Source of the DNA: Verrucomicrobiota bacterium
GTDB lineage: Bacteria; Verrucomicrobiota; Verrucomicrobiia; Opitutales; Seribacteraceae
Length of the DNA stretch: 64,000 bases
NCBI GenBank assembly: GCA_027622665.1
Contig: JAQBYT010000005.1
Coordinates: 132,419-196,418, forward strand
Direction: 5' to 3'
Both the position numbers and the translations under genes were made by a program. Below, one piece after another: positions 1-64,000 of the stretch; positions within the stretch are counted from its first letter, which is position 1, and every line of letters starts with the position of its first letter. The notes under the pieces are model-generated. The model had not been told where the DNA came from and ran no database searches. It saw only the letters and a list, made by a program, of their open reading frames with translations.

Positions 1-644
1 ATAAAATACGCGATCAGGGTGGGTATGGCGACAATCAATCCGGAGGCAGTGGTCCATAATGCACTACCGATATTTCCTGCCATTTTCTGACTAGATTCTC
101 CACCCATTCCAGATTCAGTGAGTACATTGAAAGCTCCAATCATACCAGTCACAGTTCCGAGCAACCCAATCATCGGGGCGATGGAACCTATGGTATTCAA
201 CATGTTGATCCAAGTATATGGTTTAGCCAATTCAATCGCCGAGGCTTCCTCCAATCCTTTCTCTATTGAATCGGTATCCAGTTCATCATCTTGAATTCTA
301 TCAAGTCCGGCTTTAAGTACCGCAGTTATGGGAAGCTTGTACTGCTCGCACAGTGCTCGGGCTCCGTCGATGTTTAGTCTGCTAACTTCTTGAAGAATGG
401 GCTCTACGACCTCCTTCTTAACGAAAGCCTTTTTTCTGATGGCTATGCCGTTGTAGATGATGAGGGTAATACCGCCCACCATCATGAGAAGAAAAGGGAT
501 GAGGAAGGTCCAACCCAACGACTCCATCAGTTGCTGGCCGAAGGACTTCGTTTGGGCGTGAGCCGTTGTTGCCAGCATGCCCGGGCACAGAACCGCGAAC
601 GCGACAAGCGTTGATAGTAAATTTCGTAAACTTCCTATTTTCAT
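1..644 (-). CDS. MotA/TolQ/ExbB proton-channel family protein (partial; 3' end lies outside the window)
   Basis: Manually translated from the ATG at 644: MKIGSLRNLLSTLVAF...WINMLNTIGSIAPMIGLLGTVTGMIGAF, which contains the ExbB/TolQ TM2 signature. Absent from the ORF track because it runs off the window edge. Confidence 0.9.
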   Translation of the reverse strand, partial: MKIGSLRNLLSTLVAFAVLCPGMLATTAHAQTKSFGQQLMESLGWTFLIPFLLMMVGGITLIIYNGIAIRKKAFVKKEVVEPILQEVSRLNIDGARALCEQYKLPITAVLKAGLDRIQDDELDTDSIEKGLEEASAIELAKPYTWINMLNTIGSIAPMIGLLGTVTGMIGAFNVLTESGMGGESSQKMAGNIGSALWTTASGLIVAIPTLIAYF

Positions 645-705
645 AATTTTAATATTAATACCTGATGTCATAGGTGGGCCGTTATCGTCAAATACGTAAA
701 AAGGT

Positions 706-1938
706 TCAAGAGGGTGGCAAGGCAGCTATCCGCTTTTTGCTTTCAGCCGCCCAACTTGAATCTTTATAGAAAATTCCTACCTGTCGGTATACGTTGCGGG
801 CTGCTTCGTTAAGATTAAGTTTTTCATAGGCGCCACCGGCCATGAGTAAAGATTCGGGCAACCAATCCAATCCGACGCGTGCCATAACTATGCCCTCCGT
901 GACTTCAAGTACCGATTGTCTGTAATATTCAGCAGCTTGCTCCTTGCTCCCTTGAGCTTCATAACGTTTTGCATACTGTATTCGTAGCAAAGCCCGCAGT
1001 AACTTATAGAGAGAGTATTCATTGGTTTGACGCTTGGGAGGATTCTCATCGAGTTTCTTTAATCCTTGGGCGGCGGTGTTGAAGGATAGACTGGCTGCTG
1101 CCGCGTATTGAGGATTCGACGCGGCGTGGGGAGCATAAAGCTCGTACATTTGCAGGTGACAATAGATTGGCCAAATCGCGACAATTCCCTTGAGGGGACT
1201 ATTTGAAGCGTTTTGAAGGTTTGCCCCCAAGCGGACATAGGCTTCGATTGCATTGGGATACAGTTTGTTTCTACGAAGAGAGTCGCAAAGCTTGAGGTAG
1301 GCTTCATGGTCGGCCCCATTATTTCGAATATTTATCTTGGCTAAAAGAGTCCTGACACGATTGGCGGACTTTGGGTTAGCCGCTATCATTTTTCCCGCCA
1401 ATTCCAGAGCCGCATCGGAGAATTCCCGATATTCGAAATCATCCAGTCTTTTAAGGTTTAGTTTATAAAGAAGAGTAAAAGCTTCGTCGAACTGCTCCAT
1501 GCCAATGAGAGCTCGAACATATATTAGGCAATTGTCGTGAATGGACAAGAACTCCGGTTTGATTTCGTGGAAAGGTAATATCCCGTAAATGATCGGGCGA
1601 ACCGCAGTTAGGAAGCTAGGATCGTACTGTTCATTTGCGAGAAACTTTAACCGTTGTAGAGTCTGGGGGGGAAAGGAGTATTCAAAACGATCGATGTTAT
1701 TCCGTGTTTTCAACTCCCTCAAGCTATACTCTGACTGGGTTGTTTTGATAACGCCCTTCGTGTCGTCTACACTTAGTAACCGAGTCTCCATCGGTTTCGG
1801 GTTGTTCACATAGTAAACCTTAACCGGCAACCCCTGTTTTGGGGCATAAGTTTTGAAGTAATCTTGCCCAAATAAGCCAGTCGTTCCTAATGTTGAAACA
1901 ACTAGTGATAGCCGAAGAATGTTAAAGGAAAAGCTCAT
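706..1938 (-). CDS. Exported TPR-like hypothetical protein
   Basis: 410 aa with an N-terminal signal-like segment; helical; C-terminal TPR-like motif ESLLMAGGAYEKLNLNEAARNVYRQV; co-oriented with and upstream of exbB. Confidence 0.7.
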   Translation of the reverse strand: MSFSFNILRLSLVVSTLGTTGLFGQDYFKTYAPKQGLPVKVYYVNNPKPMETRLLSVDDTKGVIKTTQSEYSLRELKTRNNIDRFEYSFPPQTLQRLKFLANEQYDPSFLTAVRPIIYGILPFHEIKPEFLSIHDNCLIYVRALIGMEQFDEAFTLLYKLNLKRLDDFEYREFSDAALELAGKMIAANPKSANRVRTLLAKINIRNNGADHEAYLKLCDSLRRNKLYPNAIEAYVRLGANLQNASNSPLKGIVAIWPIYCHLQMYELYAPHAASNPQYAAAASLSFNTAAQGLKKLDENPPKRQTNEYSLYKLLRALLRIQYAKRYEAQGSKEQAAEYYRQSVLEVTEGIVMARVGLDWLPESLLMAGGAYEKLNLNEAARNVYRQVGIFYKDSSWAAESKKRIAALPPS

Positions 1939-4100
1939 TTATATTTACCCGACCAAGAATTATACTGCTTTTCGACTTTGGTGACTTCGTCTCCCTTTCC
2001 CGCTTGCTCGAAGCATCGAATAGCTTGCAAAAACGATTTTTCTGCCCAAGTTACGCTTGCTGGGAAGTTCAATGCCGTATCCATATAGTAGTAAGCCGCA
2101 CCTCCTGAATCTCGTTGAACAAATAGACATTCACCCATCATGAAAGAGGACTCGGCACGTAGCTCTAGAGCCATATCGGTGTCATTACGAACTTGTTCAA
2201 AAGCGGAAGCTGCGCGTTCGAAAGAATTTTTGTCTCTATCCGTTTTTCCAACCTCGAAATAAGCTCTTCCCATACGGATTCTGGCGGAACCCGCGTTCTC
2301 GTGCCAAGAAGAGTTGGTCAAGGCTTGGTCGAAGTGGTTGGCGGCGGCCTTGTGGTCGCGTTCTCGCTCACTTGCTTCGCCTAGTACGTAGTGTGCATCG
2401 AAAAGAAATTCACCACCTGTTTCTCCATACATATTAACCAAGCGTTCCATCGCTGCAATAGCATCCTCGGTTTGGTTCTGGGCAAGAAGCTTTTTGCCCA
2501 TCCACACAAGGACGCCAGGACTTGCGTTTGGGAAATCGCCCCGGTTGGGGACATAGGTGCCGGAGACAGGGGCTCCCACCTTTTCGAGGATGGCCCTCAT
2601 ACGTAAGGCAAGGGTCGTTTGCCCTGCCGACTGTGCCTCGTCGAAGAGAGCCTTGAACGTCTGGGCCGGGGAAAGTTCGTTTGGGAAATTGGCAACTAAT
2701 TTTTCATATTTCTTACGTAATCCGTCAAATTCCTTTTTTGTGTTATCGTTTGTGTAAACAGAAGTGCGAGCACGAACCATTTTGTCGTAAACTTCTTGCT
2801 CCATGCCCTTGAATTCAGAGCCTAACCATGGCAACAACTTGCGTCGGTCCTTGAGGATTTCTTCCACCGTTCCCGAAATCGTGGATTCACTACCTTTGCG
2901 ATCCTTATAGGCAAACACAACGGCTTGGCCCGGATTTTTGATTATAGTTAAGAGTTTGTAAGTGTTGCCGAATAGTTTGTCGTAGTGCTCGTACTTTTCG
3001 GAATAGATTTTTAAGATTTCATCAACGCCCACGGTTCCAGGATCATTCCCGAATTTCTTAATGTCGGCATGGTACATCTTTAACATTTCCGCCGGTCGCC
3101 CTTGCTTCTCGCAAGCCATGCCAATTTTTTTGGTCGCTTGCGAGGCTCCCGAATCCTCTTGGTCGCCGAACTTTTCAAGGAATTCCCGAAAAAGGATTTC
3201 AAGTGAAGCATATAGAGAAATCGTGGTCACTTCGTACAGCTCTTCCCAATCCACGACTTTATCGCCGTTGATATTGGCCTCAGAGAAGGGGTACTCGTCG
3301 GCTAATCCCGTGGCGGCGTATTCTGCGCTCTCAAGCTCTTCGTTCTTGTTCGTATCGAAGGTTAAGTAATGATTAACATGACCTTCTGGATCTACGGCGA
3401 CGTTTTCTATTAGCTGACCTTCGTTGAAGTACGAATCACGAATGAGGTTCACCTTTTGGGTTAGTTCCCTGACCTTCCCATAATGCATCCGAGAATTGGA
3501 AATTTGTTCATAACTAGGTTTTTCGTCCCCCTTGAGACCGCTGACGGAGAGATCACCAAGACTGAGATGGGCATCGGCAACCAACTGATCGGTAGGGAAT
3601 TTTATCACGAATTGGTTAAACAGGCGGATGGCGTTGACGTAATCTTCGCTTCCTTGAAATGCGACGGCCAATCTGAACGTCGCGTCTTTTGCATAATCTT
3701 CGGAAGGGTGATGACGAGTTCTTGCCCCGTTCGACCATGGATCCATAATCGCGGCTTTGCCTGAAGCCACGGATTTACCTCCTCCGACTTTGTCGGATAT
3801 TCTCCACTCAAGGCCGTTGAACCAAAGGAAAAAACCATCGCCGTCAGCGTAGACGGGTTTGCCGCTGGATTCTTCATCAGTGGGAAGATACACGCCATTG
3901 GGGTCTGGGGTAGGTTCGGGTTCCGGCTCTTCTTCCGGTTCCGGTGGCGTTTCTTTTTTTGGAGCCTTGGGAGCTTCTTCTTTGGCGTTTGCCTTATCAT
4001 CCTCGGGGGGAAGCGATGGCTCCTCATCTCCTCCGCACCCCTGCAGGAAGAGTAAGAGCCCAAAGGTCAGGCTGATTGAAATGTATTTGAAGTTATTCAC
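1935..4100 (-). CDS. TPR-repeat lipoprotein with a possible EF-hand pair
   Basis: Likely GTG start at 4100, just after the upstream stop at 4102; lipobox LQGC; Pro/Glu-rich linker; several TPR-like motifs (DATFRLA...AIRLFNQFVIKFP, DAHYVLGEA, AESSFMMGECLF). Confidence 0.75.
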   Translation of the reverse strand: MNNFKYISISLTFGLLLFLQGCGGDEEPSLPPEDDKANAKEEAPKAPKKETPPEPEEEPEPEPTPDPNGVYLPTDEESSGKPVYADGDGFFLWFNGLEWRISDKVGGGKSVASGKAAIMDPWSNGARTRHHPSEDYAKDATFRLAVAFQGSEDYVNAIRLFNQFVIKFPTDQLVADAHLSLGDLSVSGLKGDEKPSYEQISNSRMHYGKVRELTQKVNLIRDSYFNEGQLIENVAVDPEGHVNHYLTFDTNKNEELESAEYAATGLADEYPFSEANINGDKVVDWEELYEVTTISLYASLEILFREFLEKFGDQEDSGASQATKKIGMACEKQGRPAEMLKMYHADIKKFGNDPGTVGVDEILKIYSEKYEHYDKLFGNTYKLLTIIKNPGQAVVFAYKDRKGSESTISGTVEEILKDRRKLLPWLGSEFKGMEQEVYDKMVRARTSVYTNDNTKKEFDGLRKKYEKLVANFPNELSPAQTFKALFDEAQSAGQTTLALRMRAILEKVGAPVSGTYVPNRGDFPNASPGVLVWMGKKLLAQNQTEDAIAAMERLVNMYGETGGEFLFDAHYVLGEASERERDHKAAANHFDQALTNSSWHENAGSARIRMGRAYFEVGKTDRDKNSFERAASAFEQVRNDTDMALELRAESSFMMGECLFVQRDSGGAAYYYMDTALNFPASVTWAEKSFLQAIRCFEQAGKGDEVTKVEKQYNSWSGKYK

Positions 4101-4101
4101 C

Positions 4102-5949
4102 TCAAAGGCCTTCGGACTGATTGGAGTCAGTTTCCGGCACGTATGGTTTTTCCTTAAATTCTTTCTCGCCACCAAGCCCGTTCATGTCGGAAAGATCTTT
4201 GACCGGTAGACCTGTTACGTTCACTCCCACCAAGGCGCCGAGCAGCGGTTTTGCTTCGTTGAACTTCCCCGTCGCTAGCAGGGCTAGACCACTGAAGTAA
4301 TGAGCCGGAGCCATGGCTGGGCTTTTGTTGAACTTTTCGTTGTTAACGTAACCCTTGGATCTATCCATGACCCCGTTTTCAAAACCCGCGAACTTTACAA
4401 GCAAGTCATCAAACCTTTTTCTACCGAAGTAAACGGAGCCCATCATGTTGATAAAGTCTCGAGAGTATTCGTGTTCGGGCATGACCTCGAGAAATCGATC
4501 GCAAAGCTCAAAAAAACGGTTGTAATACTCTTCAGCCTTGGTCTTGGCCACCGAGCCCGCTTCCCGGTCTTTCGTGCTAATGGCACCATCGAGAGACTTA
4601 GCGAGTGCGTCCTGTACTTTTGCTTCGGACCGGTAGGCATTGGCCATGATGAATGTCACGTCGGCTCGAAAGCTTTTCCAATCCGTATTGGCCAAGTACT
4701 CTTCTCCTAGTTCGATGGACTTTTCTCGATGCTTCACCCCATTGGCGGATGCGAAGGCTGCGTACAGAAAATTTTCGACGTTAGCGTGTTTAGGAAAATC
4801 CTTGTAGAGCCAGTAGAAGCCCCAAAAAGCTTCCCAGTCACGTTTTGTTTCCTTGAAATTCTCGGCTTTCCTCCATCTTAAGGTTGTGGTGAAGGAAGGT
4901 ATTTTAGCTATCTGGTCCAGCCTGCCTTGCGCATTGGTTACCTTCATGGCCAAGTCGTTGATTCTATCCTTGAGAATCTCGGCTCGACGAGGCGGAAGAG
5001 CCCTTCCGCGCAGGGACATGAAGTTTTTCAGCGTGGTCAACTCGGTTTTTAATTGTACATGCCTTTCTTCGTAATAGTTTTTGATTTCCTCGGTCGTCAT
5101 GGTGAGGGCAAAAAACAGGGAAGCTTCCACATGACGTCCCGCCGTCTTCAGTTGTTCGGCTCCCGTCATCAGGTTGACGTTGAGTCGAATGTCGTATCGA
5201 GCAGGTGTGTCACCCGTCAGCCTCGGCAGTAGTGGGAAAACATCTTCTATGCGCTTATTCACTACAAACATTTCGACCAAGCAGGACACGGCGTAGGCAG
5301 CCCGATCTTCGTCTTTCGCCTTGTCCGCAACCACTAGCAACTCCCTGAACGCAGGCTCACCCTGAACCCACGCTTGTTCAATATGGTAGCACTGGGCTCG
5401 GCCAAAGTACAGGTTCATCAGTTCGCTACGCTTTAAGATTTGCTTTCGATAAGGTTTTTTTGGGTCGAGCAAAATTTCAATTACTTTCGCTGCTTCCTTG
5501 AACTCATTGAGAGCTCGCAGGCACATCGTCCTCTTTTGCATGGCCATTACGGCTTTTGGGTCATTAGGGAATTTTTCCGCAAAGAAACCAAAGGCAGCGG
5601 CTGCCTTCCCCAAGAAGCCTTGGTCTCCCGTTTTGGCAAAACTTTGTAAATAACCAACACCTCGGACAAAACCGAATTGTTGAAGAATTTTGGCGATCTC
5701 GGGGTCTTCCTCGTCTTCGAAGCGAACTTCCAGTTCATCAAGGTATGGAGCCGCACCCGCGAAGTCACCTTCTCCAATTTTGGACTGGGCGCTTGAGATA
5801 ACTTGGCGCAGGGGCATGTCTTCCGCACTTTGGGCAAGACCGCCTGTGGGAAGCAAAATTAGCCCGAAAATGCTGAGTGTCCAGAAACAAGTACTTGCGA
5901 GAGAGAACGCAAATAGTCTGCTAGTAGGCAGTGGCAATCTTTTTTCCAT
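4102..5949 (-). CDS. Exported TPR-like hypothetical protein
   Basis: 615 aa; signal-like N-terminus ending GGLA-QS; helical TPR-like repeats (FAEKFPNDPKA, AHYFSGLALLATGKFNEAKPLL). Confidence 0.7.
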   Translation of the reverse strand: MEKRLPLPTSRLFAFSLASTCFWTLSIFGLILLPTGGLAQSAEDMPLRQVISSAQSKIGEGDFAGAAPYLDELEVRFEDEEDPEIAKILQQFGFVRGVGYLQSFAKTGDQGFLGKAAAAFGFFAEKFPNDPKAVMAMQKRTMCLRALNEFKEAAKVIEILLDPKKPYRKQILKRSELMNLYFGRAQCYHIEQAWVQGEPAFRELLVVADKAKDEDRAAYAVSCLVEMFVVNKRIEDVFPLLPRLTGDTPARYDIRLNVNLMTGAEQLKTAGRHVEASLFFALTMTTEEIKNYYEERHVQLKTELTTLKNFMSLRGRALPPRRAEILKDRINDLAMKVTNAQGRLDQIAKIPSFTTTLRWRKAENFKETKRDWEAFWGFYWLYKDFPKHANVENFLYAAFASANGVKHREKSIELGEEYLANTDWKSFRADVTFIMANAYRSEAKVQDALAKSLDGAISTKDREAGSVAKTKAEEYYNRFFELCDRFLEVMPEHEYSRDFINMMGSVYFGRKRFDDLLVKFAGFENGVMDRSKGYVNNEKFNKSPAMAPAHYFSGLALLATGKFNEAKPLLGALVGVNVTGLPVKDLSDMNGLGGEKEFKEKPYVPETDSNQSEGL

Positions 5950-6093
5950 TGGGCTGAGGGGCGATATTCAATGAAATTCCTTAGAGCATTTTCCCGCAAG
6001 CCTTTTTTCTAAGCAACCAGATTCGCAACGACACCCATATTTTCTAGGTCATCTAGTAAACCGGTAAGTTTCAACAGTTCTTCGCCAAACCGT

Positions 6094-7086
6094 TTACTCA
6101 ACGCAGCACGGGCAGTTGGAGACCAAGTGTCCGGGGTTTATTTCCCTAAGGTGAATGTCCATGCCGATGCTTTTTTCATAGTGAGGAGCTGATACGCGGT
6201 GGCCAAAAGCGCAACCTGGTGGCGGATCGATCGGGGAAGGAACATCTCCTTCTATGGGTTTGCGTTGGCGCTCGACGGTGGGATCTGGAACGGGAATGGC
6301 CGACAGCAGAGCTTTGGTGTAAGCGTGCTGTGGGTTAGCATGGAGTTCGTCAGCGGAGGTCATTTCGACGATTTTTCCCAGATACATCACGGCGATGCGA
6401 TCGGAAACATGCTTCACGACGGCAAGATCGTGGGAAATGAAGAGATAGGATAGTCCCAGCTCGCGTTGCAGATCCATAAGGAGATTCAAGATCTGGCTCT
6501 GGACGGAGACGTCGAGAGCGGAAACCGGTTCGTCTAGTATCAGCAGATCGGGATTAACGGCCAAGGATCGGGCGATGCCTATTCGTTGGCGCTGCCCGCC
6601 TGAAAACTCGAAGGTGAACTTGCTTGCGGCAGAAGCCGGCATCGCTACCAGTTCCAGTAGTTCATCCACTCTCTTTTTGCGAGTTTCTCGTGTGCCGAGT
6701 TTCTGGATCACCATTGGCTCTGCTATCAGTTCGCCTACCGACATGCGAGCGTCCAGTGACTCTGCAGGATCCTGAAAGACCATCTGAAAGTCCTGACGCA
6801 AGGGTCGCAATTGAGATTGGGACATCTCGGTCACGTCGCGTCCCTTGATCACCACCCGACCTGCCGTGGCGTTCAACAATCGTACGATGCATTTGCCCAG
6901 AGTGGATTTTCCGCAACCCGATTCACCAACCAAGCCTAAGGTTTCCCCTTTGCCGATGGATAAACTGACGCCATCGACCGCTTTTACCGAACCAGTCTGC
7001 CGATAGAGAACGCCTCCCCGAAGAGGGAAGTGCATCTTTAGTCCTTCCACAGAGAGGATATCGCCGTTTTCGGTAGGTTCAGCCAT
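6094..7086 (-). CDS. Oligopeptide ABC transporter ATP-binding protein (OppF/AppF-like)
   Basis: Walker A GESGCGKST, signature FSGGQRQR, Walker B LILDEP, and an oligopeptide C-terminal domain (HAYTKALL, PSPIDPPPGCAF). Confidence 0.95.
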   Translation of the reverse strand: MAEPTENGDILSVEGLKMHFPLRGGVLYRQTGSVKAVDGVSLSIGKGETLGLVGESGCGKSTLGKCIVRLLNATAGRVVIKGRDVTEMSQSQLRPLRQDFQMVFQDPAESLDARMSVGELIAEPMVIQKLGTRETRKKRVDELLELVAMPASAASKFTFEFSGGQRQRIGIARSLAVNPDLLILDEPVSALDVSVQSQILNLLMDLQRELGLSYLFISHDLAVVKHVSDRIAVMYLGKIVEMTSADELHANPQHAYTKALLSAIPVPDPTVERQRKPIEGDVPSPIDPPPGCAFGHRVSAPHYEKSIGMDIHLREINPGHLVSNCPCCVE

Positions 7087-7092
7087 GACGGT

Positions 7093-8061
7093 TCAGGTAC
7101 ATTCGGGACAGGTTTCGAGAAAGTGTCCCGATTCGACTTCCTCGTAGCGGGGGCGAGTATTCAAGGTCTCTCCTCCGCGTTCCATGCGTTGACAGAACCG
7201 GCACCCGGAGACGAAATCCTGAATGGAGGCAACTTGTCCGGGAATGGTCCGTAGTTCGCTTTTTCGTTCGTTTGTCAATCGTGGTATCGAAGCCAGTAAT
7301 CCCTTGGTGTAGGCATGTTTCGGTTTGGCAAAAAGTTCCTTCACGGGGGCTCGTTCCACGATGCGTCCGGCGTACATCACGACCACCTCGTCGCACTGTT
7401 CGGCGATCACTCCGAGGTCATGCGTTATAAGCAAAGTGGCCATGCCGCGTTCTTTCTGCATCTTCGACATCAGGTCGAGAATCTGGGCCTGCACGGTGAC
7501 GTCGAGAGCCGTGGTAGGCTCATCGGCGATAAGCAGGTCGGGGTCGCAGCATAGGGCGATGGCGATCATCACCCGTTGCCTCATTCCTCCCGAAAGTTCA
7601 TGAGGGTGGTCGGAGATCCGTCTTTCCGGGGAAGGAATGCCGACGGCATCCAGTAATTCGACCGCATGCTTAAGCGCTTCTCGCTTACTGACGTCTTTGT
7701 GAAGTAGCAAGGCCTCGATGATCTGCTTGCCGACCCGTTGCACCGGGTTTAGGGCGGTCATCGGTTCTTGGAAGATGACTCCGATTTCATTTCCTCGGGT
7801 CTTGTACATTACTTCGGGGTCGGCATCCCGCAACTCCTGCCCCTTGAAACTTATACTGCCGCCCAATATGCGTCCGGCAGGCTTTGGCAGCAGATCGACA
7901 ATCGACATCGCGGAAACCGTCTTCCCGCATCCCGATTCGCCAACGATTCCGAGCGTTCGACCCTTTTCCAGTTCGAAGGATACCCCGTCTACCGCACGGA
8001 CAAGTCCATCCTCGGTATCAAAGCCTGATTCCAGGCCCTCGATCTCGAGCAGTTTACTCAC
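7093..8061 (-). CDS. Oligopeptide ABC transporter ATP-binding protein (OppD/DppD-like)
   Basis: [45 protein letters not shown], and C-terminal GCRFCQR. Confidence 0.95.
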
Positions 8062-10162
8062 CGGAATCGCCTTTCGTTTCGTTCTTGATGCGGTACCTTT
8101 GCTTGGCCGCCTGCACCTCGGGAAACTTCTTGCCCGAACGCTTGGCTGTCTCCGTCTCGCGTTTAATGTCCTCGTCTATCCAGTAAACGTAACTCTCGAA
8201 AGGTGCGTAGGTTCGCGGCGGACAAAATTCGGTGTACTCGGAATCCGGCCAACGTACCCAGCGCCAACATCCTACGCGAGAGAACTCAGTCATGTATCCG
8301 GGAACGTAAACGCCGGAGTCGTGAATGATTTGCTGCATCTCGTGGGCATATTTTTCTAGTTCATCCTCCGTGCGGGCATTTCGAAAAGCCACGGAAAGTT
8401 GATCCATGCGCTCGTCCTTGAAGGAGAAAACGTTGTTTGTGTTGTGTTTCAAGTTCCCTTTGTCGTCGTAGGCGTTGCTGGAGTGAAAGTACTCGTAATA
8501 CCTAGGGTAAGGCGGCTGGAAGCCCCATGCGGAGAAGACGGCTTGATGGTTCTTTTGCATCTCTTTCTTGTAGACCACGGTGTGGTCGAGGCCGTCCATT
8601 ATGAAATCCAACCCGGCCTTTTTCGCCTCCTCTTTCAGGATGCCCATCATCTTTTCTCTAACTGGGATTCTGGAGAAAGTAAGCGCCACTTCCAGTCGCT
8701 GTCCGTCTTCCTTCATCAATATGCCGTCGTCCCCCTCCTTGACGTATCCCGCCTTCGCAAAATGTTCGCGGGCTTTGTTAATGGAAAAAGGGCGAGCCAT
8801 TATATCCGGATTGTCGAAACGTCCGTAACCTTTGGTCCAGCCAGGGAGGCGAGAAGCATCGCCCCGAAAAATCACGTCTATGACCTTTTGCCAGTTGGAG
8901 GCATAACAAATACCTAGTCGCACGTCTTGGTTGTCCAAGGGTGGCTTGGCCGAGTTCAAGTAAAGCGACCATGGGATGCGAGGAAACTGGTTGTACCACG
9001 TGTAACGTTCGACGTAGCCGTCAAATACCGGCGGCATCTCGGATTTCTGGTACCAGTATTCGGGAAGCGTAATCGGGAAATAGTCGAGTTCTCCTGCTCG
9101 GAACAATTCCCATGCCTTGGAACGATCTCTAATCACGGTGTATCGAATTCGATCCACGTTATATCTGTACTTAAAGAATTTCTTGTCCTTAGCCCACCAG
9201 TCGTCCGTTCGACTCAAGGTGATCGACACTCCTTTTACCAAGTCTTCCGGTTTGACGGTGTAGGCGGCGGTGGTCGGTGGAACGCGCCACTGGTAACGTT
9301 CCTTGTAGTCGGGACCGTACTCCTTGTAGAAATGCGATGGTGAGGGAGGAAGACTGGCAAAGTAGGCAAGTTTCGGCTTGGGTTCGGGAAGTGATATCGC
9401 AATCACCTCGGCTCCGAAAAGGGTAAACTGGGCCATTTGCTCGCGCAGGTATTGCTTGAACCAAGGCGTGACGACGTTGTCCGATGCCCGAACATAGACC
9501 CACCACATGAAGTCGATGGCCTTGACCGCTACGCCGTCGTTGTATTTGGCGTCGGGGTCGAGACGGAAGAAAACCGTCTTACCGTCCGTACCTATAGCCC
9601 ACTCCTTGGCCACCCCGGGAATCACCTCACCCGTCTCGGGGTGCAGATCTACCAAGCTGACCTCGATATTGTCATAGAGTTCCCCGCGGAAGGAATTGTT
9701 CGAGTTCGGACCAAATGGACGAATGGTTGGCGGAAAAGAGGATATGAAATAGCGGAAAGCTCCCCCTTTTTTAGCTTTGGGATCACCGATCTCAGGTTGT
9801 TTCAAACCGTTGTTCCAGACTAGTTCCGACGGCAAATCTTCAACCGTTTTGAACTGGAAATAATCCCCCATGGCTTGGCGGCTTTGCATGCGCTCGAGCA
9901 GTTTTTTCTTTTCGAGAAGCACTTCTTGAATCTTTTTCTTACCTTCATCGTCGTCGATTTCGGCGAGCTCGGCATCGAGCTTCTCCATCTCCATTTCGAT
10001 TTCCCCTACTTGCTTGGTCAACCAATTGCGGATGTAGCGATTATATTGGGGATACCATTCTTCGAAATTCGCCTCCGTAGAAAGACCCTCGCCAACCCGT
10101 TCGCATCCTCCAAGGAAGAACAGGGAGAGAAAACAAGCCGAGAGTACGTAGCAAACTTTCAT
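8054..10162 (-). CDS. Family 5 extracellular solute-binding lipoprotein (YejA-like)
   Basis: Lipobox LGGC; DPKAKKGG motif; YTVK...DDWWAKD...YNVDRIRY...AWELFRAGELD pattern typical of YejA-type binding proteins. Confidence 0.85.
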   Translation of the reverse strand: MKVCYVLSACFLSLFFLGGCERVGEGLSTEANFEEWYPQYNRYIRNWLTKQVGEIEMEMEKLDAELAEIDDDEGKKKIQEVLLEKKKLLERMQSRQAMGDYFQFKTVEDLPSELVWNNGLKQPEIGDPKAKKGGAFRYFISSFPPTIRPFGPNSNNSFRGELYDNIEVSLVDLHPETGEVIPGVAKEWAIGTDGKTVFFRLDPDAKYNDGVAVKAIDFMWWVYVRASDNVVTPWFKQYLREQMAQFTLFGAEVIAISLPEPKPKLAYFASLPPSPSHFYKEYGPDYKERYQWRVPPTTAAYTVKPEDLVKGVSITLSRTDDWWAKDKKFFKYRYNVDRIRYTVIRDRSKAWELFRAGELDYFPITLPEYWYQKSEMPPVFDGYVERYTWYNQFPRIPWSLYLNSAKPPLDNQDVRLGICYASNWQKVIDVIFRGDASRLPGWTKGYGRFDNPDIMARPFSINKAREHFAKAGYVKEGDDGILMKEDGQRLEVALTFSRIPVREKMMGILKEEAKKAGLDFIMDGLDHTVVYKKEMQKNHQAVFSAWGFQPPYPRYYEYFHSSNAYDDKGNLKHNTNNVFSFKDERMDQLSVAFRNARTEDELEKYAHEMQQIIHDSGVYVPGYMTEFSRVGCWRWVRWPDSEYTEFCPPRTYAPFESYVYWIDEDIKRETETAKRSGKKFPEVQAAKQRYRIKNETKGDSGE

Positions 10163-10166
10163 CAGT

Positions 10167-11768
10167 TCAACGATAGTAGCTGAATTTCTTCGGGTCGAAT
10201 GCCTCTCTAACGGCCTCGCCGACGAAGGTGATCAGGATGAGCAACCCGACCAGCACCATGAAAGACGAGGTGACTAACCAAGGGGACGATAAATTGTCCA
10301 GGCCATCGCGAAGCAATTGACCCCAAGTAGCGTATTTTGCAGGCAACCCGAAACCTAGGTAGTCGAGCGAGGTCAAGGCGAGTATGAGGCTGGAAACGGA
10401 GAATGGGACCAAGGTCACTATGATGGCGACCGAGTTGGGCAATAAATGGCGAAAGAGAATCCGAGGCGTGGAAGCCCCGATGACTCGACTGGCCGCGATG
10501 TAGTCTCTGGCCTTTTCCTTGAGGGCCGCCGTTCGCATCAGGTAGGTCATCCCCATCCAGCCGAATAGCAAAAGTATACCTATGATAATCCATAGCCCGG
10601 CGGTTTCCTTAAGCCGTTCCGGGATGGCCGTACTGGCAATCATAACTACGAAGAGAAAGGGAATGTTGGACAGGATTTCGATCAAGCGCTGGACGATTAA
10701 ATCGAAGGCTCCGCCAAAAAAGCCCATCAGTAGCCCGATCGATATGCCCAAGGCATAAACTAACGGGATATAGACGATGGCCGCCTTGAAGTTTACCTGT
10801 AAACCGCCGAAGAGGTAGGCCAGCACGTCGTAACCTTTCGAGCTGGTGCCTAGGGCATGGGTTTGTTCGGCGCCAAAAGTGGGAGGAGATGGAGGAAAAT
10901 GCACTTGGCGTAACTCCCCTGTGTCTTGGCCGAGGAAGGTCGCTAGATCACCCGCACCGTTCCATGACTCCGAATCTTTCACCAATTCACCGGCGAGGTA
11001 AGCACCCCCATAGACTCGGATTCCGTCTCGATCCCACCCGTCCGCAGGCCCGTCGTTCCGTCCGTTTCGAAAGCGAAACCGCAAATGCATGCGTTCCGGT
11101 TGGGATGGATCATAGATTCTGGCCGCCAAGCCTGAAAAGGGTTTGCCCCCGTCCATCGCCAATCCGTTTGGAGCAACTTCCAACTTGGTTGAAACTGCGG
11201 CAATGGTGTCACCCGTTGGAGCATAGGGGAGGAAGGGCATGACAACTTGATTGTCCCCACCCTCATCCTCGAATCTGTTCTGCAAGTCGCGGTAGTTCGG
11301 AGGGCCTTGACCTCCGTCGCCCTCGATTCCGAAGGCATGGCCTTTTTCAATCTCTCTGGTGAAGGCGGGGAAAGACCAGTTCTCATTATATTTTACGGCC
11401 AAGGCTTCATTCCCGACCAATAGATGGTCCAAAGAAGCCATCGCAGCTAGGGCAAAGATGAGGATGAGAGAGTAATAGCCGCGCTTGATCGTCTTGAACC
11501 GCTCGATCCTGCGCAGGGTCATGGGGGTGAAGCGAAAACCTTTGGCAAAGGTAAGTTCGATGAAGATCCCTATCCCGAGAAACACGATAGTCGTCAACCA
11601 GCCAAACCACGGAAACGCATTTCCACTTTCCAAATCGATGTGCAGGAAGCCGATTTCACGGCTCAGGCTAAAGGGAAAGCGTACCGTCGGCAATTCAATG
11701 GAAAGCATCTCGCCGAGAGCACCCAGTAGTGCCCCGAACAAGAAGAGTCTTCCAAAGATTCTTAGCAT
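10167..11768 (-). CDS. ABC transporter permease (YejE/OppC-like) with a periplasmic insertion
   Basis: Probable ATG at 11768 preceded by GAGGT; RFKTIKRGYYSL, HALGTSSKGYDVLA, EAA-type loop DYIAASRVIGAS, SLDYLGFGLP, GEAVREAFDPK. Confidence 0.9.
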   Translation of the reverse strand: MLRIFGRLFLFGALLGALGEMLSIELPTVRFPFSLSREIGFLHIDLESGNAFPWFGWLTTIVFLGIGIFIELTFAKGFRFTPMTLRRIERFKTIKRGYYSLILIFALAAMASLDHLLVGNEALAVKYNENWSFPAFTREIEKGHAFGIEGDGGQGPPNYRDLQNRFEDEGGDNQVVMPFLPYAPTGDTIAAVSTKLEVAPNGLAMDGGKPFSGLAARIYDPSQPERMHLRFRFRNGRNDGPADGWDRDGIRVYGGAYLAGELVKDSESWNGAGDLATFLGQDTGELRQVHFPPSPPTFGAEQTHALGTSSKGYDVLAYLFGGLQVNFKAAIVYIPLVYALGISIGLLMGFFGGAFDLIVQRLIEILSNIPFLFVVMIASTAIPERLKETAGLWIIIGILLLFGWMGMTYLMRTAALKEKARDYIAASRVIGASTPRILFRHLLPNSVAIIVTLVPFSVSSLILALTSLDYLGFGLPAKYATWGQLLRDGLDNLSSPWLVTSSFMVLVGLLILITFVGEAVREAFDPKKFSYYR

Positions 11769-11775
11769 AACTACC

Positions 11776-13125
11776 TCAGTTGAATTTAACCCGTGGGTCA
11801 ACCATGGCTACGATCATGTCGGACAGGATGTTGCCCAGGACGAGCAGGAAGGCTGCGATGGTCAGGGTGCCCATGATCACGGTTTGGTCTCTTCCCAACA
11901 AGGCCTGGTACTGCAGGAGGCCGAATCCTTGAATGTCGAAAACGGATTCGATCAGTATGCTGCCGCTAACCAGGATAGTGATCAGTTGCCCCAAGGTGGA
12001 AGCGATGGGAATGAAGGAATTGCGAAAGGCATGCTTGAATACCGCGCTGCGAAAAGAGACCCCTTTGGCCACCGCCGTCCTTACGTAGTCGGCTGCCAGA
12101 TTGTCCATCAAGTTGTTCTTCATCATCATGGTCAACCAAGCGAATCCGCCTACCACGTAACAAAGAAGAGGGAGGACGGTGTGATGGGCCAAGTCAACGA
12201 ATTGCGCTCCGAGGCTCATGCTGTCGAAATTTGGGTCGGTCAGACCAAACAACGGAAACCATCCGCCCCTGGCTCCCAAGTAGACAAGCATGACGGCGCC
12301 CAAGGCAAAGCCGGGTATCGCATATCCTACGAAAATGAAGATGGAGGTTAGGTTGTCGATCGCGGTACGGTGTTTGATCGCTTTGATAATCCCCAGAGGC
12401 AAACAAATGCCATATGTGATTAGTGCCGTAAGTATACCGAAATAAAGGGCAACCGGGATGCGACCTTTGATCAACGTCCACACGGGATCACCGAAATCCG
12501 TGGATCGACCGAGGTCGCCTTGGAGCAAACCGGCGAAATGGGTTTTGTAGATGATTGCCCGGTCATCGTAATTCTGAGGTGCTTTCGAGATGTCTTCGCC
12601 CGAGCGGCGAACCCATCGCTCCTTCCTGTCCTCAATCGTTTCGATGCGAATTTCCCAGTTTTCCTCGGCTATCGGTTTTCCACTGTCCAAGTAGGTCGCT
12701 GAAATCACCTTTTCGCCCTCACGCAAGATCTTCGCCTGTCTCCCGCTCCCCTTCAGGAGCACCAAGGTCTCCTTTTTCGGATCGGTCACAAGGTCCTCAC
12801 CGACCATGTCTTTGCCCAATGGGCGAAACTCCGACTTGCTCAGCCTGCGTTCTCTGGGCATCGCCCCGAGCCATTGCAGATAAGCCTGAAGGATAGGTTT
12901 GTCGAAACCGTACTCCTCTTCCAGTTCCTCCACTTGCTCCTCGCTCATTCCTCCACCGATCTGACCGCTACCTGCTCCACCGCCCTCGGTTGCCTTCTGC
13001 GCTTCCTGCAAGGATCTTTCCATGGGACCTCCCGGGACAAAGCGTGTAATAGTGAATACGAGAAGGGTAACCCCAAGCAAAGTCGGTGGGATCAAGAGAA
13101 ATCGGCGTATGAAATATTCACGCAT
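11776..13125 (-). CDS. ABC transporter permease (YejB/OppB-like)
   Basis: YFIRRFLLIPPTLLGVT...FVPGGP, GDLGRS, DYVRTAVAKG...HAFRNSFIP, VDPRVKF. Confidence 0.92.
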   Translation of the reverse strand: MREYFIRRFLLIPPTLLGVTLLVFTITRFVPGGPMERSLQEAQKATEGGGAGSGQIGGGMSEEQVEELEEEYGFDKPILQAYLQWLGAMPRERRLSKSEFRPLGKDMVGEDLVTDPKKETLVLLKGSGRQAKILREGEKVISATYLDSGKPIAEENWEIRIETIEDRKERWVRRSGEDISKAPQNYDDRAIIYKTHFAGLLQGDLGRSTDFGDPVWTLIKGRIPVALYFGILTALITYGICLPLGIIKAIKHRTAIDNLTSIFIFVGYAIPGFALGAVMLVYLGARGGWFPLFGLTDPNFDSMSLGAQFVDLAHHTVLPLLCYVVGGFAWLTMMMKNNLMDNLAADYVRTAVAKGVSFRSAVFKHAFRNSFIPIASTLGQLITILVSGSILIESVFDIQGFGLLQYQALLGRDQTVIMGTLTIAAFLLVLGNILSDMIVAMVDPRVKFN

Positions 13126-13271
13126 GGGAGACGCGAATGTTATGACTTACCGTATGTTGAAATGTATCGATGACCGAAGGGTTAGGGCAAACTGTCCCTT
13201 TAAGCCAATCTTTTTCAGACTTAAATTTCATTTCCTTTTGCTTGCCAATACGCCTCTTGCGCTCACCTTTT

Positions 13272-15203
13272 GTGAACATCGAAGTAGAACGACAGAAGCA
13301 TAAAAAAGAAAAACGCAGTTGGACATGGTCATGGGGTTTCCTTGCATGCTTGATACTGTGCTCATGTTCTGACGAACCCCCTGTCCAAAAAGCCTCACGG
13401 GACGGGATTCTAATTATGGGGAACACGGCCGAGCCCAAGGGACTGGATCCTCACATCGTAAGCGGTGTGCTGGAGAGCAATATCATCCGGGCCCTTTTTG
13501 AGGGACTGGTTGAAGCTCATCCCTCCAAGGATGGCGTGGCCCTACCCGGGGTGGCGTCGAAGTGGTATCCCACCAATTCCGATCGTCCCGACGAATGGAT
13601 CTTCGAGCTTCGCAAGGATGCCCAATGGTCCGATGGCGCTCCTCTTACCGCAGATGACTTCCTCTTCGCTTTTCGTCGCTTGCTTACCCCTGACCTCGCT
13701 TCCGACTACTCCTTCATGCTTTACTACATTCGAGATGCGGAACCCTACCACAAGTCGCAGCGATCCTACCTCCTTAGCCGGGACGACGCCAATTTCACCG
13801 ACGAATGGTGGGCTTCCCTCAAGGAAGTCGACTTCGGCCCGAACGAAGAAGCAGACGAAGGAACCTTAAACTTCAAGGGACTCGATTTTCTCACCGCCGA
13901 GGAACTGAAGAAGCTCAGGGAGAAACCCGGACTTTTTGCTTGGCCCGAATCCGTACCCGCCCAAACCCGGATCACCCTCATCGCAAAAAACCTTTCATTC
14001 GCTGAAAGCAAAAAAGACTTGTGGAATCTCATCGACTTCGGGGCCACCGCTCCCGACAAGCACACCCTCAAGGTGAAGCTCAATTCTCCCATCCCTTTCC
14101 TGCCCGAGATCACCAAGCACTATACTTGGTATCCCGTCCCCCGGCACGTGGTTCTCGAGCATGGTAAGATCGGAGACCGTTTCACCGACTGGACGAAACC
14201 CGGGAACCTCGTTGGAAACGGGCCTTTCATTCTCAAGTCTTGGCGCTTCAACGATCACATCGAGGTTGCTCGCAACCCACGCTATTGGGACAGGGAGAAC
14301 GTCGGCCTGAACGGTATCCGCTATTTGCCCATCGCCAACCTCTACACCGAGGATCGCATGTATTACGACGGGCAAATGCACGTAACGTACACCATTGCGT
14401 CCGAGCTCATCGAGTACTCCCGAAAAAACTACCCCGAGCATGTTCGCAACGAACTTTATTTAGGCACTTACTTTATCCGCACCAATGTCGCCCACGAGCC
14501 TTTTACCGATCCGCGAGTACGCCTCGCCTTCTCACTCTCCCTCAACCAAAAGTCCCTTATCGACAACGTTCTCAAGGGTGGACAAAAACCTGCCGGCGGT
14601 CTGGTTCCACCCTTCGGCGAATATCCTGCCGCAGATGTCGTGACCTTCGATCCCGAGCTTGCCCGAAAGTTGCTTGCCGAAGCGGGGTATCCCGGCGGCA
14701 AGGGACTTCCCGACATCGAGTTCCTGACCACCGACAAAGAATCCTCCAAGGCCACGGCCGAGGCTTTGCAAGCCATGTGGAAGGAACATCTCGGGGCCAC
14801 AATCAAGATCAAGCAAATGGAGTGGACCTCCTACATCACCTCCATGTTCGACAAGGACTACGACCTGGCCGCAGGGGGTTGGATCGGTGATTACATGGAC
14901 CCCCTTACCTTTCTCGACATGTGGATGAAGGACGCCGGCAACAATCGTACGGGTTGGCACAGCGAGGAATTTCAGAAAATCCTCGGCGAAGCTGCGGAGA
15001 CGGGAGACCCCGCCGGCCGTTATGCTCTACTCGCCAAGGCCGAGGCTCTCTTTCTCAAGGAACGCCCAATCCTTCCCGTATACTGGTATACGCGCAACTA
15101 CCTGCTCCATCCGGACGTGAAAGGTTGGCATCCGCTCATCCTCGACAACCATCCCTACAAGTTCCTCCGCCTCGAACCGGGGTCCGAGGCAACGAAGGAC
15201 TGA
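13272..15203 (+). CDS. oppA: Oligopeptide-binding lipoprotein (OppA-like)
   Basis: Lipobox-like LCSC; GNTAEPKGLDP, LFEGLV, WSDGAPLTADDF, GNGPFILKSW, WIGDYMDP. Start uncertain: GTG 13272 is chosen here, the ORF track starts at 13170. Confidence 0.85.
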   Translation: MNIEVERQKHKKEKRSWTWSWGFLACLILCSCSDEPPVQKASRDGILIMGNTAEPKGLDPHIVSGVLESNIIRALFEGLVEAHPSKDGVALPGVASKWYPTNSDRPDEWIFELRKDAQWSDGAPLTADDFLFAFRRLLTPDLASDYSFMLYYIRDAEPYHKSQRSYLLSRDDANFTDEWWASLKEVDFGPNEEADEGTLNFKGLDFLTAEELKKLREKPGLFAWPESVPAQTRITLIAKNLSFAESKKDLWNLIDFGATAPDKHTLKVKLNSPIPFLPEITKHYTWYPVPRHVVLEHGKIGDRFTDWTKPGNLVGNGPFILKSWRFNDHIEVARNPRYWDRENVGLNGIRYLPIANLYTEDRMYYDGQMHVTYTIASELIEYSRKNYPEHVRNELYLGTYFIRTNVAHEPFTDPRVRLAFSLSLNQKSLIDNVLKGGQKPAGGLVPPFGEYPAADVVTFDPELARKLLAEAGYPGGKGLPDIEFLTTDKESSKATAEALQAMWKEHLGATIKIKQMEWTSYITSMFDKDYDLAAGGWIGDYMDPLTFLDMWMKDAGNNRTGWHSEEFQKILGEAAETGDPAGRYALLAKAEALFLKERPILPVYWYTRNYLLHPDVKGWHPLILDNHPYKFLRLEPGSEATKD

Positions 15204-15207
15204 CGCC

Positions 15208-16137
15208 GTGTTTCGCTTTCTCATAGGTCGTTTGCTTCAGGGATTACTCGTCCTTTTCGCACTTTATACCATCACCTTCTTTTTGGCCAAGGCCATGCCG
15301 GGCGAGCCCTTTACTTCGGAGAAAAACGTTTCTGCGGAGACCAAGGCCAACATCCGCAAGCTCTACGGCTTGGACAAGCCCCTCTGGGAACAGTACTACA
15401 TTTATCCCAAGAACATCATTACGGAGGGTTCCTTTGGAATATCCACCAGCAAGGGGCGGCCGGTCCGTGATATCATCGAACAGTCCTTTCCCAATTCCCT
15501 CCTTCTCGGCCTATGCGCCCTTTGCTTCGCCGTTGGCATAGGAGTGCCCATCGGTGTGCTTTCCGCCGTCCGCAGGAACAGCTGGGTGGACTGGACCTGC
15601 ATGGCTGTGGCCATGGTCGGCATCTGCGTACCCTCGTTCACCATCGGACCACTCCTGCAAATCTACGTCGCCACCCACGTCCCCGGATTGAAGGTGGCGG
15701 GGTGGGGGAGTCCGCAGGACGTTCTCTTGCCTGCCTTCACTCTGGGCCTCGTGTCCGCCGCCTATCTCGCGCGACTCACCCGAGGCGGCATTCTGGAAGT
15801 GCTTTCGCAGGACTTCGTCCGCACCGCCCGGGCTAAAGGCTTGTCTCCTGCCAGGGTCATCATCAAGCACTCCCTGCGCGGTGGTCTCATCCCCGCCGTC
15901 GCCTACCTCGGTCCCGCCTTCGCCGCCCTCATCAGCGGGTCCTTCATTGTGGAGACCATCTTTCAAGTGCCGGGAATGGGCCAGCACTTCGTCAACGCCG
16001 CCACCACCCGCGATGAGTTTCTCCTTCTCGGCGTCTCCCTCTTCTTTGGGTTTCTCATCGTGGTCATGAACCTTCTCGCCGACATCCTAACCGGGCTCCT
16101 CGACCCCCGCGTGCGCATCGCGGGCAACGCCGACTGA
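15208..16137 (+). CDS. oppB: Oligopeptide ABC permease OppB
   Basis: MPGEPF, YGLDKPLWEQY, DFVRTARAKGL...KHSLR, GSFIVETIFQVPGMG, LDPRVR. Confidence 0.9.
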   Translation: MFRFLIGRLLQGLLVLFALYTITFFLAKAMPGEPFTSEKNVSAETKANIRKLYGLDKPLWEQYYIYPKNIITEGSFGISTSKGRPVRDIIEQSFPNSLLLGLCALCFAVGIGVPIGVLSAVRRNSWVDWTCMAVAMVGICVPSFTIGPLLQIYVATHVPGLKVAGWGSPQDVLLPAFTLGLVSAAYLARLTRGGILEVLSQDFVRTARAKGLSPARVIIKHSLRGGLIPAVAYLGPAFAALISGSFIVETIFQVPGMGQHFVNAATTRDEFLLLGVSLFFGFLIVVMNLLADILTGLLDPRVRIAGNAD

Positions 16138-16141
16138 CGCC

Positions 16142-17089
16142 ATGCCGAAAGAAACCGTCAGCGCATCCAAGCAAGGCTCCTCCGTCTGGAAGGACGCCCG
16201 CCAGCGCATGGCCAAAAACAAGTTCGCCATGGCCAGTCTGGGTGTGATTGCGCTCATGATTTTCTTCTGCTTCGTCTTCGCTTGGTTCTGTAAGGATCCA
16301 AATAAGGTCGATCTGGTCAACAAGTTCGCAGGCCCCTCGGGAGAGCATTGGTTCGGCACGGATGCGCTCGGGCGCGACCTCTTCGCCCGCATCCTCTACG
16401 GTGGACAGGTTTCCATTCTCGTGGGCTTGATCGCCACCGCCGTTTCCGTTGCCATAGGCATAGTCTATGGAGCGGTGTCCGGATTCGTGGGAGGCAGGGT
16501 CGACGCCGTCATGATGCGCGTCGTGGACACCCTTCTCGCCATCCCCTTTCTCGTCCTCGTGATCGTCCTTCAGGCCACTCTCAGTAACTTCTCCGGAGAC
16601 GCCACCAATTGGATTGTAGAGAGCTGGGGCTGGGACAAGGAGTTCACCGGGCGTCTTACCAATGTCGTACCCCTCTTCTTCGCCCTTGGCCTTTTCGGTT
16701 GGCTTACCCTTTCCCGAATCGTGCGTGCCCAGGTGCTCAGCATCAAGGAGCGCGAGTTCGTAGAGGCCGCCGTAGCCCTCGGCTACTCCAAGTCCCGCAT
16801 CCTCTTCCGCCACGTCGTGCCCAACGTTCTCGGGCCCACCATCGTGTACTCCACCCTCACCGTGCCCGGCTTCATCATGTACGAGGCCATCCTCTCCTTC
16901 CTCGGTCTGGGCGTGGAATCTCCCAATAGCTCTTGGGGCGTCCTTATCAAGGAGGGTGCGAACTTTCTTGAGACCGAGATCCAGCTCCTCCTACTGCCCG
17001 GCCTCTTCTTCTCCCTCACGCTCTTCTCTCTCAACTTCATCGGAGACGGTCTCCGCGACGCCCTCGACGTAAAGGCATCCAAAGACTGA
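16142..17089 (+). CDS. oppC: Oligopeptide ABC permease OppC
   Basis: HWFGTDALGRDLFARILYG, EFVEAAVALG...ILFRHVVPN, EAILSFLGLG, GDGLRDALD. Confidence 0.9.
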   Translation: MPKETVSASKQGSSVWKDARQRMAKNKFAMASLGVIALMIFFCFVFAWFCKDPNKVDLVNKFAGPSGEHWFGTDALGRDLFARILYGGQVSILVGLIATAVSVAIGIVYGAVSGFVGGRVDAVMMRVVDTLLAIPFLVLVIVLQATLSNFSGDATNWIVESWGWDKEFTGRLTNVVPLFFALGLFGWLTLSRIVRAQVLSIKEREFVEAAVALGYSKSRILFRHVVPNVLGPTIVYSTLTVPGFIMYEAILSFLGLGVESPNSSWGVLIKEGANFLETEIQLLLLPGLFFSLTLFSLNFIGDGLRDALDVKASKD

Positions 17090-18846
17090 TGAGCCTCCTC
17101 GAGATCAAGAACCTTAAGACCTACTTCCACACCCGGGCGGGCACTACTCGGGCGGTGGACGACGTATCCTTTTCCATAGACAAGGGAGAGATCGTCGGCG
17201 TGGTCGGGGAATCCGGTTCGGGCAAGTCCGTCACCTGCCATACCATGCTCGGTCTACTGCCGTCGCCTCCCGCCAAGGTGGAAGGCGGCACGGTAACCTT
17301 CGACGGCGAGGAACTCCTTCACCTCCCGCCGGCCATCCTTCGGGCCATCCGGGGAAAGCGCATCTCCATGATCTTTCAGGATCCCATGAGCTGCCTAAAC
17401 CCCTACCTAACCATACTCGACCAAGTGGCCGAGCCCATCCTCATTCACGAGAACGTCTCCCGAGAGGAAGCCGAGCGCCGGGCCATCGAGATGATGAAGA
17501 AGGTAGGCATCCGCGACGCCGAGCAGCGAGCCCGTTCCCATCCCCACGAATTCTCCGGCGGCATGCGTCAGCGCGCCATGATCGCCATGGCCCTCGTCAC
17601 CAACCCCGATCTCCTCCTCGCCGACGAGCCCACTACCGCCCTCGACGTCACCGTGCAGGCCCGCATCCTGCAAATTCTCCGTGACCTGCGGGACGATCTC
17701 GGCGTCGCCGTCCTCTTCGTCACCCACGACCTCGGGGTCGTCGCCGACGTCGCGGACCGCGTCGTCGTCATGTACCGCGGCAAGGTCGTGGAGCAGGGCG
17801 ACGTACTCTCCATTTTCGAGAACCCCTCGCACCCCTACGTCAAGGGGCTCCTAGCCTGCCGCCCCACCTTCGAGACCAAGTACCGTGTCCTGCCCACCGT
17901 AGACGACTTCCTCGAGACCGAGGAAGCTCCCGATGGCTCCCTCACCTTGCGCGAACGACCGAACTCCGCCGAGCGCCTCGCCGAGCTGGAGAAGCAGGTG
18001 GATCGTAAACAACCCGCCGAGGAATCCTCCGTTCCTCTCCTCGAGGTCAAGGACCTCCGCGTTCACTTCACCTCCGGCGGCGGCTTTCTCGGCAAGCCTC
18101 GCGAGACCGTAAAGGCCGTGGACGGTGTCGACCTTTCCATCCCCAAAGGAAAGACACTCGGCCTCGTGGGAGAATCCGGCTGCGGCAAGACCACCATCGG
18201 CCGGGCTATTCTCCGCCTTGTTCCGCCCACTTCCGGTTCCGTCCGGTACGACGGAGCGGACCTCGGCTCCCTTTCCCCCGCCGCCATGCTCGCCTACCGC
18301 AAGCGCATGCAGATCATCTTTCAGGATCCCTACGCCTCCCTCAACCCCCGGCTCACCATCGAGCAGGCCCTCACCGAGCCCCTCGTCGTGCATCGCATCG
18401 GTTCAGGCTCCTCCGACCGTCGCGATCGCGTCGTATCGCTCCTGGAGGAAGTCGGCCTCTCCTCCGAACACCTTCTGCGCTACCCCCACGAGTTCTCCGG
18501 CGGCCAGCGCCAGCGCCTCTGCGTGGCCCGGGCCCTAGCGGTGGAGCCCGAGTTCATCGTCTGCGACGAGTGCGTCTCCGCGATGGACGTCTCCGTGCAG
18601 GCCCAAGTCCTCAACCTCCTCCGAGAACTGCAGGAAAGGCGAAACCTCACCTACCTCTTCATCTCCCACGATCTTTCCGTGGTCAAGTTCGTCTCCGATC
18701 ACGTAGCCGTCATGCAGGCAGGCCGTATCGTGGAGACCGCCCCCGCCGAGGAACTCTATCGCAACCCGCGTGAGACCTACACCCGGGAACTCCTCGAAGC
18801 CGTCCCAAAGGCAGATCTGGAAACCCTCCGCTCAAGAGGGAAATAA
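17089..18846 (+). CDS. Fused double-ATPase peptide ABC transporter ATP-binding protein (OppD-OppF fusion)
   Basis: Two nucleotide-binding domains: GESGSGKS/FSGGMRQR/LLADEP and [22 protein letters not shown]. Confidence 0.93.
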   Translation: MSLLEIKNLKTYFHTRAGTTRAVDDVSFSIDKGEIVGVVGESGSGKSVTCHTMLGLLPSPPAKVEGGTVTFDGEELLHLPPAILRAIRGKRISMIFQDPMSCLNPYLTILDQVAEPILIHENVSREEAERRAIEMMKKVGIRDAEQRARSHPHEFSGGMRQRAMIAMALVTNPDLLLADEPTTALDVTVQARILQILRDLRDDLGVAVLFVTHDLGVVADVADRVVVMYRGKVVEQGDVLSIFENPSHPYVKGLLACRPTFETKYRVLPTVDDFLETEEAPDGSLTLRERPNSAERLAELEKQVDRKQPAEESSVPLLEVKDLRVHFTSGGGFLGKPRETVKAVDGVDLSIPKGKTLGLVGESGCGKTTIGRAILRLVPPTSGSVRYDGADLGSLSPAAMLAYRKRMQIIFQDPYASLNPRLTIEQALTEPLVVHRIGSGSSDRRDRVVSLLEEVGLSSEHLLRYPHEFSGGQRQRLCVARALAVEPEFIVCDECVSAMDVSVQAQVLNLLRELQERRNLTYLFISHDLSVVKFVSDHVAVMQAGRIVETAPAEELYRNPRETYTRELLEAVPKADLETLRSRGK

Positions 18847-18901
18847 CTTTTCCGTAAGGAGCCGGATCGCCGGGGTTTTGTCTTGGAACCCCTAGGGCTT
18901 C

Positions 18902-19196
18902 TCAATCTCTTCGCCTTCTACGTCTCGCTCGCTTGTAGGCTAGGTTCTTGTCACACTTGCCCACGGTGATTACATAGAACCGTGATTTTAGCGCCAACCA
19001 CCTCGTAAACCAATTGATAGCCCGAGGACCGAAGCTTTATCTTGTAGTGATTCTCGAAGCCGCGCAGACGATCCGCGGGAACGATCGGCGAGACCAGTCT
19101 CTCCACCAACTTCTTCTTGAATTGCTTCCGTATGGTGGAGCCTAGCTTTTCCCATTCCTTCCATGCGCTGGGCAGAAATTTCAGCTTATAGCTCAT
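18902..19196 (-). pseudogene. relE: RelE/StbE-family toxin, frameshifted and lacking conserved Arg residues
   Basis: Closely resembles E. coli RelE (KEWEKLGSTIRKQFKKKL...YKIKLRSSGYQLVY). An extra base near 18977 shifts the frame; the alternative frame restores VYVITVGKCDKNLAYKRA and stops at 18902. Confidence 0.8.
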
Positions 19197-19437
19197 CCGG
19201 GCTCACTTCCTTGGCAGCCCCCTTTTCCCCTTTGCGCTCTTGCACGATTTCCGCCAACCGCAAATCGGCAAGGGCTTCCATCATCTCCTCGTAACGCTCG
19301 GCCGGCACCAAGTACGCCGTCGGCTTGTTGTGGTTCAGGATGGCGATCGCCTCCCCCTCGGCCTCTTCCAGCAAACGGCTCGGATTGCGCTTCAAGGCCG
19401 ATACGCTGGCCGCGAATGTACTTAATACGGTATCCAT
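19186..19437 (-). CDS. Phd/YefM (StbD-like) antitoxin
   Basis: ASVSALKRNP...IAILNHNKPTAYLVPAERYEEMMEALAD; overlaps the relE start. Confidence 0.88.
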   Translation of the reverse strand: MDTVLSTFAASVSALKRNPSRLLEEAEGEAIAILNHNKPTAYLVPAERYEEMMEALADLRLAEIVQERKGEKGAAKEVSPDEL

Positions 19438-19444
19438 AATAGCT

Positions 19445-19475
19445 CTAAAATAAGGTCTTTATTTAGTGTGCACAA
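19445..19475 (-). promoter_or_regulatory. Putative phd-relE promoter/operator
   Basis: On the minus strand TTGTGC-N17-TATTTT lies 9 nt before the ATG; the imperfect palindrome CTAAAATAAG-GT-CTTTATTTAG (19445-19466) overlaps it. Confidence 0.5.
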
Positions 19476-19526
19476 TTCCATTTTTTGATATTGCCCGGCG
19501 TTGGCTCCTTGCTCTCCCGCACTTTT

Positions 19527-19775
19527 GTCATTGCGAGCTCGTTAGAGCGTGGCAATCCACACACTCTTGTCATTGCGAGTCACAAGGTGACGTGGCAATA
19601 CAGTCAGAGGCGTTATGGGGGGTGCCGGCTGATACGGTGGGATGCCCAAGCGTCCACTGGATTGCCGCGTCGCCCCATTCGGGTCTCCTCGCAATGACAA
19701 TGCAAAAACTAGTGGACTTCCCGATCGTTCCGCTGGATTGTATCGTCGGGACTGGATGACCTTCCTCGCAAGGAC
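19527..19775 (-). repeat. GTCATTGCGAG-type palindromic repeat cluster 1 (4 arms, reverse polarity)
   Basis: GTCATTGCGAG at 19527 and 19569; CTCGCAATGAC at 19688; CTCGCAAGGAC at 19765. The internal linker matches the other clusters when read on the minus strand. Confidence 0.92.
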
Positions 19776-19826
19776 AAAAGGCGCTGGGGAAGATACCTTT
19801 CGAGATCCACCGAAGTTTAAACCTCC

Positions 19827-20021
19827 TCAGGTTTTCGTTGGCGGCGGCACTTCCAAATCCTTGCATATCCGCTTAACCAGCAAGTCGCGAACCTCGTTGT
19901 GTCTGGGCACCGCCGACTTGCTTCGGTTGTCGGGTCGCCACCAAATCGAGTGCCTGCTACCTTCCCGCAGCAATTCGCAACTTTGCGAGGACAAGTAGCG
20001 AAGCAGTTCCTTCCGCTTCAC
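19827..20021 (-). CDS. hicA: HicA-family toxin
   Basis: MKRKELLRYL...LLREGSRHSIW...SAVPRHNEVRDLLVKRICKDL; GTG start overlaps the hicB stop. Confidence 0.88.
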   Translation of the reverse strand: MKRKELLRYLSSQSCELLREGSRHSIWWRPDNRSKSAVPRHNEVRDLLVKRICKDLEVPPPTKT

Positions 20022-20230
20022 GCGGGAAGGGCCACTTCCTCAAATTGTCCCGAGACACCATCCAGAGCATCCTTGGCATTCAGTTCCAAGATGTCTTTCA
20101 AGGCTTCTGAAAGGCTAGTCAGCAATTCTTCTCGGCTTTTTTCCTGAGCATTGGCTCCGGGCACTTCCTTGACCCATCCAACCCACCAGTTACCGTCCTG
20201 CTGGACAATTGCCGTAAAGTTAGCATTCAT
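20018..20230 (-). CDS. hicB: HicB-family antitoxin (short, no DNA-binding domain)
   Basis: FTAIVQQDGNWWVGWVKEVPGANAQEKSREELLTSLSEAL. Confidence 0.85.
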   Translation of the reverse strand: MNANFTAIVQQDGNWWVGWVKEVPGANAQEKSREELLTSLSEALKDILELNAKDALDGVSGQFEEVALPA

Positions 20231-20272
20231 CCCAACAACCTAACGTATCACCTTCCCGACGCAAGTTTTCCT

Positions 20273-20304
20273 TGTCCTTGAGGTCTCACCCCTCCTTGCA
20301 ATGA
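20273..20304. repeat. Collapsed remnant of the GTCATTGCGAG repeat
   Basis: TGTCCTTGAG...CTCCTTGCAATGA resembles the two outer ends of the element joined together, just upstream of the hicBA promoter region. Confidence 0.4.
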
Positions 20305-20352
20305 TTTCCCGGAGACGATAAGGGAATTCCAGGGTGTTAGGCCTTCGGCGCT

Positions 20353-21132
20353 TCAGTCGTATTTTGCGTGCAGGGTTTGTAGGGGGAATTGGCGCCCCGG
20401 GCAGACGGTGTGGTTGAGGTCGATTTCCTTGTGGCCCGCGAAGGCGCACTTTTTCTCGAGAACGATGTTTTGCAAAAAGTCCATTAGCTCGTGAAAGGCC
20501 TCCATTTGCTTGGCGGTGGGTTTTCTGTTCTGGAAATTGCCGACTAGGCAGATGCCGATGCCGTGGTCGTTGACCTCTGTCTTCTGTACATGCCCGCCCC
20601 TCTGCTGGTATGTCCAACGCGAGCCTACTTCGACTTCGCCGTCACCCGAGTCCTTTCCCGAACCAATTACAAAATGATAGGCCAAGCCGTCGCGCAGGCG
20701 CTTCACCTCCTTGTGGTAATATTCGTACACGCGGGCGTTACCTTCCTCTATGCCGCTGTGGTGCGCCACGATCCACTTCCACTTCTTGTCTTCCACCACG
20801 ATCGATTGGGTTTTGTCGACCACCTTTGCTAGGTGCTTGAACTTGGGCAGGCGGGTGGGAATAATAAGAGTTTGCCCGATGCGTATGAGATCCCCCGTCA
20901 GGTCGTTGGCATTCTGTATGCCCTTCACGGTAGTCTGAAACCGTAGGGCAAGGTGGCTGAGGGTGTCGCCCGGTTTTACCAAGTACTTCCTGCCGGCCAG
21001 TTGGTTGGCCATCGCCAGACCGGGCAAGCCGGCCGCCATGACAATGGCCATTCGTCCGAAGGATCGGCGAGACCACCTTGGACCGATCCTTAGAATTTCC
21101 GCGAAACGCGCTTGCGCCGAGTCACTCTTCAT
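20353..21132 (-). CDS. LysM + N-acetylmuramoyl-L-alanine amidase (Amidase_2), Tat-like signal
   Basis: SRRSFG; LysM YLVKPGDTLSHLALRFQTTV...IRIGQTLIIP; amidase motifs IVAHHS, AYHFVIG, GIGICLVGNF, GHKE...TVCPG. Confidence 0.9.
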   Translation of the reverse strand: MKSDSAQARFAEILRIGPRWSRRSFGRMAIVMAAGLPGLAMANQLAGRKYLVKPGDTLSHLALRFQTTVKGIQNANDLTGDLIRIGQTLIIPTRLPKFKHLAKVVDKTQSIVVEDKKWKWIVAHHSGIEEGNARVYEYYHKEVKRLRDGLAYHFVIGSGKDSGDGEVEVGSRWTYQQRGGHVQKTEVNDHGIGICLVGNFQNRKPTAKQMEAFHELMDFLQNIVLEKKCAFAGHKEIDLNHTVCPGRQFPLQTLHAKYD

Positions 21133-21154
21133 TTAGCTTCCATCCATGCATCCC

Positions 21155-21170
21155 GTGATAACTTTCTCAC
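21155..21170. promoter_or_regulatory. Possible Fur-family operator between the divergent amidase and fur genes
   Basis: GTGATAACTTTCTCAC is an imperfect inverted repeat resembling a Fur half-site (TGATAA). Confidence 0.25.
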
Positions 21171-21198
21171 AACCGTTTCAATTGGTCAAATTGCTTTC

Positions 21199-21651
21199 GT
21201 GACCGAATGCTCCCATACGCATCTTTTCGATGAGGCCGTAGCTACTTTGCGAACGGCGGGTTTGCGCATCACCGAGCAAAGGCGGTCCATCCTGCGCGTA
21301 CTCGCGAAGGCGGACGGAACGCTTTCCGCCGAGGAAACCTTCGAGGCTCTAGATCCCGAGACTTGCGACGTAGTCACGGTTTACCGATGCCTGGAATCTT
21401 TTGAGAGGACCGGCACCGTGCAGCGCGGGGTGCGCGAGAACGGGACCAAGGTGTACTGCCTCGCCCATGGGGCGGACCATCATCACCACCTCACCTGCCG
21501 ATCCTGCGGTCGGACGGAGCGCCTCGACGTGTGCGTCGACGCCGACCTCGCCCAGCTTGCGGAGGAAAGAGGGTTTGTCGAGGTGTCGCATGTTCTTGAG
21601 GTGTTCGGCGTTTGCTCCGATTGTGCCCGGGGTGGGGGAGTCTCGTCGTGA
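21199..21651 (+). CDS. Fur-family transcriptional regulator (Fur/Zur)
   Basis: LRITEQRRSIL, VTVYRCL, HHHHLTCRSCG, FGVCSDC; likely GTG start at 21199. Confidence 0.92.
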   Translation: MTECSHTHLFDEAVATLRTAGLRITEQRRSILRVLAKADGTLSAEETFEALDPETCDVVTVYRCLESFERTGTVQRGVRENGTKVYCLAHGADHHHHLTCRSCGRTERLDVCVDADLAQLAEERGFVEVSHVLEVFGVCSDCARGGGVSS

Positions 21652-24600
21652 AGGGGGCGGTTGCCTTTGTTTTTTCTTTTCTTTTCACCCTTGGCCTTCA
21701 AGCGGACGACAAGGGGGAAAAGCCGAACTCGACCTATGTCCGCTTTCATCTCGATTCCTTGCCTGCCGTCGGGAAAATCTCCCTCAGAGCCTCCTTTCAG
21801 TTGCACCATCCTCCATGGGGGGCTTCGACAAATTTCGGAGACAAAGCGGTCTCTGAAAAATCCCACGACTTTACTGAAATCGGCCCGACGCCTTGGTATC
21901 GTCTCCAGGACATCCTGAACTTTTCGCGGTTTGGTCCGGCCCAAGTTTCCATGACTTTGCAGGTGTCCGGCGACGCCGAGGGCTCTACCGAGTTCGCCGT
22001 TGGAAAGCCCCCGCACGTAACTATTTCCGCTCGCGAATTCCCCCGGGATGGACTCGGCCCTGCGGGAAAGGATTTGCTGGACGATCTTTCGGGCAAAGCT
22101 CCGAAGAAGCCCGACGGCCCCCCCGAACCTCTTACCCTTCGCATAGTACGAAAAATTTCCTGGAACGTACCCGACGGAAAAAAATATTCCCTCTCCACCG
22201 ACCTGTCGCGGATCGAGACCTTGCGTGACCATGCCCGCAGAAATTATCGTCGAGCCCTTGAGGCAACCGGAGAAAGGCTGTTCCCGCTCATGCGGCCTCC
22301 CATGCTCACCACCCCCGCATGGTCTAGAGCCATTGGCCCTGCGGGCGACTACATGAAGAAGACCCTTCGCCTTCTCGGGTTCAATGCCGTGGATACCCAC
22401 GATTCCATAAAATCCGCCCGCCTTTACGGTTGGACTACCACGGGAGCCCAGTACTGGCCGCCCTCTTTTCTTCCGCACGACGTGGACGCCGCCCGCAAAC
22501 GGTACGATGCCCACTACGAGGCGAGAGTTCCTTCGGCGCTCTCCAAGCGCGCCACGGCTACCGACGTCGTTACCTCCGTGTTCCAAGTCGCGGACGAGCC
22601 GGGCGAAATTCAAACCGAGGAATTGAGCACTCCCGCCTTTCGCTTTCGGAAAGGGAAGGACGGCATCGTCATATTCGTCGATGAATCCGGCGAGGGCATC
22701 CTCCGTACGAAAAGAAATGATTACGCGGGTTACGTTCTCGAGGGGCTTATCGCCACCCGCGATGGGAAAATCACTTTCCATGCCGGACTGTCAGCCAAAG
22801 ACCCCAAGACCGGCTTTTTCTGGACGGTTGGTCGATTGCGCCGAAACGCTCCCGAAAACGTCGCCGCCGGCAAGATTGGAACCGGTGGCTCGCACTATGT
22901 ACGTAATGGGGCGAACCTTTCAGGCGAGCCTCGCCTGTTTCGTCTGGTCCATGATGGTTCCGAGGCCGCCATATACTTGGACGAAAAGTCGATCAGTCAC
23001 TTGAAGGACTTACCCGTGTCGGGCGGTTTTTCCATAAGCGGACCTCGCAAGAGTTTCTTTTCCTTGGTCTTGCGCCCCATGAGGAAGGAGGAGCGCCTGC
23101 GCCCGGTCCTGTCCGCGGATGGACCCGCCCGCAAAGACGTTCTGGCCGACATCGCGGACGATCTTTTGCTGGAGGAACCCGAACCCGATCCGAAGGAGGA
23201 CGAACCCCGGGACTTGCGAGCCTCTATTGAAGCGAACTGGTTGATCGAGGGTGGCTCGGAGGAGGCTCGAATCGGTTTCCGGAAATGGCTGGCCGAGCGC
23301 AAGGTGAAGCCTACTCTCTTCGGGGCCACATCCCTGAACGACGTTTCCCCGCTCACTCTTCCACAGTTGGCCGAAACTCCCGAGGAAAAGCGTCTCTACT
23401 ACTGGTCGCGCCGGTATTCCGCATGGCGCACGCCCCGCATGTTCGCCTTGGCCTGCGAGGCCATAGGCAAAGTGTCTCCCAATCCCGACCTTCGTCGCTT
23501 CGTGGCCCTGAGCGGGCATGCCCTGTACTTCCCGAGTCGCATGCCTTTGGACATGTTCGAGCTAGCGAGCTATCCCGACGTCACGCCCGGCGTGAGCGAC
23601 TGGATGAGCACGGGCAGCTGGCGCTGGGACAGCCATCAGGCGGTTGCCTTCTCGGTGGCGCCCTTCAATTCCGGGGCTCGCCGCCGGGGACAATCTCCCG
23701 CGAACTTTCCCATGATGCACTGCGTGTGGCCCGAGGTGCTTCGGTCCTACGCCCAGCTCGGAAACAACTGCAAGCTCATCAGCTTCTACAACTACGGGCC
23801 TCACTACGCCGCCACCGAGGGCATGTGGTCGGAGGCCTCCGGCTCGCATCGCGCCGCCCATCTTCTGAATAATCGACTGTCCCAAGCGGACGACCTCGTC
23901 GGGGCAGGCATTCTCCGCCCGTCCCGCGTGGCCATGCTCTACTCCCGTTCCACCGAGTACTGGAATCCCGCTGCCACCTTCCCCGACAAGCGAGCCTCTT
24001 TCCTCGGGTTGTCCCACGAGTACTTTCAACCGGAGCTCGTGACCGAGGAGCAAGTGGCGGCAGGGGACCTAGACCATTACGACGCCCTCTACGTTCTGGA
24101 AACCCACGTGTCGCAGGCGGCGTCCGAACGTATCCTGTCATGGACCAAGCGAGGCGGCCTGCTTTGGACTTGCGCCGATTCCTTCCTTCGCGACGAGTAC
24201 GATACCCCTCGGGATTTCCTTGGCGAAAACTTCGGTCTGCAGCGACGCTTTGCGGATAAGCCCGCCAAGCGTACCGTTCGTCCTTCGGCTGCCGTTGCCT
24301 CGTTCATGCCCGTCCACGGCGTGAAACCGGCAAAGCCCATCGGCGGACTGGTTTGGCCGGGGGCCGAGGTTCTCGCCAACTACGACGAAGGACTCTCGGC
24401 CTGGCTCGAAAAGGATTATCATGACGGACGCGTGGTTTACCTAGGTCATCGAGCCGGTCTCGATTATACTCGTAAAGCCATCCGCCTTGGCGGCATGCGC
24501 ACCATCTGGCCCGATTACCCGCGAGCCTTTCTTACGCGTCCCCTCCATCAACGAAAGGTAGTTCGCGAACTCACGGTTTCGGAACCTATTGTCCTCGCCC

Positions 24601-25463
24601 ATGCTCTCTCTTCTAAAGGCGGCGACGTGATCGTCCTTGCCAACATGCGCGCCGACGATCTTGAAAACCTCGAAGTTCGGCTTCGTTCTCCGGCCAAGCC
24701 GGTTTCCGTGCAAACCTTCGATGAAAATGGTAACCTCGTAGAGGTGCCCTTTACCCATGCCGATGGGATAGTACTCTTTACGGTGCCTCGGCTACCAAGT
24801 TTCCTTTCCGGCTGGAACGAGATTGGTCAGCTTTACTTTGTTCGATCCAAACCCGCACCGTCCGACGATCGTTTGGGCAAACTGCGGGAGCAAACCGAGG
24901 CCGAACTCGGATCCGATGATCCCGAGACCCTTGCGGTCGCTATTTGGCGGGCCGGTTTCTTTCCCGATTGGAAACTCGCGGGGAAGCTTCCGCCCCTCTT
25001 GACCCATGAGGACTGGCGAGTGCGAAGGGCGACTGCCGAGAGCCTGGGACGCCTAGCTCCCGATGGCGCGGGGTCGGCTATTGTCGCGGCCTTTGCCCAA
25101 GAAACGGACAATCATGCCAAGGCCGAGCAGTTGCACGCCCTAGCCCGCCTCGGAAGCGATAAGTTCGAAGCTTTTCACAAGCTGTTGACGGCAAGCCCCG
25201 ATCCCTTTCTTCGGGAGGAAGCTCGTCTGGCCCATGCGGTCTTGCGCCCAGTGATTACTCCCAAAGCCTTGCCCGAGGAGCCTTATGCCAAGGCCATCGC
25301 CACCCGTTCACCGGAGTTGCTTCGAAAAGTTTTTCAGGATCGGGCGAAGTTGAACCCCGGCCAATTGACCCGGTTGCTCGCCCACCTTCCCGCTGCTTAT
25401 CCCGTTCGCTTCGGTAACGACTTGCAGGCTTGGTCGGACTATTTTTCCAAGTTGCCGAATTGA
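21648..25463 (+). CDS. Large exported GH42-like (clan A-like) protein with trimerisation-type domain and C-terminal HEAT repeats
   Basis: GTG overlaps the fur stop; signal peptide; VADEPG; RPSRVAMLYSRS...DLDHYDALYV...WTKRGGLL...RDEYD (GH42 middle-domain-like); HEAT motif DWRVRRATAESLGRL. Confidence 0.6.
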   Translation: MKGAVAFVFSFLFTLGLQADDKGEKPNSTYVRFHLDSLPAVGKISLRASFQLHHPPWGASTNFGDKAVSEKSHDFTEIGPTPWYRLQDILNFSRFGPAQVSMTLQVSGDAEGSTEFAVGKPPHVTISAREFPRDGLGPAGKDLLDDLSGKAPKKPDGPPEPLTLRIVRKISWNVPDGKKYSLSTDLSRIETLRDHARRNYRRALEATGERLFPLMRPPMLTTPAWSRAIGPAGDYMKKTLRLLGFNAVDTHDSIKSARLYGWTTTGAQYWPPSFLPHDVDAARKRYDAHYEARVPSALSKRATATDVVTSVFQVADEPGEIQTEELSTPAFRFRKGKDGIVIFVDESGEGILRTKRNDYAGYVLEGLIATRDGKITFHAGLSAKDPKTGFFWTVGRLRRNAPENVAAGKIGTGGSHYVRNGANLSGEPRLFRLVHDGSEAAIYLDEKSISHLKDLPVSGGFSISGPRKSFFSLVLRPMRKEERLRPVLSADGPARKDVLADIADDLLLEEPEPDPKEDEPRDLRASIEANWLIEGGSEEARIGFRKWLAERKVKPTLFGATSLNDVSPLTLPQLAETPEEKRLYYWSRRYSAWRTPRMFALACEAIGKVSPNPDLRRFVALSGHALYFPSRMPLDMFELASYPDVTPGVSDWMSTGSWRWDSHQAVAFSVAPFNSGARRRGQSPANFPMMHCVWPEVLRSYAQLGNNCKLISFYNYGPHYAATEGMWSEASGSHRAAHLLNNRLSQADDLVGAGILRPSRVAMLYSRSTEYWNPAATFPDKRASFLGLSHEYFQPELVTEEQVAAGDLDHYDALYVLETHVSQAASERILSWTKRGGLLWTCADSFLRDEYDTPRDFLGENFGLQRRFADKPAKRTVRPSAAVASFMPVHGVKPAKPIGGLVWPGAEVLANYDEGLSAWLEKDYHDGRVVYLGHRAGLDYTRKAIRLGGMRTIWPDYPRAFLTRPLHQRKVVRELTVSEPIVLAHALSSKGGDVIVLANMRADDLENLEVRLRSPAKPVSVQTFDENGNLVEVPFTHADGIVLFTVPRLPSFLSGWNEIGQLYFVRSKPAPSDDRLGKLREQTEAELGSDDPETLAVAIWRAGFFPDWKLAGKLPPLLTHEDWRVRRATAESLGRLAPDGAGSAIVAAFAQETDNHAKAEQLHALARLGSDKFEAFHKLLTASPDPFLREEARLAHAVLRPVITPKALPEEPYAKAIATRSPELLRKVFQDRAKLNPGQLTRLLAHLPAAYPVRFGNDLQAWSDYFSKLPN

Positions 25464-25479
25464 TGTCCGGTTTGTCCGG

Positions 25480-27390
25480 CTAGGTTCCGATTTGGCCCAC
25501 GAAAAGCACTAACCCGATAATTGCGAAACAGAGGGCTAAACATATTGCAAAGCCCACCACGTCATATCGGGTGGGTCGCTGAAATTCGAAGTTGGAGCCG
25601 GGGAAGAGCTTGTTTTTGTCGAACCGATCGGGCTCGGCGTAGCTTTTTTCGATTTCGGCTTCGTCTTTTTCGGGATCGGGGTTCACCGGAGTTTTCATCC
25701 TAACGTAAAGGCGATCCAGGCTCTCCTTCCGATTCGGGGTGGTGAGCAAGCTGGCGATTATCATCACCAGAAACGGGGCGATGATTTTGAAGGGGAGGTC
25801 GAGGGTGGCTAGGGCGGCGTTGCGGACCTTGGTCAGGTCGAAACCAAGAATTTTATCATAGAGCAGCATGTCGAAACGAAACTGTCCTTCGCCTCGTTTT
25901 ACTCCTTCGACCTCCTTTACGCCTCCCGTCCAGTAGATGGACTTTCCTCCGCCGGTATCGGTCTTCTCGTTTACTTGGATCAGAGACGAGTCGGTTCGCA
26001 AGTCCGGAGCCACGGCGGGGATCAAGCGGGGTAGAACGAAGAAGCTGACGAGGCAAAAGGCAATGGTCGTCCATCCGGCCTTGGTGGTGGCTTTGCGCCA
26101 ATACATACCGACCCAGAACAAGGCGGCGAAGGTCATCGGCACAATCCAAGTCAACTGAAGTTGCTTGAACATATCCAGCATGGTCACCGATATGACGACG
26201 GCTCCCAAGACTACGATCCCCCCGGTCCATCGCCCGAGGGAAACGCACTCCCTGTCGGTGGCGTTCGGCTTTATGAAGGGCACGTAAATATTTCTTACCA
26301 CCAGCGCCGAGCAGACCAGCATGTAGCAATCCACGCTGCTCATGAGCGCCGCCAGCAGGCACGCCAGCATTAGCCCGACGAGTCCTATGCCCAGAGGTCC
26401 AAGGAGTTCCTTCGTGGCCACCCCCCATGCCATGTCGGCATCTTTCATCAAGGCCGTATCGCTACCGAACAAGGTGAGCACGATCAAGGCCGTGATCACC
26501 CAACCGATGGTGCAAAAGCGCTTGATGAAATTTCCCGTTACGAGACCTATCCTGGCGTCCTGCTCACTTTTGGCGGTACCGCCTCCCGTGACGATGAAGT
26601 GGGGCGTGAGGACGATGCCGATCGCGTTGATGATGACGATTACGAGAATCGCATAAAGTGGGAACTCAGCCGAGTTTTGGCTGCCGAGGATGGTGAAGTT
26701 GTGGGCAGGTAGTTGTTCGTGCATGACGCGAAAGCCATCCGTCCAAGAATCGCCGGGACTGCCGAATTTTTCAACCACTGCATTCAGCCCGAACGGAATC
26801 AGCAGGACGGAGAGCAGAATGATGCAAATGCCTTGGACGAGGTCTGTCCAGTAAGCGGCAGCGATTCCGCCGAGTACGCCGTACAATGTGACCACTACTG
26901 CCACCAAGGGCACCAGCACGTGCTCCGTCTGCGCGCCGAAGAGTTCCGGTCCCACCAAGGGCACGGCCACCTTGCCTATAGCCGTGAAGAGCATGGCCCC
27001 GTAGGTCATGTAATAGAAGCAACCGAACACAGCGTAGGCCACGCCCATGCTCTTGGACTCGTAGCGTTCCACGAACCAGTCGCCCAAGGTGAGGCAGCGC
27101 ATCCGACGGTACCACACCGCGCTAATCCAGTACACCGGGGTGACGAACAGCCAGTACATGACTCCCCACATGCCGCTCATGCCGTTGGCGAAGGTGCCGC
27201 GGGCGGTGTTCACGGGATCGGCGGAGCCCGTGCCTGCGCCAAACGCGGCGAAGGTTTGGAAGAGTTTGCCGAAACGGCGTCCCCCCATGAAGTAGTCCTC
27301 TTGTCCCTTCACTTGCTTCATGGCCCAAATACCGATGCCGGCCATGCCGGCGAAATAGATGAAGAGCACCAAATAGTCTATCGTGTCCAT
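25480..27390 (-). CDS. Sodium:solute symporter family transporter
   Basis: EDYFMGGRRFG, YGVLGGIAAAYWTDLVQG, GLMLACLLAALMSSVD; many transmembrane segments. Confidence 0.92.
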   Translation of the reverse strand: MDTIDYLVLFIYFAGMAGIGIWAMKQVKGQEDYFMGGRRFGKLFQTFAAFGAGTGSADPVNTARGTFANGMSGMWGVMYWLFVTPVYWISAVWYRRMRCLTLGDWFVERYESKSMGVAYAVFGCFYYMTYGAMLFTAIGKVAVPLVGPELFGAQTEHVLVPLVAVVVTLYGVLGGIAAAYWTDLVQGICIILLSVLLIPFGLNAVVEKFGSPGDSWTDGFRVMHEQLPAHNFTILGSQNSAEFPLYAILVIVIINAIGIVLTPHFIVTGGGTAKSEQDARIGLVTGNFIKRFCTIGWVITALIVLTLFGSDTALMKDADMAWGVATKELLGPLGIGLVGLMLACLLAALMSSVDCYMLVCSALVVRNIYVPFIKPNATDRECVSLGRWTGGIVVLGAVVISVTMLDMFKQLQLTWIVPMTFAALFWVGMYWRKATTKAGWTTIAFCLVSFFVLPRLIPAVAPDLRTDSSLIQVNEKTDTGGGKSIYWTGGVKEVEGVKRGEGQFRFDMLLYDKILGFDLTKVRNAALATLDLPFKIIAPFLVMIIASLLTTPNRKESLDRLYVRMKTPVNPDPEKDEAEIEKSYAEPDRFDKNKLFPGSNFEFQRPTRYDVVGFAICLALCFAIIGLVLFVGQIGT

Positions 27391-27538
27391 AGAGAGATCC
27401 CGCCAATTCGTTTCCGAAAGGGTCTCTTTGGCAATCGAAAAGCGTCGATACCTGTTTTTTACGAGTGGGTAGGTGAACAGATTATTCTTGCCGTGGACTG
27501 GTCGCCGCCGAAGAGTCGCCGCTCATTTTTTAACTTAT

Positions 27539-28699
27539 ATGGACAAAGTACGAATAGGAATTGTTGGGTTGGGTAACATCGGGCAGGTTCATGCCAAGAG
27601 CTTGCTGGATGGAAATGTCGAGCGTGGAGAATTGACGGCTGTCGCCGATGCTTTTCCCGACAAACTGAAGCAATACGAGGAACAAGGAATAAAGGTCTAT
27701 GGCGATGCCGATGACTTGATCGCCTCGGGCGAGATCGACGCCCTAATGATCGCGACTCCTCATTTTCAGCACACCACACTTGGAATTAAGGCCTTGGACG
27801 CCGGACTTCACATCATGGTGGAAAAACCGATTTCCGCTCACAAGGCCGATGCCGAGAGGTTGGTTGCCAAGGCCAAGGAAAAGCCGAATCAAGTTTTCGG
27901 GGGCATGTTCCAGTTGCGGATCGAGCCGCGCTACGAAAAAATTCGAGAGCTCGTGCAGGGAGGCGAACTGGGTGATTTGATGCGCGTAGTTTGGATCATG
28001 ACCGACTGGTTCCGTTCCGAGGCCTACTTTCAAAGTGGTGGCTGGCGAGCCACTTGGAAAGGGGAGGGCGGCGGCGTGTTGCTGAACCAGTGCCTCCATC
28101 AACTCGACGTCATGCAATGGATTCTCGGGATGCCGGCCAAGGTAAGCAGTCAAGTAGGCATCGGGAAGCATCACGACATCGAGGTCGAGGACGACGTCAC
28201 TTGCTATTTGGAATACCCGAACGGCGCCTCGGGCGTATTCATAACCTCGACGGGAGAGACACCCGGCAGCAACCGATTTGAAATCGCGGGCACCAAGGGA
28301 CGCATTCTCCTCGAGAACGACAAGCTCGTATTCACCAGAAACGCCGTTCCTTCGGACGAGTGGTCCAAGACTTCGAAAATCGGCTTTCAGCAACCTGAAA
28401 CCACGATCGAGGAAATTCCCATTCCCCCTGCGAATGAACCGCACGCCGCTTTAATCTCCAACTTTGTCGAGGCCATCCTTGACGGAAAGCCCCTAGTCGC
28501 TCCCGGCGAAAGTGGCGTAGGCTCGGTGGAGCTCGCCAACGTCATGCTGTATTCGGGCTTGCTCAACCAGCCGATCGAGTTGCCCATGAACGGAGCGGAC
28601 TGGGAGGCCAAGCTGAACGAACTTATTGAGAACTCGACCCACGAGAAGAAAGTGGTGGAGGTATCCAGCGAGGATTTCACCGCTTCCTTCCGCCGTTAG
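27539..28699 (+). CDS. Gfo/Idh/MocA-family oxidoreductase
   Basis: RIGIVGLGNIG, IATPHFQH, MVEKPI, WRATWKGEGGGVLLNQCLHQLD; ATG at 27539. Confidence 0.92.
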   Translation: MDKVRIGIVGLGNIGQVHAKSLLDGNVERGELTAVADAFPDKLKQYEEQGIKVYGDADDLIASGEIDALMIATPHFQHTTLGIKALDAGLHIMVEKPISAHKADAERLVAKAKEKPNQVFGGMFQLRIEPRYEKIRELVQGGELGDLMRVVWIMTDWFRSEAYFQSGGWRATWKGEGGGVLLNQCLHQLDVMQWILGMPAKVSSQVGIGKHHDIEVEDDVTCYLEYPNGASGVFITSTGETPGSNRFEIAGTKGRILLENDKLVFTRNAVPSDEWSKTSKIGFQQPETTIEEIPIPPANEPHAALISNFVEAILDGKPLVAPGESGVGSVELANVMLYSGLLNQPIELPMNGADWEAKLNELIENSTHEKKVVEVSSEDFTASFRR

Positions 28700-28737
28700 T
28701 TTCACATTTCCTGTAACTCAAGTAACCCTTAGATATC

Positions 28738-29592
28738 ATGCCATTTAAATTCACGGGATTCCCCGACGAAGCCGAAAAAAGCCTCGCAGACCAAATTTCC
28801 ACCCTCAAGGAAGTCGGATGGTCCGCCATCGAACTCCGCCTGATCGGCGGCAGCAACGTCTGCGACCAGACCGACGACGAGTGGAGGCAAACCCGAGATG
28901 CGCTACAGTCTGCAAGCATCGAGGTAGTCGGCTTCGGCGGCCAAATCGGCAACTGGGCTCGCCCGATCACGACTGACTTCCAAGTCGACTTGGATGAAAT
29001 TCGGCGCGTGGCGCCTCGTATGCAGGAGACGGGAACAAAGTTCCTCCGGATTATGTCTTACCCGAACGATGAGAAAACCCCCTTGTCCCAAGAAGCGTGG
29101 AAAGCCGAGGTGTTTCGACGGCTCAAGGAATTGACGGCCATCGCCGAGGGAGAAGGAATCGTTCTGGCCCATGAGAATTGCAACGGCTACGGAGCCACCG
29201 CCCAAGGCTATCTCGAAATGGTCGAGGCTGTTGGTAGTTCCGCTTTGCAGCTCATCATGGATACTGGAAACAACAGCCTGCACGACAACGACGTGGAGGT
29301 CACTTGGGACTACTACGATACCTGTCGAGCCGAGGTCACTCACGTTCACGTCAAGTGCGCAAAGCCCGGGGCGGACGGTGGCGGTCACGTCACTTGTCAC
29401 GTAGACGAGGATCCCGTTCAGCGTAGAATTTTCGCCGATCTCGAAGCCAACGGCTACGACGGCTGGCTTTCCATAGAACCGCACATCAAGGCCGCCATCC
29501 ATGCGGGCAAGGACGTCGACGACTCGGGCGAGGCTCGCGTAGTCTGGGTGGAATTCGCCCGGCGACTTGAGAAACTCGTGGCCGAACTTTGA
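28738..29592 (+). CDS. Sugar phosphate isomerase/epimerase (xylose-isomerase-like TIM barrel)
   Basis: [33 protein letters not shown]. Confidence 0.85.
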
Positions 29593-29596
29593 AGTC

Positions 29597-30328
29597 ATGA
29601 ACATAGAGACCTTTACAACCAAGGAGGAGATGGGAGCGGCCGCCGCCGCCCATGGCGTCTCCAAGCTTCGGACGGTGCTGGAAGCGAAAGGTTCCGCCTC
29701 CTTCATCGTGGCTACCGGAGCTTCCCAGTTCGAGATGTTGGACAAGTTGGCCGAGGCTGACTTGCCTTGGAACAAGCTTACGGGATTTCACCTCGACGAA
29801 TACGTCGGCCTGTCCATCAATCACGAGGCTTCCTTTCGCAAATACCTTTGGGAACGCTTCGTGAGCAGGCTTCCCCTTCCGCTCGCGGCCTTCCACTTTC
29901 TGGATGGCGAAGTAGACGCCGATGCCGAGTGCCGTCGTGCGAGTGAGCTTATCGAACAAACTTCCATCGACGTAGCCTTCGTCGGCATCGGTGAAAACGG
30001 CCACCTCGCCTTCAACGATCCACCGGCCGACTTCGATACCGAACAACCTTATCTCATCGTCGACCTTGACGAGGCCTGCCGACAACAACAATTCGGAGAG
30101 GGATGGTTTCCCGATCTCGACTCCGTTCCGCGGCAAGCCATATCCATGTCCGTTCGCCGGATCATGAAAAGCGACGCCATCGTTTGCACCGTCCCCGACG
30201 AGCGCAAGGCCGAGGCCGTGAAAAACGCCACCCAAGGCCCCGTCACGCCGGGGGTGCCTGCCTCGATACTTCAGGAACATCCGGATTGCCGGCTGTTTTT
30301 GGATGCGGCGGCGGCTTCCCTGACGTGA
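29597..30328 (+). CDS. nagB: Glucosamine-6-phosphate deaminase family protein
   Basis: [46 protein letters not shown]. Confidence 0.8.
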
Positions 30329-31233
30329 AGCCTTTCGACCTGCAGGTAAACGGTTACGCAGGTACCGATTTCTGTTCTTCATCCCTTACGGGCGAGCAAC
30401 TCCACAACGCTTGCCGCGCCTTAGTCGAAGATGGTGTGGACGGCATCCTCGTCACCCTCATTACCGACGGCATTGAAAGTCTCGCTTCCAAGCTCGCCGA
30501 GATCGTTCGGCTTCGCGAGCAGGATGAATTGGCTCGCCGAGTCATTGCCGGTTTTCACGTCGAGGGACCTTTCCTTAATCCTTCCCCGGGTTTCATCGGG
30601 GCTCACGAGCCCTTGTGCGTACGTTCGGCGAATGTGGACGACGCCCAACGTCTCCTCGATGCCGGAGCCGGACTTGTGAAGCTCTTTACCCTTGCTCCCG
30701 AGCAGGATGCCGGCTCTGCCGTCACGCATTTCCTCGCGGGGCAAGGTGTCGTCGTGTCCGCCGGGCATTGCGATCCCACCCTCAACCAAATGAAGGCCGC
30801 CATCGACAATGGGTTGAGCATGGTCACCCACTTTGGCAACGGTTGCCCCGTGGAGCTTCCTCGCCACGACAATGTTCTCCAACGATATCTTTCCCTGCGA
30901 GAGCACCTGTGGTTTTGCTTTATTCCCGATGGAGCTCACGTTGATTTCATCGCCCTGAAAAACTATTTGGACTTCGTCGGCATCGATCGCTCGATCATGA
31001 CGACCGACGCCATATCCGCGGCCAAGCTCGGGCCCGGCTTGTACGAGATCTCCGGCATCTCCGTGGAGGTGGACGAGGCTGGCGTTGCTCGCCGACCCGG
31101 CTCGCCCAATCTTGCCGGTTCCACTATCACTATGCCCGGTGTTCGCCGAAACCTTTCGGAGAGCTTGGGGCTTGGCGAAGACGAGATCACCTCCCTCGTA
31201 GACCTTAATCCTCGAGCCGCTCTCCCGCTTTAA
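30325..31233 (+). CDS. nagA: N-acetylglucosamine-6-phosphate deacetylase family protein
   Basis: GTG overlaps the nagB stop; [49 protein letters not shown]. Confidence 0.8.
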
Positions 31234-31237
31234 TACA

Positions 31238-32305
31238 ATGTTTGTCTTCGATGTTCATCTCGATCTGAGTCTCAACGCTATCGAGTACAACCGCGACCTC
31301 CGGCGCAGCGCTCGTGAGATCCGCGAAATCGAGGCCGGTATGACCGACCTCAAGGGGCGCGGGCTCGGCACGGTCGCCTTTCCCGAAATGCGCGAGGCCG
31401 GCATCGGCTTATGCGTGGCCACCCAGTTGGCCGGCTGCATGAAGCCCGCGGGTCCCGTAGGCAGTTGGAACTCTCCCGAGCAGGCCCATGCCATGACTCA
31501 GGCACAACTAGCGTGGTATCGTGCCATGGAGGATGTTGGCGAGTTGCGACAGGTTCGCGATTGGCCGGAGATGGAAGCCCATTTGGAAGCATGGCATGCC
31601 GATCCCGCTCATGCTCCCATCGGCTATCTACTGAGCCTGGAGGGAGCCGACTCTCTTCGCACCCTTGCCGATCTGGAAAGCTCATGGAAGCAAGGTCTTC
31701 GGGCGTTGGGGCCTGCCCACTACGGCAAGGGTCGATACGCCCTCGGCCACGATCAAGAAGGTCCTCTATCCGAGCAAGGTCGAGAGCTCTTGCGAGAGAT
31801 GGACAGGTTAGGCCTGATCCTCGACGCTACCCACCTTTGCGACCAAACCTTTTGGCAAGCCATCGACCTCTTTCAAGGTCCCGTCTGGGCGAGCCACCAC
31901 AATTGTCGGGCTCTTGTCGATGATCCGCGCCAGCTCGCCGACGAGCAAATCAAGGCGCTGGCCGATCGTGGCGCCGTCATCGGGATCGCCTTCGACGTCT
32001 GGATGGTTGTTCCCGGCTGGGAGCGGGGCGTCACCACCCATGCCGACAAGCCCGAGGCCAACCTCGAGGCGCTGGCCGATCACGTCGATCACTACTGCCA
32101 ACTACTCGGCACGTCCGCCAACGTCGGGATCGGCACCGACCTCGACGGCGGTTACGGCTCCGAGCAAACCCCTGCCGGGCTGGATTTCATATCCGACCTC
32201 CGCGATTTCCGGGCTACGCTTGAGCGACGCGGCTACAGCCATGACGACCTCGAGGGCATCTTCCACAAAAACTTCCTCGATTTCCTCAAAAAGGCTTGGA
32301 CTTGA
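31238..32305 (+). CDS. Membrane dipeptidase family M19 amidohydrolase
   Basis: FDVHLDL, LSLEGAD, ILDATHL, WASHHNCRAL, VGIGTDLDGG. Confidence 0.9.
   Translation: MFVFDVHLDLSLNAIEYNRDLRRSAREIREIEAGMTDLKGRGLGTVAFPEMREAGIGLCVATQLAGCMKPAGPVGSWNSPEQAHAMTQAQLAWYRAMEDVGELRQVRDWPEMEAHLEAWHADPAHAPIGYLLSLEGADSLRTLADLESSWKQGLRALGPAHYGKGRYALGHDQEGPLSEQGRELLREMDRLGLILDATHLCDQTFWQAIDLFQGPVWASHHNCRALVDDPRQLADEQIKALADRGAVIGIAFDVWMVVPGWERGVTTHADKPEANLEALADHVDHYCQLLGTSANVGIGTDLDGGYGSEQTPAGLDFISDLRDFRATLERRGYSHDDLEGIFHKNFLDFLKKAWT
32192..32305 (+). repeat. 114-bp direct repeat, copy 1 (3' end of the dipeptidase gene including its stop)
   Basis: TCCGACCTCCGCGATTTCC...AAGGCTTGGACTTGA; identical to 32828-32941 except one C/T. 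Confidence 0.97.
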
Positions 32306-32357
32306 TCGGTAGCCGAGCTTGACAGTTTCCGAAGTCAGGTGAAGTTTTAGCTTCCGG

Positions 32358-32618
32358 ATGACATCGTCGAAGAAAACCTTTTTCAAAATTCCGGGTGGAC
32401 GTTCGGACGCTAATCTGCCCTTTGCCGACTTGATCGCATTGGTGAAGAGGTTGGGATTCGACTTGCGAACCAAAGGATCCCATCACATTTTCAGTAAGGA
32501 CGGTGTTCGAGAAATACTTAATTTACAATCGAAAGACGGAATGGCTAAACCTTACCAAGTGAAGCAAGTTCGCAATGTCATTTTAAGATACAAGTTGGGA
32601 GATTACGACGATGCATAA
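32358..32618 (+). CDS. hicA: HicA-family toxin
   Basis: SDANLPFADLIALVKRLGFDLRTKGSHHIFSKDGVREILNLQSKDGMAKPYQVKQVR. Confidence 0.88.
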   Translation: MTSSKKTFFKIPGGRSDANLPFADLIALVKRLGFDLRTKGSHHIFSKDGVREILNLQSKDGMAKPYQVKQVRNVILRYKLGDYDDA

Positions 32619-32820
32619 ATATGAAATCATTACCTACTGGAGCGAAGAGGACGGATCTTTCATTGCGGAAGTACCTGAACTTGCCGGATGCATGGCGGAT
32701 GGATCCAGTCATGAGGAGGCTGTGCGCAACGCCCATCGCGTTATCGACGAATGGATTGCTACGGCCAAGGAACTCGGTCGCGACATACCTGAGCCCAAAG
32801 GTCGTTTGACCTTCGCGTAG
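32611..32820 (+). CDS. hicB: HicB-family antitoxin
   Basis: YEIITYWSEEDGSFIAEVPELAGCMADGSSHEEAVRNA...ELGRDIPEPKGRL. Confidence 0.9.
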   Translation: MHKYEIITYWSEEDGSFIAEVPELAGCMADGSSHEEAVRNAHRVIDEWIATAKELGRDIPEPKGRLTFA

Positions 32821-32827
32821 CCAAGTT

Positions 32828-32941
32828 TCCGACCTCCGCGATTTCCGGGCTACGCTTGAGCGACGCGGCTACAGCCATGACGACCTCGAGGGCATCTTCC
32901 ATAAAAACTTCCTCGATTTCCTCAAAAAGGCTTGGACTTGA
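32828..32941 (+). repeat. 114-bp direct repeat, copy 2
   Basis: Duplicate of 32192-32305, with CAT in place of CAC. Confidence 0.97.
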
Positions 32942-32971
32942 AGCGTTGGTGGGGCAAACCTGTTTCCCCTC

Positions 32972-33985
32972 ATGAAGCCATCCCCTCTTTTTAATATTCT
33001 CTTCCTTGCCACCTTCTTCGTTCTCGCCGCCGTTTTGAACGGGGCCGACTTCGCCATTGAGAAAACCAAAGGGGAGGGCCTTCGCATCTTCCACAAGGGC
33101 AAGCCGTTCGCCGAGTACGTCGTGGATCAGGGGAACAAGCCCTATCTCTATCCCGTCCATGGGCCCACCGGCGCAGCCATGACTCGGAACTATCCCATGA
33201 AGACGATCGAGGGCGAACGTCATGACCACCCGCACCATCGCGGCATCAACTTCGGACACGAAGACATCGGTGGTGCCGACTCCTGGTCCGAGCAACTTAC
33301 CTGGGACGAACTTGGCAAGAATCCCAAGCGAGCCAAGCTGGTCGCTGATCGGGTCAAGGCTCTCGGCAGCATCAAGCATCGTTCCTACGAAAAGCTTGTG
33401 GCCATCGACGAGCATGCCCTCGTGGTCGAGCTTTGCGATTATCTGGACGCCTCCGGCAAGAAAGTGATTTCCGAGGAGCGCCGCATGACCTTCCGGGTCG
33501 GCAAGGACGTCCGCTCCATCGACTTCGATCAATATCTTGTCGCGAGCGAAGGTCTCGTCGCCTTTGCCGACAAGAAGGACGCCGGTCTATCCATTCGAGT
33601 GCCTTCGAGCATGGACGTTACCGCCAAGCTAGGCGGAACCATCGTCAACAGCAGGGGCGATCGCGACAAGGCCGCATGGAGCAAGAAGGCCGAGTGGTGC
33701 GACTACAACGGACCCGTGGGCGAAGAACGTCTCGGCGTGGCCATCCTCAACCACCCGTCCAGTTTTAGGCATCCCACCGGCTGGCACGTTAGGACCTACG
33801 GTCTCTTTACCGCGAATCCCTTTGCTTCCAAGCAGTTCGACAAAAACGCTCCCGACGCCCACTTCGAGCTCAAGGCCGGCACCGGCATCAAGCTTCACCA
33901 TCGAATCCTTTTTCACAAGGGAGACGAGAAACAGGCAAAGGTCGCCGAGGCCTTCGAGGCCTATGCCAAGGAATCCAAGAAGTGA
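32972..33985 (+). CDS. PmoA-like/DUF6807 family exported protein
   Basis: Signal peptide; KPYLYPVHGPTG...TRNYPM...DHPHHRGINFGH; AEWCDYNG; NHPSSFRHPTGWHVRTYGLFTANPF. Confidence 0.8.
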   Translation: MKPSPLFNILFLATFFVLAAVLNGADFAIEKTKGEGLRIFHKGKPFAEYVVDQGNKPYLYPVHGPTGAAMTRNYPMKTIEGERHDHPHHRGINFGHEDIGGADSWSEQLTWDELGKNPKRAKLVADRVKALGSIKHRSYEKLVAIDEHALVVELCDYLDASGKKVISEERRMTFRVGKDVRSIDFDQYLVASEGLVAFADKKDAGLSIRVPSSMDVTAKLGGTIVNSRGDRDKAAWSKKAEWCDYNGPVGEERLGVAILNHPSSFRHPTGWHVRTYGLFTANPFASKQFDKNAPDAHFELKAGTGIKLHHRILFHKGDEKQAKVAEAFEAYAKESKK

Positions 33986-36900
33986 GAAAAGCGGTCTCTT
34001 TTCTTGCCCTCTCATTCCTCTGTGGAGTCCACGCCGAGGCGGGTGAGCCCAGTGTTTGTCGTTGGACTTACGTTCCTCCCGTAATCGACGGCAAGGGCGA
34101 CGATCCCGCTTGGAAGAATGCCGCGAGCGTGGGTCCCTTTCGGCGGGCGTGGGACAAGGACCCCGCCAAGCGCAAGCCACTCACCGCGACCGCCGCCAAG
34201 CTCTGTTGGGACCGGGACAACCTGTACTTTTTCGCCCGAATGGAGGACCATGACCTTTTTGCGGAGAAGACCGAGCACGACGCCGACCTTTGGCTCGACG
34301 ACGTTTTCGAGCTCTTCTTCAAGCCATCCGAGGGCTTTCCCGGTTACTACGAGTTCGAGTTCAACCCTCGCAATGCCGTCTTGGATGTTTACTTCCCTCA
34401 ACGCGGTATCGGTGAACTTCGCCGCCTCAAGAGCAACTTCCCTTTTCACCTCGAGACGGCGGTAAATCTTGAAGGTAGCCTTAACGAAAGTACGGACAAG
34501 GACAGGGGCTGGTCCGTCGAGGGAAAAATCCCGTGGCGTGACTTCATTCGTGGAGGCGGTCGACCACATGCCGGAGATATTTGGAAGTACGCTGCCTGCC
34601 GTTACGATTACTCGGTCGACTTCGAAGGCCCCAATCTCTCTTCCAACGCACCCTTGAAGCACCTTAGTTTTCACCGCTACGAGGACTACCTCCCCTTGCT
34701 TTTCGAGGGTCCGCAGGGCGATCATCCCGACAGGGCCTTTGGTCTCACTTCACTTCCGCCCGTCACAGGTCTCAAGGTGAAGGGGCGTCCGGGCAAGCCT
34801 TCGCCCTATGAGCCGCAAAACGCCTATCCGAAATTGGAGGGTTTGAGCATGCCCATATCGGTCGTTGCCATCCCCAACGCCAACGTTCTCCTGGCCATCA
34901 CGCAGGACAGGGCGTACGGCAACACCCGGATCATTCGTTTTGAGGACAAACCCGAGGTCGAGTCCGTCCAGGCTGTCCTGACCCAAAAGGGCACGGCCTA
35001 CGATTTCGCCTTCCATCCGCGCTTCGCCGAGAACGGTTACCTCTTCATCGGTTGGAACGACGGCAATAACACTCGAGTCTCTCGCTTTCGTCTCGACCCT
35101 TCCACCCACGGCATCGATCCCGATTCCGAGGTCGTCTTTCTCACCTGGGACGGCAACGGGCACAACGGCGCCGCCATCGACTTCGGGCCCGATGGTTTTC
35201 TCTACGTCACCACGGGAGACGGTTCCACCGATTCCGACGTCCGCCTCAATGGACAGCGCACAGACGGTCTGCATGCCAAGCTTCTTCGCATAGACGTGGA
35301 CAAGCCCGCCGACGGCAAACTTTACTCCGTGCCCGCCGACAACCCCTTCGTCGGCCAAGCCGGTTTCGCCCCCGAGACTTGGGCCTACGGGTTCCGTAAC
35401 CCGTGGCGCATAGACGTCGACGAGGTCACCGGTCACGTCTGGGTGGGCAACAATGGCCAGGATCTCTGGGAGCAGGTCTACTTCGTGACCAAGGGGGCCA
35501 ACTACGGTTGGAGCGTCTTCGAGGGCAGTCGTCCCTTTTACGCCGATCGCAAGCTCGGCCCGACCCCCGTGAGCAAGCCGATTTTCGAGCATTCGCATGC
35601 CGAGTCCCGATCCCTGACAGGCGGGATCGTCTATCGAGGCAAAGCTCTCCCGAAGCTTAATGGCAGTTACCTTTACGGTGATTACTTAACGGGCAAGATT
35701 TGGGCTGCGAGCCACGACGGGAAAAAAGCGACCATCCCGATCGAATTGGCCGACACCTCGCTCAAGATCACCGACTTCAATCTGGATTCGCGTGGCGAAC
35801 TCCTCGTGCTCGATCACGGCGAGAGCAAGCTGGGAGGCTCCATCCAACGTCTCGTTCCCACGCCCCCCGAGGTCAAGGAAAACGCGTTCCCGAAAACCCT
35901 GTCCGCCACCGGTCTGTTCTCCGACCTGTCCAAGCGCGTACTCGCTCCCGGAGTCTTGGCCTATTCGGTGAACGCCGAGCAATGGGCCGACGGAGCCGGG
36001 CAGAGTAGGGCGCTTGCCCTGCCTGCCTTCCCCGACGAAACCGGCGAGCTTTCCACCTTGCCCGTAGGGTTTCGTAACCGAGGCGTCTGGGAATTGCCCG
36101 AGGGCACCGTTCTCCTCAAGACGCTTTCCTATCCCGCGCCTGCCGGAGAACGTCCCGTGGAAACCCAGTTGCTCACCTTGCAGGGCGGCGACTGGGCAGC
36201 CTACGTATACAAGTGGAACGATTCCGGAACCGATGCCGACCTCGTCGGCGAAAGCGGCGAGGAGGTCACCCTGTCCCTTGCCTCTCCGGGCGGCATTCGC
36301 AAGCAAGCGTGGCGCCACGCCAGTCGGGCCGAGTGCATGTTCTGCCACTCTCGGGCCGCCGGGTTCGCTCTCGGCATGAACACCCTCCAAATGAATCGCG
36401 ACCATCCCTATCCGCAGTCTGTCGACAACCAGTTGCGCGTCCTCGATCGTCTCGGTCTCCTGAGCGACGACTGGTCCGGCGAAACCCGAAACACCCTCCG
36501 CAACGAGCTCTTGCAAAAGGAAGACCACGAGCGCCGCCAATTACCAGAGGTTCTGGATGGCGTGAAAGACCGCGTAAAAGAGCTCTTCGGCGGTGATCGT
36601 CCCTATCCGCACGCTCGTTCGGATCGGCTGGTTCGCACACCTTCTTCCCCCGCCTATGCCCGCCAAGCAGACCCTCTCGACGAAACCATGCCGCTCGACG
36701 CCCGGGCCCGTTCCTACCTTCAGGCCAACTGCGCCAACTGCCACGTGGGCGCAGGCGGGGGCAACGCCATGATCAACCTCTCCCACGCCGTCGAGCCCGA
36801 CAAGCGGGAACTCTTCGACCTCAAGCCCAAGCACCTCGACTTCGGCATCCGCGACGCCCGCCTTGTTGCTCGCGGCAAGCCCGATCGCTCCGTCCTGCTC

Positions 36901-37011
36901 CACCGCATGACAATCGTCGGCCCCGGCCAAATGCCCGTGATCGGTCGCAAGACCGTGGACGAATTCGGGGCCGACCTAATCCGCCGATGGATAGCCGAAA
37001 TGAAACCCTAG
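33982..37011 (+). CDS. CBM9-like + PQQ-dependent sugar dehydrogenase (GSDH beta-propeller) + di-heme cytochrome c fusion
   Basis: PVIDGKGDDPAW...LCWDRDNLYF...DDVFELFF (CBM9-like); HNGAAIDFGPDGFLYVTTGDG, WAYGFRNPWR, GANYGW; heme motifs CMFCH and CANCH. Confidence 0.85.
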   Translation: MRKAVSFLALSFLCGVHAEAGEPSVCRWTYVPPVIDGKGDDPAWKNAASVGPFRRAWDKDPAKRKPLTATAAKLCWDRDNLYFFARMEDHDLFAEKTEHDADLWLDDVFELFFKPSEGFPGYYEFEFNPRNAVLDVYFPQRGIGELRRLKSNFPFHLETAVNLEGSLNESTDKDRGWSVEGKIPWRDFIRGGGRPHAGDIWKYAACRYDYSVDFEGPNLSSNAPLKHLSFHRYEDYLPLLFEGPQGDHPDRAFGLTSLPPVTGLKVKGRPGKPSPYEPQNAYPKLEGLSMPISVVAIPNANVLLAITQDRAYGNTRIIRFEDKPEVESVQAVLTQKGTAYDFAFHPRFAENGYLFIGWNDGNNTRVSRFRLDPSTHGIDPDSEVVFLTWDGNGHNGAAIDFGPDGFLYVTTGDGSTDSDVRLNGQRTDGLHAKLLRIDVDKPADGKLYSVPADNPFVGQAGFAPETWAYGFRNPWRIDVDEVTGHVWVGNNGQDLWEQVYFVTKGANYGWSVFEGSRPFYADRKLGPTPVSKPIFEHSHAESRSLTGGIVYRGKALPKLNGSYLYGDYLTGKIWAASHDGKKATIPIELADTSLKITDFNLDSRGELLVLDHGESKLGGSIQRLVPTPPEVKENAFPKTLSATGLFSDLSKRVLAPGVLAYSVNAEQWADGAGQSRALALPAFPDETGELSTLPVGFRNRGVWELPEGTVLLKTLSYPAPAGERPVETQLLTLQGGDWAAYVYKWNDSGTDADLVGESGEEVTLSLASPGGIRKQAWRHASRAECMFCHSRAAGFALGMNTLQMNRDHPYPQSVDNQLRVLDRLGLLSDDWSGETRNTLRNELLQKEDHERRQLPEVLDGVKDRVKELFGGDRPYPHARSDRLVRTPSSPAYARQADPLDETMPLDARARSYLQANCANCHVGAGGGNAMINLSHAVEPDKRELFDLKPKHLDFGIRDARLVARGKPDRSVLLHRMTIVGPGQMPVIGRKTVDEFGADLIRRWIAEMKP

Positions 37012-37058
37012 CGAAGCAGACTCTTTCGCCTCCTAAAGTAAAAAATTCCCCCCGCATT

Positions 37059-37382
37059 GTCATTGCGAGGAGGGGCGCAGCCCCGACGCGGCAATCCAGC
37101 GGAACCACGGGCAGCGCCCACCACGATCCTGACTGGATTGCCGCGCCCCGAAGGGCTCGCAATGACAAAAAGGGGGCAGCGCGTGGCTTATCACCTAAAC
37201 GAACTCCAATCGTAATAGTTCCCAATTCCGAACACACTCCCTTTGCCCCCCAGTCACCACACACACCCTGTCATTGCGAGGAGCGTGAGCGACGCGGCAA
37301 TCCAGCGGAACCATGGGCAACGCCCACCACGACTAAGACTGGATTTCCGCGTCGGCCTCTGCGAGAGCCTCCTCGCAAGGAC
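37059..37382 (+). repeat. GTCATTGCGAG-type repeat cluster 2 (two full elements: 37059-37166 and 37270-37382)
   Basis: Left arms GTCATTGCGAG..CGCGGCAATCCAG; right arms CTGGATTKCCGCG..CTCGCAAKGAC; conserved internal linker. Confidence 0.95.
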
Positions 37383-37420
37383 AAGGAAAAGCGAAAGGAG
37401 TAGGATTTTAAACCCGTGCC

Positions 37421-37456
37421 TTGACTTCCTTATGTATATTGCCTAGATATACAATA
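37421..37456 (+). promoter_or_regulatory. brnTA promoter/operator
   Basis: TTGACT at 37421; inverted repeat TGTATAT-N7-ATATACA (37433-37453) immediately before the ATG at 37457. Confidence 0.6.
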
Positions 37457-37759
37457 ATGATCGAAGACATTACTGGTTTCGATTGGGACGAGGCCAACCT
37501 TCTGAAGAATTGGGAGAAGCATGGCGTCACTCACTTGGAGGCCGAACAGGTCTTTTTCAATCAGCCCATCTTGTTGTTTGATGACGGAAAGCATTCCGAA
37601 CGCGAACCGAGGTGGTACGTCTTGGGGCGGACGGATGCCAATCGCTCCTTATTCGTTGTCTTTACCGCAAGAGAATCAAAAATCCGGGTCATCTCGTCCC
37701 GGGACATGAGTCGAAAGGAAATAAACATTTATGAAAAAGAAAAACAAAAGCTTTCCTGA
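37457..37759 (+). CDS. brnT: BrnT-family toxin
   Basis: GFDWDEANLLKNWEKHGV...EAEQVF...HSEREPRWYVLGRT...IRVISSRDMSRKE. Confidence 0.9.
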   Translation: MIEDITGFDWDEANLLKNWEKHGVTHLEAEQVFFNQPILLFDDGKHSEREPRWYVLGRTDANRSLFVVFTARESKIRVISSRDMSRKEINIYEKEKQKLS

Positions 37760-38015
37760 GTTTAAGTCGGAGGAAGAGGAACGAGCCTTCTGGGCTCAGA
37801 ACGATTCAGTCGGATTGATTGATTGGGAGTCCGCTCAACAGGCGACTTTCCCCGCCCTCAAGCCTAGCCTCAAGTCCATCTCCATCCGCTTGCCCGAGAG
37901 CATGATCGACCAGCTCAAGGTGATGGCCAACAAGCGGGACGTTCCCTACCAGTCCCTCGTCAAGACCTTCCTCTCCCAAAAAATCAGTGAGGAACTCTCA
38001 GTCGGCGCGTCGTAA
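37731..38015 (+). CDS. brnA: BrnA/CopG-family antitoxin
   Basis: PEFKSEEEERAFWAQNDS...KSISIRLPESMIDQLKVMANKRDVPYQSLVK. Confidence 0.88.
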   Translation: MKKKNKSFPEFKSEEEERAFWAQNDSVGLIDWESAQQATFPALKPSLKSISIRLPESMIDQLKVMANKRDVPYQSLVKTFLSQKISEELSVGAS

Positions 38016-38045
38016 GTCTTGCCTCCCTTTTGCACCACTCACCCT

Positions 38046-38369
38046 GTCATTGCGAGGAGCGTGAGCGACGCGGCAATTCAGCGGAAGCATAGGGCAGCGC
38101 CCACCACGACTCGGACTGGATTGCCGCGTCGGCCTCTGCGAAGGCCTCCTCGCAATGACAACGAGGAAAAACGAAAGGCATGGATTGATGGCGTAGTTGC
38201 TACCGCTCCGGTTTCCTATTCCGTCCACACACTCTTTGGGTCTCCAGTACCCCAACTCACCTTGTCATTGCGAGGATGGGCACAGCCCCGACGCGGCAAT
38301 CCAGCGGAAGCATGGGCAGCGCTTGCTACGATCCATCTGGATTGCCGCGCCCCAAGGGCTCGCAATGAC
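38046..38369 (+). repeat. GTCATTGCGAG-type repeat cluster 3 (two full elements: 38046-38159 and 38264-38369)
   Basis: Same arms and linker as cluster 2; the inter-element spacer of about 100 bp is shared with 49528-49627. Confidence 0.95.
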
Positions 38370-38426
38370 AAAAGGGAGAGGCGAGCATTGTCGAAAAGCG
38401 GCGACTGAAATCCAACAAGCCTGAGT

Positions 38427-38461
38427 TTGACTTTTTGGAGTTGTCGGAACATCCTTTGGGT
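38427..38461 (+). promoter_or_regulatory. Putative leaderless promoter of the orphan hicB
   Basis: TTGACT-N17-CATCCT, then 6 nt to the ATG at 38462; no Shine-Dalgarno sequence. Confidence 0.45.
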
Positions 38462-38632
38462 ATGGTTTTTAAAGCGATTGTACGACCCGCTGAAGAAGGA
38501 GGCTTTTGGGGTGAGGTGCCTGCCTTGCCCGGCTGCGTTAGCCAAGGCGAGACTCAGGAAGAATTGCTGGAAAACCTCAAGGAATCCGCCATAGGTTGGC
38601 TCGAGGCATCTCAGGACGAAGACGAACTTTGA
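38462..38632 (+). CDS. hicB: Orphan HicB-family antitoxin
   Basis: FKAIVRPAEEGGFWGEVPALPGCVSQGETQEELLENLKESAIGWL; no adjacent hicA. Confidence 0.85.
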   Translation: MVFKAIVRPAEEGGFWGEVPALPGCVSQGETQEELLENLKESAIGWLEASQDEDEL

Positions 38633-38683
38633 CCTAGTTTCTTGTAAGGTATTCTACCTTCCCTCTCACCCTATATGCACTCT

Positions 38684-38801
38684 GTCATTGCGAGTAGGGG
38701 CATAGCCCCGACGCGGCAATCCAGCGGAAGCATAGGCAGCGCTTACAACGACCCGGACTGGATTGCCGCGTCGGCCTCTGCGAGAGCCTTCTCGCAATGA
38801 C
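38684..38801 (+). repeat. GTCATTGCGAG-type repeat cluster 4 (one full element)
   Basis: GTCATTGCGAG at 38684 and CTCGCAATGAC at 38791. Confidence 0.95.
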
Positions 38802-38987
38802 AACACGGGGGGCGAATGGGCATGGAGTCCCGCGACTGAAGGTTTTGCAAGGGCAGAACAATTCGGTTGTTTCCAAAGATATCCGCCGAAGCTTTACCTT
38901 GTGTGACTTTTGTAATTACATGAGATTTATAATCCCCTCATCTTTATTCCTATCCCCTTTTAGATCAAACCCACAACTCCTTCAGTT

Positions 38988-40319
38988 ATGAAACCGCGTT
39001 CCATTCGATTACTTCCGCTCCTTGCGGTTTGGGCTGCCGGATTGATGGGGATGGGTTCGGCCTCGGCCAATCAAGGCAACACTTGGGACATGAACGTCAC
39101 GCAGGTTGATATAGGATGGGAGTTTGTTATGTTTCTGAAGTCGGATGGATCATTATGGCGAATGGGTTCCAATAGTTCTAAAATTCCGGAATTAATCGAT
39201 ACTGGTGTTACTCAGCTTGCTGCTGGTGCAAATCACGGAATGTATGTTAAATCCGATGGTTCACTTTGGACATTTGGGAGTAACAATCGCGGACAGCTCG
39301 GTAACGGTACCACCACCTACGGTAGCGTTCCCGTTGAGATTGTTTCTTCTGGAGTAACGCAAGTCTCGGCAGGAGCTGATCACAGCTTGTACATCAATGA
39401 TGATGGCAGTTTGTGGGCGATGGGTCAAAATTATTTCGGACAACTAGGTGTAGGAACAAGTACAACTCATATGGAGGCAGGAAGTACTGTTCCGGTAAAG
39501 GTCGTTGAAAACGGTGTGTTGAAAATTTCAGCAGGGTGGGGGTTTAATTTAATGCTCAAGAATGATGGTTCCTTGTGGGCATGGGGAACCAACTCTAAGG
39601 GCCAGTTTGGGAATGGAACATCAGTTAGCTCATCTCCTTGGATTGGTAGTGAAATTCCAGAGAAAGTTTTGGATTCCGGAGTAGTTGAAATTGCAGCAGG
39701 CGGTAAGCACAGCCTCTTCTTAAAGGCGGACAATTCCCTTTGGACCATGGGATTCAACTATGACGGTCAATTGGGTATCGGTTCAAACACTTCTATTACT
39801 TCACCTGTGCACGTGGTTTCTTCTAGTGTGACAAGAATTGCTGCGGGGGAAAGTCACAGTCTCTTTTTGAAAACCGATGGTTCGCTCTGGACGATGGGGA
39901 AAAACAAAGATGGACAAATAGGTGACGGCACTACCACCGACCAAACTACGCCGGTATCCATCGTACCAGCTGACCTTAGAATGATTGGTAGTGGCATGAT
40001 CGCCGGCACCGATCGCAATCCTTATACGCGTTCGGCACAACTACGATTCCCCGAAACGAAGGCCAGCATGATCGTCGGGCGCTGTGTTTGGGGTAAGACA
40101 GAAAAAGATTCTGATACGCTGACCATTCACCGCGTTTTCGACGCTCCCGGCTTCGAGCCCATGTTCTTGGAGAAGCCCGTGTGCACAATGGAAGAGATCA
40201 TTGCGCAGCAAACCCTCAACGCGATCGGCCTCTATATCTATTCCGACAAAGTGCTCGATGAAATCCGCATTGGCCCCACGCTCAACAGTGTGATGGTCCG
40301 CACCAAGCCTCTGCGCTGA
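38988..40319 (+). CDS. RCC1-repeat exported protein fused to an unrelated C-terminal fragment (chimeric)
   Basis: Signal peptide; about six RCC1-type repeats (IAAGxxHSLFLKxDGSLWTMGxNxxGQLG). After about 39980 the codon style changes and the sequence resembles the C-terminus of the next gene. Confidence 0.75.
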   Translation: MKPRSIRLLPLLAVWAAGLMGMGSASANQGNTWDMNVTQVDIGWEFVMFLKSDGSLWRMGSNSSKIPELIDTGVTQLAAGANHGMYVKSDGSLWTFGSNNRGQLGNGTTTYGSVPVEIVSSGVTQVSAGADHSLYINDDGSLWAMGQNYFGQLGVGTSTTHMEAGSTVPVKVVENGVLKISAGWGFNLMLKNDGSLWAWGTNSKGQFGNGTSVSSSPWIGSEIPEKVLDSGVVEIAAGGKHSLFLKADNSLWTMGFNYDGQLGIGSNTSITSPVHVVSSSVTRIAAGESHSLFLKTDGSLWTMGKNKDGQIGDGTTTDQTTPVSIVPADLRMIGSGMIAGTDRNPYTRSAQLRFPETKASMIVGRCVWGKTEKDSDTLTIHRVFDAPGFEPMFLEKPVCTMEEIIAQQTLNAIGLYIYSDKVLDEIRIGPTLNSVMVRTKPLR

Positions 40320-40355
40320 ACTTGCACTTAGTTCCCAACTCCAATCAAAAATCCT

Positions 40356-42533
40356 ATGAAGCTACTCATCACAAATTCACTTCGCCGCTTGTCTGCCATG
40401 GCAGCTCTCACTGCATTGCTTGCGTCAGCCGCACAAGCCGAACCGCCGGTGAAGGTCTACATCATGGCCGGCCAGTCTAACATGCAGGGCAAGGGCGGCA
40501 TCGAAGGTGATGGCGCTAACTCATTGCGCTCGCTGGTCAATGGTGAGGCCAAGAAGGAGTTCCAGTTTCTCGTTCAAGACAATGGCGAGTGGGTCGAGCA
40601 CAAGGACGTATGGGCGCACTACGACCTGGCTCCCTTCCAAGGGATGCGGCATGGCCCGCTCAAGCCGGGCTTCGGATCTTCCGCCGGCCAGATCGGACCC
40701 GAACTCGGCTTCGGTCATGTGATCGCGGACTCCAACGAGGGCAAAGTCCTCCTGATCAAAGCCGCTTGGGGCGGCAAGAGCATCGGGCACAACTTTCTGC
40801 CACCCAGTGTCGGCAAGTATCCCAAGCCCAAGGATCCGAATGATCCCGGCTATTTCTACCACCGTACCCTCGACTTGGTCAGCGAGGTTTCCGAAAACAT
40901 CGAGACGCTTTTTCCCGATTACAAGGGGCAGGGAGTGGAGATCGCCGGCTTCGGTTGGCACCAGGGCTGGAATGATCAATACGGTGGTCTGGATGCGAAG
41001 TACGAAGCCAACATGGCAGCCTTCATCAAGGACATCCGCAGTGCCGAGCACGGCCTCGGCGTGCCCGGTCTACCTTTCGTCATCGCGACCAGCGGCAACA
41101 TTGGCGGCGAGAGTGTGATCAAGCAGAGCCAGTTGGCCATGGCCGACACCAAGAAGTATCCCGATTTAGCCGGCAACGTTGCCGTGGTGGATACCGACAA
41201 GCCCTACGGGCCGAAGCAGATGGGCTTCAAGTTCAACAAGGATGGCAAGCCTGCAGACAAGGTGGGTTATCACTGGGACAGCAATTCGCGCGCTTATCTC
41301 AATATTGGCCGTGCCATGGCCATGGAGATGCAAAAGCTCAAGAAGCCCAAATCCCCAGCCAGATTCCGGGCCGTTGGCACTGAAAATGGAGTGCGGTTGA
41401 ATTGGCAGCTCGGCACCGAAAAACCCAAGGGTGTGGAGATCCTGCGCAATGGCAAGAAGCTGGACGCCAAGATCTCACCGACCCAAACCGCTTTTGTCGA
41501 CAGCTCGGCCCTTCCCGGAGCCAACAGCTACGAGCTCATTCTCGACATGCCCTCCGGCAAGGTGAAGTTCAATGACTCCTGTGACACCTCGGTCACGAAT
41601 CTCACTGCTTATCGCAGTCTCGAAGGCGTGATGCTCAAGTGGGAGGCCCGCGGCAAGTATGACGCTTTTCGGATCACTCGCGACGGCAAGGTGATTGCCG
41701 ATGCGGTGGCTGCCGATGCCCTCAGCTACGAGGACAAAACCGCGCCCGCCAAAGGTAAGGTCAGCTACGTCATCCAGCCCACTACCGGCAAGGTGACCCC
41801 GGCCACACTGGAGATGAGTATCGGAGTGGCAGACGCCGGTGGCGCACTGGTGTATGAGCCCTTCGATTACCCGACGGATGCCGATGAGCCACAGAGCGCG
41901 CTAGGCAAGTCGGGGGCTTTTGGTACCACGGGCGAATACGTCACTCTGGATGAGAAACCCAAGCACTTGCCCAAGATCATTGCCGGGGGCTTGAGTCATG
42001 GCGCGCTGCCCGTGTCAGGCAATTGCGCCCAAGGGCATCGTTGGAGCAAAGGATTCGGCATCGATCTAGACGACAGCATCAGCAAGGCCGGCCTGCTGGA
42101 TGACGGCGCCACCATGTGGATCAGTTTACTGTTCCACATTCACGGCAAAGGCGCCGGTGCAAAAGTTTCACTGCAGTCAGCCGATGGCAAAGAGGGGATT
42201 GGGTTCGCGCAATCGAGAGGGACCAACTCATTCGTCATTGAGGATGGGGCCGAGAAAGAGAGGCTCTTTGTCAAAGGGGTGTTAGCTAACACCACATACC
42301 TTTTTGTCGCCAAGATGGTGTGGGGTAAGGACGAGGAGCCGGACCAGTGGATCCCCTACTTCGTGCCGGAAGACCTGAAGTTGCCCGAAAAGCACGGACG
42401 CGTGTTCACCGAGCCCTTTAACATCGACCAATCCAAGCTGAGCCGCCTGATGCTGGAGGGCGGGGAGTCATCCTATGTGGACGAAATCCGCGTCGGCCCG
42501 ACTTTCGAATCGGTGATCGGCGGCGCTAAATAA
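40356..42533 (+). CDS. Sialate O-acetylesterase (SASA/CE6-like SGNH) with C-terminal beta-sandwich domains
   Basis: Signal peptide; VYIMAGQSNMQG, IGPELGFG, LIKAAWGGKS, WHQGWND, GYHW. Confidence 0.85.
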   Translation: MKLLITNSLRRLSAMAALTALLASAAQAEPPVKVYIMAGQSNMQGKGGIEGDGANSLRSLVNGEAKKEFQFLVQDNGEWVEHKDVWAHYDLAPFQGMRHGPLKPGFGSSAGQIGPELGFGHVIADSNEGKVLLIKAAWGGKSIGHNFLPPSVGKYPKPKDPNDPGYFYHRTLDLVSEVSENIETLFPDYKGQGVEIAGFGWHQGWNDQYGGLDAKYEANMAAFIKDIRSAEHGLGVPGLPFVIATSGNIGGESVIKQSQLAMADTKKYPDLAGNVAVVDTDKPYGPKQMGFKFNKDGKPADKVGYHWDSNSRAYLNIGRAMAMEMQKLKKPKSPARFRAVGTENGVRLNWQLGTEKPKGVEILRNGKKLDAKISPTQTAFVDSSALPGANSYELILDMPSGKVKFNDSCDTSVTNLTAYRSLEGVMLKWEARGKYDAFRITRDGKVIADAVAADALSYEDKTAPAKGKVSYVIQPTTGKVTPATLEMSIGVADAGGALVYEPFDYPTDADEPQSALGKSGAFGTTGEYVTLDEKPKHLPKIIAGGLSHGALPVSGNCAQGHRWSKGFGIDLDDSISKAGLLDDGATMWISLLFHIHGKGAGAKVSLQSADGKEGIGFAQSRGTNSFVIEDGAEKERLFVKGVLANTTYLFVAKMVWGKDEEPDQWIPYFVPEDLKLPEKHGRVFTEPFNIDQSKLSRLMLEGGESSYVDEIRVGPTFESVIGGAK

Positions 42534-42886
42534 GCGTACCACTGTGTGAAACTGCCCCAGCTTTGCCTGCGAAGGGCGGACACTTAAGCCCTCGGAAAGG
42601 GGCATTGGAAATGCAACAACTCTGCGCACACATCGAGTTTGCCGATGGATGGGGCAGAGGCGGCATTTGGGGCGAAAACTTGAAATCTAGAGTTTCCCTT
42701 GGATAATTTCTGATGAAGTATCAGCAGGTCCGTTAGAAACCCATCTGCCTGGATCGATTGCTCGGGGCTCGTGCCATCTCAACGGGACTGCGCGCAAGCA
42801 TCACCCATCACCCGACCAACCCCCTTTCTCCCCATCTCCGATCCCTTCAACGGCGACCTCAAGCGCCTCACGCAAAAAGCAAATTC

Positions 42887-43840
42887 CTAGCAATTGTGGA
42901 ACGTCCCGTCGCCGGGCAGGATTTTCGCCGAGAAAGCCGCTTTTGGCCGCTTAGCGCTTTTCTCACTAACATAGAAACGCAAGCTGCGAGTCGTGGTGTG
43001 TCCGGCCCGGTCAGCGACGCTCGCAGTGAGGGTCACGAGTTCCCTTACGGGCAGCGCCTGCGGGGGTCGTATCGGCAGGATGCAGCAATTCGCATCGCGG
43101 CGAAAAGCGCGGCCAGGGACGTTCTGATTGGCGGGCGTATCGTCGGAGAGAGGCTGGTCGAAGGAGACCGACAGAGAAGATAGGTCGATTCCCGATCCGC
43201 CGTCCGCATAGTGGAGGACGATTCGCGGGAACTGTGACCAGCTCTGATGGGTGGGGCTGATGATCGTCAGTTCGGGGGAGCCATCGTCTCTGCGCGCTTC
43301 ACTTGATGGTATCTTAGCGGTGAGTTCTGCACAGTGATCGCTATGGCTGTTCTCTGTCCCGATGTGCTGGATGGCATAGTGGTAGGGCATTCCCGGCAGT
43401 GCGGTGCGATCGGTGAATCGGCCGACCCGATCCTTCACGGGCGCGGCGAAACTCTCGTCCTGATGGCGCTGTCCGACAATCTCGATGAGCTGGCGATCAC
43501 CCTCATCGACATTCGGAGCAAGGCTGCGAAACACCTTGTAGTCGCGGACGTTGGCAGCGAACTGCGGAGCCTCCCATTGCAGGGTGACGCCTTTGGCGGT
43601 CGCCTCGATGGCCTTCAAGTTTCTCGGAACGTCTGCGCCCACGCCTTGCAGATTGCGGTGGGTGTTGAGCCAAATGTGGACTTCGTCGCCGCCCGATCCG
43701 AGCCAGACATCGTAGCTGCCGTCGCCGTCCGCATCGTTGCGGCTGACGAAAACGCGGAAGAACATCGAACTATCGCCGCCCGGCGGGCGCGCATCGGCGG
43801 TTGTTTTTCCCGGCTCGACCTTCTTCTTCGCGTCATCGCC
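42887..43840 (-). pseudogene. FN3/Ig-like domain region, probably the frameshifted and truncated C-terminus of the upstream SGNH gene
   Basis: VPRNLKAIEATAKGVTLQWEAP...YKVFRS...FTDRTALPGMPYHYAI is FN3-like. The frame stays open back to a G6 run at 43839-43844 and ends abruptly after PKAAFSAK. Confidence 0.6.
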
Positions 43841-44600
43841 CCCCAGTATCCATGAGTTCTTTCAGTGTCGTGCGAATCGCGTCCGCCCAGACTTGGTAAC
43901 CTATGTCGGTGAGATGTCCGACGCGGTCTTTGATGGCGCCTTCGGTCTCGATAAGCTTGTCATTGATGTTGAGGTAGAAGATCCGCTCGCCGTCATGGAG
44001 CTTTGCAATGGTGCCGTTGATGACAGCGTGCTTGTCCTTGCCGAAGAATTTGGGGAAGACGCCGAGGAGAAGAATTTTGGCGTGGGGCACCTTGGCCTTG
44101 AGCCTGTCGCAGAGCGCCTCAATCCCGATGGCGATGTCCGCGGGTTCGTCTCGGGTGATCCCCTTGTTGTTGGTTCCGATCATGACGATGGCGACTTTCA
44201 GGTTCTGCAGGCCATCGATCTCGCCGTTATCGAGGCGCCAGAGCACGTGCTGGGTGCTGTCGCAGTTGATGCCTAAGTTGAGCGCCTTCATCGGCACGTA
44301 CTCCTTCTCCCAGATCGCCAATCCGGATCCCTCCTGATCCCATCCGTCCGTGATCGAATCGCCGATAAAAACGAGCTCGGCCTCCGCGCGTCCCGGCGCC
44401 GCCAAAATGTCTTCGTGCCTCTGCTTCCACCAGCCATTGGGCAACCTCTTCGTCCACGGGTTCTCGACGGGTGTCGCGGCCGCGCACTTGGCGGGCGATA
44501 CCGCCGTCCCCTTTTCGTCTGCGCGGCCGAGGTGACCCTGACAGAGCACACCTAGAACGAAGAGGAGGGCGAACGGAAATTGGCGGGACGGATGCATCAC
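43833..44600 (-). CDS. SGNH/GDSL esterase (PAF-acetylhydrolase-like)
   Basis: Signal peptide; FIGDSITDGW, NLGINCDSTQHVLWRL, MIGTNN, DRVGHL. Confidence 0.85.
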   Translation of the reverse strand: MMHPSRQFPFALLFVLGVLCQGHLGRADEKGTAVSPAKCAAATPVENPWTKRLPNGWWKQRHEDILAAPGRAEAELVFIGDSITDGWDQEGSGLAIWEKEYVPMKALNLGINCDSTQHVLWRLDNGEIDGLQNLKVAIVMIGTNNKGITRDEPADIAIGIEALCDRLKAKVPHAKILLLGVFPKFFGKDKHAVINGTIAKLHDGERIFYLNINDKLIETEGAIKDRVGHLTDIGYQVWADAIRTTLKELMDTGGR

Positions 44601-44680
44601 TTTATTTATATCCCGGGAGCGATTTCGTCAAGACGATTGCCCGATGCCCCGATGCCCGTCCGTTAGCGCTCGCCCCGTAT

Positions 44681-46129
44681 CTACAGACGGGTCGGTAAGA
44701 ACTGTTTGAACATCGGCCGCAGTGCTTCGACCCAGACTTCATACCCTTTCTCCGACAACGTCGTCCCGTCCTTCCCGATAGCATGCGGCGTCTCGAGCAA
44801 GGCGTTGGAGATATCGAGATAGAAAATGTTCTCGCCGTCCGCGAGCTTGGCGATACGCGCGTTCACATCGTCAATTTGCTCCCCGTCTGGACCTTGCGGA
44901 AAGAGTCCCATGAGGACGATCTTTGCCCCCGGCGCGTTCGTCTTTACGCGGGCGCAGATCGCCCCGATCCCCGCCGCGATGTCTTCCGCTTTGTCGCCTT
45001 GGACGATCCGGTTTCCCGCGCCGACCTCGACGACCAGCAGCTTAAGATTCGACCAGGCTTTATCGACCGCCCCGTTGTCGATGCGCCACAGAACGTGCTC
45101 GGTCGAGTCTTTGGGCATTCCCAAGTTGTAGGCCTTGATCGGTGCGACGTCCCGATCCCAAACCGTTTTGGGGAATCGGTAAGTATGGTTGCTGCCGAGG
45201 AATGCGAGTTCGGCCCTGCGGCGTTCGAACTGTCTGCCCCAGGTGAGGATATTGAAGTGCTTTAAATACCATCGCGGGCTATTCGGGTTGCGCACCGGCG
45301 TGGCCGCCCGGCAACGTTTCACCTCTGTCTGCGGATCACGCTTTCCGGTGGTCACGGGTTCAGGAGGCACGCCGATCGGATCCTGAAACTCCACTTTGGG
45401 AGCCATCAGGTTTCGGATCGTGGCGCGAATGGAATCGGCCCAGATTTGGTATCCGGTCTCGGAAAGGTGACCGACGATGTCGGCGATCGCGCCCTCGGTT
45501 TCCGTCAACTTCGGGTTGATATTGGCAAAGAAGATCCGTTTGCCGTCGTGCAGTTTGGAGAGCTCCCGGTTGAGGGCATCGCTGTTGTCGCGACCCCAGA
45601 TGCGCGGGAACACGCCCATGAGGATGATCCTGACCTGCGGGGCGCGCCTCTCGAGCGCGTCGCAGAGGGCGATGATGCCTTTTTCGACCTCCGCGTCGGA
45701 ATGCCCGTTGATGCCTTTGTTATTCACCCCGATCTCCACCACCACCACTTTGAGTTTGGACATGCCGTCCACTTCGCCATTTTGAATACGCCAGAGCGCG
45801 TGCTGGGTGCTGTCGCAGACGATGCCCAGATTGACAGCGCCCAACGGGACGAACTCCTTCTCCCAAATCCGCAACCCGCCGGATTCCGAATCCCAGCCGT
45901 CGGTGATGGAGTCGCCGACAAAGGCGATCTGACTTTCGGCGCGGCCCGGAAGCGCCATGATGGCCTCGCGCCGTTTGTTCCACCATCCCTCAGGATTTCC
46001 CCGGGTCCATGGGTTTGGGGTGGCTACTTCGGCGCGGGGGCGTTCTGGGGGCGCTTCGTCGCCGGCGACCGCTGCGGCCAAGCCTAACCACACAAGCCAC
46101 GCCCATGGGATCCGGAGTACAATGCGCAT
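44681..46129 (-). CDS. Tandem SGNH/GDSL esterase (second domain degenerate)
   Basis: Domain 1: FVGDSITDGW, EIGVNN, DIVGHL. Domain 2: FLGSNHT, EVGAGN, DGTTL. Confidence 0.85.
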   Translation of the reverse strand: MRIVLRIPWAWLVWLGLAAAVAGDEAPPERPRAEVATPNPWTRGNPEGWWNKRREAIMALPGRAESQIAFVGDSITDGWDSESGGLRIWEKEFVPLGAVNLGIVCDSTQHALWRIQNGEVDGMSKLKVVVVEIGVNNKGINGHSDAEVEKGIIALCDALERRAPQVRIILMGVFPRIWGRDNSDALNRELSKLHDGKRIFFANINPKLTETEGAIADIVGHLSETGYQIWADSIRATIRNLMAPKVEFQDPIGVPPEPVTTGKRDPQTEVKRCRAATPVRNPNSPRWYLKHFNILTWGRQFERRRAELAFLGSNHTYRFPKTVWDRDVAPIKAYNLGMPKDSTEHVLWRIDNGAVDKAWSNLKLLVVEVGAGNRIVQGDKAEDIAAGIGAICARVKTNAPGAKIVLMGLFPQGPDGEQIDDVNARIAKLADGENIFYLDISNALLETPHAIGKDGTTLSEKGYEVWVEALRPMFKQFLPTRL

Positions 46130-46214
46130 GATTTTTCTTTCGGCTTTACTTAGCCCGTCGGCAAGAGGAAAATGTTAGTGGTGATCTTTCGAATCCGTTG
46201 GCGGAACCGCCCAA

Positions 46215-46955
46215 ATGATTGACCTCGTGAAATTTCGAAGCGCTTTTCTCCCGGGAGATGCAATCCGCCGCGCGGGCAGGGTTACCGCTGTCGCCGTTTG
46301 TCTGCTGATCATTTCCGCCCCTTCCGTCCGTGCGACGCTCATCGTCACCGCCATTTGCAAAGACGGTGTCGTGGTCCGTTCCGACAAGCGCAACGCGATC
46401 AAACGCCGCGGGAAACCGGTAGAGTATCAGGACGTCCTCAACAAGGTTTTCGCGAACGAAGACAAGTCGATCATCATTTACAACCACGGCATCAACCGCA
46501 TCAACCGAGTCCCTTGGATTGAGCATGCAACCACTTTGGCCGCGAAGCTACAAGAGGCAAAGGTTGCAGACATTGGCGCGGCGATGAATCTGGTCGAAGC
46601 GACGCTCGCGGACGCCATGGCCGCCGAATTCGCCCGCAATAAACACGATGATTTTTCCGCGTTTGTCGTCGTGATGAAGATGGCGGATGACCGCTACCGC
46701 GCGGGAGAAATCAGTTGGAAGAAGGGTCGGCCGGTGGGCAAGAAGGCATTGGGCGGAATCTTTTTGTCCGGCTCCGGTAAGAAATACTGCCATCGGACCG
46801 ACGAGCAAAAGGGCAACGGCCATTGGGCAAAGATGAGCGTGGAACAGGCAAGGGCGGAGATTGGGGCTCTGTTTGATGAGGCCTCCAAGCGTCAAGCCGA
46901 GGCCAAGGGCCATGAGTTCTCAGAGCAGTCCGATGAGATGATGGTGGAGTGGTAA
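46215..46955 (+). CDS. Putative exported Ntn-hydrolase, proteasome-beta/HslV-like
   Basis: Signal-like leader ending VRA, then TLIVTAICKDGVVVRSDKR...LNKVF and a later LSGSG. Confidence 0.6.
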   Translation: MIDLVKFRSAFLPGDAIRRAGRVTAVAVCLLIISAPSVRATLIVTAICKDGVVVRSDKRNAIKRRGKPVEYQDVLNKVFANEDKSIIIYNHGINRINRVPWIEHATTLAAKLQEAKVADIGAAMNLVEATLADAMAAEFARNKHDDFSAFVVVMKMADDRYRAGEISWKKGRPVGKKALGGIFLSGSGKKYCHRTDEQKGNGHWAKMSVEQARAEIGALFDEASKRQAEAKGHEFSEQSDEMMVEW

Positions 46956-47724
46956 AGCTGAACCTTTCGGAATGACGATGGATGCACGCCCGTAGTGTCG
47001 CAAATGTCCTATCATTTGCACCCCCCGTAAGGTCAAAATACTCAGCCGAACCCGAAAACACTGCTATTTCAGCACCGGACGACGTCCCCGGATCTCCGAT
47101 CTCAGCCGACATGACGGTCGCACGATCCGGTTCTCCATACGGAAAGTCCTCGGAGATCGGATCCATCCTCGGTATCAGTATCGCCGGTTCCAGGAGTTTC
47201 GCCCTCCGCCGCCTTTCTCTGGAGAGAGCTCCACCCCTACCAGGTGACCGGGAGCCACGCCCCCGCCGGTTCGGTTTACCTGCACTCCCCAGACAGCTTC
47301 CCGAGCCTGCTCGCCCTGCCGGAGGATCTCCCCTGCCCCTTTCCATGCGCTTTGCCGCCGCGCGGGGGCGCAGATACCGCGACACTCGCAGAGCGCAAGG
47401 GGCTGGTCGGGAAGAGCTTCCGACCGTCATGCTGCCGATAGCCCAATCGTGAATCCGTATTTGTAGGGGTTCATCGCCACAAACAGCATGAAGTCGTCGG
47501 TGACGATCGTGGTGCAGTCTATGCAGAGCAGATGCCGATCGAATCGGCGAGCGCGTCTTCGGCCGGGGTCGAAGAGGTCGGCGGCTAACCCGGCACCCCT
47601 GTCGTAGAGTCGCCGTTGTGATGACACCATTTGGTGCCATTTCTCCCGGCACGCCCCTCACGTCCAGCACCCCTCAAGTAGCTGCGATGGCAGCGCCTCG
47701 TCGAGCGCCCTGCGCGCCGGCCGT

Positions 47725-48245
47725 GTGGTAGACGAAGTCATCACCGAGGTGAGTCGATGCCAGAGCAACCTCGCGGCGAATCTGCAGAGTTATCTCAATC
47801 ACCTCGAGGAGCAAAAGAAGAAGATCGGGGCCGCGCTCCCGCCGACCGGGCCAAAATCGAGTGCGATAGAAAATGTTTTCGCCGAGGCCCAGAGCGAAAT
47901 GGATTCCCTGTTCTGCAGCCGGGAACAGCTGTGGGGCCGGATCCTCGACGAGACGCCGCCAGAGCAGGTGACAGATCTTGGCCGCCGCCCGAAGTTCCTC
48001 ATCAGCGCCGCCAGACCCAATGATCTGGAGGGTCAGCTGCTGGGTCTCCGACCGGGCCGGCCGCTCGTCTACCTCGGCCTCGGGCGACCCCGCGACCTTG
48101 CGGAGTTTGCCGACCGGGGCGCGGCTCTCCTAGAAGGCCGCTACCCGATTGGAAATGGCTGCGAACTGCTCCGCGCCAACATGCTGGTCACCGATTCCAT
48201 GGGGATGGTCGGCGAGGCTGCCAAGGCCCCGGATGACCGCACCGC
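47725..48245 (+). pseudogene. Unidentified gene fragment(s)
   Basis: Coding-like codon usage with no recognisable family; runs directly into a different frame at about 48246. Confidence 0.3.
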
Positions 48246-48735
48246 GTGGCTCGGCCATTTCCTCTGGCGGTGCTGGCGGTGGTGGGTGGGACTCTGTTGG
48301 TGATCGGGCCGTCTTTACTGATGCATGCGACCAAAGATCTCGAGCCGGTTCACACCATGGAGCCGTGGGCTGAGTACATGCGCCGCTCATTTAAAATGGC
48401 GGTCGGTGGCATTGGCTACATCGTGATCGCTCTGGGCACGGTGTTCCCGTTTTTGATGAAGGTGGCAGAGGCGTGGGCTCAAGATGCCGGGCCGGATGCT
48501 GGGGCGCTTGCTGGCGATCAACACGGCGGGGGCGATTGTGGGTTCACTGTTGTGCGGATTCTTCCTGCTCCCGACCTTGGGCATGTGGGGCACTTTAAAG
48601 GCGCTGACGGCAGCCTACTTGGTGATGGCACTGTTGGTGCCGTCCGGTTGGGGCGGCGCGGCGATTGCGTGCCGCGTGGTAGGGCTGGGCGCGCTGGCCT
48701 TGTTGTTCACCGTGCTCGATCCCTCGGGCTTGCCT
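48246..48735 (+). pseudogene. Internal fragment of a fused MFS/spermidine-synthase-type membrane protein, frameshifted
   Basis: LGTVFPFLMK.../GRMLGRLLAINTAGAIVGSLLCGFFLLPTLG; one extra G at about 48470 splits the frames; both ends are missing. Confidence 0.7.
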
Positions 48736-48808
48736 GAACGTTCCCGCTGTTCTTTCCGGTGGTTACCTGCATGCCTATGTCGCCCATTTTTCCAAGTGGG
48801 CGATTACG

Positions 48809-49432
48809 GTGGCGGAGCCCGCTGCGAGGCCTTCCTTCGTGCCCAACTTATTGGTTAGCGGATTGAACGCCGACCCGGTGACCGAGCGGTGGTACGAATC
48901 GGATTGGCTTGGCTCCTTCAACGATACCGGAAGCGGCTGGATATATCATGACGAACATGGCTGGCTCTACCCGGCTGAGGACGGTTCCGGCAACTATTGG
49001 TTGTGCCACGCCAACCTTGGGTGGCTCTGGACGGAACCAAGCGTATACGGGAATGCCGAAGGACATCGCTTCCTCTTTTCATCAAAGGCGGATTCGTGGC
49101 TGTACTATGAATCAAGCGCCAAGAATTTCTACGTTTATAAGGATTCCACGGGGATGAACCATGAAGGAGTTTCCTTTGCCCGGTTGAAAGTGTCTTCCTC
49201 GGACGCCTCTGTGGGGCGGGTTACGGGTGACGGATATTACGAGGTCGGAACCATGGTGAAACTGACTGCGGTTGCCAATCCGGGGTACCGGTTTACCGAG
49301 TGGCGAAGCTCCACCAGGGGCATGTCGGGTACCTCGGAGACCTTGGACGTTCAAGTCGTCGGCGGTGAAAGCATCACCGGGGTCTTCGCCAAGATGACGA
49401 GCGAGGACATCATCTCTTCGGTTTTTGACTAG
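48809..49432 (+). pseudogene. C-terminal part of a surface protein: Trp-rich domain plus InlB B-repeat-like domain
   Basis: WYESDWLGSF...GWIYHDEHGWLY...LGWLWT; GRVTGDGYYEVGTMVKLTAVANPGYRFTEW; no signal peptide and no convincing start. Confidence 0.6.
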
Positions 49433-49798
49433 GATTGCAGCACGATTCTCTGCGAGAGCCTCCTCGCGATGACAACGAGGAAAGCCGGAAGGCATGGATT
49501 GCCACGCCCTAGAGGGCTCGCAATGACAGGGGAAAGTGAAAGGCGTGGATCGATAGCGTAGTTGCGACCGCTCCGGTTTCCTGTTCCGAACACACTCCCT
49601 TTGCCACCCACCCACACCACTCACCTTGTCATTGCGAGGAGGGACAAGTCCCAACGCGGCAATCCAGTGGAAGCATGGGCAGAACTAACAACGACTCGGA
49701 CTGGGTTGCCGCGTCGGCCTCTGCGAGAGCCTTCTCGCAATGACAACAAGGAAAGGCGAAGGGCATGGATTGCTCCGCCCCGAAGGGCTCGCAATGAC
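49432..49798 (+). repeat. GTCATTGCGAG-type repeat cluster 5 (arms R,R,L,R,R)
   Basis: CTCGCGATGAC at 49463; CTCGCAATGAC at 49517, 49734 and 49788; GTCATTGCGAG at 49628. Confidence 0.95.
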
Positions 49799-49839
49799 AT
49801 GGGAAAGTGAAAGGTGCGGCTCCTTCCTCTCGCTTTTTC

Positions 49840-52800
49840 TTATCGTAGGATTACGGCGTCGGCGACTTCGAGGTCGAGGGTTAGGAGTAGACCCGTTTCT
49901 TGTTTCTCGACCTTTAGAGGCTTGCCGCTGGCCCGGGTGATTTTTTTGCTTGGGAATTTTCCGGCCAGTTTCACTTCCAAGTTCTTGATCGGGCCTTTGC
50001 TCCAGTTTGCGAGGGTGATGATCGAGGCGGTTTTCGTTTCCACGATGCAGGACTCGACGAGAGTCTCTGAGCAGGTGACGGGGCGAAGGAGATCGCGGGC
50101 GGGCCAGGCGATGAGATCTCGGGCCGCGGCGTGGAGGTCGGTGGGGTGAAAGTGGCTTAGGGAATCCGCGGCGCTCGAACGATCGGCGGGGATGAGCGGG
50201 ACGGAACCATGATAGTAGGAGAGCCCGGGAAGGAAGGCGCATGACAGGGTTTCTCCTTTCCCCGGGGTGGAGCGGACGATGGCGGGAGAACCGTTTGCGA
50301 ATTTTGCGAGGACTTCCCCGCCCTTGGCTTTCAGTTTTGCTCTTACGGACAAGACGGGAAGCTTGGCGTCGTTCCAACTCGTTTCCGCGATGGGTTTGGT
50401 GAAGGCTATGTCCTGGCGGATCATGTCGATCTGGGCGCCATCGGGTTCTTCGATTCCATTGAGCTCGATTCCGAGCAGGGGGAGAAGCAGTTCGTTGGGC
50501 CGGTCGTACTCGTCGAGAGTTCCGGCCCCGGCGGTGGCGAACAGACGGCCGCCCGCCTTCACCCATTTTGCGATTTTGGCGGATGCGTCTCGGGAAACGT
50601 GCTTGTCTGCGAGATAGAGGACTTTGTACTTGGCGAGAGTGCCGTCGAGGGCATCCGACTCCACGAGGAAGTCGAGAGGAACTTGGGCATGGCGAATGGC
50701 GAGGTAGAGGGAGCGCTTGCCGGCGGCAAAGGAGCCGTGCGAATCTCCCCAGATGTCGCCCGTTTCGCTAAACCAGAGCCCGGCTTGGGCGGGGCGGGGG
50801 CGACCGTTCCATACGACGTCCTCGAACAGTCCGAGTTCTCGAAAGCCCGTGAGGACGGTGGCGTAGTTGTCGAAGTTGTTTACGTAGTTTTCCGTGTAGG
50901 CTGCCTGCACGGGCCGAAACTCGAAGAGGTTTACGATCTGCATGCCGTGCCCGAGGGCTCCGTAGAAGAGACGTCTCCAGGTGTCGGGACGATTGTTCGG
51001 CCAGTGGGCCATGCAGTAATAGTGAATTTTCTGCTCGGGCTTTCCCCGGACGCCGGCACTGAGGAGGTCGAGGTTCAGGTTGTTCAGTTGCATGGAGGCC
51101 ACGGGCATCTGGAATATGTAGTCTTCGCTCCATGGCTGGGTCATGCCTTCAGCCCGAAAGACGTTTACCCACTTGTGGACTTCGCCCAAGTACCTGTGCT
51201 CGGCGGGATAGTGAGGGGAGTAGTTGGCGCCGATGCCGGCGTTGGGAAGATGTTTTCGCAGGATGTCCGTTCGTTCCTTTATCTTGAGGATTCCGTGGTG
51301 GTGGAGGTAGCGCTTGGACCAGTAGAAGAGCCCGGGCCTGTCGGCTTTCGCCTCGTCGGAGACGTCGTAGGAAATGGATTCCCAGTTTTTCGCTCCGGGG
51401 ACGAGGTCGCCCGGCTGCAGTTTTTTTTCCTTGGCGTAGGCTCGAAAGCCATCGGTGGCCTCGGTTCCGCGTGGGCGGGGCAGGCTGATCTCATCGCCGA
51501 GGCTGATCGTGGCGATCTTGTTCGCCCTGTCGGCAAGCTTGGTTTTGCAGTGCTCTTCCAGTTTCGCGGTGGGCACGCCTCGAACGTCGGTATAGCCGTC
51601 TATCCTCGAACCGCGTCCCGAGGTGTCGTTTGTCCGGGTGATGCCAAAGAGTTTTTGAAAGCGATCGACGGCTTTGTCGTAGGCGGGATCGAGCCCCGTG
51701 CGAAAGGTGAGGGCATAGGTGATGCATTGGGTGGGAAGTTTGCCGTGCTTGGGTAACTTTTCGAGTTTGGCGAGGAGATCGAAGGCGACGTCGCGCTCAC
51801 GAATGATTTTGCGAGAATACCGGGTGTCTCCGAAGTATGCGAGGTTGAGGGTTTCGCCCGTGGTCTCGAACTTTCCGATGAGGCTGCGCTTTCCTCGGGC
51901 ATCCACTGCCCCCACTTCCACGGCGACCTTGCCCGCCGGCTTGATCCGGAGTGCCCATTGTCCGCCGTTCATGGTGTCCAGGAGGTGCCCGACTTCCTGC
52001 CATTCGGTTGTTTTCCCGCCCTCGACTTTCAAGGAGAGGGGTTTCCATGACCGCATGTGAACCCAGTAGGGGGAGTGCTCGGTGCCGTTCTTGGCCGTTA
52101 CCGTCACCGCTTTCTTTCCTAGGTTCCTTACCCTTAAGGAAACGTCGCCTTGTTGCGTGAGAAGGCCGTCGAGCGGCAGGTAGCGTTCCTTCTCGATCCG
52201 TTTGGCGACTTCCTCGACGTCGCGGGTAAGCATGATGAGATCGAGATTTCGCTTGGCGGCGGGTTCGGGTTGCTTGCCCGCGAACAGGGTGACGGTGGCT
52301 TTTCCGGGTTTTAGGTTCACGAAGGCATCATGGCCCTCCCAGACAATGTTCTCGGTGGCTCCCCAGCTCCATTTGTGATCAGCTTTCAGCTTTTGGGAGA
52401 ACGCCCAAATCTTGAGGTTTTTTCGGGAACCGTAGAGGCGATCGAAGACTTTGTTTCCTCCTTGCTCGATGCGAATACGAAATTCGGTGGAAAACCGATA
52501 AGCCGCCTCGTAGCGGACAAGTACGTGATACTTGCCGGTCGCCGTGACGTTTACAGCCATGGAGGCGGAAACTTGATCCGCTTGGGCAGGCGCCCCGAGA
52601 AACGCTTGCCGGCTGAGGAAGCAGTTGGCGAAGCTGGCGGCGTAGTAGTTGTCACCCCATTTCTTGGCTCGCCATCCGGTTTCATCGTTTGAGGAGGGCT
52701 TGAATTCTTCGGCCTCCAGGTAATGGTTGCCGTCGGGGGCAGGATCAACGGGTAAGTCGCCTCTGTATGATCGGGGCGTGACTTCTTCCGCAAGCAAGGT

Positions 52801-52845
52801 TCCGGCAAGAGAGGAAAAGACGGCTACTACAAGATATAGTTTCAT
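49840..52845 (-). CDS. Exported GH42-like (clan A-like) putative glycoside hydrolase
   Basis: Signal peptide; N-terminal CBM-like YLEAEEF; SLGDEI, GIGANYSPH, PWSEDY; middle domain LAKYKVLYL...WVKAGGRLFATAGAGTLDEYD. Confidence 0.65.
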   Translation of the reverse strand: MKLYLVVAVFSSLAGTLLAEEVTPRSYRGDLPVDPAPDGNHYLEAEEFKPSSNDETGWRAKKWGDNYYAASFANCFLSRQAFLGAPAQADQVSASMAVNVTATGKYHVLVRYEAAYRFSTEFRIRIEQGGNKVFDRLYGSRKNLKIWAFSQKLKADHKWSWGATENIVWEGHDAFVNLKPGKATVTLFAGKQPEPAAKRNLDLIMLTRDVEEVAKRIEKERYLPLDGLLTQQGDVSLRVRNLGKKAVTVTAKNGTEHSPYWVHMRSWKPLSLKVEGGKTTEWQEVGHLLDTMNGGQWALRIKPAGKVAVEVGAVDARGKRSLIGKFETTGETLNLAYFGDTRYSRKIIRERDVAFDLLAKLEKLPKHGKLPTQCITYALTFRTGLDPAYDKAVDRFQKLFGITRTNDTSGRGSRIDGYTDVRGVPTAKLEEHCKTKLADRANKIATISLGDEISLPRPRGTEATDGFRAYAKEKKLQPGDLVPGAKNWESISYDVSDEAKADRPGLFYWSKRYLHHHGILKIKERTDILRKHLPNAGIGANYSPHYPAEHRYLGEVHKWVNVFRAEGMTQPWSEDYIFQMPVASMQLNNLNLDLLSAGVRGKPEQKIHYYCMAHWPNNRPDTWRRLFYGALGHGMQIVNLFEFRPVQAAYTENYVNNFDNYATVLTGFRELGLFEDVVWNGRPRPAQAGLWFSETGDIWGDSHGSFAAGKRSLYLAIRHAQVPLDFLVESDALDGTLAKYKVLYLADKHVSRDASAKIAKWVKAGGRLFATAGAGTLDEYDRPNELLLPLLGIELNGIEEPDGAQIDMIRQDIAFTKPIAETSWNDAKLPVLSVRAKLKAKGGEVLAKFANGSPAIVRSTPGKGETLSCAFLPGLSYYHGSVPLIPADRSSAADSLSHFHPTDLHAAARDLIAWPARDLLRPVTCSETLVESCIVETKTASIITLANWSKGPIKNLEVKLAGKFPSKKITRASGKPLKVEKQETGLLLTLDLEVADAVILR

Positions 52846-52924
52846 GCTTCTTGTTTGAGCGCAATTGGGTGCGTTGACAAGACCCGGAACGGTAACATCC
52901 TAAAAAAAAATCTTTGGGAAGGCT

Positions 52925-54757
52925 TTAGGCCAAGGGCCAGCAGGACATGATGAGAGGTGTTCCGAGGCAGAGAATAATGATTTCAAGAGGCAGGCCCATT
53001 CTCCAGTAGTCGCCGAAGCGGTAGCCGCCTGGTCCAAGTACGAGGGCGTTGCACTGGTGCCCGATGGGAGTGAGGAATGCGCAGGATGCCCCCACCGCCA
53101 CGGACATGAGGAAGGGATCGGGATTAAGGTTCATGGCGATTGCGATGCCCACGGCTATGGGGGCCATGATGAGGGCTGTGGCGGCGTTGTTGATTACGTC
53201 CGACAAGCACATGGTGACACCCATAACGATGGCGATTATAACCCAATGAGGAAAGGAGTTGGCGGACAGCGCCATTTGCTTGGCTACGAGATCGGCGCAA
53301 CCGGTGTCCCGTAGGGCTTGGCTGAGAGGCATCATGGCGGCGAGGAGAACGATGACTGGCCAGTCGATCTCTCGGTATATGTCTCGCGTGGGCAGGATGC
53401 CGAGCAGGACATAGGCCAAGGCGGCCCCGACGAAGGCGATGGTCATGGGTAGGACGCCTGCAGCGCTTAGGCCGATAGCCGCCGCGAAGACAAGCAAAGC
53501 CAAGCCGGCCTTTTGGAAGGAGCCGACGTTCACTTCTCTATCGGCGAGGGGCAGCAGGTTGAGAGTGGCCACGCGATCGTCCATGGTTTCGGTGTCGCCG
53601 TGAAGGAGGAGAACGTCGCCGACCCGAAAAACTACCTTGTCGAGACGTTTGCGAATGGGTTCACCCTGACGGGCGATGGCGAGGAGGACTACGCCTCGGC
53701 CCATTCGGCGACGGAGGTAAGTGCGTCCGCGCCCTTCTAGGAGGGAGCCTCTGGAGACGATGGCTTCGAGGTAACCGAGATCGTCGCTTTCGAAATTGTC
53801 GATTCGTTTGCGGGTTTCCTTGGCCAGCCTTAGCCCGTGCAGGTCGAGGACTTCCTGTAGGTCTACCGGGTCGGCCTTTGCCAGGAAACGATTGCCTGCT
53901 TGCAGGACTCCATCCGGGTCGACCGTGACCACCTTGTCGTCTTTGTCGACGAAACCTATGAGCTCCAGCTTATCCCCTAGTTCCTTTGCGAATTCTTCTA
54001 CGGTTTGACCTGTTAAGCTGCACTTCTCGGGGATGCGTAATTCGGTAACGTACTCGCTGATTCGAAAAAGGGCCTGCCCTCCGGGCTTCGTTCGAGAGGA
54101 TTTGGGGATGAGCCGCCAGCCGATCAAAGCGACGAAGGCTACGCCCGCTATCGCCACTGCCGCGCCAACGGGAGAAAAGTCAAAAAGGCCGTATGGCTGA
54201 GCATTCGGGATGAGGTCTGCCCGCATGGTTGCGATGATGATGTTGGGAGGCGTGCCGATCATGGTCACCATGCCTCCCAGAATACTTGCGAAGGCCAATG
54301 GCATGAGAAGCATTCCGGGAGGGCGCGCCCGTTCCGCTGCCGTTCTTAGCGCGACCGGAAGCATTAGGGCAAGAGCCCCGACGTTGTTCATGAATGCCGA
54401 ACAAACCATAACCACTGCCGAGAGCGAAAAGATGTGACCGGACTCACTCTTGGTTAGGGGTAGAATAGTGCGGGCGATGATATCCACCACCCCCGCGTTG
54501 CGTAGGGCGCGACTGATGACCAGTACCGCTCCCACCGTGAGCACGGCGGGGTGACCGAATCCTGATAAGAGAGATCCGGGATCCTTGACCAAGGCCGAAG
54601 CTCTTCCCAACGCGAATTCCAAAATGAGATCCGCCGTTACCAACAGAACGAGAGACAGAACTGCCACGACGTCGTGCCTCCATTTGTTACTGGCGAAAAG
54701 AACAAAGGTGGCCACTAGAATGCCGACGACGGTGAATTGCTCAGGGGTGCGAATCAT
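52925..54757 (-). CDS. SLC13/CitMHS-family permease with TrkA-C domains
   Basis: WRHDVVA, SAFMNNVGALALMLP, GGMVTMIGTPPNII, FLTPIGHQCNALVLGPGGYRFGDYWRMGLPL. Confidence 0.9.
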   Translation of the reverse strand: MIRTPEQFTVVGILVATFVLFASNKWRHDVVAVLSLVLLVTADLILEFALGRASALVKDPGSLLSGFGHPAVLTVGAVLVISRALRNAGVVDIIARTILPLTKSESGHIFSLSAVVMVCSAFMNNVGALALMLPVALRTAAERARPPGMLLMPLAFASILGGMVTMIGTPPNIIIATMRADLIPNAQPYGLFDFSPVGAAVAIAGVAFVALIGWRLIPKSSRTKPGGQALFRISEYVTELRIPEKCSLTGQTVEEFAKELGDKLELIGFVDKDDKVVTVDPDGVLQAGNRFLAKADPVDLQEVLDLHGLRLAKETRKRIDNFESDDLGYLEAIVSRGSLLEGRGRTYLRRRMGRGVVLLAIARQGEPIRKRLDKVVFRVGDVLLLHGDTETMDDRVATLNLLPLADREVNVGSFQKAGLALLVFAAAIGLSAAGVLPMTIAFVGAALAYVLLGILPTRDIYREIDWPVIVLLAAMMPLSQALRDTGCADLVAKQMALSANSFPHWVIIAIVMGVTMCLSDVINNAATALIMAPIAVGIAIAMNLNPDPFLMSVAVGASCAFLTPIGHQCNALVLGPGGYRFGDYWRMGLPLEIIILCLGTPLIMSCWPLA

Positions 54758-54909
54758 TTATGTCACCCATGCTTACGGTTCCAGCGATTGCAAGCAAGAC
54801 CGGTTCGTTGAGAAAGAATGGGATTTTTCGTATTCGCGCTTGCGTTCGGTCGGTCAAACGTCTGAATTTAATTTTCCCTTCCTTCTTTATCACCCTTCAT
54901 AAACCCACT

Positions 54910-55779
54910 ATGATTAAGACCATATCCACTTCTGCCTTTGCCCTCGCCTTTGCCTTCGGAGGCATTCTCAATGCCGAGGATAAGGCCCAAGACAAGGAAT
55001 TGGAGCAAATCAATGCTGCTCTTCCCTCCAAGCCGACTGTCAATCCGAGCAAAAAGCACAAGATACTCGTTTACTCGAAGCCGAGTGGTTTTCGGCATAG
55101 TTCGATTCCCACGGGGATCAAGGCCTTGCGTGCCATGGCCGCCAAGACCAAAGCCTTTGAGGCAACCTTTACCTTGGAGACCACGGAGTTCACGAAAGAG
55201 GGATTGAAGAAGTACGACGCCATCATCTTCAACAACACCACCCATGTCCAAAAAGCGTTCACCGAGCAGTCTCAGCGTGACGCCATCCTCAATTTCATTA
55301 AGGACGGCAAGGCATTCATGGGTTTTCACTCCGCATCGGACGGCGGGATGACCGGTTGGAACGAGTACACTGAAATGATCGGCGGTTGTTTTGCGGGGCA
55401 CCCTTGGGGTTCCGGCGGTAAGTGGGCTTTCACGGTAGAGGATACGGCTCATCCCGCGACCAAGGCCTTCAAGGACATGAAGACCTTCGAGTATTCCGAT
55501 GAAATTTACCAATACAAGAACTATGACCGTAAGAATGTTCGCGTACTGGTTTCTCTCGATGCCGTAAAAACAGGCAAGAAGGGTAATTCCAAGACGAACG
55601 ATTATCCCGTTTCTTGGGTGCGATCCTACGGCAAGGGCCGTATCTTCTACTCTAATTTCGGGCACAACAAGGCGACTTGGTGGACTCCTTATATGCTCCA
55701 GCATTTTCTTGATGGAATTCAGTGGGCCCTCGGAGACATCGAAGGTCCGTCCGAATCCCTCCCCCTGCCAAAAAACTGA
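54910..55779 (+). CDS. ThuA-domain protein
   Basis: Signal peptide; ILVYSKPSGFRHSSI, YDAIIFNNT, GFHSASD, FAGHPW, DEIY, YGKGRIFYSNFGH. Confidence 0.88.
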   Translation: MIKTISTSAFALAFAFGGILNAEDKAQDKELEQINAALPSKPTVNPSKKHKILVYSKPSGFRHSSIPTGIKALRAMAAKTKAFEATFTLETTEFTKEGLKKYDAIIFNNTTHVQKAFTEQSQRDAILNFIKDGKAFMGFHSASDGGMTGWNEYTEMIGGCFAGHPWGSGGKWAFTVEDTAHPATKAFKDMKTFEYSDEIYQYKNYDRKNVRVLVSLDAVKTGKKGNSKTNDYPVSWVRSYGKGRIFYSNFGHNKATWWTPYMLQHFLDGIQWALGDIEGPSESLPLPKN

Positions 55780-55828
55780 TTCCTTACATTCAGAAACTCA
55801 AACTTACCAAACTACTGAGATCTCCAAA

Positions 55829-57151
55829 ATGAAAGAAACCGAAAATGTCTCCCGTCGAAAATTCCTAGGAGTTACTGCCACCGCTAGTGCCGCCATAACC
55901 TTCCCTCACGTTTTGAACGCCCAGAAAGCGCGTAGCGAAACCGTGCGCTTCGGATTAGTCGGATGTGGCGGTCGCGGCACAGGGGCTGCAACCCAGATCC
56001 TGAATTCCTCTCACAATACGAAGCTCGTGGCCATGGCCGATGCCTTCATCGACAAGGTAGATGGCGCCCACAAGCGCGTTGCCAAGACTCACGAAAAGAA
56101 AGTGGATGTACCCCAGGATCGGATGTTCGCCGGTTTTGACGCCTATAAGAAGCTTATGGAGCAGGATCTCGATCTCGTGGTACTTGCCACTTCTCCCGGT
56201 TTCCGTCCCTTGCACTTCGAGAATGCGGTCAACAAGGGTCTCAATGTTTTCATGGAAAAGCCCGTTGGTGTGGATGGTCCAGGTATTCGTCGGGTCCTCG
56301 CGGCCAACGAAATCGCCAAGAAAAAGAACCTTTTAGTGGCCGTTGGTTTACAACGCCATCACGAGCCCCAGTACAAAGAAACCATCGAGCGCCTGCAGGA
56401 CGGGGCTATCGGTGACATTAACTACATGCGGGCGTTCTGGAATGGTGGAGGAGTATGGACTCGTGGGCGTCAAGCCGACCAGACCGAGCTCCAGTACCAA
56501 ATGCGCAACTGGTACTACTTCAACTGGCTCTGCGGCGATCACATCACCGAGCAGCACATTCACAACCTCGACGTCATCAACTGGCTCAAGGACGGTTTCC
56601 CCGTGGAAGCCAATGGACAGGGAGGCCGTGAGGTTCGTGGGAATTCCGCCAATGACGGCGATGCCAAGAATCACGGTGAGATCTTCGACCACCATTTCGT
56701 CGAGTACAAGTACGCTGACGGCTCTCGCCTGTACAGTCAGTGCCGACACATCAAGGGTTGCTTCAACAGCGTATCCGAGCATGCCTACGGTTCCAAGGGC
56801 GAGTCGGACATTGGCCGCTCAACAATCTTCGGCAAGGATGACAGTGCTTGGCGCTTTGACGGAAAACGTCTTGGAGGCCACCAGCAAGAGCAACTCGATC
56901 TTATCGACTCTCTCGTAAAGGGAGAAATCTATAACGAGGGGGACTATGGAGCAAAGAGTACGCTTACCTCGATTCTTGGTCGTTACGCGACTTATTCCGG
57001 GAAGACCGTTACTTGGGATCAGGCGATGAATAACAAAATTCAACTTTGTCCCGATCTCGACAACTTGACTTGGGATAGTGACGCTCCCATTCAGCCCAAT
57101 CAGGATGGTCACTACTCTGCGGCTGTTCCGGGCAAGTCCAGAGTCGTCTAA
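55829..57151 (+). CDS. Tat-exported Gfo/Idh/MocA oxidoreductase
   Basis: SRRKFL; GLVGCGGRGTGA, LATSPGFRPLH, FMEKPV, RNWYYFNWLCGDHITEQHIHNLD. Confidence 0.9.
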   Translation: MKETENVSRRKFLGVTATASAAITFPHVLNAQKARSETVRFGLVGCGGRGTGAATQILNSSHNTKLVAMADAFIDKVDGAHKRVAKTHEKKVDVPQDRMFAGFDAYKKLMEQDLDLVVLATSPGFRPLHFENAVNKGLNVFMEKPVGVDGPGIRRVLAANEIAKKKNLLVAVGLQRHHEPQYKETIERLQDGAIGDINYMRAFWNGGGVWTRGRQADQTELQYQMRNWYYFNWLCGDHITEQHIHNLDVINWLKDGFPVEANGQGGREVRGNSANDGDAKNHGEIFDHHFVEYKYADGSRLYSQCRHIKGCFNSVSEHAYGSKGESDIGRSTIFGKDDSAWRFDGKRLGGHQQEQLDLIDSLVKGEIYNEGDYGAKSTLTSILGRYATYSGKTVTWDQAMNNKIQLCPDLDNLTWDSDAPIQPNQDGHYSAAVPGKSRVV

Positions 57152-57186
57152 CGATTATTGGAATTTCCTACAGTTGACTTTTCAGG

Positions 57187-57224
57187 GAAGCCTCGGCGAA
57201 GATTCGCCGAGGCTTCTTCTTTTT
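57187..57224 (+). terminator. Rho-independent terminator
   Basis: Perfect 14-bp inverted repeat GAAGCCTCGGCGAA-GA-TTCGCCGAGGCTTC followed by TTCTTTTT. Confidence 0.85.
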
Positions 57225-57260
57225 GACCAACTTGAGCTCTTCCTCTAATGGTATGCCAAT

Positions 57261-57797
57261 ATGATTCTTTCAGACACTGCTATTCTTGCTGCCATTGATT
57301 GCGGCGACATCGTGGTCGAGCCTTTCGACCGTGATCGTATCGGTACCAATAGTTACGATGTTGGCCTAGGCAAAAATCTCGCCTGCTACATCGATGAGGT
57401 GCTTGACGCTCGAGTTCATAACCAGGTAGAGCGTTTCGAGATTGCTCCGGAAGGCATAGTGCTCGAGCCGGGAAAAACCTATCTGGGCGTTACCGAAGAA
57501 TACACCGAAACTCGTCGCTACGTTCCTTTTTTAGAAGGGAAGTCCAGTGTGGGGCGTCTGGGGATCGACATTCATGCGACGGCGGGTAAGGGCGACGTTG
57601 GATTTTGCAACCATTGGACACTCGAAATTTCGGTGGCTCAATCCGTACGCGTGTATGCGGGCATGCCCATCGGGCAACTCATATACTTCCGCGTTGATGG
57701 CGAAGTAGCGGTCGATTATTCCTCCAAATCCTCGGCCAAGTACAACGAGCGTACTCCTTATCCCGTTGAATCGATGATGTGGAAGAACAGTTTCTAG
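57261..57797 (+). CDS. dcd: dCTP deaminase
   Basis: MILSD, NSYDVGLG, EGKSSVGRLG, AGKGDVGFCNHWTLEI, YAGMPIGQLIY. Confidence 0.93.
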   Translation: MILSDTAILAAIDCGDIVVEPFDRDRIGTNSYDVGLGKNLACYIDEVLDARVHNQVERFEIAPEGIVLEPGKTYLGVTEEYTETRRYVPFLEGKSSVGRLGIDIHATAGKGDVGFCNHWTLEISVAQSVRVYAGMPIGQLIYFRVDGEVAVDYSSKSSAKYNERTPYPVESMMWKNSF

Positions 57798-57804
57798 ATG
57801 CGCC

Positions 57805-58221
57805 GTGGACGAAGACTTGCATCGCGAGATTCTGGAGGGCCACGGTCGTCGTCCACGCCACAAATACGAGCTTCCCGAGGCAGAACTCGTCGGTGAATAT
57901 CGAAGCGAGTTGACGGGCAATGAATCCAAGTTGTTTCTCAAGTTAGCCACTGACGGAACTGTTGCCGAGGCAAGTTTTATGGGCCAGGGGTCAGCCCTGT
58001 CGTTGGCTTCCGGTTCTTTGATTACTAGCTATGCCCCGGGCAAAACTACGAAGGAGTTGTTGAAGCTTTGCCTTATAGTTAGCCGCGTAATGCTTGAGGG
58101 AGCGGATGAGGATCTTCCGGGCGAGATGGTTGTCTATCGTACGATTTGTCGTTTCCCCGAGCGTCACGATTGCGCTCTCCTCGCTTGGCGAGCCTTGGAG
58201 GGTGCCTTGGGAGAAGCCTAG
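57805..58221 (+). CDS. SufU/IscU (NifU-N)-like protein, degenerate
   Basis: LHREILEGHGRRPRH, ASFMGQGSALSLASGS, FPERHDCALLAWRAL. Confidence 0.75.
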   Translation: MDEDLHREILEGHGRRPRHKYELPEAELVGEYRSELTGNESKLFLKLATDGTVAEASFMGQGSALSLASGSLITSYAPGKTTKELLKLCLIVSRVMLEGADEDLPGEMVVYRTICRFPERHDCALLAWRALEGALGEA

Positions 58222-60323
58222 CTTCGGCGACGAGCCCAACCGCCTCCGTATTTTGGTTTGCCGCCATAGCCCTGGTTCCCTCTTCCGTAATTCCCCTGAG
58301 AGCGGTAGGAGGGGGTAGGTTTTTCGACCTCGTAATGGGTGTCCGGCAATTCCCGAATAAAGCGGCTTAACTGCATCCTGACCGGTGTTCCCTTTTGATT
58401 GGATAGCATGGGAAAGATCATGAACAACTCTTTCTCGGCTCTAGTTACGGCGACATAGAACAGGCGCCGTTCCTCCTCGAGGTCGCCTTCCCCGTCGATG
58501 GCTCTTTTGATGGGGAAAAGTCCGTCGGCCAAGCCTATGATAAAGACATAAGGAAACTCCAATCCTTTCGCCTGATGAATCGTCGAGAGACGCAGGCAAC
58601 TCTCTTCGGATCGTGTGACCCGATTCCCGGACTCGGAACTGAGCAATATGAGTTCGGCCAGCATTTCCGAGAGGTTGTCGTATCGGGATGCAAATTCTAT
58701 TAGGCTTTCGAGATCCTCCTCGCGATGAGCCCAGTTGTCGTAGGTATAGCGAATGAAGTCGGCATACCATCCGTTGACCGCTAGATCGACAACCTTGACG
58801 GGCGGGGAGGTGCGAGCTGCTTCATCAACTGCCTGAAGCGTTTCCACGAGGGCATCCCAATCTTCTTCGGCATCAGCAGGTATTTTTTTGGAGACTGCTT
58901 CCGTTGCGAGAGCTTCGACCATGGTGATATTGTTCTTCGATGAGACAGTTTCGGCCAAATGCAGGATTTTCGAAGCTGTCTTTTCTCCTATTTTCGGCAA
59001 CAGGCATGCAAACCGATGGAAGGCCGGAAGATCTCTCGGATTCACGATGAAGCGTAATTGTGAAACCAAGTCCTTAACGTGAGCTTGCTCAAAGAAGCGA
59101 ATGCCGCTGGTGATTACGAATGGAGTTCCTCTTCTTGAGAGCTCCATCTGAATGTCCATCGCGTGGAAGTGGGCGCGATAAAGGATAGCGATATCGGAGT
59201 AGCGAGCTCCACGGTCAATCAATCTGTCGATCCGATTCAGAACATAATCCGCTTGCTGGTAAGCATCCATCGCAGGGACGAAAACGGGGAGATTTTCGTT
59301 TGGGCGAGATGGTTTGAGGATTTTAGTGTAACTACGGTCAATGGATCTGGATTCAAGAATGTCGTTGGCCAGTTCGAGAATCTGGGGCGAGCTTCTATAG
59401 TTCGTCTCAATTTTGTAAATGGTAGTGTTTGGGTGCCGCTTAGGGAAATCGAGAATTTGATCAAGGTCCGCTCCTCGCCAAGTGTAAATGCACTGAGCGT
59501 CGTCACCGACTGCCATGATCTGGTGGTTGGCGGCAATCTTGTCGACTATGCTGGCTTGGAGGACGTTAACGTCTTGGTATTCATCCACCAGAATATGGCG
59601 GAAGCGATTTTGGTAGTAAGTCGCAGCTTCATCGTTGCTTTCCAGAACCTTTAGCCAGAGCTCCAGAAGGTCATCATAGTCCGCAAGCCCACGTTGGAGC
59701 TTGTTTTCGCGATATTCCTCTGCGAAGAACGCAATTTGCTCAGAAATATCTCTGTTTGAGGGATAACGAGCTCTTGCCGCCTCCTCCACGGGTCGCATGA
59801 CGTTTCTTGCGAAACTAATAAGATTTTTGAGCAGTTTCGGCTTTGGGTTGTCTTTTTTCTTAAGGAAGTCCGGATCGGACTCCCGAATGATTTCGCTTAG
59901 GAGGGCATCGGAGTCGGAGTCGTCGAGAATGGTGTAATTACGGGGAAGACCAACCACGTCGCCGAAACTTCTCAAGACTTGCCCGCCGACGTGATGGAAG
60001 GTGCCGCCCAAAAATTGATGGGAGGCCACTCCCGTAAGATGTTCGACGCGGTCTAGCATCTCCCTTGAGGCCTTGTTCGTAAAGGTCAGGAGCAGGATTT
60101 CTTCCGGAAGAGCTCCTTGCGTAAGCAGGTAGGCCACTCGATAGGTAAGCGTACGAGTCTTTCCTGACCCGGCTCCGGCTAGGACAATGGCAGGCCCGTC
60201 GGGAGCGGTGACTGCTGCATACTGGTCGTCGTTCAACTCGGCCCGAAAGTCGATTTGGGCTTTGGCAGGCGCTGTGGGCGCATCACCGAACAGGTCTTCA
60301 TTATCATCCTCGTAGTCGTACAC
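58218..60323 (-). CDS. UvrD/PcrA-family ATP-dependent DNA helicase
   Basis: LAGAGSGKT, LLTFTNKA, LVDEYQD, VGDDAQCIYTWRGA, NYRS, STIHQAKGLEF, EERRLFYVAVTRA. Confidence 0.95.
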   Translation of the reverse strand: MYDYEDDNEDLFGDAPTAPAKAQIDFRAELNDDQYAAVTAPDGPAIVLAGAGSGKTRTLTYRVAYLLTQGALPEEILLLTFTNKASREMLDRVEHLTGVASHQFLGGTFHHVGGQVLRSFGDVVGLPRNYTILDDSDSDALLSEIIRESDPDFLKKKDNPKPKLLKNLISFARNVMRPVEEAARARYPSNRDISEQIAFFAEEYRENKLQRGLADYDDLLELWLKVLESNDEAATYYQNRFRHILVDEYQDVNVLQASIVDKIAANHQIMAVGDDAQCIYTWRGADLDQILDFPKRHPNTTIYKIETNYRSSPQILELANDILESRSIDRSYTKILKPSRPNENLPVFVPAMDAYQQADYVLNRIDRLIDRGARYSDIAILYRAHFHAMDIQMELSRRGTPFVITSGIRFFEQAHVKDLVSQLRFIVNPRDLPAFHRFACLLPKIGEKTASKILHLAETVSSKNNITMVEALATEAVSKKIPADAEEDWDALVETLQAVDEAARTSPPVKVVDLAVNGWYADFIRYTYDNWAHREEDLESLIEFASRYDNLSEMLAELILLSSESGNRVTRSEESCLRLSTIHQAKGLEFPYVFIIGLADGLFPIKRAIDGEGDLEEERRLFYVAVTRAEKELFMIFPMLSNQKGTPVRMQLSRFIRELPDTHYEVEKPTPSYRSQGNYGRGNQGYGGKPKYGGGWARRRS

Positions 60324-60378
60324 GGGATCATACCAATCGACAAAAGAGGGCTTGCGGCAAGCGTATTTGGAAAAGTCC

Positions 60379-61503
60379 TTATCTCAAAGGGGCTAAATGA
60401 TCCCTGTGAATGACCTCGGCTCGTGCTCTTTCCGGAAAGACAAGGTGAATCTCATCGTTGCTTTTGCCTTTGACTTGAGAGAGTTCGTCGGAGCTAAACT
60501 GGCAAATCCCTCGTGCGATTATTTCACCGTCAGGGTTTTCAATGGTAACGACGTCTGATCGGGAGATTTCTCCCCGAAAGGCGACCAAGCCTTTGGCGAG
60601 GAGGCTCTTTCCTTCTTGGAGAATTGCGTGACATGCACCTTCGTCCATGACGAGGGCACCCGTGGGTTCGGGAAAAAAAGCCAGCCACTTCTTGCGTTCA
60701 TTGAGCCCTAAGCCGGCAGGAGCGAAAAAGGTCCCTGTAGCCTCGCCCTTTAGTATGAAGGGGAGACGGTCTGGTTCCATTCCGCTTCCCACAAAAACTG
60801 CGCAACCCGACATCGTGGCTATTTTAGCGGCTTCGATTTTGGTAATCATACCACCCACTGCGGTCGAGCTTTTCGTGCCTCCAGCCATGGCTTCGATGTC
60901 TGGCGTGATTTCAGAGACGAATGGTATGATTTCTCCATCTTCCGGAGAAGTCATGAGTCCCGGTGCGGTTGACAAGATCGCCAGCATTTCAGCCTTGCAG
61001 AGTGAGGCGAGAAGTGCGGACAGGACGTCGTTGTCGCCGAAGCGAATTTCCTCGTCACTTACGGAATCGTTCTCATTGATGATTGGTACAGCACCGTGCT
61101 CGAGAAGTCGCTGCAAGGTGAGTTCGACGTTTTGAGAGCTTTTTCGACTGCGGAAGTCTTCTCGAGTGAGGAGCATTTGGGCGATTATCAGACCCAGCGG
61201 TTCGAAGGCTTTGCTCCATATGTCCATTAGGAGGCTTTGTCCTATGGCGGCACAGGCTCGAAGTGTGGAAAGATCCGAGGGGCGTACGGAAAGACCAAGC
61301 TTTCCCATGCCCAGACCCACCGCACCGGAACTAACGATGATGACCTCGACCCCTTCCTGGCGCAGGTTGCGTACGGATTCTCCAAGAATCCTAAGTCTAT
61401 CAGCCTCTATTGTCCCGGGAGTGGGAGCCAAAACACCGGTTCCCAGCTTTACGACGAGACGGGACACTTTTCCTATGGATGGTTGTTGCGAGTCGGCCGT
61501 CAT
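60379..61503 (-). CDS. proB: Glutamate 5-kinase
   Basis: VVKLGT, IVSSGAV, PIINENDSV, FGDNDVLS, GGMITKIEAA, and a C-terminal PUA domain. Confidence 0.96.
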   Translation of the reverse strand: MTADSQQPSIGKVSRLVVKLGTGVLAPTPGTIEADRLRILGESVRNLRQEGVEVIIVSSGAVGLGMGKLGLSVRPSDLSTLRACAAIGQSLLMDIWSKAFEPLGLIIAQMLLTREDFRSRKSSQNVELTLQRLLEHGAVPIINENDSVSDEEIRFGDNDVLSALLASLCKAEMLAILSTAPGLMTSPEDGEIIPFVSEITPDIEAMAGGTKSSTAVGGMITKIEAAKIATMSGCAVFVGSGMEPDRLPFILKGEATGTFFAPAGLGLNERKKWLAFFPEPTGALVMDEGACHAILQEGKSLLAKGLVAFRGEISRSDVVTIENPDGEIIARGICQFSSDELSQVKGKSNDEIHLVFPERARAEVIHRDHLAPLR

Positions 61504-61639
61504 TTGACATTTGTGGCGGGTTACTGCTTAAGAATCTAGCTAGGTTGTAGTTTTCGCTACTGTTTTTTGGTGAATGTCCTAAGCAAAAAACTTTCCTTGC
61601 GGAAGATATCGAGTTTGAAAAGTAAAGTATTTCCCTCGG

Positions 61640-62197
61640 TCAAGGTTGTCTTAGATCCGCTTCTTTTGCGGTGACGGCGTTGTTGATGCGCGCAATGGCA
61701 TCGTCGACTTCCTTTTGAACCTCTTTTTCAAGTCGCTTGACGTCATCTTCGGATAGTCCTTCTTTTTGAGCGGCCTTGAGGGTGTCTAGCGCTTCTCTTC
61801 TTGCTGCTCTGGCACCAATCTTTCCTTGTTCAGCCATGCCTTGGGCCATTTTACAAAGTTCTTCTCGTCGCTCTCCGCTTAGATCGGGTATCGGTAGCCG
61901 AATTAGTTCGCCCGTGACAACCGGAGATATTCCGAGATTGGCCGCGATGAGGGCTTTTTCTATGGGGGCAACGCTTGACTTGTCCCACGGTTGTATCTGG
62001 ATTGTTCTCGCATCCGGGGTGGTGATGGCGGCAATGTCCCGGAGTTTCATTGAGCTGCCGTACACGTCGACCGTGATGTTTTCCGCCATGGATGTATTCG
62101 CCTTGCCAGTATGAAGGGTGGTGAATTCGTGTAGGGTGTGCTCGCCGGATTTGTTCAAGTCTTCTTGTAACTTGGCTATTGTTGAGTCGGTGTTCAT
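61640..62197 (-). CDS. frr: Ribosome recycling factor
   Basis: TGKAN, VDVYGS, DARTIQIQPWDK, IEKALIAANLGISP, LSEDDVKR. Confidence 0.96.
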   Translation of the reverse strand: MNTDSTIAKLQEDLNKSGEHTLHEFTTLHTGKANTSMAENITVDVYGSSMKLRDIAAITTPDARTIQIQPWDKSSVAPIEKALIAANLGISPVVTGELIRLPIPDLSGERREELCKMAQGMAEQGKIGARAARREALDTLKAAQKEGLSEDDVKRLEKEVQKEVDDAIARINNAVTAKEADLRQP

Positions 62198-62281
62198 TGC
62201 GTTTTTTCGTTTAAACTTTCAGATTCGTATTGATGGGAATTAGGCTGTCTGTCGTTTTCGTGGGCAACCGTAAAGCAAGGG

Positions 62282-63007
62282 TCAGCTCACGAGAGTGCCG
62301 ATTTTTTCACCCGTGACGGCTTGTTGGATAGAGTTTTCTTGTTGTAGGTCGAAGACAAGTATTGGCATTTGATTATCCATGCAAAGGGAGAAGGCGGTCG
62401 AATCCATTACCGAAAGCCTTTTTTCAATGCATTCCATATAGCTTAAATGCTCAAATTTTACGGCGTCGTTATGTTCGTGGGGATCCTTGTCGTAAATTCC
62501 ATCCACCTTGGTTGCCTTGAGGATGATTTCGGCGCCGATCTCACTGGCTCTAAGGGCCGCGGTGGTATCGGTGGAAAAGTACGGGTTGCCAGTGCCCGCC
62601 ACAAAAATAACGATCCGGCCGCGTTCCAAATGACGTACGGCTCGTCTTTTGATAAACGGTTCGGCCAGCTTTTCCATCGGTATTGCAGTCTGCACACGCA
62701 CAACGGCACCCATTTTCTCAAGGCAGTCCATCAACGCGAGACCATTGATTACAGTTGCCAGCATCCCCATGGAATCGCCCGTTGTTCGGTCTATTCCTTT
62801 CTTGGCTCCTCTTAGTCCACGAAATATGTTGCCGCCGCCGACGACCAAGCCCACTTCGGCGCCCAAGTCCGCCACGGCCTTGATTTCGGAGCAAACCCGT
62901 TCCAGTGATTCCGCGAAAATAGGTTCGCCCTTTTCTCGACTACCGAGGATTTCTCCGCTGATTTTAAGTATTACCCTTTTAAATTTCGTTTGGCTGTTCT
63001 CACTCAT
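62282..63007 (-). CDS. pyrH: Uridylate kinase
   Basis: [63 protein letters not shown]. Confidence 0.97.
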
Positions 63008-63078
63008 ATTTGACTTTGCTGATAAGGTCTCCTCTCTTGACTTCGAGGAATCGTTTCGGCAACATTAAAGGGTAGTTA

Positions 63079-63152
63079 AGCCTGGTGGTGTAATGGTAGC
63101 ACAGATGTTTTTGGTACATCTAGTCGGGGTTCGAATCCCTGCCGGGCTGCCA
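63079..63152 (+). tRNA. tRNA-Gln(TTG)
   Basis: Acceptor stem AGCCTGG/CCGGGCT; D-arm GTGTAATGGTAGCAC; anticodon stem GATGT/ACATC with loop TTTTGGT; T-loop TTCGAAT; encoded CCA. Confidence 0.95.
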
Positions 63153-63447
63153 TCCTCTTATGGGGCAAGACCGCATTCAGCCAAGGTGGTGGGGATGAAC
63201 TGGTATCGAAGTAGTGACTTGTCGTGTCCTTGCTTAGCAACCTAGGATTACATGAACCACGATTGGCACTGGAAACCTGAAACTGATTAACCGTTTCTTT
63301 CCTTAAGGTGGGTTTGCCGATGCCGATAGTTAAAGTCGGAAAGCAACACCGAACTGCTGATAGCTTCTTCGAGAGAGCTGGAGTTTGAATTCGTTTTTCC
63401 CGGACACTCAATTTTTCAAGGAGTAGACCCATGACGGCGGGTTTGGT

Positions 63448-64000
63448 CTAATTGTTGAGCGGTGGCGGAGGAGGAGGTACTGAAAACGGATCGAAATCAG
63501 CGGGTGGCGGAGGTGGTGCCGCTGGCGGTGGAGGAGGAGTCCCAAACGGATCGTTCTGTACGGGCGCCGTGATAGCGGGAGGAACCGCCAAGTCGAAAGG
63601 ATCCGGTTCCTCGACAGGTTTTGCGGGGGGGGCAATGTCGTTGGGCGGTGTGGGTGTGGGTTCGGGTGCCGATGCCTGAGGTGGAGCGGCCGGCGTACCA
63701 AATATCTCTTCCAGTGGAATAGCTGGCAGAGGTGGAAGTGGTTCTGGGGGCGGTGGATTGGAGATTGGATCTTCTATCTCAGGGACGTTAACCGGTGGTG
63801 GTATGGTTGCTGGTGTTTCCGGGGCAGGGAGTTGCGGTGCAGGTGGTGGCAAGTCAGGCGAAAACGGATCGGGGGCACTGGGAACCGGAGGTGAATCAAA
63901 TGGGTTCACGGTTTCATCAGGCGGAGGGGGAGGTGCCACGGGTTTTGGGGTTCCGGAAAACGGATCTATGCCGGCTGGATCCGGCGGTGAGGGTGGGGGG
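63448..64000 (-). CDS. C-terminal proline-rich region of a protein starting beyond the window
   Basis: Pro-rich minus-strand frame, apparently continuing to the window edge, with recurring (D/N)PF motifs. Confidence 0.65.
   Translation of the reverse strand, partial: PPPSPPDPAGIDPFSGTPKPVAPPPPPDETVNPFDSPPVPSAPDPFSPDLPPPAPQLPAPETPATIPPPVNVPEIEDPISNPPPPEPLPPLPAIPLEEIFGTPAAPPQASAPEPTPTPPNDIAPPAKPVEEPDPFDLAVPPAITAPVQNDPFGTPPPPPAAPPPPPADFDPFSVPPPPPPLNN

Follow-up and report, generated by a model that had tools for sequence, protein, structure and literature searches.

Dispersed palindromes with a (C/T)GTC tag are known both as a repeat class and as the partners of an enzyme; what we say of the papers cited here refers to the portions of their text that we covered. 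The CGTC-tagged REPs of Di Nocera et al. (2013, PMC3733652) resemble the repeats reported here in their unpaired TGTC tag, their stem beginning with AT and their CCA tail, as well as in forming head-to-head heterodimers and in flanking no transposase. Small GIY-YIG single-strand nucleases (Ssn) have been tied to NTS/SRM repeats by Chenal et al. (2025, PMC11893778), in a layout that recurs in relatives of our organism, namely a single-domain GIY-YIG gene (~95 aa) between (C/T)GTC-tagged hairpins that also occur genome-wide. SsnA cleaves a few bases upstream of its own repeat; the covered text describes cutting only, with no strand transfer, and cutting reduced integration in Neisseria. For the dRS3/NIME arrays of Neisseria, Bentley et al. 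(2007, PMC1797815) proposed that array-flanked genes insert into such arrays. That hypothesis concerned surface-antigen genes and a phage recombinase, whereas here whole toxin-antitoxin (TA) operons are present, absent or exchanged between repeats in a genome with no IS110/Piv-type gene. The REPtrons and BIMEs of E. coli (Ton-Hoang et al. 2012, PMC3333891) likewise combine REP dimers and linkers with a flanked enzyme gene, and at one locus hicAB stands in place of that gene. They differ in having a Y1 transposase and a GTAG tag, and their repeats were lost when hicAB entered, whereas here the repeats are kept around the TA pairs. Finally, sedentary chromosomal integrons (Richard et al. 2024, PMC13108822) show the same alternation of repeats with promoter-bearing TA cassettes, in which addiction would penalise the loss of cassettes. 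Repeat-bounded cassettes are gained, lost and reordered at our sites too; unlike integrons, these have no IntI, no attC, many dispersed sites and unfixed junctions.

The window analysed here is a stretch of 64,000 nucleotides from a Verrucomicrobiota genome (G000). A sequence search identified five palindromic elements in it, each of 106–118 bp, and two further clusters of arms at 19527–19775 and 49433–49799. Every element consists of an arm reading TGTC-ATTGCGAG, a variable core and GYGGCAAT-CCAG, and of its mirror arm, joined head to head through a linker. Element E1 (37059..37166, plus strand, as are the other four), in which an asymmetric linker joins the two TGTC-tagged hairpin arms, is located 3' of a 1009-aa GSDH-domain gene whose stop is at 37011. 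It is followed by a non-coding spacer (37167..37269, plus strand) that has a short stretch in common with the spacer at 49530–49626, by E2 (37270..37382) and by a brnTA pair. Downstream of this pair lie E3 (38046..38159), which is 91% alike to E2, a second non-coding spacer (38160..38263, plus strand), in which 51 nt are 90% alike to sequence in the 49.5-kb cluster, and E4 (38264..38369), which is 89% alike to E1. A hicB-like frame separates E4 from E5 (38684..38801). Beyond E5, a 10.6-kb block (38802..49432, no strand assigned) containing an RCC1-repeat gene (38988–40319, identified with Pfam), esterases and other genes extends to a third element cluster (49433..49799, plus strand) made of partial arms and one full dimer. 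Coordinates and Pfam domains thus agree with the order given in the preliminary description: element, element, brnTA, element, element, hicB-like gene, element, RCC1-repeat gene. On the minus strand, a second array runs from a parE/relE toxin gene (18951–19196) and a phd antitoxin gene (19186–19437), a pair covered by PF02604/PF05016 matches, through an element cluster (19527..19775) to hicA (19827–20021) and a likely hicB (20018–20230) that had no Pfam match at 1e-4.

The terminal 12-mer of the element occurs 16 times in the window and not once in 100 shuffles. Whole elements fold far better than their shuffles (z = -6.1 to -8.0), and the four single arms tested fold weakly (z from +0.9 to -2.4). 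Copies within the window are 71–91% alike, and the longest exact stretches they have in common measure 13–32 nt. An Rfam search of the window matched only a tRNA, and NCBIfam had no family for three translations across the elements.

The cargo between E2 and E3 is a complete module: a brnT toxin gene (37457..37759, plus strand, 100 aa; PF04365, E 9e-26) and an overlapping brnA/CopG-type antitoxin gene (37731..38015, plus strand, 94 aa; PF12441, E 7.5e-30). Just 5' of brnT, reading by eye located TTGACT at 37421 and a TGTATAT-N7-ATATACA palindrome at 37433–37453 (together 37421..37453, plus strand), likely the promoter and operator. The cargo had been described as promoter plus open reading frames; the promoter part rests on these motifs, since a promoter scan found no sigma-70 site in 37000–39000. 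The second cargo proved to be less than was first described. Its 56-aa frame (38462..38632, plus strand; PF15919/PF21748) is a relic of hicB and not a self-contained cassette: alignment to the intact hicBA pair of G005, a genome of the same genus, shows that a 236-nt internal deletion removed the end of hicB together with hicA.

A scan of G000 recovered 145 arms at 37 loci and none of that quality in two shuffles; arms lie on 19 of its 132 contig ends. Almost every exact-type arm (118 of 119) starts with TGTC, and the tails that follow ATC start with CA in most arms. The cores are variable, with 74 distinct sequences among the 119 arms, of which 28 fold better than at least 48 of 50 shuffles, and in four arms a T-A stem pair is changed to C-G. 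Head-to-head dimers are the predominant form. The unpaired tag, the CCA-type tail and the presence of such dimers support the proposed assignment to (C/T)GTC-tagged REP-type palindromes. Our arms differ from those in PMC3733652 in being longer and bulged, with cores of ~11–22 nt, compared with the stem of 8–9 bp and loop of 4–5 nt of CGTC families 1–4. The covered part of that paper does not list CGTC repeats for Verrucomicrobia, and the word 'toxin' is absent from the paper. Where the sequencing runs containing the stretch carry a label, it is marine, estuarine or aquatic.

The genome scan gave a divided answer on whether the repeats are cassette sites: copies are scattered, with most of the 37 loci lying between ordinary genes without cargo, yet TA genes are enriched beside them. 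Searches with six Pfam families defined 15 TA modules or toxin matches in G000. Eight of these lie within 600 bp of an arm and five are flanked on either side, where random placement would give 1.25% and 0.14%; for called genes of up to 150 aa the proportion near an arm is 4.1%, and the TA excess has a P of 4e-8. The remaining seven modules have no arm nearby. Arms on both sides were found for 11 of the 3504 genes that a simple gene caller made for this analysis produced for G000, and nine of the 11 are TA genes, the other two being YccV-like and TPMT-like. The predicted enrichment of TA genes next to repeat copies is therefore present. Among relatives with at least four arms, an arm lies beside 22 of 38 toxin loci (both sides in 17), compared with 1 of 12 in relatives with fewer than four arms; these counts omit G000 loci, antitoxin matches and one split duplicate, and several loci come from one array and are not independent. 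Five inter-arm gaps picked blind to their cargo contained vapBC (adjoined by mazEF), phd-parE, a DUF2283 pair, a DUF2204 nucleotidyltransferase pair and a MORN protein.

Comparison across relatives revealed cargo gained, lost and swapped at the repeats, as the preliminary description had foreseen; all the relatives have fragmented assemblies, with breaks at the repeats, and closely related genomes do not count as independent cases. In G005, which is 86–89% alike to G000, the GSDH gene is followed by one element and then by intact hicBA, and 1205 bp including brnTA are absent. That single element is a hybrid: its left part is E1-like, and its right part, like the sequence flanking it, matches E4. 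Further along, the G005 counterpart of E5 is cut within its right arm at a short common stretch and joined to ~49352, so that the 10.6-kb block is absent. The whole second array (18951–20230; phd-parE, elements and hicBA) is missing from G003 and G006, where the site is element-free, and the hicBA of contig C22 of G000 occurs in G003 (91%) at a site where G000 has elements and nothing else. In a sister genus, an exchange is seen between G047:C89 and G012:C9, in which both flanks are common (94% and 89%) and the cargo is phd-parE in one and an Ssn-like gene in the other, each cargo beginning directly after GCAATGAC and finishing before the next TGTC. Four modules lie behind a PQQ-domain gene in G055; the corresponding site contains phd-parE in G012, the nuclease in G053 and a DUF2204 nucleotidyltransferase pair in G045. 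One array, L204, contains both the nuclease and vapBC. A TPMT-like gene keeps its position between elements in four genomes, at one and the same site.

Cassettes are more alike than the DNA around them (94–97% overall, against 72–84% for flanks). The phd-parE cassette is 96.8% alike between G055 and G012, the flanks 78%, and the nucleotidyltransferase pair is 95% alike between G045 and G055, the flanks 72%; this difference in likeness suggests transfer between species. Arrays of up to four modules keep a strict alternation of repeat and cassette, and 12 of 13 cassettes in the genus keep their polarity relative to the element, as judged by eye. Left boundaries of cassettes fall at the element end. 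Right boundaries vary, often being fused into half an element, and those of the same phd-parE cassette differ between alleles; some deletions have one end at a microhomology inside an arm. Junction positions are approximate because the compared genomes are 5–12% diverged. Even so, they differ among alleles with no fixed crossover nucleotide, contrary to the expectation of breakpoints at one fixed repeat position.

We also compared contigs of four other studies with the stretch at 90% likeness. An allele without the 49.4–49.8 kb cluster appeared in contigs of two of these studies, with 39 other letters in its place and matching sides of 228 and 166 nt. A contig joint leading from 37209 directly to 38407, and so missing out brnTA, occurred in runs of two of these studies and is weak, with sides of 30–34 nt that are unique in G000; a joint from 37167 to 38258 was set aside as lying wholly within repeat sequence. 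Run X13 has no cover over brnT and cover of ~41 over the RCC1 block, and such a gap alone proves nothing. Circular cassettes had been suggested as a sign of excision, and no excised circle was seen in these contigs: the contig joints that go back are repeat-to-repeat and are no evidence of excision, because they fit tandem arms elsewhere.

The only enzyme tied to the repeat is a predicted Ssn-like single-strand nuclease of a sister genus. The repeat-flanked nuclease that was sought elsewhere thus exists in that genus and was not found in G000 or in the other genomes of its genus (0 of 9). A 98-aa GIY-YIG protein (PF01541) is encoded in 4 of 61 family genomes (G012, G047, G053 and G063), at different sites and with 93–95% protein identity, and in all four the gene has dimers on both sides; the G012 copy lies at 3114–3407 of L032, on the minus strand. 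Among 80 loci of relatives of the G012 protein, drawn from many phyla, 46 carry TGTC/CGTC arms on both sides, 14 being flanked on both sides by the ATTGCGAG subtype and 10 by the published SRM pattern. Our arms depart from that pattern (0 of 163 match), and in this the locus differs from the Ssn/SRM system, as it does in lacking a nuclease found in its own genome. The covered text of PMC11893778 mentions neither cargo cassettes lying between repeats nor the replacement of ssn by other genes. An Ssn gene could sit hidden at the arm-bearing contig ends of G000. A 103-aa GIY-YIG frame on contig C41 of G000, which we take to resemble the YhbQ type, was rejected as a candidate: it scored 25.9 bits against a profile of 22 Ssn-like proteins and lies 28 kb from an arm.

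These data raise the possibility that the nuclease moves the cargo itself. TA units would then be passengers of an Ssn mini-element, with the enzyme cutting single-stranded DNA outside the TGTC arms and moving the DNA between dimers, and repair sealing the product. Nuclease gene and TA cassettes are indeed alike in layout and, judging by common cassettes, in polarity; at a shared site one stands in place of the other, bounded by the element ends, they occur together in L204, and the nuclease gene sits at different sites in four closely similar versions. A whole array stands at a site without an earlier element, and the cleavage of SsnA a few bases upstream of its repeat (PMC11893778) would suit such movement. 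We nevertheless think this unlikely: the gene was found in none of the nine genus genomes, the covered text of PMC11893778 shows cutting but no strand transfer, and cutting lowered integration in Neisseria, TA arrays on an unrelated repeat occur in genus g3, which has no arms, and the right boundaries of one phd-parE cassette vary.

Less likely still is an undescribed, dedicated site-specific recombinase that would work on the dimers in trans, in the way that IntI works on attC. Arrays of mostly co-oriented cassettes, the folding of whole dimers as long imperfect hairpins and the movement of cassettes between sites would all fit, and TA cassettes are a hallmark of chromosomal integrons (PMC13108822). 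The preliminary description had seen no integrase, RAYT, GIY-YIG nuclease or IS110-type gene in the window, and profile searches agree, with no integrase, IS110, Y1 transposase or GIY-YIG match on the window's contig. Its proposal of an enzyme acting in trans fared less well. No IntI integron integrase (TIGR02249) scored over the cut-off in any of the nine genus genomes, and no IS110 match (PF02371) was obtained in G000, which is 93.5% complete. The sole Y1_Tnp match in G000 is broken and on a contig without arms, and no tyrosine recombinase lies closer than 7.7 kb to an arm. Pieces of a Y1 transposase relic surround the C7 cluster. The five elements with 20 nt of flank contain no attC boxes (consensus RYYYAAC/GTTRRRY) on either strand. 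With neither IntI, attC boxes nor a fixed crossover, we reject the integron reading, and with neither a PF02371 match nor an intact repeat-flanked Y1 transposase gene, the IS110 and RAYT readings. Varying junctions and the cargo-free state of most of the 37 loci likewise count against any cassette recombinase.

Arrays of this kind also occur on a different repeat. Genus g3 of the family has no arms in 20 genomes, and in one of its members, G020, four TA cassettes are separated by an unrelated 95-bp repeat; two of the four are 70–76% alike to cassettes of TGTC arrays. The cassette-array layout is therefore independent of the TGTC repeat. The closest relative in G020 of the window's brnTA (68%) has no repeat there. 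Similar heptamer tracts flank a PF05635 gene in both g3 genomes that have it. A CACYYYT motif before the arms, considered as a bridge between the two repeat families, was dropped: across the main arm classes it is present at 1 of 45, 1 of 41, 10 of 78 and 3 of 44.

We also looked outside the family. In 24 Ssn-bearing genomes, one of which is the source of L204 and comes from the same group as the family, arms flanked both sides of 0 of 30 HicA and 0 of 22 BrnT loci, and an arm lay on one side of 6 of 52 TA loci compared with 5 of 30 control loci (loci were obtained for 30 of 51 HicA, 22 of 22 BrnT and 30 of 180 control matches). This arm was also present at 107 loci of viral and metagenome origin (27 plus 80 of 121), of which 20 have an inter-arm gap of 250–1500 bp; TA cargo was recognised in two and an Ssn-like gene in one. 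The two are L434, with mazEF between elements of the sister-genus type, and L363, a phage contig with three Hol-Tox peptide cassettes between single arms. Independent insertion of repeats and TA pairs at the same permissive intergenic places, with no effect of the repeats on the cargo, is the least probable of the alternatives: it would accommodate the seven arm-free modules of G000, the repeat-free brnTA of G020, the lack of enrichment in the 24 genomes and the TPMT-like gene fixed between elements at one site in four genomes, but not readily the strict alternation in arrays of up to four modules, the cargo boundaries at element ends, the hybrid element at the empty site or the nine TA genes among 11 doubly flanked genes.

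We consider it somewhat more probable than its negation that dimers of TGTC-tagged hairpins, likely spread by Ssn, serve as portable homology arms through which compact modules, for the most part type II TA pairs, are gained, lost and exchanged by host recombination. A cassette encoding an Ssn-type GIY-YIG nuclease would spread the dimers, and the enzyme may also nick the repeat and so start the exchange. Host homologous or microhomology recombination would then insert DNA of the form repeat-cargo-repeat at chromosomal copies or exchange it between them. Incoming DNA could in this way bring cassettes framed by repeats from one species into another even where divergence of the flanking genes prevents their recombination; ComEC is present in four of five genomes searched, G000 included. 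Direct repeats would delete the DNA lying between them, and addiction would explain why TA pairs, and not other genes, survive between such deletion-prone repeats.

Observed directly are the repeat, its association with the nuclease gene in relatives, the enrichment of TA genes, sites with and without cargo and the nuclease-for-TA exchange at one site; the homology-arm explanation builds on these and on the variable junctions, the deletions at microhomology and the second repeat family. Several findings weigh against it. Exact identity between window copies is only 13–32 nt, which is short for efficient RecA recombination, and recombination into a resident repeat fails for the second array, because the site in G003 and G006 is element-free. 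In addition, no Ssn gene was found in the nine genus genomes, no arm fits the SRM pattern, and TA genes are unflanked in the 24 Ssn-bearing genomes. The kept polarity of 12 of 13 cassettes hints at a directed step. Short identity, kept polarity and the element-free array site therefore leave room for the passenger, recombinase and co-location models. More tentatively, the homology-arm explanation can be extended to a possible recombinase-free analogue of the integron, in which dimers left by the nuclease would act as docking sites, nicking and host repair would exchange cassettes across species, the nuclease would be one cassette among others, TA addiction would hold the arrays together and unrelated repeats could be recruited.

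The kind of repeat, the nuclease family and the 2007 idea of gene insertion into repeat arrays are already published. The literature we covered, with supplements and subscription journals outside its scope, gave no account of TA cassette arrays on such repeats or of a swap of ssn for cargo. CGTC-type REPs had, in the texts covered, no known job beyond limiting transformation in Neisseria. The insertion proposal of PMC1797815 was without a worked example in that literature, and the genome pairs compared here show exchange. With the cassettes named, a candidate for the enzyme and one site at which the enzyme gene and a TA pair exactly replace each other, the question whether Ssn nucleases mobilise DNA can be put directly to a bench test. 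To judge by the second repeat family, any dispersed palindrome may give rise to integron-like arrays, and exchange at such repeats would give TA pairs a route by which to spread across the chromosomes of integron-free bacteria.

Between two clusters of the element, the 106-118 bp head-to-head dimer of TGTC-tagged, REP-type hairpin arms, lies a 10.6-kb block (38802-49432 of the window) that is absent from the congeneric genome G005. The first gene of this block, which encodes RCC1 repeats, has a GC content of 47% as against about 58% in its surroundings. Further genes with RCC1 repeats adjoin elements at C22 of the source genome. At 49425-49844, contigs from two other studies carry 39 other letters in place of the element cluster, indicating that this cluster is polymorphic in near-identical populations. 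Within the block, a short stretch at about 42817-42885 has loose ends in each of the four runs (contigs of four other studies matched to the window), and its summed depth is very high; this stretch is probably another repeated element.

The window also contains a hicAB pair (32358-32820) that is free of the hairpin element and is located between two direct repeats of 114 nt (32192-32305 and 32828-32941), which are 99% alike and are copies of the 3'-terminal part of a dipeptidase gene. The pair is absent in G005 and present in G003, another relative, and the locus looks like an integration event with duplication of the dipeptidase gene end. Rfam places a tRNA gene at 63079-63149.

Elsewhere in the source genome, the element cluster on C7 (about 57 kb; L193:2100-3300) is flanked by an end piece and a start piece of a decayed gene that, judged by eye, resembles a Y1 transposase, and on C49 (about 171 kb; L185) the elements have a Fic-domain gene on one side and a gene for a type I restriction specificity subunit on the other. 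Directly after the array on C10 is a pair of small overlapping genes of 80 and 93 aa (L160:2016-2493), for which a Pfam scan returned no family above cut-off and which is possibly an unrecognised toxin-antitoxin (TA) pair.

TA arrays also occur on a second repeat, of the AAGAGTGA... TTCACTCTT type and unrelated to the TGTC element, in genus g3 of the same family. At L546:5595-8050 (G020, contig C37), hicBA, brnTA and two relE-type pairs follow one another, alternating with this repeat; L547, L548 and L549 are further such arrays. Similar tracts border genes for PF05635 (four-helix-bundle) proteins in G020 and G050, both of g3.

The TGTC repeat itself accompanies small genes in other lineages. 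In G033, which belongs to a different family of the order, elements of the same kind enclose a gene for a small membrane protein (L033:4116-4770). An IMG/VR contig carries three cassettes (L363:2000-3730), each with a gene for a 29-aa Hol-Tox peptide (PF16935; two of the three scanned), divided by single TGTC arms of the window-element subtype in direct orientation. The locus represents an array of type I TA cassettes built on the TGTC repeat in another lineage.
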